Below are positions 1 through 36,469 of a DNA stretch of 36,469 nucleotides, piece after piece. The notes below the pieces were generated by a model. That model was not told where the DNA came from. It saw nothing but the letters and a program-made list of their open reading frames with translations, and made no database searches. Both the position numbers and the translations under genes were made by a program. Position 1 is the first letter of the stretch; the number at the start of each line of letters is the position of its first letter. Origin of the DNA: Jimgerdemannia flammicorona (lineage: Eukaryota); NCBI GenBank assembly GCA_003990765.1, contig RBNJ01000218.1:1-36469 (forward strand), in the 5' to 3' direction.

Positions 1-303
1 TCGGGTTCAGGGTCGGGTTCAGGGGTCGGGTTTAGGTTTGGGTTAAGGGTAAATAATGAGTCGGGTGACATACATTTCCAGGTCGGGTTAAAGACGGGTG
101 ACGTATTATTCCGGGTCGGGTTAAAGACGGGTGACGTACAATTCTGGGTCGGGTTAAAGACGGGTGACGTATAATTCCGGGTCGGGTTAAAGACGGGTGA
201 CGTATAATTCCGGGTTGGGTTAAAGATGGGTGACGTCTAATTCCGGGTTGGCTGTTTTACGGGTCGGGTTTCGGGTTAATCGGGTCGGGTTTGCGGAGCA
301 CTA
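1..303. mobile_element. Terminal part of a hAT-like DNA transposon or MITE (other end lies outside the window)
   Basis: Ends in GGAGCACTA (295-303), the same terminus as the two MITEs at 32518-33110 and 34995-35418. It is packed with TCGGGT subterminal motifs and abuts element A coding sequence. Confidence 0.7.
79..243 (+). repeat. 33-bp tandem repeat, 5 units (subterminal array)
   Basis: Units of consensus CGGGTCGGGTTAAAGACGGGTGACGTATAATTC start at 79, 112, 145, 178 and 211, with partial units on either side. Confidence 0.95.
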
Positions 304-2932
304 CTTACAACTACTGCTAAGAATCAAGAGTATAAGATTATAGAAGCTTACAATATATAAAAAGAATACAAAAACTTAGGTAAAGAATCTAAAGACTAGT
401 GTAAGACATCAGCCTATATCCCATATCAGATTGAAGATTATATCTTTGATGTCATCATTAATACTGGTGCTAGAGGATGCCTTATAAGTAAGAAGGCAAT
501 TAACTACCTAGGCTGAGACATTGAAGAGTCCACTAAGATGGTCTATATTATAGTAGATAGTATACAAGCTACCTCTCTTAGAAAAATCAGAGAAGTTTCT
601 ATTAAGATAGGAGGAGCTACTATCCTAGTAAATGTGATTGTTATCAGTACCACCAACTATAATATCCTTATTAGCAATCAATAGCTTCACAAGACCAAGG
701 CCATCATTGATCTCAATGTCCAGAAGATGCAGATCAACTATAGAGGAAGAAAGATATAAGTCTCTATCAATATCCATAAAGGAGTTCTATCAGATATAGA
801 GGAAAGAGATGAAGAGGATATAGAAGTCTTCATGCACTCAGTGAACAAGAATAAGAATAAGGCACCCAAGCTCACAGATGAGCAATAGTATAACAAGATC
901 ATCAATAGCTATGTCCCTTAAGGAAGATACCCCCATGATACTATAATATACTGCTCTGAATACCTGAATAACTACTGGTCCTATATCAGTGAAGTCAGGA
1001 AAATCTGCCAACAGAAATATAAATAAGAAGTCACTGAAGCAAAAAGGAAAGCCAAAGAAAATGACCAGCTCCTAGAGCTCCAAGCTGATAGTGATGATGA
1101 GAAGAAATAAGAACCAGACATTACTCTCAAGATCAAGAAGTTTTACCTCAAAGCCAAGATCTCAGAATACAAGACTAAAGGAGCTATAGGAATGGACCTT
1201 GCTAGCATTAAAGATACTACTCTTGAACCACAGATCACCACCCTACTTGATACTGAAATTAGAGTCAAGTTGCCAGAGAACCATACTGAAATTATCAAGA
1301 CCAGGAGCAGTCTGGCCAAAAGCGAAATCTCAGTTGAAGGAGGAGTAATTGACCCTGATTATGCTGGCAAGATCTTCCTTATAGTCAGGAATTACAACCC
1401 TACCACCCTATTTGAAGTCAAGAAGTATGACAGGATTGGCCAGATACTGATCCATGAAATCAAGAAGCCCAAGATCATGAAAGCCACCAAACTCATCAAG
1501 ATCAAGAGAGGAGAACAAGGCTTTGAATTTACTGGAAGAAGAGCCTATGTTATTACTAAGATTACTAAACTTGAGTACAAGAAAGACAAGAACCAGAACA
1601 AGCATACATATACTATTGGAGAAAACTTTCCCCTAGGAGAAGAACTTCTCAAGATACTATACCAGAATGAAGGAATACTTGCTACAGACTTCAGGGTTAT
1701 CTATAATCAAGAACCCAAGTACTATTATAAAGTTGACACTGGTATTACTAAGCCCATCTACCAGAAAGCCAGATCTATACCACCTGCCTACAGAGAATGG
1801 TTGTGAGCAGAACTCAAGGAAATGGAAGAAGCCAGAATCATCAAGCAAGCTATCAGTCCCTGGACTTCACCCATTGTCCTTGTCCTGAAGAAAGGAAGCA
1901 AGCCTAGAGAGTTTGTGCCAAGACTCTGTATTGACTACAGAAAGCTTAATGCAATCACCAAGAAGAATAGGCAGTCCTTGCCAAATATTCAAGAAATCCT
2001 TATCATCCTTAGAAGTGAATCCAAATACTACACTATCTTGAATCTGTTCTCAGGCTTCTACCAGATTGGTCTCACTCAAGATACCAGTGAGAAATCAGTC
2101 TTCATCATACCTGATGCTACTTATATCTACCTGTGAATACTATTTGGAATGTACAATGCCCCAGCAAGTTTTTAGTAAATGATAAACAGAGTTTTCAGCA
2201 ACAAGATTGGAAAATAGCTCTTTGTCTATGTTGATGATGTGATCATCTTTAGCAATACTGTATGGAAATATGTCAACTATATACAGCTAGTCCTCAAGAA
2301 GCTCAAGGAGCATGGCCTCTATATCAAGCCCAAGAAATGTAAGTTTGTAGCTCAGAAAATCACCTATCTAGGATACCTCATCAATCAGACCAGAATCCAC
2401 ACAGACTCCATAAAGATTGAGACTATTGTAGCCTACCCAAGATCCAGAATAACTACAGAAGTCCATGCCTTCCTTGGACTAGCTAGCTACTACAGAAGAT
2501 TCATTAAAGGATACTCCAACATTGCAGTACCTATTTATGAGCTACTGAAAAAGGAGACCAAATTCAAATAGACCAAAGAATACCAAGAAATCTTCAATAA
2601 ACTTAAGACTAGGTTGACCCAAGCACCTATCCTTAAAAGACCAGATTGGAACCTAGAGTTCATCCTGCAGACAGATGTAAGTACTATAGAACTTAGAGCA
2701 GTCCTAGCTCAGAAGAAAGATGGATATGAATATGTCATCTCCTATATAAGCCAAGGTACCTGTAGAGCAGAACAGAACTATAAGTTATATAAGCTTAAAT
2801 GCTTAGCAGTAGTTTGGGCAGTAGACAAGTTCCACTATAATCTAGCTGGGAAATACTTCACTATTCAAACAGACCAATCTGCTCTTATCTGGCTATTCCA
2901 CACTCTGAACCCCAAAGGAATATATGCCAGAT
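304..2932 (+). pseudogene. pol: Element A: decayed Ty3/Gypsy pol, 5' part (protease - Cys/His module - dUTPase - RT - RNase H)
   Basis: One frame with many stops. Motifs: IINTGARGC (DTGA-like, 460-471), dUTPase motifs, SPWTSPIVLV..RLCIDYRKLN, FVYVDDVIIFS, FLGLASYYRRFIKGYS and FILQTDVS..AVVWAVDKF..IQTDQSAL. The frame is cut at KGIYAR by the B LTR. Confidence 0.93.
1126..1536 (+). pseudogene. dut: dUTPase domain of element A (between protease and RT)
   Basis: All five trimeric dUTPase motifs are recognisable: GAIGMDL, RSSLAK, GGVIDPDYAGKI, DRIGQIL and RGEQGFEFTG. Confidence 0.92.
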
Positions 2933-2959
2933 TGTAAGTGCACAACCTCCAAGCCACCA

Positions 2960-3155
2960 AAATTATATGTCACCCTCTGAACAAACTACTGAAATCACAT
3001 GCGACCCCTGAACAAATCTGGAAATCACCTGCTTGATCACAAAGCTGAGTCAAACCGAAGTCACAGCATACAAAGCTGAGTCAATACAAAGTCACAGAAC
3101 ACAAGATCTATACAAATAGAATCTTACCAATCAGGACCAAACATATATATACTGA
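2960..3155 (+). promoter_or_regulatory. Putative upstream promoter module of the LTR (for the U3 ORF)
   Basis: TGAGTCA (AP-1/Gcn4-type) sites at 3046-3052 and 3077-3083 within a 31-bp duplication. A CRE-like TGACGT is intact in the C copies. A TATATA-type run lies ~75 bp before ATG 3225. Confidence 0.4.
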
Positions 3156-3224
3156 GTATCAAGATACATCGAAACAGAGAACCAAAACAAACAACAATAA
3201 CCACAAACTTCCAAACACATAAAC

Positions 3225-4322
3225 ATGACCACCAAGATTTACAACTGTATCTGTGCTGACATTTGGAATGCCATTGTCAACCGAGCTACACCCCCTCTGC
3301 CTCTTATGAATATCCATAGCCTGGCACCCCTCTACTTCATAGAAGCCCGATGGAATGCTCTGAACATACTTAGTGAGGCCCACTGAATCGGACAAATCTC
3401 AAGCTATTACCAGATTGGCTGCCTCCTGGAAGATATGGTCAAACACCACCACGATACAGACATTACCCAGATGTCTCAACACCAGAAGCTCATTGCCTGC
3501 AAACATTGAGAACTTTTCTACGAGTATAGTACTATTATTCCCCGTCTCCGAGTTACTACCAGCAAAATGGTTGCTACCCTGTCCTATGGCCAAATCGATG
3601 ACATGATATAAGAACTCAACCACAAGTACCTTGAGTACGTCCAGACCACAGACAGAACCTTCCCACACCCTGATGACCATATCCTGCATATGCCCTAAGT
3701 CGGATACACTATGAAGGACATCTACGATATAATCTGGTTCAATAAAGATGAAGCAGAAGATAATGATCCCTTAGACACCGATATGACCCCAAGCCAAGGA
3801 TCTCTACCAACACTTATTACACCACCAACCTTGCTAATGAACTTACAACAGTTCATAACCACATACAAGACTTATTGGGACAATGACCACTGGCATGAAT
3901 ACCAATCCACATTCACCCCCGATTACTTTAACTATAATGAAGAGACCGGAGAATACAATCTGTACCTCCAGACAACCCTTGAGATCGAACCAACCACTCC
4001 ACCACCCGAGTATGAGCGACATGAACCACAGCCACCAGCATACTACAATCCTGTGACTCATAGTACTGTAACCTACAGAAGGTATGCAGATAGCGAATCT
4101 GATGAAAGCAAAGATAATGCACCACTCCTTCATCCACCAATACCTTATCCAGCATACGAGACAGATAATGCTATCCTGTGGGATGGTGACAAAGTTCCGA
4201 TGTATTATTACCTCAGTGAATAAGGAGAAGTAATCCACAAACCACTTTTCCTAGATGACTACTTCATCAGAGATGATACAATCGATGGTGATGTCATCGA
4301 GGACTACCCAGACAGTGCCTAA
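3225..4322 (+). pseudogene. LTR(U3)-encoded ORF, 365 codons, unknown acidic protein with PPxY motifs (B 5' LTR copy)
   Basis: ATG 3225 to TAA 4322 spans 1098 bp, the same length as in the other three LTRs. Internal stops are C>T type and are open in at least one other copy. It includes track ORF 3711..4223. Confidence 0.85.
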
Positions 4323-4511
4323 ACCCATAAATAGCCTAGCAGTCATAGTATAGTTAGATTAGTATTGTATGATATGACTGTGAACTGACTCAGCAGTCAG
4401 ATGATCTCTTGACATGTCAGATCATACTTGTACTACGTGACTGTATTCTGACTCAGCAAGACACTTAGTGCTACATCTATATTGAGCATAGTCCAGATAG
4501 CCCCTCACTAG

Positions 4512-4519
4512 TATAAATA
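4512..4519 (+). promoter_or_regulatory. TATA box of the B LTR (likely genomic RNA promoter)
   Basis: TATAAATA followed by a C-run, conserved in all four B/C LTRs. The same TATAAATA followed by a C-run occurs in the D LTR (17251-17258). TGACTCA lies upstream at 4386-4392. Confidence 0.65.
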
Positions 4520-5002
4520 CCCCCTCCCCCAGACCTCAGAATCTCAGACACAAATATACAAGAACATTCCTGAATACTTCCCCCACAATATCTCTTCATA
4601 CAAACTACTCCTAGTATAGCAATATCATGAATAGCAAATAAATCTATTTGATAACTCTCAAACTACTCTTAAGTAAATCTGCTCCCTGTTAGGTCCCACT
4701 CTGAACCCCATCATGAAATTTCTAATTGGGTATTGTCTGCAGCAATATGCTGATTCAACTAAGCTGGTCTTAGTTTCTTGAACTTCCTGAAATACAGAAA
4801 ATCCTGAAAATCCAGAACTAGTCCGAAAAAGGACTTTGGTTGAGACATCAACCTGATCTTGAAATCAATAAGTATAGAGGATGTACTCCATATGAAATTG
4901 ATCTTGACCATAAGAAAACAATCTTCCAGAATATCTAGAACTTCCAGAAAACCCTTCCAGAACTACGTAACAGTTACCCTAAAAAGCAACCCTCTTACAA
5001 CT

Positions 5003-5015
5003 TGGGAGTAGCGGT
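5003..5015 (+). other. Primer-binding site of B (initiator tRNA-Met type, mutated)
   Basis: TGGGAGTAGCGGT lies 3 nt after the LTR. The consensus with C gives TGGTAGCAGCGGT, identical to D's PBS. Confidence 0.75.
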
Positions 5016-5106
5016 TTACAATCCAATTCCACTTCAAGACACTTCCTCACCCTGCTACAAACCCTTCTGCGAATTCCTACAAGTTGGTATAAAGCCCAAC
5101 CTCTGA

Positions 5107-8100
5107 ACTGGAATTTATTCTGAACCATCTGATAATCTGGAGAGAATTGAACCTGATGTATAAGGACAATTTGACCTCCACACCTGCAACAAGTGGGATA
5201 AACTTCATTCAAAGAAAGAAGTACTCCAATTAAACCAGCAAATAGGTGAAACCCTTTTCACCAAACTCCTTGCACTACACCCAGCAAGTCAAGACAAAGA
5301 AGGTCTTATTGAAGCCTTCTTTACTCTTCTCAATAAGAGTTTTGTCAGCTCCACAAATCTGAGCAACCTAGGACAATCAGCAGTAGTCTTTCTAGCCTTA
5401 GTTCCTCATGAAGCCCAAGCCTCTATAGCCAAGTGGCTCAACTCTACTGACTTTCACCATACCAGGACTAAGACCACATTATACTACTAATTCCAGAACA
5501 GCAAGGCCTGCTATATTCTTAAAGAAGAGGTAAGAGAAACCCTTCATCAACTACCTGACCCTGAACCTGAAGCAGGCCCTGCTACAGCCCTACCTGAATC
5601 TGAAACCAATACTGAACCTGAACTTAACTTTGGATTAAGTTCATCTGAAATCAGATATACAACTGATTCTGTCTACTTTGACACTGAGCAAACCCAATTA
5701 CACGGGGACCAAACTGAAGAAGAGGAGGAGTATCTCACTGAATTCGATCCCAGATATACCACTGAAGGAGATGCACTTCCATCAGGACAAAATACACCTA
5801 CACAGCAACAAACAGCTATCTATCAAGCCCTTACTCCAGATCCACAACTACTACTTCAGCAACTTACACAGACCCAAAGAACACCATCACACTCCACACC
5901 AGTACCTCAAGTAGTACTAGTAACACCACTACCAGCAGTCCAACTGCCTCCAGTAAACAACATAGCGAACCAACAGATTCTAGATCTCACAGCTCAGGTA
6001 GCCATAATGGCAGCAACCATTACTGCCTTAGCTGAACAGACCTGATCTACCAAAAATCTGAGCCTACCTACCTTCAATGGTACTGCATAAGAAGTCCAAA
6101 GCTTTATTAGTATAGTTGACACCAACTTCAAAGCCAATCAATGGACCAATGAGTGAGTTGCTAACTGTATTCTGATAAATAATCAAGACCACACTCTGGA
6201 ACAACTCTTTGCTACAACTACAGCCTATGTCCACTAAGTTGTTACATTCTTCTGAGGACCTGCCGAAGAATGGCGGCGAACCCTTCCTGAAAAACCCCTC
6301 ATATGAGATACCTGACCTGCAGTAGTTGCTCAGAATACAGCAAACAATGCCCCAGGATACGGAGCCCATCCTGCAGCCCCTAGACTCAAACAACTCATGA
6401 TTGCCCAATACCGCAGCGAAACCATGATTGCCAAATCTTGAGTAAAACTCTGCAACCTTAAATTTGATATACATGGCAAAGAAGAATTCGAAACCTTCTA
6501 TACAAAACTCGAGTCACTCCTGAACACTGTTGGCCTAGGATATATCGCCAATGATGAAGCACGAAATGATACAAGAGCAGACCATTTATTTGATGCTCTA
6601 CCTGAATAGCTTACTAGAAAAATCCGAGAACAAGGTCACCCAGTTGGTTGTGACCACCAACAATGGTGCCTGGCAAGAATCAAGACCATGGTCAAGTGAA
6701 TCCTAACAGCTGGACCAATTCTGCCCCAAAGATAATTCAATAACAAGGAAAGAACTTGGACCAAGAAAGAAGAACCCAAGCATGAAGCATCCCGAGCTCC
6801 CTCCACATCTATCTCTTGGACACCCAGAAATCATGAACCCACCCAGCCAAGTACCTTCAAGAAACTTACTGAAGGCGAAAGGAATGAACTTCGAAGAAGT
6901 GGAGCATGCTTCTATTGCCGAAAGACAGAACACATGGCCAGTGCCTGCTCTAATCGAAAACCCTGAACAGTAACCCAAGCAACTGTTACCACTCTGCACC
7001 ACCTCAACAACCTGACCACCAGAACACTGGACTTTGTCAAGTTAAGACAAACTGCTAAGGCCCTAATCAAAAGAAGTCAGAAAGCAGCTGGATATGACCT
7101 GTATGTAGCCGAAGAAGCTACAGTTTCCAACCAAGAAGTCAAACAAGTCTACACAGAAATCAGCATCCAAATACCTGAAAGACATATTGGAAAAATATGC
7201 TGTCGCAGCAGCCTAGCATTGAAAGGACTCACAGTAGAAGGAGGAATTATCAATGAAGATTACATAGGCGAAATCATTGTCCTCATCCGAAACCATAGTT
7301 GGATACCCTTCAAGATCCCTATTGGTTTCTGCATTGCCCAGATCCTATTTGAAAAAATTGAGTCAACCCTGACAGTTAAGGAAGTCCCTGAACTACTATC
7401 CACCATCTGAGGATCTAAAGGATTTGGCTCATCAAACAAGGCCCCAACCCAACCTATCATGAGCAAAGAAGAACAATTCTACAAGAAGATTGAAGATGGA
7501 TATATACCAAGTGGCTGATGCCCTCATGGCATTGAAATGTACTCTTCTCAAATAATTGATGATTGCTTTTCTTGTGTCAATGAACTGGCTCAAAGAAGAA
7601 CTAACAGAAGGAAAGCTCAAACAACCAAAATCACCACTATTGGATCAGACAAACTGCTCACCCTTAAGGCTTTTGTCAACAGAGCACCTGTCAAGATTAT
7701 GATAGACAGTGGTGCCTCAGGCAACTTCATCAATGAAGAGATAGCCAACAGACTCAAGGTCTTCACCTCCCCAGTACAACAAACTCAAGCAGTTGCTACA
7801 GCTGATGGAACCTCACATGTTATTAGCAAAGAAGTTCGCAATCTATCTTTCCGAATTGGTGACTACTAAGTACATGTTACCCTCCAGATCATACCACTTC
7901 CTGACAATGAAATCATCCTTGGAACTCTATGGTTAAAACAAGAGAACCCCATGATCGATTGGGTAAACCATTCTTTGACCATCAAGAAAGGATGCCACAA
8001 CTTCAAATTATAAGGTGAAAAGGACCCACTCAACTCTAGTAACCCTGGACAAAAGATCACCCACATCAACAAGCTACAACTCAAGAAATTGGCCAAGAAG

Positions 8101-11094
8101 TGCCCTCTCTTTGCCATCTCCATCCGTTCACCCAAAGGAGAACTCGAGAATTCTGAAGAAGATTTTTCCAAAGTTGACAGCCGTGTCAGACCACTACTTC
8201 AGAAATTTCGGGACATATTTCCAAAGAAGCTCCTGAAAGGCCTACCTCCCAAATGAGCAGTAGACCATGCTATCAAGACTATCCCAGATGCCAAACCAGC
8301 CTTCAAGTCAATCTACCACATGTCTCCGAGAGAAATTGATGCACTCAAGAAGGAAATCGATGAACTCCTAGAATAAGGATTCATCAGACCTAGTGTATTA
8401 CCCTATGGTACACCAGTCCTCTTCATTGTCAAGAAAGGAGGAGACCTGCGAATGTGTATTGACTACCGAGATCTCAATGAACAGACCATCAAGAACTGTT
8501 GCCCACTACCAAGGATCGATGAAATATTCGATAGGCTCACCAACCCACAATTCATGAGCTCCTTTGACCTGTGAAATGGTTACTGGCAAATTGCTATGAA
8601 AGAAGAAGACATCTATAAGACAGCTTTCCAAACTCACTATAGACACTTCAAGTTCCTGGTTATGCCCTTTGGCTTAACTAATGCTCCAGCAACCTTCCAG
8701 ATACTGATGAATACCATTCTGCATCCATATTTGGACAAATTCGTTGTCGTCTACATTGATGACATCCTAGTCTTCAGCAAAACTCTGGAAGAACATCTTG
8801 AACACCTTGAACTAGTACTACTGAAACTCTAAGAAAACTGACTCTTTGCAAAACTCAGCAAGTGTGAATTTCTCCTGAAAGAAATTCAATTCCTTAGACA
8901 CATTGTCACTCCAAATAGAATCAAAGTGGACCCCAGCAAAATCTCGGCAATCAAGGATTAGTCCAGACCCAAGAAGCTGAAAGACCTCCAGTCATTCCTA
9001 GGATTAGCAAACTATTACAGGCGATTTGTTGCCAACTTTGCTAAAATCGCTACTGCCCTCACCCAAATAACCAAGCACAGCAAGAAATAAGAACAACCCT
9101 GGACCATAAAACAAGAGAAAGACTTCAACAATCTTGTAAATTGGGGACCCAAACAAGATACTGCCTTTCAAGTACTAAAAGATGCCCTGATAATCACTCC
9201 AGTACTTCAAGTGGCAAATCCTGCCCTACCATATAAAGTTACTACTGATGCCTCTGATCTAGCTCTTGGAGCAGTGCTCATGCAAGAAGGACACCCTGTG
9301 GCCTATCACTCCCGCAAGTTCAATGATGCCGAAATCAACTATGCAACCCATGAGAAGGAAATGCTAGTCATTGTAGATACTCTGATCAAATGGTGACCAT
9401 ACCTAGAAGGAGCACACTTCACTGTATTGACTGACCACAAGTCATTAGTCAACATCAAGACCCAGGCTACCCTTTCACGAAAGCAAGCCAGATGGATGAA
9501 AGTCCTCACCAACTTTGACAATAAAATCCAGTACCGCCCTGGCAAGGAAAATATTGTTGCCGATGCAATCTCCAGACCACCAATTGAAGAAGTTATCCAA
9601 ACTCTCACCTTGGTTACAAACTCCATCATGGAACAAATTATCACAGCATACACTGATGATAAGGAAGCTCAAGCACTCTGAGAAATTCTGAATAGTGATG
9701 ATGCTTACAAGTATACCCAGTACAATCAATACCAACTGAAGGATAGTACTCTCTACTATAAGGACAGACTGTATGTCCCAAACAACTGAGACCTCTGAAG
9801 GACTATCCTATTTGAATGTCATTATGCCCCTATAGCTAGACATTTAGGATTTGATAAATGTTATAAAGTTATCTCCTGAAACTTTTATTGGCCCCACATG
9901 GCAGATCAGCTCAAGACCTACATCACTTCCTGTAATGCCTACCAACGAAACAAGTCCTCAATACTAGCAAAACCTGGCTTACTTCACCCTATCCCAGTAC
10001 CATCTGCGAATTGGGAACAAATCTCTATGGACTTTATTGTACAACTACTCCAAACTAAGAATGGGAAAGATGCAATTGTTGTCTTTGTAGACTACCTCAG
10101 CAAACAAGCCCACTTCGTGCCTACTACTACTACTGCAACAGCACCAGACATAGCCATACTCTTGTTTGACAATATCTTCCACTATCATGGTCTTCCTAAG
10201 ATCATTGTTAGTGACCGAGATCTGAAATTTACCAGCCACTTTTGGAAAGCCTTCCATGCACACCTTGGAACAAAACTTGCACTATCTACAGCCTTTTACC
10301 CAGAAACTGATGGCCAAACTGAAAGAATGAACCGAACTCTAGAACAAATGTTAAGGAACTATGTTTCCTACAGACAAGATGATTGGCATGAACACCTGAT
10401 AGCAGTAGAGTTTGCTTATAACAACAGCAAGCAAGCCTCTCTGGGAATGACCCCATTCTTTGCCAATACTGGACAAAACCCAAACACCCCTTTGACACTT
10501 ATCCGAACCACCAAAGAACCCTCCACAGTCGAAGCTGTTGAAGAATTCCTACTCTGAATATGTAATCTAAGCCAGATTGCAATTGAGAATTTATCACGAG
10601 CTCAAGAACAACAGTCACAGTATGTTAACCAACACCGCCGAGAAGAAACCTTTGATATTGGAGAAAAAGTTCTACTGGATATCAGAGGATACTGAGTTGA
10701 CAACCTGAAGCACAGACCATCTACAAAACTGAACAGCAAGTTCATTGGACCATTTGAAGTCATTGCATAAGTCTCTCCAACCTCCTATAAACTGGCGCTA
10801 CCAGATACCATTAAGATTCACTCAGTCTTTAATGTTCAATGTCTCAAGCAATATAATGAGAATGATGATGAGCTATTTCCAAACCGGACCATCAAACCAC
10901 CTACACCTGTCATTATTAATGATCAAGAAGAATATGAAGTTGAACAAATCCTCAACAAACATGGCAACAAAAACCACCCCAAGTACCTTGTCAAATGGAA
11001 AGGTTATCCAATCCATGACACAACCTGGGAACCCAAGACCAATCTCTAGAATGCTACCAACCTAGTTCAGGAATATGATTTCTTGAACAACTAG
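5107..11094 (+). pseudogene. gag-pol: Element B single-frame gag-pol (leader extension - Gag - Zn knuckle - dUTPase - Cys/His module - PR - RT - RH - IN - chromodomain)
   Basis: All domains are in one frame with point stops only. Motifs: LPTFNGT (Gag), CFYCRKTEHMASAC (6907-6948), [44 protein letters not shown] and EYEVEQIL..YLVKWKGY..TWEP. The probable Gag AUG position is 5962 (ATA here, ATG in C). Confidence 0.93.
7027..7434 (+). pseudogene. dut: dUTPase domain of element B (between Zn knuckle and protease)
   Basis: Motifs AAGYDL, RSSLA, GGIINEDYIGEI, IAQILF and GSKGFGSS. Confidence 0.92.
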
Positions 11095-11506
11095 AACCAA
11101 AATACTCCACACCTATCAATACATACTATATATTATCCTTCTGAATATTATAATTATGGTAAACCAAACCAAGAACTCAGCAAAACAAGACAAGAATACC
11201 GAACCCCTGGAAAAATAGCAAAACTGAAAGCAGGCCTATTCTCCCTGTACCACTGGTGGGAAACAAGACATAAACATTTAAGAAGATTCCTTAGAGGAAA
11301 TTCTCCAGCAGTGAATGATGTCAGAATTACTTCTGGCACATGGTATTGAACATATGACCCTTTAATGTGTGAATCCAATACGTTAGGCAACTGTACTACG
11401 AGCATGCCACTTTCTGAGAAAATGGATCTTACCAGACTTTTGACCTCCCAAATGGTGTAACAACACTAGAACAAATTAGAAGGCCCCGACGAGGATGTTG
11501 AAAGCT

Positions 11507-11519
11507 AAGAAGGGGAGAG
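11507..11519 (+). other. Polypurine tract of B
   Basis: AAGAAGGGGAGAG immediately before the 3' LTR TG at 11521. Confidence 0.9.
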
Positions 11520-11520
11520 T

Positions 11521-13466
11521 TGTAAGCGCACAACCTCCAAGCTACCAAAATTATATATCACCCTCTGAACAAGCCACTGAAATCACATGCGACCCCTGAA
11601 CAAATCTGGAAATCACCTGCTTGATCACAAAGCTGAGTCAAACCGAAGTCACAGTGCACAAAGCTGAGTCAATATAAAGTCACAGAACACAAGATCTATG
11701 CAAACAGAATCTTACCAATCAGGACCAAATGCATATATACCAAGCACCAAGACATGTCAAAACAGAGAACCAAAACAAACAACAATAACCACAAACTTCC
11801 AAACACACAAACATGACCACTGAGATCTACAACCATATCTGTGCTGACATTTGGAATACCATTGTCAACCGAGCCACACCCCCTTTGCCTCTCATGAATA
11901 TCCATAGCCTGACACCCCTCTACTTTGTGGAAGCCCGATGGAATGCTCTAAACATACTTAGTGAGGCCCACTGAATCGGACAAATCTCAAGCTACTATCA
12001 GATTAGCTACCTCCTGGAAGATATGGTCAAACACCACTATGATACAGATATTACCCAGATGTCTCAACACCAGAAGCTCATTGCCTGCAAACATTGAGAA
12101 CTCTTCTACGAGTATAGTACCATTATTCCCCGCCTCTAAGTTACTATCAGTAAAATGGTTGCTACCCTGTCCTATAGCCAAATCAATGACATGATACAAG
12201 AACTCAACCACAAGTACCTTGAGTACATTCAGACCACAGACAGAACCTTCCCACACCCTGATGACCATATCCTGCATATGCCCCAAGTCGGATATGCTAT
12301 GAAGGACATCTATGATATAATCCAGTTCGATGAAGATGAAGCAGAAGACAATGATCCCTTGGACACCGATATGACCCCAAGCTAAGGATCTCTGCCAACA
12401 CTTATTACACCACCAATCTTGCCAATGAACTTACAACAGTTCATAACCACATACAAGACTTATTGGGACAATGACCACTGGTATGAATACCAACTCGTGT
12501 TCACCCCCGATTACTTCAACTACAATGAAGAGACTGAAGAATACAATCTATACCTCCAGATAACTCTCGAGATCGAACCAACCACCCCACCACCCAAGTA
12601 TGAGCGATATGAACCACAGCCACCAGCATACTACAATCCCGTGACTCATAGTACTGTAACCTACAGAAGGTACGCAGATAGCGAATCCGATGAAAGTGAA
12701 GACAATGCACCACTCCTTCATCCACCAATACCTTATCCAGCATATGAGACAGATGATGCTATCCTGTGGGACAGTGACAAAGTTCCAATGTATTATTACC
12801 TCAGTGAACAAGGAGAAGTAATCTACGAACTACTTTTCCTAGATGACTACTTCATCAGAGATAATGCAATTGATGGTGATGTCATCGAGGACTACCCAGA
12901 CAGTGCCTAAACCCATAAATAGCCTAGCAGTCATAGTATAGTTAGATTAGCATTGTATGACGTAACTGTGAACTGACTTAGCAGTCAGATGATCTCTTGA
13001 CATATCAGATCACACTTGTACTACGTGACTGCATTCCAACTCAGCAAGGCACTTAGTACTACATCCATATTGAGCATAGTCCAGATAGCCCCTCATTAGT
13101 ATAAATATCCCCTCCCCCAGACCTCAGAATCTCAGACACAAACATATAAGAACATTCCTGAATACTTCCCCCACAATATCTCTTCATACAAACTACTCCT
13201 AGTATAGCAATATCATGAATAGCAAATAAATCTATTTGATAACCCTCAAACTACTCTTAAGTAAATCCGCTCTCTGTTAGGTCTCACTCCTAACCTCATC
13301 ACAAAATTTCCTAATTGGGTATTGTCTGCAGTGATACACTGATTCAACTAAGCTGATCTTAGTTTCTTGAACTTCCTGAAATATGAAAAATCCTGAACAT
13401 CCAGAACTAGTCCAAAAAAGGACTTTGATTGAGATGTCAATCTGATCTTGAAATCAATAAGTGTAG
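11521..13466 (+). repeat. Element B 3' LTR, first 1946 bp (interrupted by C)
   Basis: Colinear with the 5' LTR and breaks at TSD TGTAG (13462-13466). Confidence 0.95.
11813..12910 (+). pseudogene. LTR(U3) ORF, B 3' LTR copy
   Basis: ATG 11813 to TAA 12910 spans 1098 bp and includes track ORFs 12155..12385 and 12419..12910. Confidence 0.85.
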
Positions 13467-15528
13467 TGTAAGAGGGTTACTTTTTAGAGTGACCATTACG
13501 TAGTTCTGGAAAGGTTTTCTGGATATTCTGGATGTTCTAGAAGACCATTTTCTTATGATCAAGATCAATTTTATATGGAGTACATCCTCTATGCTTATTG
13601 ATTTTAAGATCAGGTTGACATCTCAACCAAAGTCCTTTTTTGGACTAGTTCTGGATGTTCAGGATTTTCCATATTTCAGAAAGTTCAAGAAACTAAGATC
13701 AGCTTAGTTGAATTGGCGTATCGCTGCAGACAATACCCAATTAGGAAATTTCATGATGGGGTTAGGGGTAGGACCTAACAGGGAGCTGATTTACTTAAGA
13801 GTGATTTGTGGGTTATGGAATAGGTTTATTTGCTATTCATGATATTGCAATACTAGGAGTATTTGTATAAAAGGGTATTGTGGGGAAGTATTCAGGAATG
13901 TTCTTGTGTGTTTGAGTCTGAGATTCTGAGATCTGGGGGAGGGAGTATTTATACTAGTGAGGGGCTATCTGGACTATACTAGATATGGATGTAGCACTAA
14001 GTACCTTGCTGAGTCGGAATGCAGTCACGTAGTACAAGTGTGATCTGACATGTCAAGAGATCATCTGACTGCTGAGTTAGTTTACAGTCACATTGTACAA
14101 AGCTAATCTAACTATACTATGACTGCTAGGCTATTTATGGGTTTAGGCACTGTCTGGGTAGTCTTCAATGACATCACCATCAATGACATCATCTCTGATA
14201 AAGTAGTCATCTAGGAAGAGTGGTTCGTGGATTACTTCTCCTTGTTGGCTGAGGTAGTAATATATTGGGACTTCATCTCTATTCTACAGAATAGCATCGT
14301 CTGTTTCGTATGCTAGATAAGGTATTGGTGGGCGAAGGATAGGTGTATTGTCTTCACTTTCATCAGATTTGCTATCTGCATACCTTCTATAGGTTACAGT
14401 ACTATGAGTCGCAGGGTTGTAGTAAGCTGGTGGCTGTGGTTCATGTCACTCATATTCAGGTAGTGAGGTTGTTGGTTCGATCTCTAGAGTTGTCTGGAGG
14501 TACAGGTTGTGTTCTCCGGTCTCTTCATTATAATTGAAGTAATCGGGAATGAATGCAGGTTGGTATTCATACCAGTGGTCATTGTCCCAATAAGTCTTGT
14601 ATGCAGTTATGAACTATTGTAAGTTCATCGGCAAGGTTGGTGGCGTGATCAGGGTTGGCAGAGATCTTTGGCTAGAGGTTATGTTGGTATCAGAGGGATT
14701 ATTGTCTTCTGCTTCATCTTCGTCGAAGTGGATTATATCATAGATATCCTTCATGGTATATCCGACTTGAGGTATTTGCAGGATATGGTCATCAGGGTGC
14801 GGGAAGCTTCTGTCTGTAGTCTGGATGTATTCGAGGTACTTGTGGTTGAGTTTTTGTATCATGTCATCGATTTGGCCATAGGACAGAGTAGCAACCATTT
14901 CACTGGTAGTAACTCGGAGGTGGGGAATAATGGTGCTATACTCATAGAAGAGTTCTTGATGTTTGCGGGTAATGAGCTTCTGGTGTTGAGACATCTGAGT
15001 AATGTCTGTATCATAGTGGTGTTCAACCATGTCTTCTAGGAGGCGGCCAATCTGATAGTAGCTTGAGATTTGTCCGATTCGGTAGGCCTTGCTAAGCATG
15101 TTCAGAGCATTCCATCGGGCTTCCACAAAGTAGAGGAGTGCTAGGCTATGGATATTCATGAGGGGCAGAGAGGGTGTGGCTTGGTTGATAATGGCATTCC
15201 AAATGTCAGTGCAGATACAGTTGTAGATCTCAGTAGTCATGTTTGTATGTTTGGAAGTTGTGGTTGTTGTTTGTTTTAGTTCTCTGATTCTACGTATCTC
15301 GGTGCTCGGTATATATGCATTTAGTCCTGATTGGTAAGATTCTGTTTATGTAAATCTTGTATTCCGTGACTTCATATTGACTCAGCTTTGTGCACTGTGA
15401 CTTCAGTTTGACTCAGCTTCATAATTAAGCAGATGATTTCCAGATTTGTTCAGAGGTTGCATGTAATTTCAGTGGCTTGTTCAGAGGGTGACGTATAATT
15501 TCAGTGGCTTGGAGGTTGTACGCTTACA
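13467..15528 (-). repeat. Element C 3' LTR (2062 bp)
   Basis: Reverse complement of the B LTR, adjacent to the minus-strand PPT (ACTCTCCCCTTCTT on +). Confidence 0.95.
14143..15240 (-). pseudogene. LTR(U3) ORF, C 3' LTR copy
   Basis: 1098 bp long, with the first 208 codons open (track ORF 14614..15240). Confidence 0.85.
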
Positions 15529-15953
15529 ACTCTCCCCTTCTTAGCTTTCAACGTCCTTATCGGGGCCTTCTAATTTGTTCTAGTGTTGTTATACTGTTTG
15601 AGAGGTCAAAAGTCTAGTAAGGTCCATTTTCTCAGAAAGTGGCATCCTCATAATACAGTTGCTTAATGCATTGGATTCACACGTTAAAGGGTCATGTGTT
15701 CAATACTATGTACCAGAAGTGATTCTGATATCATTCACTGCTGGAGAATTTCCTCTAAAGAATCTTCTTAAATGTCTATGTCTTGTTTCCCACCAGTGGT
15801 ACAGAGAGAATAGGCTTGCTTTCAGTTTTGCTATTTTTTCAAGAGATTCGGTGTTCTTGTCTTGTTTTGCTGAGTTCTTGGTTTGGTTCACAAAATTATA
15901 ATATTCAGGAGAGTAATATATAGTATATATAGATAGATGCAGAGTATTTGGTT

Positions 15954-16997
15954 CTAGTTGTTCAAGGAATCATATTTCTGAATCAGGTCAGTAGCATTCT
16001 GAAGATTGGTCTTGGGTTCCCAGGCTACATCATGGATCAGGTAACCTTTCCATTTGACAAGGTACTCAGGATGGTTCTTGTTGCCACATTTGTTGAGGAT
16101 TTGTTCAACTTCGTACTCTTCTTCATCATTAATAATAACAGGTGTAGGTGGTTCAGTGGTCTGGTTGGGGAATAGCTCATCATCATTCTCATTGTATCAC
16201 TTGAGATGTTGAACATTAAAGACTGGGTGAATCTTAATGGTGTCCAGTAGCGCCAGTTTGTAGGAGGTTGGAGAGACTTGTGTGATGACTTCAAATGGTC
16301 CAATAAACTTGCCATTCAGCTTAGTAGATGGTCTGTGCTTGAGGTTGTCAACTCGGTATCCTCTGATGTCTAGTAGGACTTTTTCTCCAATATCAAAAGT
16401 TTCTTCTCGGTAGTGTTGGTTAACATACTGTGATTGTTGTTCTTGAGCATGCGATAAATTCTCAATGGCAATCTGGCTTAAATTGCACATTCGGAGTAAG
16501 AATTCTTCAATAGCTTCAACTGTGGAGAGTTCATCGGTAGTTCGGATAAGTGTCAAAGGGGTGTTTGGGTTTTGTCCAGTATTAGCGAAGAATGGGGTCT
16601 TCCAAGAGAGGCTTGCTTGCTGTTGTTATAGGCAAACTCAACTGCCATGAGATGTTCATGCCAATCATCTTGTCTGTAAGAGACATAGTTCCTTAGCATT
16701 TGTTCTAGAGTTCGGTTCATTCTTTCGGTTTGGCCATCAGTTTCAGGGTGAAAGGCTGTGGATAGTGCAAGTTTTGTTCCAAGGTATACATGGAGAGCTT
16801 TCCAAAAGTGGCTGGTAAATTTCAGATCTCGGTCACTAACAATGATCTTAGGAAGACCATGATAGTGGAAGATGTTGTCAAACAAGAGTGTAGCTATATC
16901 TGGTACTGTTGCAGTAGTGGTAGTAGGTACAAAGTGGGCTTGTTTGCTGAGGTAGTCCACAAAGACAACAATTGCATCTTTTCTGTTCTTAGTTCAG
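15954..16997 (-). pseudogene. pol: Element C integrase core, C-terminus and chromodomain
   Basis: DYLSKQAHF..SDRD..HPETDGQTER..EFAYNN, FIGPFEV..IHPVFNV and a chromodomain, colinear with B ~10050-11094. Confidence 0.92.
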
Positions 16998-17400
16998 TGT
17001 AACATTTTAGCATAGTTTATTCCTTTTCTTTGTCTTTCTCCAATATTCTATAACCTTCTGGTACTTTCCGAATGCTTAGAAATCCTTTCTTGGCACTGAG
17101 CATTAACTAGTACTTATTTAGTTAGTCACTGAATGTCCTGGAAACTTGTAGAACTTTATTTGTCATCATTTATCATCTTTGCCAAGAACTTTCCTCTTGG
17201 CATTTTCCTTTGATTTCTCAGATCCTTCTGGATCCTTCTTTCAGATCTTGTATAAATATCCCCTTTGTTCTCATAAATAAAGCCTCAGAATATTTTCTCC
17301 CAGAAATCTTTTGAGAACACTTGAATCCTTAGTATCTCTTCGAGCTACTTAGGACTACCAGAATTAGTCACTTCCTCATTTAGAAACTAGAACCATTACA
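16998..17400 (+). repeat. Element D 5' LTR
   Basis: 403 bp with about 12 differences from the 3' LTR by eye, all transitions. Confidence 0.97.
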
Positions 17401-17402
17401 CT

Positions 17403-17415
17403 TGGTAGCAGCGGT
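17403..17415 (+). other. Primer-binding site of D (initiator tRNA-Met type)
   Basis: TGGTAGCAGCGGT lies 2 nt after the LTR. TGGTAGC is complementary to the 3' end (..GCUACCA) of eukaryotic tRNAi-Met. Confidence 0.85.
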
Positions 17416-17468
17416 GAAGTTACACCTAGCCTTATTAAGACACCTCTCAAGATATCAGTCACAACACT

Positions 17469-20400
17469 ATGGAGGACAATGGGTGGAACCCTTCATACAA
17501 TGCCTATGGTCCAGGCAATACCTCTTACCATCAGCAAGAAGAAGAAGAGGAACAGCCAATCCCCATCTAGTCAACTGGGTCCATCGAGAGTCTTTTGCAA
17601 ACTGCATTTGCTCAGATCGCCCAACTTCAAGAACGTGTAGAAAGAAAGGAAAGCAAGGCCTCTGCTCATACCTCCACACCTCTACCGACATCAATACATC
17701 CGACAGCAGTCACTATCAAGCCCCAGAAGCCTGATACCTTTGATGGTCAAAGAGGAGGACTGTCTACTGACACCTGGCTTTTCCAATTGGAGCAATATGG
17801 AGAACTGACCAATTTGGAAGAAACAACACTAGTCCAATTTGCCACCACACTCCTCTGAGAGAATGCTGCAATCTGGTGGCGAAATCATGTCCAGAATACC
17901 AGATTCTCTGGCCAAATCAAGACCTGGGGCAAATTCTCTAATGCTATTCAAGGCCAATTCAAACCAGTCAACAGCACCAAGACTGCACGAGACTGTCTGG
18001 CAAATGTCAAACAACTCAAGTCTGTACAAGCATACAATACACAATTCCTGTCAATTCTGCTAGAATTACCACATGTCACTGAAGACGAGAAGGTTGACAA
18101 GTATATCCAAGGTTTGAAAGGCCAAACTCGAGTTCGTGTTGAACTAGAAGAACCCAAGGACCTAGACACAGCAATGAAAATTGCTGATAGGTTTGATGTC
18201 ATCACCTATGGTCACCACTTTGAACAGAAGAGACCACCTTTCAACAACAACAACAACCACAGAAGGGAGGAACCCAAAGTCAGAACTGTTGGACCTGCCC
18301 CCATAGACCTAGACACCATCGACAAGAGCAAGAAAGGCAAGCTTACACCCAAGGAAAAGGAGCACCTTAAGAAGGCTGGAGCCTACTTCTTTTGCCATCA
18401 GCCTGATCACATTGCAACCAAATGTCCCAAGAAAACCGCGGAACCAAAGAGGATCCTGGTCCTGTCCAAAGACACTCAAGGTCAACCAGTTGAATAAGAA
18501 GTTGTACTCAATTTCATGCGAGTCAACTCCAAGGCCCAGATCCCTCAAGTACAGTCAGAAGGAGCCATTGGTTTGGACCTTCAAGCAGTACAACAAGTCA
18601 CTATTCCGGCACATGAAAGAAGGCTCATCCCAACTGGCCTTTCAGTCGAAATCCCCAAGAAACATTATGCAAGAATTGCACCAAAATCTGGCCTCAGCTT
18701 CAAGCACTTATTGGATGTTGGTGCTAGAGTCATAGACTCTGACTTCCGAGGTGAAATGCAAGTTCTGCTAGTCAACCACAAGAACCAGCCATATACCATC
18801 AATGAAGGAGATAGAATTGCACAGCTCATTCTGGAGTGAGCCACCCTACCAGTCGTCAAAGAAGTTACCAAGCTGTCTTCCACTAAGCGAGATCAGAAAG
18901 GCTATGGCAGCACTGACAAAGTTGCAAGCATAGCTGAGAACTGAGCCAATTCAATGCTCATTTTCAAAGGTCTAGTCAAGGGACAAGAACTAGATGTTCT
19001 CATAGACAGTGGAGCTGTTGGGAACTTCATCAACAAGAACCTCATCGACAAACTCAAGATTCTCACCAAACCAGCTGGCAAGAATGGTGGAGTTGTCACA
19101 GCAGATGGCACCACCTTACCAATTGACTCAATTACCGCTAAACTTCCCCTCAAGATCCAGAAGTACTGGGAACATTTAGATTTCGAGGTAGCACCACTAG
19201 GAGACCATGACCTGATCCTAGGCAAACCCTGGCTTACCCGGCACAACCCTCAGATTGATTGGACCAAGAATGAAGTCACCTTGATTCAAGATAGAGTCAA
19301 CATTACCATCAAGCCAGACAAGACTTAGACGAGAACCCCAATTGCTACCCTTTCAGCAATCCAGTTCAAGAAGGCCCTCAAGAAAGCTACCTGTGCCTTT
19401 GTAGCACTGATCCAACCAAAGAAAGAAGACAAGAAGCTATCAATCAATGAAAGCATCAAGTTACTGCTGAACAAGTACAAGGATGTCTTTCCAGGCAAAC
19501 TACCTGGTCTACCACCTTCAAGAGACCATGACCACGAAATCAAGTTGGTACCTGATGCAGCTATACCCAAGAAGAAAATGTACCACATGTCTCCACTCGA
19601 AATTGAAGCAGTCAAGAAGGAACTCAACGAACTCATCGAGTGAGGAGCCATTCAGCCAAGCAAGTCACCCTTTGGCTCCCCAGTCCTATTCGTCAAGAAA
19701 AAGGATGATACTCTGTGAATGTGCATAGACTACCGAGCACTCAACAAGATCACTATCAAGAACCACTATCTGCTACCGCTCATAGATCAAATCTTTGATG
19801 CCCTCAAGAATGCAAAGTACTTCACCAAGATTGATCTCACCTCTGGGTATCACCAAATTCGAATCAAGCCAGAAGATATACCCAAGACTGCCTTTATGAC
19901 ACCCTTTGGACTCTACAAGTTTCTAGTCATGGCCTTTGATCTCACCAATGCACCAGCAACCTTTCAAGACCTCATGCAAACTGTCTTCAAGGACCAGCTT
20001 TATATCTTTGTACTCGTGTACATTGATGACATCCTGATCTTCAGTAGCACTGAAGAAGAACACCTCAAGCACATCGAACAAGTCCTCAAGATCCTCCACA
20101 AGAACAAGCTCTATGCAAAGCTCAAGAAATGTGAATTTTTCAAGGATAAAGTTGAATACCTTGGACACATTGTATCAGCCAAAGGAATTCAAGTAGACCC
20201 AAGAAAAATACAAGCCATTGAACAGTGGCCTGTATCCGCAAACCTCACTGAACTCAGGTCCTTCCTTGGTCTGGCTGGATACTACTGTCGATTTGTCAAG
20301 AACTTCTCTGGCATCGCAGAATCTTTGACAAACCTCCTGCAAAAGAAACCCAACTCTGACCTCTATGTTCCCTACATCTGGGATGCCTTCTGTCAACAAG

Positions 20401-22299
20401 CCTTTCAAGAACTCAAGAACTGCCTGACCCATGCACCTGTTCTTAGGAACATGGACCCAAACTTGAAGTTCATAGTCACTACAGATACATCTAACTTTGC
20501 CATTGGTGCAGTCATTTCTCAAGATGATGGTCAAGGACACCGACCTATTGCCTTTGAGTCAAGAAAATTGTCCCCAGCAGAACAAAAGCTGGCTACTCAT
20601 GAAAAGGAACTCCTGGCAATCATACATGCCCTCAAGACCTGGCGACACTATCTAGAAGGAGTTGAGTTCAATGTGATCACTGATCACAGATCCCTTCAGT
20701 ATATCAACACTCAACCAACCCTTTCTTGCCAACAAGCCAAGTGGAGTCAACTGCTTCAGACCTTTACCCCAAACATCATCTACAAGCCTGGCAAAACTCT
20801 AGTTGTACCAGATGCACTTTCAAGGAGACCTGACCTTGCCACAATTTTACAAGTCACTGTAGCATCTGAATTCCTCAACCAGATCAAGAAGGCATATGAA
20901 CAAGACCCTCTGGTTCTACAAAGGAACACTAAGGAATTCAAGGAAAAGTACACCATCAAGGACAACCTCGTGTACTATCAAGACAAAGTATATATTTCCT
21001 GCTAACCCTGAACTACAGTATAAGATGCTTCATGAACACCATGACTCCCCACTAGCTGGCCACCTTGGAACTGAGAAGACTATCAAGAATATCCAACAAG
21101 ACTACTACTAGCCAAACATGCTCAAGGAAATCAAGGAGTATGTTCAAAGCTGCGATCTTTGCCAAAGAAACAAGTCAAGCAACCAAGCACCTGCTGGTCT
21201 TCTACAATCTTTGTCAATTCCAACCAAGAAGTTCGAACAAGTCACAATGGACTTCATTGTACAACTCCCATGAACCAAAACAGGCTATGATGCTATTGTT
21301 GTGTTTGTGGACCATCTCACCAAGATTACAATCGCCAAGCCAACCACAACCAATGCCACTGCCCCAGAAATTGCAAGAATCTTCTTCAAGACTGTCTTCC
21401 GCCATTATGGACTTCCCCAAGTAATTATTAGCGACCATGACCCCAAGTTCACAAGTCACTTCTGGCAAGCACTCTTCAAGACCCTTGGAACCCAAATTGC
21501 TATGTCTATGGCTTTCCATCCTCAAACTGATGGACAGACAGAGTGAATGAACAGAATACTTGAACAAATGCTCAGAAACTACATGTCCTATGAGCAAGAT
21601 GATTGGGACCACTATCTGACTTACGCCGAGTTCGCCTACAACAATGCCAACCAATCATCAACAGGTCTTTCCCCATTTCAGCTACTTCACAGTCAAAACC
21701 CCGAGACCTCTGCAAGTCTAGTCCAATTCCAGCAATCCAGTCACACACAAGTCCCCACAGCCCAGAACCTTATCAACAAAATGGATTCCCTTCTCAAGAT
21801 TGCCACTATGAACCTGCAAAAGGCTCAGCAACATCAAGCTAAGTATGCAGATAAGAAGTGGCGAGATGTCATATACAATATTGGCGATATGGTTCTACTC
21901 AAAGCTGACAACATCAAGGCTTAATCTCAAGTCAACCGCCAGTCAGCCAAATTCCAGCCCAAGTATCTTAGACTCTTCGAGATTACTGAGCAAGTCTCTA
22001 CGTGGTCTTACCATCTCAACTTGCCAACAACCATATGTATACACTCAGTATTCCATATGTCACAACTCAAGGCCTGGAACCAGTCACCCCCATACTCTGG
22101 TCAAATTCCAATGCCATCAGTGCCAGTCATAGTTGAAGACCACATTGAGTATGAAGTCGAGAAAATCTTAGACAAACGAGTCCGATACTGTCACACAGAA
22201 TACCTAGTCAAGTGGATGGGTTACCCTGAATATGATGCCACCTGGGAACCTGCCACCAACCTCAAGAACTCCCAAGACCTCATCCAAGAGTTCGAGTAA
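17469..22299 (+). pseudogene. gag-pol: Element D gag-pol (Gag - Zn knuckle - dUTPase - PR - RT - RH - IN - chromodomain)
   Basis: ATG at 17469. Motifs: KPDTFDG, (Y)[53 protein letters not shown] and EYEVEKIL..YLVKWMGY..TWEP. It has point stops plus one frameshift near 20995-21000. Confidence 0.94.
18507..18917 (+). pseudogene. dut: dUTPase domain of element D (between Zn knuckle and protease)
   Basis: Motifs AIGLDL, PKSGLS, VIDSDFRGEM, GDRIAQLIL and RDQKGYGSTD. Confidence 0.94.
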
Positions 22300-22626
22300 A
22301 AAGGAACTCATTGACTGCCTATGAGGTTCTCCCCTTGGATAGTAGATGACCTACTGTGCTGATCAGGCATATTACACATTGGGGCTCTCTAAGGGATACA
22401 GCATCAGAAGCAAGAGATACAGGAGAACCCTATAAATCCTGCAACCAATGAGGTTCGAACCAGTTCTCATCCAATCAAGATGATACTTTGGCCCTCATCT
22501 TATACAAGGATGGCCAATCCTTGCCAATGAGTCGGTATATTTAATTTGAGTTTCTTTTAGTCTTATTGTTTATCATGTGTAACTTTGAGAATTCAACAAG
22601 GATGTTGATTCTTAAGGAGGGGGAGA

Positions 22627-23029
22627 TGTAACATTTTAGTGTAGTTTATTCCTTTTCTTTGTCTTTCTCCAATATTCTATAATCTTCTGGTACTTTTCGA
22701 ATACTTAGAAATCCTTTCTTGGCGCCGAGCATTAACTAGTACTTATTTAGTTAGTCACTGAATGTCCTGGAAACTTGTAGAACTTTATTTGTCATCATTT
22801 ATCATCTTTGCCGAGAACTTTCCTCTTGGCATTTTCCTTTGATTTCTCAGATCCTTCTGGATCCTTCTTTCAGATCTTGTATAAATATCCCCTTTGTTCT
22901 CATAAATAAAGCCTCAGAATATTTTCTCCCAGAAATCTTTCGAGAACACTTGAATCCTTAGTATCTTTTCGAGCTACTTAGGACTGCCAGAATTAGTCGC
23001 TTCCTCATTTAGAAACTAGAACCATTACA
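22627..23029 (+). repeat. Element D 3' LTR
   Basis: Direct repeat of 16998-17400, preceded by PPT AAGGAGGGGGAGA. Confidence 0.97.
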
Positions 23030-23034
23030 TTCAG

Positions 23035-26000
23035 GGTAGTTGTACAATGAAGTCTATAGAGATTTGTTCCCAATTTGCGGATGGTACTGGGATAGGGTGA
23101 AGTAAGCTGGGTTTTGCTAGTGTTGAGGACTTGTTTCATTGGCAGGCATCACAGGAAGTGATGTAGGTTTTGAGCTAATCTGCCATGCGGGGCCAATAGA
23201 AGTTTTGGGAGATAACTTTGTAACATTTATCAAATCCTAAATGTCCAGCTGTAGGGACATCATGACATTCGAATAGGATAGTCCTTCAGAGGTCTCAGTT
23301 GTTTGGAATATACAATCTGTCCTTGTAGTAGATAGCATTGTCCTTGAGTTGGTATTGATTGTACTGGGTATGCTTGTCAGCATCATCATTGTTCAGGATT
23401 TCTCGGAGTACTTGAGCTTCTTTATCATCAACACATACTGTGATGATTTGTTCTATGATAGTGTTGGTAACCAAGGTCAGAGTTTGAATAACCTCTTCAA
23501 TTAGTAGTCTGGAGATTGCATCGGCAACAATATTTTTCTTGCCAGGGCAGTACTGGATTTCGTAGTCAAAGTTGGTGAGGACTTTCATCCATCTAGCTTG
23601 CTTTTGGGAAAAGGTAGCCTGTGTCTTAATGTTGACTAATGACTTGTGGTCGGTCAATACAGTGAAGTGTGCTCTTTCTAGATATGATCGCCATTTGATC
23701 AGAGTGTCTACGATGGCTAGCATTTCCTTCTCATGAGTTGCATAGTTGATTTTGGCATCATTGAACTTGTGGGAGTGATAGGCCACAGGGTATTCTTCTT
23801 GCATGAGCACTGCTCCAAGAGCTAGGTCAGAGGCATCAGTGGTGACTTCATATGGTAGGGCAGGGTTTGCCGCTTGAAGTACTGGTGTGGTTATCAGAGC
23901 ATCTTTCAGCACTTGGAAGGCAGTATCTTGTTCGAGTCTCCAATTTACAAGATTGTTGAAGTCTTTCTCTTGTTTCATGGTCCAGGGTTGTTCTTGTTTC
24001 TTACTGTGCTTGGTCATTTGGGTGAGGGCAGTAGCAATTTTAGCAAAGTTGGCAATGAATCGCCTGTAATAGTTTGCTAATCCCAGGAATGACTGGAGGT
24101 CTTTTAGCTTCTTGGGTGTGGGCCAATCTTTGATTGCAGAGATTTTGCTGAGGTCCACTTTGATTCTATTTAGTATAACAATGTGTCCAAGGAATTGAAT
24201 TTCTTTCAGGAGAAATTCACACTTACTGAGTTTTGCAAAGAGTCTATTTTCTTGGAGTTTCAGTAGTACTAGTTCAAGGTGTTCAAGATGTTCCTCCAGG
24301 GTTTTGCTGAAGACTAGGATGTCATCAATGTAGACAACAATGAATTTGTCCAGGTATGGATGCAGAATGGTATTCATCAGTGTCTGGAAGGTTGCTGGAG
24401 CATTAGTTAAGCCAAAGGGCATAACCAGGAACTCAAAGTGTCCATAGCATGTTTGGAAAGCTGTCTTGTAGATGTCTTCTTCTTTCATGGCAATTTGCCA
24501 GTAACCATTTCATAGGTCAAAAGAGCTCATGAATTGTGGGTTGGTAAGTCTATCGAATATTTCACGATCCTTGGTAGTGGGCAACAGTTCTTGATAGTCT
24601 ATTCATTGAGATCATGGTAGTCAATGTATATTTGCAGATCTCCTCCTTTTTTGACAACAAAGAGGACTGGTGCACTATAGGGTGATACGCTGGGTCTGAT
24701 GAATCCTTGTTCTAGGAGTTCATTGATTTCCTTCTTGAGTGCATCAATTTCTCTCAGAGACATATGGTAGATTGACTTGAAGGCTGGTTTGGCATCTGAG
24801 ATAGTCTTGATTGTATGGTCTACTGCTCATTTGGGAGGTAGGCCTTTCGGGAGCTTCTTTGGGAATATGTCTTGGAATTTCTAGAGTAGTGGTCTGACAT
24901 GGTTGTCAATCTTGGAAAAATCTTCTTCAGAGTTCTTGGGTTCTCCTTTGGATGGTCAGATGGAGATAGCGAAGAGAGGGTATTTCTTGGCCAATTTCTT
25001 GATTTGTAGCTTGTTGATATGGGTGATCTTTGGTCCAGGGTCCCTAGAGTTGAGTGGGTCCTTTTTGCCTTGTAGTTTGAAGTTGTGGCATCCTTTCTTG
25101 ATGGTCAGGGAATGGTTTACCCAATCAATCATGGGGTTCTCTTATTTTAACCATAGAGTCCCAAGGATGATTTCATTGTCAAGAAGTGGTACAATTTAGA
25201 GAGTAACATGTACTCGGTAGTCACCAATTCAGAAGGGTAGATTGCGGACTTCTTTGCTAATAACATTTGAGGTTCAATCAGCTGTAGCAACTGCTTGAGT
25301 TTGCTGTACTGGAGAGGTGAAGACCTTGAGTCTGTTGGCTATCTCTTCATTGATGAAGTTGCCTGAGGCACCACTGTCTATCATAATCTTGACAGATGCT
25401 CCATTGACAAAAGCTTTAAGAGTGAGCAGTTTGTCTGATCCAATGGTGGTGATTTCAGTTGTAGGAGCCTTTCTTCTATTGGTTCTTCTTTGAGCCAGTT
25501 CGTTGACACAAGAGAAGCAATCATCAATTATTCGGGAAGAGTACATTCCAATACCATGAGGGCATTGGCCACTTGGTATATATCCATCTTCTATCTTCTT
25601 GTAGAATTGTTCTTCTTTGCTCATGGTAGGTTGGGCTAGAGCCTTGTTCTCGGATTTTTCTAGTAAGCCATTCAGGCAGGGCATCAAATAAATAGTCTGC
25701 TCTTGTACCATTTCATGTTTCATCATTGGCGATATATCCTAGGCCAACAGTGTTCAGGAGTGACTCGAGTTTTGTACAGAAGGTTTTGAATTCTTCTTTA
25801 CCATATACATCAAATTTGAGGTTGCAGAGTTTTACTTGAGATTCAGCAATCATGGTTTCACTATGGTATTGAACAATCATGAGTTGTTTGAGTCCAGGGG
25901 CTGCAGGATGGACTCCATATCCTGGGGCATTGTTTGCTGCATTCTGAGCAACTACTGCAGGTCAGGTATCCCATGTGAGGGGTTTTTCAGGAAGAGTTCA

Positions 26001-26315
26001 CCACCATTCTTTAGCAGGTCCTCGGAAGAATGTAACAACTTGGTGGACATAGGCTATAGTGGTAGCAAAGAGTTGTTCCAGAGTGTGGTCTTGATTGTTT
26101 GTCAGAACATAGTTAGCAACTCGCTCATTAGTCCATTGATTGGCTTCGAAGTTGGTGTCAACTACACTAATGAAGCTTTGGACTTCTTGTGCAGTACCAT
26201 TGAAGGTAGGTAGGCTCAGATTTTTGGTAGGTTGGGTCTGTTCAGCTAAGGCAGTGATAGTTGCTGCCATTATAGCTACTTGGGCTGTGAGATCAAGAAT
26301 CTGTTGGTTCACCAT
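23035..26315 (-). pseudogene. gag-pol: Element C gag-pol, 5' part (Gag N-half, deletion, Cys/His module, PR, RT, RH, IN N-terminus)
   Basis: Track ORFs 25998..26315, 25274..25726 and 23295..24488 match B. The Zn knuckle and dUTPase are missing at junction 25642-25648. Confidence 0.92.
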
Positions 26316-27277
26316 GTTGATTGCTGGAGGTGGTTGGACTGCTGGTAGTGGTGTTACTGGTACTACTTGAGGTACTGGTGCAGAGTGTGATGGGGTTCTT
26401 TGGGTCTGTGTAAGTTACTGGAGTAGTAGTTGTGGGTCTGGAGTAAGGGCTTGATAGATAGCTGTTTGTTGCTATGTAGGTGTATTCTGTCCTGATGGAC
26501 GTGTGTCTCCTTCAGTGGTGTATCCGGGATTGAATTCGGTGAGATACTCCTCCTCTTCTTCAGTTTGGTCCCCGTGTAATTGGGTTTGCTCTGCATCAAA
26601 GTAGACAGAATCAGTTGTATATCTGATTTCAGATGGACTTAATTCAAGGTCAAGTTCAGGTTTGGTATTGGTTTCAGATTTAGGTAGGGCTGTAGCAGGG
26701 CCTGCTTCAGGTTTGGGGTCAGGTAGTTGATGAAGAGTTTCTCTTGCTTCTTCTTTGAGGATATAGCAGGCCTTGCTGTTCTGGAATTGGTAGTATAATG
26801 TGGTCTTGGTCCTGGTACGGTGAAAGTCAGTAGAGTTGAGCCACTTGGCTATAGAGGCTTGGGCTTCGTGAGGAACTAAGGCTAGAAAGACTGCTGCTGG
26901 TTGTCCTAGGTCACTCAGATTTGTAGAGCTGACAAAACTCTTGTTGAGAAGAGTAAAGAAGGCTTCAATAAGACCTTCTTCATCTTTACTTGCTGGGTGT
27001 AGTGCAAGGAGTTCAGTGAATAGGGTTTCGCCTATTTGCTGGTTTAACCAGAGTACTTCTTTCTTTGAATGAAGTTTATCTCACTTATTGCAGGTGTGGA
27101 GGTCAAATTGTCCTTGTACATCAGGTTCAATTCTCTCCAGATTGTCAGATGGTTCAGGATAAATTCCAGTTCAGAGGTTGGGCTTTATACCAACTTATAG
27201 GAATTCTCGGAAGGGTTTGTAGTGAAGTGAGGAAGTGTCTTGAAGCAGAGTTGGATTGTAAACTGCTGCTACTAAGT

Positions 27278-29339
27278 TGTAAGAGGGTTACTTTTTAGGG
27301 TAACTGTTACGTAGTTCTGGAAAGGTTTTCTGGATATTCTGGATGTTCTGGAAGATCGTTTTCTTATGGTCAAGATCAATTTTATATGGAGTATGTCCTC
27401 TATACTTATTGATTTCAAGATCAGGTTGATGTCTCAACCAAAGTCCTTTTTTGGACTAGTTCTGGATGTTCAGGATTTTCTATATTTCAGGAAGTTCAAG
27501 AAACTAAGAACAGCTTAGTTGAATTGGTGTATCATTGCAGACAATACCCAATTAGAAAATTTCGTGATGGGGTTAGAGGTAGGACCTAACAGGGAGCTGA
27601 TTTACTTAAGAGTGGTTTGTGGGTTATGGAATAGATTTATTTGCTATTCATGATATTGCTATACTAGGAGTATTTGTATGAAAGGGTATTGTGGGGAAGT
27701 ATTCAGAAATGTTCTTGTATGTTCGAGTCTGAGATTATGAGGTCTGGGGGAGGGGGTATTTATACTAGTGAGGGGCTATCTAGACTATGCTAGATATGGA
27801 TGTAGCACTAAGTGCCTTGCTGAGTCAGAATGCAGTCATGTAGTACAAGTGTGATCTGATATATCAAGAGATCGTCTGACTGCTGAGTCAGTTCACAGTT
27901 ACATTGTACAAAGCTAATCTAACTATACTATGACTGCTAGGCTATTTATGAGTTTAGGCGCTGTCTGAGTAGTCTTTGATGACATCACCATCAATGATAT
28001 CATCTCTGATAAAGTAGTCATCTAGGAAGAGTGGTTCGCAGATTACTTCTCCTTGTTGACTGAGGTAGTAATACATTGGGACTTCATCTCCATCCCACAG
28101 GATAGCATTGTCTGTTTCATATGCTGGATAAGGTATTGGTGGGCAAAGGATAGGTGTATTGTCTTTGCTTTCATCGGATTCGCTATCTGTATACCTTCTA
28201 TAGGTTACAGCACTATGAGTCACCGGGTTGTAGTAAGCTGGTGGCTGTGGTTCATGTCGCTCATATTCAGGTGGTGGGGTTGTTGGTTCGATCTCTAGGG
28301 TTGTCTGGAGGTACAGGTTGTGTTCTCTGGTCTCTTCATTGTAATTGAAGTAATCGGGGGTGAATACAGGTTGGTATTCGTGCCAGTGGTCATTGTTCCA
28401 ATAAGTCTTGTATGTGGTTATGAACTGTTGTAAGTTCATCGGCAAGGTTGGTGGCATGATCAGGGTTGGCAGAGATCCTTGGCTAGAGGTCATGTCAGCA
28501 TCAGAGGGATTATTGTCTTCTGCTTTATCTTCATCGAAGTGGATTATATCGTAGACGTCCTTCATGGCATATCTGACTTGAGGCATTTGCAGGATATGGT
28601 CATCAGGGTACGGAAAGCTTCTGTCTGTGGTCTGGACGTATTCGAGGTACTTGTGGTTGAGTTTTTGTATCATGTCGTCGATTTGGCCATAGGACAGGGT
28701 AGCAACCATTTCACTGGTAGTAACTCGGAGGTGGGGAATAATGGTACTATACTTATAGAAGAGTTCTCAATGTTTGCAGACGATGAGCTTCTGGTGTTGA
28801 GACATCTGAGTAATGTCTGTATCATGGTGGTGTTTGACCATGTCTTCTAGGAGGCAGCCGATCTGGTAGTAGCTTGAGATTTATCCAATTCGGTGGGCCT
28901 TGCTAAGCATGTTCAGAGCATTCCATCAGGCTTCTATGAAGTAGAGGGGTGCTAGGCTATGGATATTCATGAGGGGCAGAGGGGGTGTGGCTTGGTTGAC
29001 AATGGCATTCCAAATGTCAGCGCGGATACAGTTGTAGATCTCAGTGGTCATGTTTGTATATTTGGAAGTTGTGGTTGTTGTTTGTTTTGGTTCTCTGATT
29101 CTATGCATCTTGGTGCTCAGTATATATGCATTTAGTCCTGATTGGTAAGATTCTGTTTGTATAAATCTTGTGTTCTGTGACTTCATATTGACTCAGCTTT
29201 GTGCACTGTGACTTCAGTTTGACTCAGCTTCATGATCAAGCAGATGATTTCCAGATTTGTTCAGAGGTTGCATGTAATTTCAGTGGCTTGTTCAGAGGAT
29301 GACGTATAATTTCAGTGGCTTGGAGGTTGTGCACTTATA
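27278..29339 (-). repeat. Element C 5' LTR (2062 bp)
   Basis: Direct repeat of 13467-15528 with the terminal TG mutated to TA. The PBS is adjacent at 27262-27274. Confidence 0.95.
27954..29051 (-). pseudogene. LTR(U3) ORF, C 5' LTR copy
   Basis: 1098 bp long, with the last 251 codons open (track ORF 27954..28709). The upstream stops are CGA>TGA type. Confidence 0.85.
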
Positions 29340-29344
29340 TGTAG

Positions 29345-29466
29345 AGGACGTACTCTATACGAAATTGATCTTGACCATAAGAAAATAGTCTTCCAGAATA
29401 TCTAGAACTTCCAGAAAACCCTTCTAGAACTATATAATGGTTATTCTAAAAAGCAACCCTCTTACA
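29345..29466 (+). repeat. Remaining 122 bp of the element B 3' LTR
   Basis: Matches the end of the 5' LTR (~4878-4999), ends CTCTTACA and is followed by TSD CAGAT. Confidence 0.95.
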
Positions 29467-29471
29467 CAGAT

Positions 29472-30050
29472 GGATCTATAAACTACAAGAGTATAACTAA
29501 ACTATCAAGCACTACTCAAGAAGAACCAACACCAATGCTGATGCACTCTCAAGGATACTCCAAAACACTCTCATCAAAACTATTTAACATGAATAAGGAG
29601 TTATACTATGGATTAATCAGCTACCTTAGGCAGTAGAAGATACCAAATCACCTTGAACCCTGAATAATTACTATTATCAACTGGACTTGGAAATAGTTTG
29701 AACTAAACAACACTATACTCAAAAAAGAAGGAAAGCTCATAATACCCAAACACAAGAAGTATCAAGTAATGAAGGTGGTATATGAATAAGAATATCTAAG
29801 AGGAACTAATATATATAACAAGGTAAAAAGAAACATGTGGTGGCCCAAAATAGAAGAAGATCTGCATTAATTTATCAAAGAGTATATTAAGTATCAAAAA
29901 CAGAAACAAGATCAGTAAGATCAGACACCCAGGTCATCAAGAATTGAGCCTATTTCTTTTTACTACATTGCAATAGATATTATTAGGCCACTACCAGTAA
30001 CACTATCAGGAAACTGCTACATCATAGTTATTATAGACCTCTTTACTAGG
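29472..30050 (+). pseudogene. pol: Element A continuation: RNase H end and integrase N-terminus, truncated
   Basis: WIYKLQEY..NTNADALSR, a degenerate HHCC region with WWPK, and IAIDIIRPLP..SGNCYIIVIIDLFTR. Confidence 0.88.
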
Positions 30051-30067
30051 CAGACTCTGGTGAACTG

Positions 30068-31453
30068 GTGGTATACCCCTTCTTCCACAAGTCAGTATTA
30101 ACATGGGTCATCTTGGCAAATTTTTTGGGGCTGGGAATGTCTGCTAGAGAGGTCTTGTGGCTAGTGAGAGAGGAGATAGCTAGAGCAGAGTCACTAAAGT
30201 TTATCCCTTCAGCTGAGACAGTTGAGATAGAGTTTGTAGAGGAGGAGGAGATGGTGAAAGCCTTGGAGAAAGGGCTGGTCATCAAGAATATCAAGGTTGG
30301 TATAGTGAGGTACTTGAGGTGGAATCTGCATGCTATATATCTGGTGATTGAGGGGCTGCTGATACTAGAGAGACAGGAGACTAAGAGAATTATAGCAGAA
30401 GCATTGGGGGCTTTTGGTGAGATAGTCAACTTTGGGTTTATGTTCTGGGAGGGGACTAAGCTGAGGAATGGCAACTGTAAGGTGATGGTGAGGCTGAAAG
30501 GCAAGGAGGCCACAGGGCTAGAGAGGGACTGGCCAGAAGTGATTCTTATTAGAGGACAGGAGTACAAGGTATGGAGAAGAAAGGGTTCTGAACAGGAGGA
30601 GGAGAAATCTGCTTACTCTAGAAGAGAGAGAGGCTGTGAAGGAATTACAGAAGAGGAGATGAGAGGAGTTTGCCAAGGACTAGATCTGGATTCCCATAGA
30701 TAGGAGGAGGAAGAGGTAGTAGAGGGTGAACTGGGAGCATCTGCAGACAGTCCTTTAGAGCTCAAAAGTGGAGAAAAAAGAAAGGATAAAGATGGTCAAG
30801 AGTCAGATGAAAGAGGTGGAGATGGCTGAGGTGTCCTTTTCGCAACTATGGGGTGTGAAGAACTTAGCTTATATACTAGTAAAGGAGAAGTAAGCTGATA
30901 GAGAGGAGGTAAATGTAGAAGATTTTAAGGAGGTTGTTAAGATAGTGCCAGAGACTCAGTTAGAGGATATTCATATAGCAGAGACAGCAAATGTTCATTG
31001 GGAATGTCCAGAGATAGGTGAAGTGGTGTGGGTGCAGAGGAGAATAACCTGGTGGATGTGGCCTCTGATGTATCAGTAAATAGAGAGATATTATAGAAAC
31101 TAAGTAGGACCCTGAGGCCTGCCACTCCTGGGCCCCTGGTGATGACAGTTGATGACTGATATCAGGCAGTGCTTGAGGAACTTGCAGAGAAGGACATCAA
31201 GGAAGTGGATATATTTAATAAATCTCAGAAGGTATGAAAAAGGTTCCTCAATATAGCATTACAGGGGCCAAAGTTAGTGATGGCAATGGTGGCAGCACTT
31301 CTAGATGATAAAAGATATGAGATGGATGAGGACTGTATGGCTGATATTAGGAAGATGGTATCTGAGTGAGTAGATATCTTCTGCAGCAGTGTAAATAGAG
31401 CCCACATCTAGAGAGCTATCTATGAAGAACAGAAGGTAATAATCTGTAGTTAA
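30068..31453 (+). pseudogene. LINE ORF1-like (RRM-like region followed by acidic/charged linker)
   Basis: Track ORF 30068..30703 (VEIEF..ALEKGL..EALGAFGEIV..LRNGNCKVMV) resembles L1/Tx1 ORF1 and lies upstream of ORF2. The 3' end is approximate. Confidence 0.6.
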
Positions 31454-32517
31454 GCTGAAAAGGTGGTGGTGATTTCAGTGGAGCTTTAAACATTTCTATT
31501 CATAATGATGAACAGTCTATATATTTTATCATTAAACATCATGATTTGTATGATGGAGTGAAGCAAAAGTGTTTATTTTATTAGCTAAAGGTCAGGAGGT
31601 ATGATGTGGTATTTCTGCAGAATATTTGAGCCTATAGAGAGCAAGATTATGAGGATTGGAGCAGAGAGTGATATGGAAGTACAGGTTGGAATAAGCAGGT
31701 GGATATTTTGGTTGGCTTGGGGAGAGGTGAGCTGATGGAGGTTGAGATATATAGTGATCAATTGATCTGGAGAAGGTTGAAAGAAAGAGCTGGAGATAGA
31801 CTAGTGGTTGGCTCTGCTTACTTGCTAATAGTTGGCAGAGAGTGAAACCAATGGGTGGAGGGTTGGCTGGCTTAGAGAGATCACAATGAGATTGGGATAT
31901 TCTGGGGGGGGGGCTTTAATATAGTACATAATAGGACATTAGATAGATCTGATGGTGGAGCTGATGTAGCTATATCTGCTGAGCTTTCATGGTGGCTCCA
32001 GGTTGAGAGGGATATGAGACTGGTTAATGGGGTATGACAACATCAAGAGGAGAGGCTGGAGTTATTTACTTGGTGGCACTCAGTTGGAGAGGACTTGGTG
32101 GGAATGAGAATCAATTGGATTCTGGTAGCAGAATACTGAGGTAATATATTGAATTCAACAGGAGTATAGTAGTGTCCTTGGTCAGATCACTGGGGAGTTG
32201 AGGTATGTGGGAGATTTCAGATGATCAGTGGAGGTAGAGGTAGATGGTGACTTAATATAATACTACTCAAAAGACAGATGGAGAGAGACCAATTTGTAGC
32301 AATTGTGAGACAGGAAGTGATGTGATAGAAGAACAGTGGACAGTCAATAGCACAATAGTGGGGGAAATTTAAACATTTGGCAGGTGCTTATTGGCATGAT
32401 GTGAGGGAGGTAGCTGGGAGGAAACAGAAGAATAGAGAAAAGAGAGTTGAACAGGGGCTACATTGGTGGGTGAAATTCCTAGAAAAGGAGAACTTATCAG
32501 AGGAATGATGCTCTCTG

Positions 32518-33110
32518 TAGTGCTCTGAATGAGTCAATCCAGATGGGATTCGGATGGGATTCAAATTCCATCTGGATCAACTCAGATGGGATTTGAATCC
32601 CATCCAGATAGATTCAAATCAACTATTGTTTTGATTTCCAAATTAGACAATTAAATGTTTACATCAATAACTCGATGAATAATTATCCAAATTTGATGAT
32701 CTTGGTGTCATTTGAAAGCCCTTAATAAGGCCTTTCTAATGATACCAAATATATTAAAATCGGATTACACATTGCTGAGATATTAATGAAACCGTTCCAT
32801 TTGACGAAATTTCCAAAATCGGCAAATCGAACAATTTCCAAAATCGGCGATCCAGATGGGTTTCTTCATATCTCAGCAACACATAATCCGATTTCAATGT
32901 TCTTGGTATCATTAGATAGGCCTTATTAAGGGCTTTCAAATGACACCAAGATTATCAAATTTGGAGGATTATTCATCGAGTTATTGACATAAACATTTAA
33001 TTGTCTAATTTGGAAATCAAAACAATGGTTGATTCGAATCCATCCAGATGGGATTCAATCTGAATCAATCCAAATCCAATCCAGATTAAATTGACTCATT
33101 AGGAGCACTA
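32518..33110. mobile_element. Fold-back hAT-like MITE 1 (593 bp)
   Basis: Termini TAGTGCTCTGAATGAGTCAA and TTGACTCATTAGGAGCACTA, with a near whole-length inverted repeat. It is an AT-rich island in the LINE. The 8-bp flanks GCTCTCTG / GCTTCCAG match 5/8 (degenerate TSD). Confidence 0.85.
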
Positions 33111-34994
33111 GCTTCCAGTTAGCCAGAGAGGTGACTGAGTTGTGATTGGATTTGAAGACAGCAGAGGATAGGGTGGTAGATGGACTTTTAGCAAGGCTGT
33201 GGGTGAGGTGGCTGGAAGAAGGTGAGCAACCCACTAAATACTTTCAGGAATCTTGAAGGCCAGGAGAGTGTGGCATAGCTGGGCTTCAGTATTGCAAGAG
33301 AATAGAGTTGAGGTTACTGGTATTGTTGATATGCTTGGTGAGATCTCTGATCAATGGTATACTCTATAGCAAGATAGAGGAGAGCTGGTGAGGAGAGAGA
33401 CTTCAGTGGAGGATAATGACAATTTGGTTTGCAGCTGGCCAGTGATAGCATCACCTGAGATAGGTGGGACAGTAATGGGTATGGTGGCCCTAGAGAAGAT
33501 ATTGGAGGTTCTGAGGAAAGTACAGATTGGTTCATCACTAAGAGAGAATGGACTGCCTTGGGAGTTCTGGAAGAAGTTTCAAGTAGAGTTTAGGGGATGG
33601 CTTATTGAAATGGTGAACTATGTATTGAGTAAAGGTTGCTGGATCAGCAATGACTCCTTAGGGTTAGTCTCTCTACTCTATAAGGAGAAAGGGGATTAGT
33701 ATATGTGGTAGAACTAGTAGCCCATTATGTTACTGAATGTAGACAGGAAGTTGGTCTCCAAGATCCTGACAGGGAGGATGCAACACTGGATTAGACAATT
33801 GGTGGATGAAGAACAGTGAGGGTTTATGAAGGAGAGATAGATCTGTGATAGCACAGTCTGGATATATAATATTTTAGAGAGTTGTCAAAACCAGTAAGTG
33901 AATGAGAGAATAGTATTTTTAGATCAGGAAAAGGCTTATGACAGGGTGAGGTAGAACTATTTGAAGGTGGTTCTGCAAAAGGCAGGATTTGGGATGGTGG
34001 AGGCTCAGAAACTAATGGGCCTGGTGTGAGGCTGCTGGGCTGCAGTACTAATGAATGGATGGAGTGGCCCAGAGTTTGTCTTAGAGAGAGGCATGCTACA
34101 GAGAGATCCTCTTTTGCCCCTACTCTATATTTTGTCCTTGGAGTTATTGTTGGCTTAGCTGAAAGAGAGGCTTATCAGACTGAAGATGGGGGATGAGGTC
34201 TGGAAGCTAAGGGCTTTCACTGATAATATAGTGATAGGGTTAGGCTGTGTGGCAGATGTAGTAAGATTTCAGAATAGGGTAGGGCAGTACAAGAGACTGG
34301 TAGGGGCAAAGCTAAATTGGGGCAAGTGTGAGACTATAGAGCTTAGAGCTGGTTTGAGAGAGCATGGACATTTTGGGCAACTGGTCTGTACTGGAGAGAC
34401 AGTCCATTATTTAGATGTTTGGTTTTCAGTATATGAGACAGTATTGCTGAAGGAGTGGTAGTGTAGAATAATATAGAAGTGGGAGAGTGCTTTGGTGGGC
34501 TGGTCATTGGTAGGAAGGATTGTAGTTTTGAATGTGTATTGACTATTAAAGTTGTGGTATTTGGGGTACCATTTGGATTTTCCAGATTAGGTGGTTTGGA
34601 AACTGAAGAAGATGATAGAAGAATAGCTATAGTAAGGAAGAAGGTCACAGATTAGTTGGGAGACAGTAGTGATGTGGACAGTAGATAGTAGATTGGGGCT
34701 GGTGGATTTTAGGAGATGGCCAAAGATATTTCGAGGCTGGTGGGGTTGTTGATTGGCAGAATTAGGAATGGATAGTTAGGGCAAACTGACTATGGACAAT
34801 TGGGAAGTCAGATTTTGCCCCCATGGTGAGATTTGGAAGGATATGTGAGACTTGCTTCAGGCTGGAAAGATTAGCAGATTGTACTACTGGGGGTTCTGGT
34901 GGGGTATTGTGGAAGCTTGGCTGGTAATGGGACTTACAGGTTCAGAGCTAGATAAAGAGGAAAATATGGAGCAGTGATGGTAGTGACTTGGAGA

Positions 34995-35418
34995 TAGTGC
35001 TCCCAAATGAGTTGAATCAATTCGAATTGAATTGAATTGAGGGTTAAATGAGTCTAATCAAATTGGGGATTTTTTAATTCAAATCAATTTAAATCGAATC
35101 AAAAGTTGAATCGAATTGAGGGTCTAATTCATACCCTAATTTTCAAAATGTAATAACTCAGCATAAACTCATCCAAATCTAACATACTTTAGCTTGTTAG
35201 AATCACATTAATACGGTGAATCTAATAAGCTAAAATATGTTAAATTTGGATGAGTTTTCGTCGAGTTATTACATTTTGAAAATTAAGGTTTGAATCGAAC
35301 TTTGAATCGAATTGGACCTTTGATTCAAATTGAATCGAATTGAATTGGACCCTTGATTCAATCAAATTGAATCAAGTTTGGGCCAAATTTGATTTAATTT
35401 GATTTGTTGGGAGCACTA
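34995..35418. mobile_element. Fold-back hAT-like MITE 2 (424 bp)
   Basis: Termini TAGTGCTCCCAA and TTGGGAGCACTA, 8-bp TSD CTTGGAGA / CTTAGAGA (7/8), GAATC/GAATT subterminal repeats and a palindromic body. Confidence 0.92.
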
Positions 35419-36469
35419 CTTAGAGATATTCATATTGGTGGCAACAAGTTAGTAGAATATTCTCTATCTAGAGCAATGGAATGGATCCAGATGAGTCCAC
35501 TTGAGAGGTGGCCAGTTGGATGGCAGAAGGCTGGGTTTGGGAAAGATTGAGAGTAGGGTTAGGTTTAGGGTTGGGAGACCTCTTTGCTCAAGGTTGTACC
35601 ACCAAAGTTCTGAGTGGTATGGTGGAGATTTATACAGAGGAATGTTATGTATGCTGAGATACAGAATAGGGTGAATAGAGGCCAAAGGTATAAAAGAATA
35701 TAAGTGGTGTTGTGAGCTAGATGGGGGTATGGTGCAGATGCTAGAGTATATTGTAGTAGCATGTTCAGGGGTTGAGAGATTTTAGCAGATATTGGAAAGT
35801 TATTGGAGTGGCAAGAGTGAGCAAGCAGGGGGCCCCACCAGTCAGGTGGTCAAGTGGCAACTGGTGGGAGAGATTGGAGACATTTGGGGTAGCCTGGGCT
35901 AGATTATTGACATTTGGGTCCTGATGGCAGTGTACTGGTGGTGGGTGTTCAAGAAAGATCCTTAGATGGGAATTGGTGAATTGGTGGAGTAGTGGAAGGG
36001 ACTACTTCTGGAAGTGGTGCAAGAGTGGTGGTATCAGGGGAAGAGGCATCAGTTAGGGGCCATGAGGAAGATACTAGACATTATTCAGAGGAGTCAGAAG
36101 CACCTAGTGCTTGGTGAGAAGTGGGTATAGTGGAAAGAAGGTGTGGGATGATGGGCCCTTCCTTGTATTTGTAGTTATAGTAATTATCAGTTCCAGTCAT
36201 GTTGTATTAAATAGTTTCATAATAAAGGAGTCCAAGTGACTATAAAAAAAAAAAAAAAAATAATAATATAATAACTAGAAATTTCTCACATTAGAACTAA
36301 TGCTACTTGTTGAATTTTTCATAGTTGCTCATAAGAGTGGCTAGATCAATATAGGTAAAGATCATATATTGAATCGTTCAACCAAGTACTGGAATGAGTG
36401 AAGCTCTTCTATTGTAGCTTTGTAGATTTCAAGAGAGGTTCTTGGACATATTTTTATCAAGATGAGAGT

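Follow-up and report, generated by a model that had tools for sequence, protein, structure and literature searches.

The window, by which we mean the whole 36,469-nucleotide stretch of Jimgerdemannia flammicorona DNA analysed here, holds two nested chromovirus elements: element B, and element C inserted into the 3' LTR of B. The carrier had been called a chromovirus on first inspection, and this was borne out by Pfam matches in one frame to RVP_2/gag-asp_proteas, RVT_1 (7.7e-33), RT_RNaseH (6e-31), Integrase_H2C2, rve, SH3_Tf2-1 and Chromo (5.5e-14), in the PR-RT-RH-INT order of Ty3/gypsy chromoviruses and with the chromodomain at the C-terminus of the integrase. The repeats are true LTRs of ~2.07 kb: their ends read TGTAAG...CTTACA (TG..CA), B is flanked by a 5-bp target-site duplication of CAGAT and C by one of TGTAG, and a polypurine tract precedes the 3' LTR. 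The parts of the two elements are as follows:

2933..4999, + strand: 5' LTR of B, 2067 bp, with TGTAAG...CTTACA ends and the CAGAT duplication at 2928-2932 and 29467-29471
5000..11110, + strand: internal region of B, a single frame with Pfam domains
within 5000..11110, + strand: gag of B, with a CCHC knuckle
7054-7434, + strand: dUTPase of B
~7633-7992, + strand: protease of B
8425-8895, + strand: RT of B
9142-9516, + strand: RNase H of B
9787-10293, + strand: integrase of B
10660-10854, + strand: SH3 of B
10933-11076, + strand: chromodomain of B
11507..11519, + strand: polypurine tract AAGAAGGGGAGAG, directly 5' of the 3' LTR of B
11521..13466, + strand: first part of the 3' LTR of B, broken by C and continued at 29345-29466
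13467..15528, - strand: 3' LTR of C, with the TGTAG duplication at 13462-13466 and 29340-29344
27278..29339, - strand: 5' LTR of C
29345..29466, + strand: final 122 bp of the 3' LTR of B, beyond the C insertion

The nearest named relatives of pol come from streptophyte and green algae (44-50% identity) and then from fungi (37-40%), with the pol tree unresolved. In the order of its domains (gag, dUTPase, PR, RT, RH, INT, chromodomain, with the dUTPase ahead of the protease) the element resembles the dUTPase-bearing fungal chromoviruses of Postia placenta (PosPlaTy3), Phanerochaete chrysosporium and Tuber melanosporum, as these are described in extracts of PMC2864245; unlike here, an ORF-holding 2.07-kb LTR goes unmentioned for them in those extracts. 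An Rfam scan of the window gave no match, and the window contains no tRNA gene. Under self-priming, the primer-binding site would pair with the beginning of R and thereby mark the transcription start; a test for this found a single 11-nt inverted pair in 4480-5060 (4772-4782 with 5033-5043). Its right arm lies ~30 nt past the LTR end, and it was not accepted as a primer-binding site.

All four LTRs contain, in the same place and wholly inside the repeat, a frame of identical length, as the earlier note had pointed out. Each copy runs for 1098 bp from ATG to TAA, begins 292 bp from the 5' end of the LTR and stops 677 bp from its 3' end, and takes up 53% of the 2.07-kb repeat:

3225..4322, + strand: copy B5, 365 codons and TAA, 5 internal stops (codons 54, 95, 129, 158, 333)
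11813..12910, + strand: copy B3, 4 internal stops (codons 54, 95, 109, 191)
14143..15240, - strand: copy C3, 3 internal stops (codons 209, 265, 319)
27954..29051, - strand: copy C5, 3 internal stops (codons 42, 57, 95)

A tblastn search of the window with the ORF returned these four copies alone, everything else having E > 0.1, and the other three retroelements in the window hold no relative of it. The frame is open far beyond chance, since each copy has 15-37 stops in the other two forward frames. The flanking LTR sequence had been said to carry indels and the frame no net ones, and a MAFFT alignment of the four LTRs agreed, placing none inside the frame and 4 in the ~969 bp around it (one of 4 bp at ~3202, and three of 1 bp at ~4580, ~4605 and ~4721); the probability that all 4 randomly placed indels would avoid the ORF is 0.048.

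All four copies in the window are now dead, killed by C>T/G>A hypermutation, and no full-length intact copy was met. As first claimed, the internal stops are of this type (15/15; CGA>TGA, CAA>TAA, CAG>TAG and TGG>TAG), and at every one of these positions one or more of the other copies has a sense codon. Because the TGA at codon 54 occurs in both LTRs of B, the ORF may have been dead already in the parent of B; parallel hits at CpG explain it equally well, since 25 of the 29 CpG sites were hit.

Beneath this decay, the differences between B and C carry a clear coding signature. Sixty-two differences in the ORF are fixed between the two elements, and they fall at codon positions 1, 2 and 3 in the ratio 11/6/45 (chi-square p = 3e-10), with the position-3 excess present in all four quarters of the frame and in 10 of 13 transversions. 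Forty-two of them are synonymous and 20 non-synonymous, where 2000 spectrum-matched simulations led us to expect 18.9±3.4 synonymous changes and gave a maximum of 30. The synonymous transversions that the earlier note had picked out are among them (ACA CTT > ACC CTG at 3812/3815, GCA>GCT at 4040). Nei-Gojobori omega is biased low by transition-only decay, reaching 0.23 and 0.42 even between the LTRs of one element, and we therefore relied on a contrast with post-insertion singletons as the neutral control. The singletons in the ORF are distributed 55/21/49 by codon position and comprise 48 synonymous against 77 non-synonymous or stop changes, and the fixed differences depart from them by Fisher's test both in position (p = 2e-5) and in synonymous versus non-synonymous change (p = 2e-4). 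Base composition by codon position in the ORF also matches that of gag and pol; for G it is 0.25/0.11/0.14, against 0.26/0.12/0.12 in pol.

Soil-metagenome contigs from three studies (4221, 373, 824 and 33 pieces on 2934-6200) gave the same picture. None of the 12 indels listed lies in the ORF (3 at 3190-3205, 9 at 4548-4721; 21 further ones exist), and codon position 3 accounts for 16 of the 22 in-ORF differences listed (binomial p = 2e-4; 623 further differences exist), although these partly re-sample the same B-versus-C differences. Among the rows listed, no joint skips the whole ORF. Collectively, these data show that the ORF is a genuine protein-coding accessory gene, which was under purifying selection during the divergence of B and C, while the family was transposing.

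A search of 1.84 billion representative proteins recovered two relatives. The metagenomic protein P0001 (247 aa) matches ORF residues 115-364 (250 residues) at 65% identity and 82% similarity, aligns with two in-frame 2-residue gaps and no stop, and shares the same C-terminus. Its start is the equivalent of Met115 of the ORF, so P0001 may lack its N-terminal third or have it in broken form. The second relative, P0002 (128 aa), covers the N-terminus of the ORF and has Arg where window copies read TGA at codons 54 and 95. With two relatives among so many representatives, the family may be narrow and short-lived.

Searches for anything better characterised were negative. Pfam returned a lone sub-threshold GrpE match (E = 0.14) for the four ORF copies, with stops read as X, and no match for P0001 or P0002, while the best results of a PDB profile search were matches to ribosomal protein S15a at E = 0.3. 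In the ESM Atlas, P0001 had no feature match (its own model has a pLDDT of 0.39, and TM-scores were <= 0.30), and the open 208-residue N-terminal piece of the ORF reached a best score of 0.82, under the bar of 0.9. A related-locus search of metagenome contigs matched 152 patterns, none of which was confirmed, and an exact 26-base search gave 0 matches. The repeat protein P0003, which scored E = 2.4e-6, was rejected as a repeat-inflated chance match, given an hhalign probability of 21% over 37 columns and no stretch passing alone among 24 listed Pfam matches (E 1e-10 to 0.2). As far as these searches can tell, the LTR-ORF protein is an orphan without relatives of known function.

The lack of a family match, the stops in all four copies and a structure prediction without confidence are what one would expect of a frame that is open by accident in a long LTR. 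We judge this explanation refuted by the position-3 and synonymous excesses, the freedom from indels, the 15-37 stops in the other forward frames and the open, 65%-identical homologue with its in-frame gaps. The orphan status of the protein also bears on the passenger explanation, in which the LTR would have captured a host gene or foreign ORF that was then conserved for a time by hitch-hiking or host benefit and had no role in transposition. In favour of a passenger, the protein has no retroelement-like domain and its family is very narrow, but no cellular homologue was found among the 1.84 billion representatives or in word-indexed searches of 5.8 billion proteins, and the searches run returned neither a captured host gene nor another transposon's ORF, either of which the earlier note had held would count against its reading. 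In addition, the B-versus-C differences arose with the ORF already in place and show purifying selection, and its composition by codon position is that of gag and pol. We therefore consider a passenger very unlikely.

The predicted protein is acidic (pI 4.4-4.6, about 4.5) and has no membrane segment, the maximum 19-residue hydropathy being <= 1.18. Its C-terminal half had been described as acidic and rich in Tyr and Pro, which its composition upholds: the C-terminal 220 residues include 21 Tyr, 23-25 Pro and 42-45 Asp+Glu against 10-12 Lys+Arg. A possibly helical N-terminal half had also been suggested, and here the first ~140 residues are predicted to be helical, at low confidence; AlphaFold2 on the ORF-protein alignment gave a mean pLDDT of 32.9 and a pTM of 0.23. 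Acidic stretches mixed with aromatic or bulky hydrophobic residues are a composition linked to activation domains, and the protein has such stretches at residues 326-365 (11 Asp+Glu, 1 Lys+Arg and 15 FWYLIM of 40) and 160-185 (9 Asp+Glu, 1 Lys+Arg and 7 FWYLIM of 26). No DNA-binding domain was found in it by Pfam.

The same C-terminal region contains the tandem motifs around which the earlier note had built a mechanism:

3999..4043, + strand: PPPEY (3999-4013) and PPAY (4032-4043), not conserved in P0001

PPxY is an established ligand of WW domains, and the proposal was that the pair binds the WW domains of a HECT ligase of the NEDD4/Rsp5 type, whose recruitment would be the function of the protein. 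The abstracts of PMC2171676 and PMC2958808 describe PPxY as a WW-domain ligand in viral late domains. Both motifs are present where they had been reported and are 6 residues apart, where the C-terminal composition predicts ~0.25 PPxY by chance. PPAY is intact in 4/4 window copies and PPPEY in 2/4; B3 reads PPPKY, which is still PPxY and brings PPPxY to 3/4, and C3 reads SLPEY. P0001, the only divergent relative (n = 1), nevertheless has neither motif, reading PLSEY and PLAY at the two sites amid conserved flanks (TT..EYE.HE.QP.AYYNP), and it is not an obviously decayed copy, since it is open over 247 codons. A literature search for accessory proteins of LTR retrotransposons with PPxY or Rsp5 listed no such case. 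The absence of both motifs from P0001 weakens the ligase idea, and on the sequences compared here we regard it as improbable. Overall, the earlier note was right that the LTR carries a genuine, selected gene, whereas its choice of PPxY as the functional core is not supported.

The sequence on either side of the ORF contains two promoter-like modules and a candidate terminator:

2972..3104, + strand: two sets of tandem repeats (30 nt x2 and 31 nt x2.2) in the 5' portion of the LTR, candidate enhancer of an ORF promoter
3143..3152, + strand: TATA-like ATATATATAC, 73 nt before the ATG, core conserved in 4/4 LTRs, candidate ORF promoter
4386..4455, + strand: pair of TGACTCA sites, 5' of the second TATA box
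4512..4519, + strand: TATAAATA, conserved in 4/4 LTRs, presumed promoter of the genomic RNA, which would put the U3/R border near 4545
4637..4642, + strand: AATAAA, in 4/4 LTRs, presumed poly(A) signal in R

The second set of tandem repeats includes two invariant TGAGTCA sites (3046 and 3077). Across the window there are 20 TGASTCA sites, only about twice the 10.8±3.4 found in shuffles, 1 of 100 of which reached 20. A TATA box followed by AATAAA is the usual U3-R layout, and the ORF had been placed upstream of the LTR TATA; TATAAATA does lie 190 bp downstream of it, conserved 4/4. Judged by these motifs, a position of the ORF in U3 is plausible, because the conserved TATAAATA, with AATAAA, lies downstream of it; the promoter map is likewise a reading of motifs. 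Other transcript maps are possible because the second TATA-like module lies upstream of it.

One such map would make the upstream module (3143-3152 with the TGAGTCA repeats) the sole promoter of the LTR, with the ORF in a very long R or leader as the first cistron of the genomic RNA. The upstream repeats, the TATA-like core and the ATG context are conserved in 4/4 LTRs, but this map would need an R of ~1.5 kb (from ~3180 to the AATAAA at 4637), would set gag-pol behind a 365-codon upstream ORF, and leaves a canonical TATAAATA with its own TGACTCA pair conserved between the ORF and AATAAA; we think it unlikely. A second map gives the ORF no promoter of its own and expresses it from the 3' LTR copy alone through a spliced subgenomic RNA, in the manner of env, MMTV sag and rotifer ORF3. 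The ORF does come after pol in the genomic RNA, and according to extracts of PMC5408684 spliced messages are the typical source of ORF3 expression in LTR retrotransposons. We give this map a low probability: the region 5' of the ATG resembles a promoter instead, and by eye it has no pyrimidine tract with AG just 5' of the ATG, which is weak evidence.

Genes inside or overlapping the U3 are familiar from retroviruses. The sag gene of mouse mammary tumour virus (MMTV) lies in the U3 of the LTR and encodes a superantigen that is a type II membrane glycoprotein; like the present ORF it is a complete accessory frame of about 320-365 codons, upstream of the main (here presumed) TATA box, and because both lie inside the LTR they are duplicated in each provirus. 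No sequence similarity to Sag was found (Pfam, PDB, 1.84 billion representatives), and, unlike Sag, the present protein has no hydrophobic segment and is carried by a Ty3/gypsy chromovirus without env rather than by a betaretrovirus. The foamy-virus tas/bet genes and HIV nef are accessory genes that run into the U3 of the 3' LTR, and Tas is an acidic protein that transactivates the LTR of its own virus. These have accessory coding sequence in U3, as the present element would, and an acidic transactivator is one possible reading of the acidic/aromatic C-terminal part of the present protein, but they only overlap U3, whereas this ORF is wholly inside the LTR, and there is no similarity.

Among LTR retrotransposons, extracts of the literature describe additional ORFs in fungal Gypsy elements ('add. 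ORF', PMC2864245) and bdelloid rotifers (ORF3s, PMC5408684), and env-like or unknown extra ORFs in plant Tat/Athila/Retand elements. Like the present gene, these are lineage-specific additions of unknown function to gag-pol, with dUTPase domains also reported, but those extracts put them upstream of gag or in the stretch from pol to the 3' LTR rather than within the LTR itself. The frame studied here starts 292 bp inside the LTR, past the polypurine tract, and so does not have the pol-to-3' LTR location of env-like or ORF3-type genes, which often have transmembrane or coiled-coil segments, unlike a protein with no hydrophobic stretch. Searches of the openly accessible literature for ORFs inside retrotransposon LTRs listed only retroviral cases or irrelevant uses of the phrases.

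On balance we favour, as probable, the reading that the LTR ORF is an accessory gene, that the LTR is a self-contained cassette for it, and, as a conjectural last step, that its product is a trans-acting adaptor. From the TGAGTCA repeats and the TATA-like box, 73 nt 5' of the ATG, would come an ORF mRNA of roughly 1.5 kb that ends at the LTR's own AATAAA. The second module, downstream of the ORF (two TGACTCA sites and TATAAATA), would start the genomic RNA, and this would leave the ORF in U3. Carried whole inside the LTR, the ORF is present twice per element, and one copy would be kept in each solo LTR. Its product would be a soluble acidic protein without a known fold, and our best guess is that it acts in trans, engaging host factors through short acidic/aromatic and Pro/Tyr motifs, conceivably as an LTR transactivator or as a trafficking or anti-silencing adaptor. 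The fullest form of this idea, which we put forward tentatively and as doubtful, is that the LTR itself is the gene: a promoter-ORF-terminator cassette, present twice per element and kept in solo LTRs, giving rise to a dispersed family of orphan acidic proteins that act in trans on the element family's own LTRs or on host silencing or trafficking factors.

Retrotransposon LTRs are regarded as control regions that do not code for protein, and both annotation pipelines and age estimates take their evolution to be neutral. For families with coding LTRs, dating by LTR divergence would be biased by selection, and solo LTRs could remain expressed genes. The finding would also indicate that U3 accessory genes, known from a few vertebrate retroviruses, can arise in chromoviruses that otherwise have gag-pol only, and a protein without relatives of known function offers a clean entry point to a possibly new form of host manipulation by a retroelement. 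If the cassette reading is true, no protein encoded in the LTR of a non-retroviral LTR retrotransposon would have been described before this one, and the MMTV-sag/foamy-virus-tas layout would have been invented here independently; the elements would also spread through the genome a multigene family that encodes an orphan acidic protein.

The window holds retroelements nested in one another, labelled A to D: B interrupts A, C interrupts B and D interrupts C.

Nested elements of the window
1-2932 and 29472 onward: element A, RNase H region split by the B insertion
2928-2932 and 29467-29471: target-site duplication of B, CAGAT, 5 bp
2933-4999, + strand: 5′ LTR of B, 2067 bp, ends TGTAAG...CTTACA
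11507-11519, + strand: polypurine tract of B
11521-13466 plus 29345-29466, + strand: 3′ LTR of B, split by C, ends TGTAAG...CTTACA
13462-13466 and 29340-29344: target-site duplication of C, TGTAG
27278-29339 and 13467-15528, - strand: LTRs of C, inserted in the 3′ LTR of B
~17002-23035: element D, inside C

The internal region of B encodes, in a single frame, gag (CCHC), dUTPase, protease, RT, RNase H, integrase, SH3 and chromodomain. This domain set makes the carrier a Ty3/gypsy chromovirus with a dUTPase, and its LTRs, at 2067 bp, are unusually long. Three of the four nested LTR elements are distinct dUTPase-bearing Ty3/gypsy families, and the long ORF-bearing LTR is confined to the B/C family among the window's elements. 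Some 806 bp of B (6636-7442, the end of gag and the entire dUTPase) is absent from C (junction 25642/24564); this length does not divide by three, so C either is a deletion derivative or lost the segment later. The ∼1 kb from the LTR end to the recognisable gag core (5000-6000) is almost open in the gag-pol frame, with a first ATG at ~6000, no indel separating B from C, and the fewest changes at codon position 2 over 5300-5900; a long acidic extension at the N-terminus of gag is possible, as is an unconventional start. Elsewhere, a 33-nt unit is repeated in tandem at 62-248 (5.7 copies, 91% matches), upstream of the element A protease region, and a LINE-like reverse transcriptase lies at ~33700-34400.

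All four B and C LTRs carry the shared 1098-bp ATG-to-TAA frame described in the earlier note (3225-4322 in the 5′ LTR of B). Its claims that the frame has no net indels and that its internal stops are of C>T/G>A type also held: the four-LTR alignment contains no indels in the frame and four events in the other ~969 bp (probability of all four missing the frame by chance, 0.048), and all 15 internal stops (5, 4, 3 and 3 per copy) are CGA>TGA, CAA>TAA, CAG>TAG or TGG>TAG, and for each of them at least one other copy has a sense codon. In the remaining two forward frames, each copy contains 15-37 stops. The start ATG, its Kozak-like CAAAC-ATG context and the TAA are kept in every copy.

The two LTRs of one element are identical when inserted, so changes private to one LTR (singletons) were taken as post-insertion decay, whereas differences between both B LTRs and both C LTRs (fixed) mostly date from still-transposing lineages.

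Changes within the ORF
Fixed B-versus-C differences (n = 62): codon positions 1/2/3, 11/6/45; synonymous : non-synonymous, 42 : 20
Singletons (n = 125): codon positions 1/2/3, 55/21/49; synonymous : non-synonymous, 48 : 77 (10 of the 77 are stops)

The fixed class departs strongly from an even spread over codon positions (chi-square p = 3e-10), and its 42 synonymous changes compare with 18.9±3.4 expected (maximum 30) in 2000 simulations preserving the substitution spectrum. Position 3 also accounts for 10 of the 13 fixed transversions. Fixed and singleton classes differ both in position 3 (Fisher p = 2e-5) and in synonymous versus non-synonymous changes (p = 2e-4). This test is conservative, because parallel hits at hypermutable CpG sites can only add neutral changes to the fixed class. 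Each quarter of the ORF shows the codon-position bias, and the base composition of the ORF by codon position is like that of gag and pol. The ORF is rated a genuine gene that was once functional, and an orphan.

Singletons hit 25 of 29 CpG sites, as against 27% of CpA, 19% of CpC and 5% of CpT, and CpG observed/expected in the window is 0.23, which together show that the repeats are heavily cytosine-deaminated. Nearly all singletons in the four LTRs are transitions, and as the CAG/CTG pattern is not symmetrical, the decay looks more RIP-like or deaminase-driven than like plant-type CHG methylation decay.

Only two relatives came out of a search of 5.8 billion proteins and a complete HMMER run over 1.84 billion representatives. 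The metagenomic protein P0001 (247 aa, encoded on a 998-nt ENA contig) aligns to residues 115-364 of the ORF protein with 65% identity and 82% similarity, two gaps of 2 residues, zero stops and its C-terminal end at the same place; such openness and in-frame gaps at this divergence would be hard to explain for non-coding DNA. The second, P0002 (128 aa, JGI), corresponds to the N-terminus and has Arg at codons 54 and 95, where window copies show TGA. In Logan contigs from four soil-metagenome runs of three studies, 4221, 373, 824 and 33 short pieces map to 2934-6200 with 80-99% likeness. Among those listed, none of 12 indels falls in the ORF (3 lie at 3190-3205 and 9 at 4548-4721), no joint skips the ORF, and codon position 3 takes 16 of 22 in-ORF differences (p = 2e-4), in runs picked using the ORF itself and with part of the differences being the B-versus-C ones again. 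The full tables contain a further 21 indel rows and 623 difference rows. Loose contig ends read in frame on translation. A third protein, P0003 (ENA, 436 aa, ~68-residue repeats), shares the LSFDKIADFIEKLN motif with ORF residues 119-132 and was rejected as a repeat-inflated chance match.

Candidate expression signals follow the ORF.

Motifs 3′ of the ORF
4386 and 4449, + strand: two TGACTCA sites
4512-4519, + strand: TATAAATA
4637-4642, + strand: AATAAA

These are kept in all four copies save for C>T decay at individual sites. They match a standard U3-R-U5 layout, in which the ORF would lie in U3, as the earlier note had it. Several family members in the soil contigs are wholly unlike the window at ~4549-4603, directly after TATAAATA; this replaced segment stands where R presumably begins. 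The part of the LTR upstream of the ORF contains tandem repeats of 30-nt and 31-nt units, the latter with two invariant TGAGTCA sites, and a conserved TATA-like ATATATATAC stands 73 nt before the ATG. These upstream motifs suggest a second promoter from which the ORF would be transcribed, the mRNA terminating at the poly(A) signal of the LTR itself, although TGASTCA enrichment in the window is only about twofold (20 versus 10.8±3.4). Alternatively, the ORF may lie within a long R or leader, or may be expressed from the 3′ LTR by splicing only.

The closest named pol relatives are from Chara, Closterium and Haematococcus (44-50% identity), compared with 37-40% for fungi and at most 53% for metagenome proteins. 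The sole placement resolved in a quick pol tree sets B and C outside the seed-plant chromovirus clade (SH-aLRT 99). PMC2864245 describes dUTPase chromoviruses from fungi, and PMC5408684 dUTPase LTR elements from bdelloid rotifers. A fungal host is thus possible.

Searches with the ORF protein gave no match to a family, a solved structure or a cluster of the Atlas, and family searches with its two relatives likewise gave none. AlphaFold2 (pLDDT 32.9) predicted low-confidence helices over the first ~140 residues and then mostly coil. Extra ORFs are known in LTR retrotransposons, and accessory genes lie within or overlap retroviral U3 in MMTV (sag), foamy viruses (tas/bet) and HIV (nef). For retrotransposons with gag and pol only, no complete selected ORF within an LTR was found in the literature searched, which included PMC10787394, PMC6875170, PMC3087523, PMC2864245 and PMC5408684; the position of the 'add. 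ORF' of PMC2864245 may bear on this.

The protein is acidic (pI 4.4-4.6), its C-terminal 220 residues containing 21 Tyr, 23-25 Pro and 42-45 Asp+Glu versus 10-12 Lys+Arg. No hydrophobic segment was found in it, which sets it apart from env-like and Sag-like proteins. Aromatic-rich blocks are conserved with P0001 (FPHPDDHIL, LQQFITTY.TYW, PDYFNYNE.TGEHNLYLQTT, AYYNP, PP.PYPAY, YYYL and EPLF.D.YFIRDD.ID). Both PPxY motifs, from which recruitment of a HECT ligase had been proposed, occur in the window copies, but P0001 has PLSEY and PLAY at these sites, which weakens that idea without killing it, with one divergent relative to judge by. The acidic, aromatic tail resembles acidic activation domains. 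Our preferred guess, held with low confidence, is that the ORF protein may have been a transactivator of the Tas type or some other adaptor acting through short motifs.

Follow-up and report, generated by a model that had tools for sequence, protein, structure and literature searches.

A Met-free coding stretch upstream of gag in a nested Ty3/gypsy element of Jimgerdemannia flammicorona, and its possible translation from a non-AUG start

How can a retrotransposon translate the N-terminal part of its Gag if the frame that encodes it contains no methionine codon? The question is raised by an element, B, in a contig of Jimgerdemannia flammicorona (RBNJ01000218.1), of which the whole analyzed stretch of 36,469 nucleotides is referred to here as the window. 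The original prediction, made from the letters alone, was that a long open leader in frame with gag gives rise to a second, N-terminally extended Gag started at a codon other than AUG. The element and its reading frame are placed as follows.

2933..4999, plus strand: 5' LTR of element B, with TG...CA ends
5962..11094, plus strand: gag-pol of B, one frame broken by stops

By layout and domain content, B and a second copy, C, belong to a Ty3/gypsy chromovirus-type LTR retrotransposon. The structural marks present in B are paired TG...CA LTRs, a 5-bp target-site duplication (CAGAT, at 2928-2932 and 29467-29471), a primer-binding site (PBS) and a polypurine tract. Its frame encodes, in this order, a capsid-like region, zinc knuckle, dUTPase, protease, RT, RNase H, integrase and chromodomain (all but the capsid by Pfam), with the dUTPase sitting between zinc knuckle and protease and the chromodomain at the integrase C-terminus (PF00385, E 5.5e-15). 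The capsid region of the lineage (5962-6720 in B; residues 235-490 in the relative P0002) has no Pfam capsid match in either, resembles Retrotrans_gag by Atlas features in P0002 (0.93) and conserves a C-x-H-x-Q-W-C motif near its end. The 3' LTR of B begins at 11521 and is split by copy C, which lies on the minus strand (29339-13467) and shares about 90% identity with B; within the integrase of C, a third element, D, is inserted. B and C differ at 948 positions, 844 of them transitions, and the differing fraction is 62-70% at CpG sites and 17-21% at CpA sites.

Further observations concern the rest of the window. Copy C lacks about 800 bases equivalent to B 6636-7434 (gag end, zinc knuckle and dUTPase), with the junction at 25642-25648. 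Two TGAs common to B and C at 9787-9798 lie between RNase H and integrase in an otherwise continuous frame, with no ATG at the junction; decay may be a simpler reading than a split integrase. The U3 part of the LTR (LTR of about 2 kb) contains a 411-codon frame without shared stops (11675-12908, plus strand; about 3090-4320 in the 5' LTR) that is present in all four B/C LTRs; its predicted product matches no Pfam family and is acidic and rich in Met (12 residues). Element D (16998-23029, plus strand) represents a different chromodomain Ty3/gypsy family with 400-bp LTRs and an ordinary layout; its ATGs start 68 nt past the LTR, so an ATG-free leader is not general in the window. B was inserted into a fragment of another dUTPase-RT-RNase H element (1111-2937), the window starts with a 33-bp tandem array (1-290), and a decayed LINE-like (non-LTR) element follows at 29470-35050 on the plus strand (RT match in 33061-35049, E 3.4e-13), interrupted by a 466-bp palindrome at 32593-33058, with a second palindrome at 35076-35346.

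The stretch in question and the first strong start downstream of it are these:

5107..5961, plus strand: 285-codon stretch of B in the gag frame
26316..27170, minus strand: equivalent 285-codon stretch of copy C, with its CTG at 27140-27138
5962..5964, plus strand: predicted short-form start, which is ATA in B
26313..26315, minus strand: short-form ATG of copy C, in the context AACATGG

Copy C aligns to B over 5107-5961 without a single gap, and thus without the frameshifts that the original prediction had named as an objection to itself. In neither copy is the gag frame open as it stands, B having stops at 5161 and 5488 and C at the B-equivalent positions 5194, 5803 and 5860. Yet each of these stops faces, in the other copy, a sense codon one transition away, and the gag frame has no stop common to both copies (0/285 codons), compared with 10/284 and 19/284 codons in the other two frames. 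When the aligned columns were shuffled, a frame free of shared stops arose in 0 of 5000 trials, and the best frame had 9.3 shared stops on average. The claim of an open frame consequently holds for the B/C consensus and fails for each copy by itself. In-frame Met is absent from both copies over the whole of 4750-5961 (0/285 codons in the stretch versus 28/1702 downstream), so that the upstream in-frame ATG, the second objection foreseen, was not encountered in either. The individual readings of the original prediction were likewise borne out: B has ATGs at 5156, 5408 and 5771 and C has three (B-equivalent 5156, 5294 and 5681), of which only that at 5156 is common to both while the other four pair with ACA or ACG; the CTG at 5137 stands as AATCTGG in both copies; and the short-form start reads ATG in C (26315) and ATA in B. 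At the 5962 position, the relative P0008 begins with MAD, a start that is the gene caller's choice; P0016 has IAD (Ile), and L001 and P0006 have no Met there. Contigs of 4 sequencing runs cover 30/30 bins of 4500-7100 with one weak joint (4684-4753). Of their 498 variant rows in this region, none among the 40 listed falls within 4921-5469, and the indels listed (12/21) all fall within 4548-4721. At least 15 runs matched, with a best share of 0.24 and no RNA run among those listed.

Whether the stretch encodes a protein was approached through homology and through the pattern of synonymous change, and the two parts distinguished below are drawn from both.

5137..5556, plus strand: Gag N-terminal domain of about 140 aa, probably helical, by homology to P0016 and bridged to L001
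5557..5961, plus strand: 135-aa linker rich in Thr, Pro, Glu and Gln, in open frame

A HMMER search of 1.84 billion proteins with the translation of 4822-6999 gave 41 matching proteins, and in one of them only, P0016, was the N-terminal domain the best-matching stretch (36% identity over query 197-410, E 3.8e-14). The two share the motif W..S..[FY]H.TRT..[ST]LY, and P0016 has an acidic linker of similar kind. P0016 aligns significantly with B (z 10.0), with C (z 10.8) and with L001 (z 12.8), the last being an intact, chromodomain- and dUTPase-bearing relative and the sole locus among 105 pattern matches in metagenome contigs. Directly, L001 is not significantly similar to B or C (z 0.6 and 1.7), and a profile of B, C and P0016 finds it at E 7.8e-5 with a probability of 62% over 49 columns. 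Thus, the homology is bridged via P0016, and only the domain's second half is covered firmly. The N-termini of P0028 and P0006 were also considered as homologues and set aside (z 0.5-2.6, not significant). Between B and C, synonymous differences are in excess in 5107-5556 (16/30 versus 11.2 expected; P 0.036, one of nine such tests run), significantly so in pol (109/217 versus 74.9) and integrase (61/104 versus 39.1), and not in the gag body (23/58 versus 20.1, P 0.24) or the linker (13/32 versus 13.1). The homology to P0016 and the synonymous excess in 5107-5556 together support the coding nature proposed for the stretch. By these sequence comparisons it encodes protein, namely the N-terminal domain that Gag normally has in this lineage, followed by a linker, and is no leader added in front of Gag.

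The domain belongs to an unnamed family. Pfam has no family for the 285 codons, the Atlas gave no usable match for the L001 domain, and Foldseek with the L001 model gave no match at E 0.001 or better. The predicted folds are poor (pLDDT 53.8 from a single sequence, 46.8 from four), and the six helices that both low-confidence models place in similar order are a hint only. Word-index protein searches returned 0/2859 candidates for the leader and 0/1764 for the gag body, a gag profile search 2/8000 candidates, both already known proteins, and locus scans no pattern match in viral contigs (0/33, 0/5 and 0/61) or prokaryote genomes (0/7). A 19-base motif gave 96 stretches, none of which matches the window beyond 25 nt.

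In L001 the same part of Gag starts conventionally. Its start, ACAATGG, lies 82 nt past the LTR and precedes the capsid region by about 230 residues, with four ATGs in the 700 nt after it. As the stretch in B and C is homologous to this AUG-started N-terminus, the long form would be ancestral and the short form derived. The assembly of L001 (1-6740) is circularly permuted, with only one LTR (about 2776-3314) and a single long frame, and in its Gag an insert of about 150 residues separates the zinc knuckle from the dUTPase.

The position at which translation of the stretch might begin depends on the following features of the LTR and leader.

4512..4521, plus strand: TATA-like box, putative LTR promoter
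4627..4641, plus strand: four-codon uORF, whose ATG is the only one past the TATA-like box found in all four LTR copies
4822..4999, plus strand: U5 part of the gag frame, non-coding by the tests applied
5003..5014, plus strand: PBS, like TGGTAGCAGCG in element D and L001
5104..5106, plus strand: TGA common to both copies, probably bounding the frame on its 5' side
5137..5139, plus strand: CTG flanked in B and C alike by A (-3) and G (+4), the leading candidate for initiating the long form

The PBS is presumably of the initiator-tRNA type. An AATAAA occurs at about 4636, past the TATA-like box, and the R/U5 ATGs other than that of the uORF vary among the LTR copies in the manner of decayed ACG. 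The shared TGA at 5104 is the simplest, and probable, 5' limit of the frame; however, five shared TGAs also occur downstream among 1434 gag-pol coding codons, so this codon is no proof of a boundary. Near-cognate codons that are common to B and C and flanked by a purine (-3) and G (+4) number four in 5000-5961, two of them in frame (CTG 5137 and ATT 5146) and two upstream and out of frame (TTG 5084 and CTG 5108). The CTG at 5137 is present in 2/2 copies, B and C being those on which the start-site comparison rests, and the sole intact relative with DNA, L001, has an ATG. Aligned end to end under five gap settings with each of the two copies, Met1 of L001 falls on 5137 in 8/10 runs and on 5113 in 2/10. 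The scores are low (-5 to 35) and the direct similarity is not significant, so this match is only suggestive. A hairpin about 14 nt downstream would be expected to stimulate a near-cognate start; no stable one was found 10-18 nt after CTG 5137, where decayed copies may have lost the pairing. Entry by frameshifting from the shared ATG at 5156 was also considered and rejected, as this ATG has a weak context and opens a 25-codon uORF in which no slippery heptamer was seen by eye.

The leader is poor in ATG in all frames. A site was counted as decay-resistant if both copies have ATG or if one has ATG opposite ATA; by this count the 960-nt leader has 1 such site, and gag, pol and integrase together (4039 nt) have 92 (Fisher P 7e-8). 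With composition controlled by shuffling the leader codons, 7.2-7.7 ATGs are expected versus 3 seen (P 0.024 and 0.039). The predicted depletion is therefore real, but smaller than the first figure implies. Also, the pol of L001 has only 15 ATGs in 2631 nt, so a low ATG density can arise without leaky scanning.

Taken together, the coding feature is real, and non-AUG initiation is its leading but unproven explanation. We propose, with a rough probability of 0.52, that a near-cognate start followed by leaky scanning to 5962 yields both a long and a short Gag-Pol. In the B/C family the N-terminal domain would start at a near-cognate codon, with CUG 5137 the likeliest and AUU 5146 a possible alternative; the first strong AUG is that at 5962, 275 codons past the CUG. 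Of the scanning ribosomes, a minority would initiate at the CUG, giving a long Gag-Pol of about 1,985 codons; the others would pass through the AUG-free region and translate, from the capsid region on, a short form of about 1,710 codons. A single RNA would in this way supply the two in a fixed ratio. An open frame together with the loss of ATG from all frames calls for two simultaneous selective pressures, and leaky scanning would provide both. More speculatively, particles might consist mainly of the short form with a minor share of the long one, whose soluble helical domain might bind a host or membrane partner. The fuller scenario, to which we give somewhat less than an even chance, is that the swap of AUG for CUG, the purging of AUG from about 1.3 kb and a strong internal AUG have made an obligatory Gag N-terminal domain optional, with one RNA giving a minor long and a major short Gag-Pol, as an independent parallel to glyco-Gag expression that carries a soluble domain.

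Three other explanations share most of the remaining probability, each of them being unlikely. It is possible that B and C descend from a relic or non-autonomous lineage whose parent had lost the AUG, so that the domain is untranslated and the elements spread on the short Gag or in trans. The homologous domain is AUG-started in L001, a CTG is one change away from ATG, and the synonymous excess is modest (P 0.036-0.039) and absent from the linker, all of which would suit such a history. On the other hand, the near-total loss of ATG from three frames takes many substitutions, and a frame free of selection would be expected to gain stops, of which none is shared. B and C are moreover distinct sub-lineages with lineage-specific LTR differences, and it is between these that the domain shows its excess.

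About as improbable is that an ordinary or weak AUG was lost from both copies, the start being one of the in-frame ATA codons common to B and C (5089, 5242 or 5425); in a weak context such a start would still let leaky scanning yield two forms, as in feline leukemia virus. Downstream, 7/25 in-frame Met sites are ATA in one copy, the site at 5962 is ATA in B, and the shared TGAs within gag-pol show that double hits do occur. At such a loss of ATG to ATA (about 13-16% per copy), loss in both copies is possible, and 5089 lies 90 nt past the LTR, near the 82 nt of L001. Still, the chance of a double loss is only about 0.016-0.026 per site, a start at 5089 requires in addition that TGA 5104 be a double hit (about 0.15), and one at 5242 leaves 45 upstream open codons unexplained.

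We regard as comparably doubtful a scheme with two RNAs or with non-scanning entry, in which the short form would be translated from an RNA that is spliced or started internally, after the manner of Ty1i RNA and p22, or would be reached by shunting or internal entry, while the long form would begin at some other site or on a separate RNA. Besides the Ty1 precedent (PMC4551931), B and C both have a TATAAA at 5088, which would allow an internal start (4401-5961 has just one other TATA-like hexamer), and the leader from the LTR TATA-like box to 5962 would be about 1.4 kb long with one four-codon uORF. At the composition of the leader, however, about two such hexamers are estimated by chance, and the only ATG of all four copies (4627) runs into a stop before any GT. 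Splicing that removes the region had been a further objection named in the original prediction, and no consensus donor was found in 4546-5965 of B. In any case, the long form would remain AUG-less.

Last, the suggestion that the frame runs back across the PBS into U5 (about 4822) is very improbable and was not upheld: the 5' LTRs of B and C do share no stop between 4822 and 5103, but lineage-specific stops are fixed in both B LTRs (TAG 4936) and in both C LTRs (TAA 4987), every one of the four has a TAG at 4819, the ATG at 4747 is present in just 1/4 LTR copies and so is that at 4918, and synonymous differences over 4822-5106 show no excess (7/25 versus 7.6 expected).

Returning to a near-cognate start with leaky scanning, it would, if true, be a third route, beside frameshifting and splicing, by which a single-frame retrotransposon makes two structural products. 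Annotation from the first ATG would miss a 275-codon conserved part of Gag, and the contrast between AUG in L001 and CUG in B and C would make the function of the N-terminal domain directly testable. Non-AUG Gag starts are already described for gammaretroviruses (PMC3542737) and for the domesticated PEG10 (PMC2800197), and among titles and abstract openings of the open-licence literature none was found for a mobile Ty3/gypsy element. Two items from this literature were set aside as parallels, since PMC7175516 concerns CUG decoding in Candida, and bioRxiv 10.1101/2025.03.14.642691 deals with small ORFs that precede gag as separate units and include a transmembrane segment.

By domain content, with chromodomain and dUTPase, the element is like the fungal chromoviruses PosPlaTy3-3, -4 and -5, the Phanerochaete elements and Tuber Tmt1 (PMC2864245). 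Long and short Gag products, here predicted, are also known from Ty1, where p22 comes from the internal Ty1i RNA (PMC4551931). As described there, p22 arises from a subgenomic RNA, has no N-terminal half of the capsid and restricts transposition, whereas the predicted short form of B and C keeps the whole capsid region and pol. As for initiation itself, near-cognate starts are reported to give about 2-30% initiation and to need a strong context (PMC3542737), and they are used in fungi (PMC5487733). In Neurospora, cpc-1 has a comparable long AUG-free in-frame extension, started at CUG, AUU or ACG; this is a transcription-factor mRNA under uORF control, and for its extension, conservation across about 100 species and tests both in vitro and in vivo are described (PMC5487733). 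PEG10, a domesticated gag-pol gene, likewise makes Gag-like protein from an upstream in-frame CUG as well as a downstream AUG, in its case demonstrated by mutagenesis, but it is an immobile mammalian host gene with an extension of 34 aa (PMC2800197).

The closest likeness, drawn already in the original prediction, is to MLV glyco-Gag (gPr80) and its FeLV homologue, in which, as proposed for B and C, an upstream in-frame CUG in strong context gives an N-terminally extended Gag and leaky scanning the AUG-started one, and a homologous segment is AUG-started in a related element (PMC3542737). The analogy stands for translation and fails for the membrane anchor. The MLV extension has a signal peptide and its product is described as a glycosylated surface protein (PMC3542737), whereas a hydropathy scan of this part of Gag in B, C, L001 and P0016 found no hydrophobic, signal or transmembrane segment (best 19-residue values of 1.11, 0.98, 0.6 and 0.88, respectively), and the three N-x-S/T sequons in the stretch are uninformative without ER entry. 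The absent anchor rules the stretch out as glyco-Gag proper. It differs from glyco-Gag also in spanning 275 codons, in belonging to a Ty3/gypsy element in which no env was seen, and in that its domain is part of the normal Gag of a relative.
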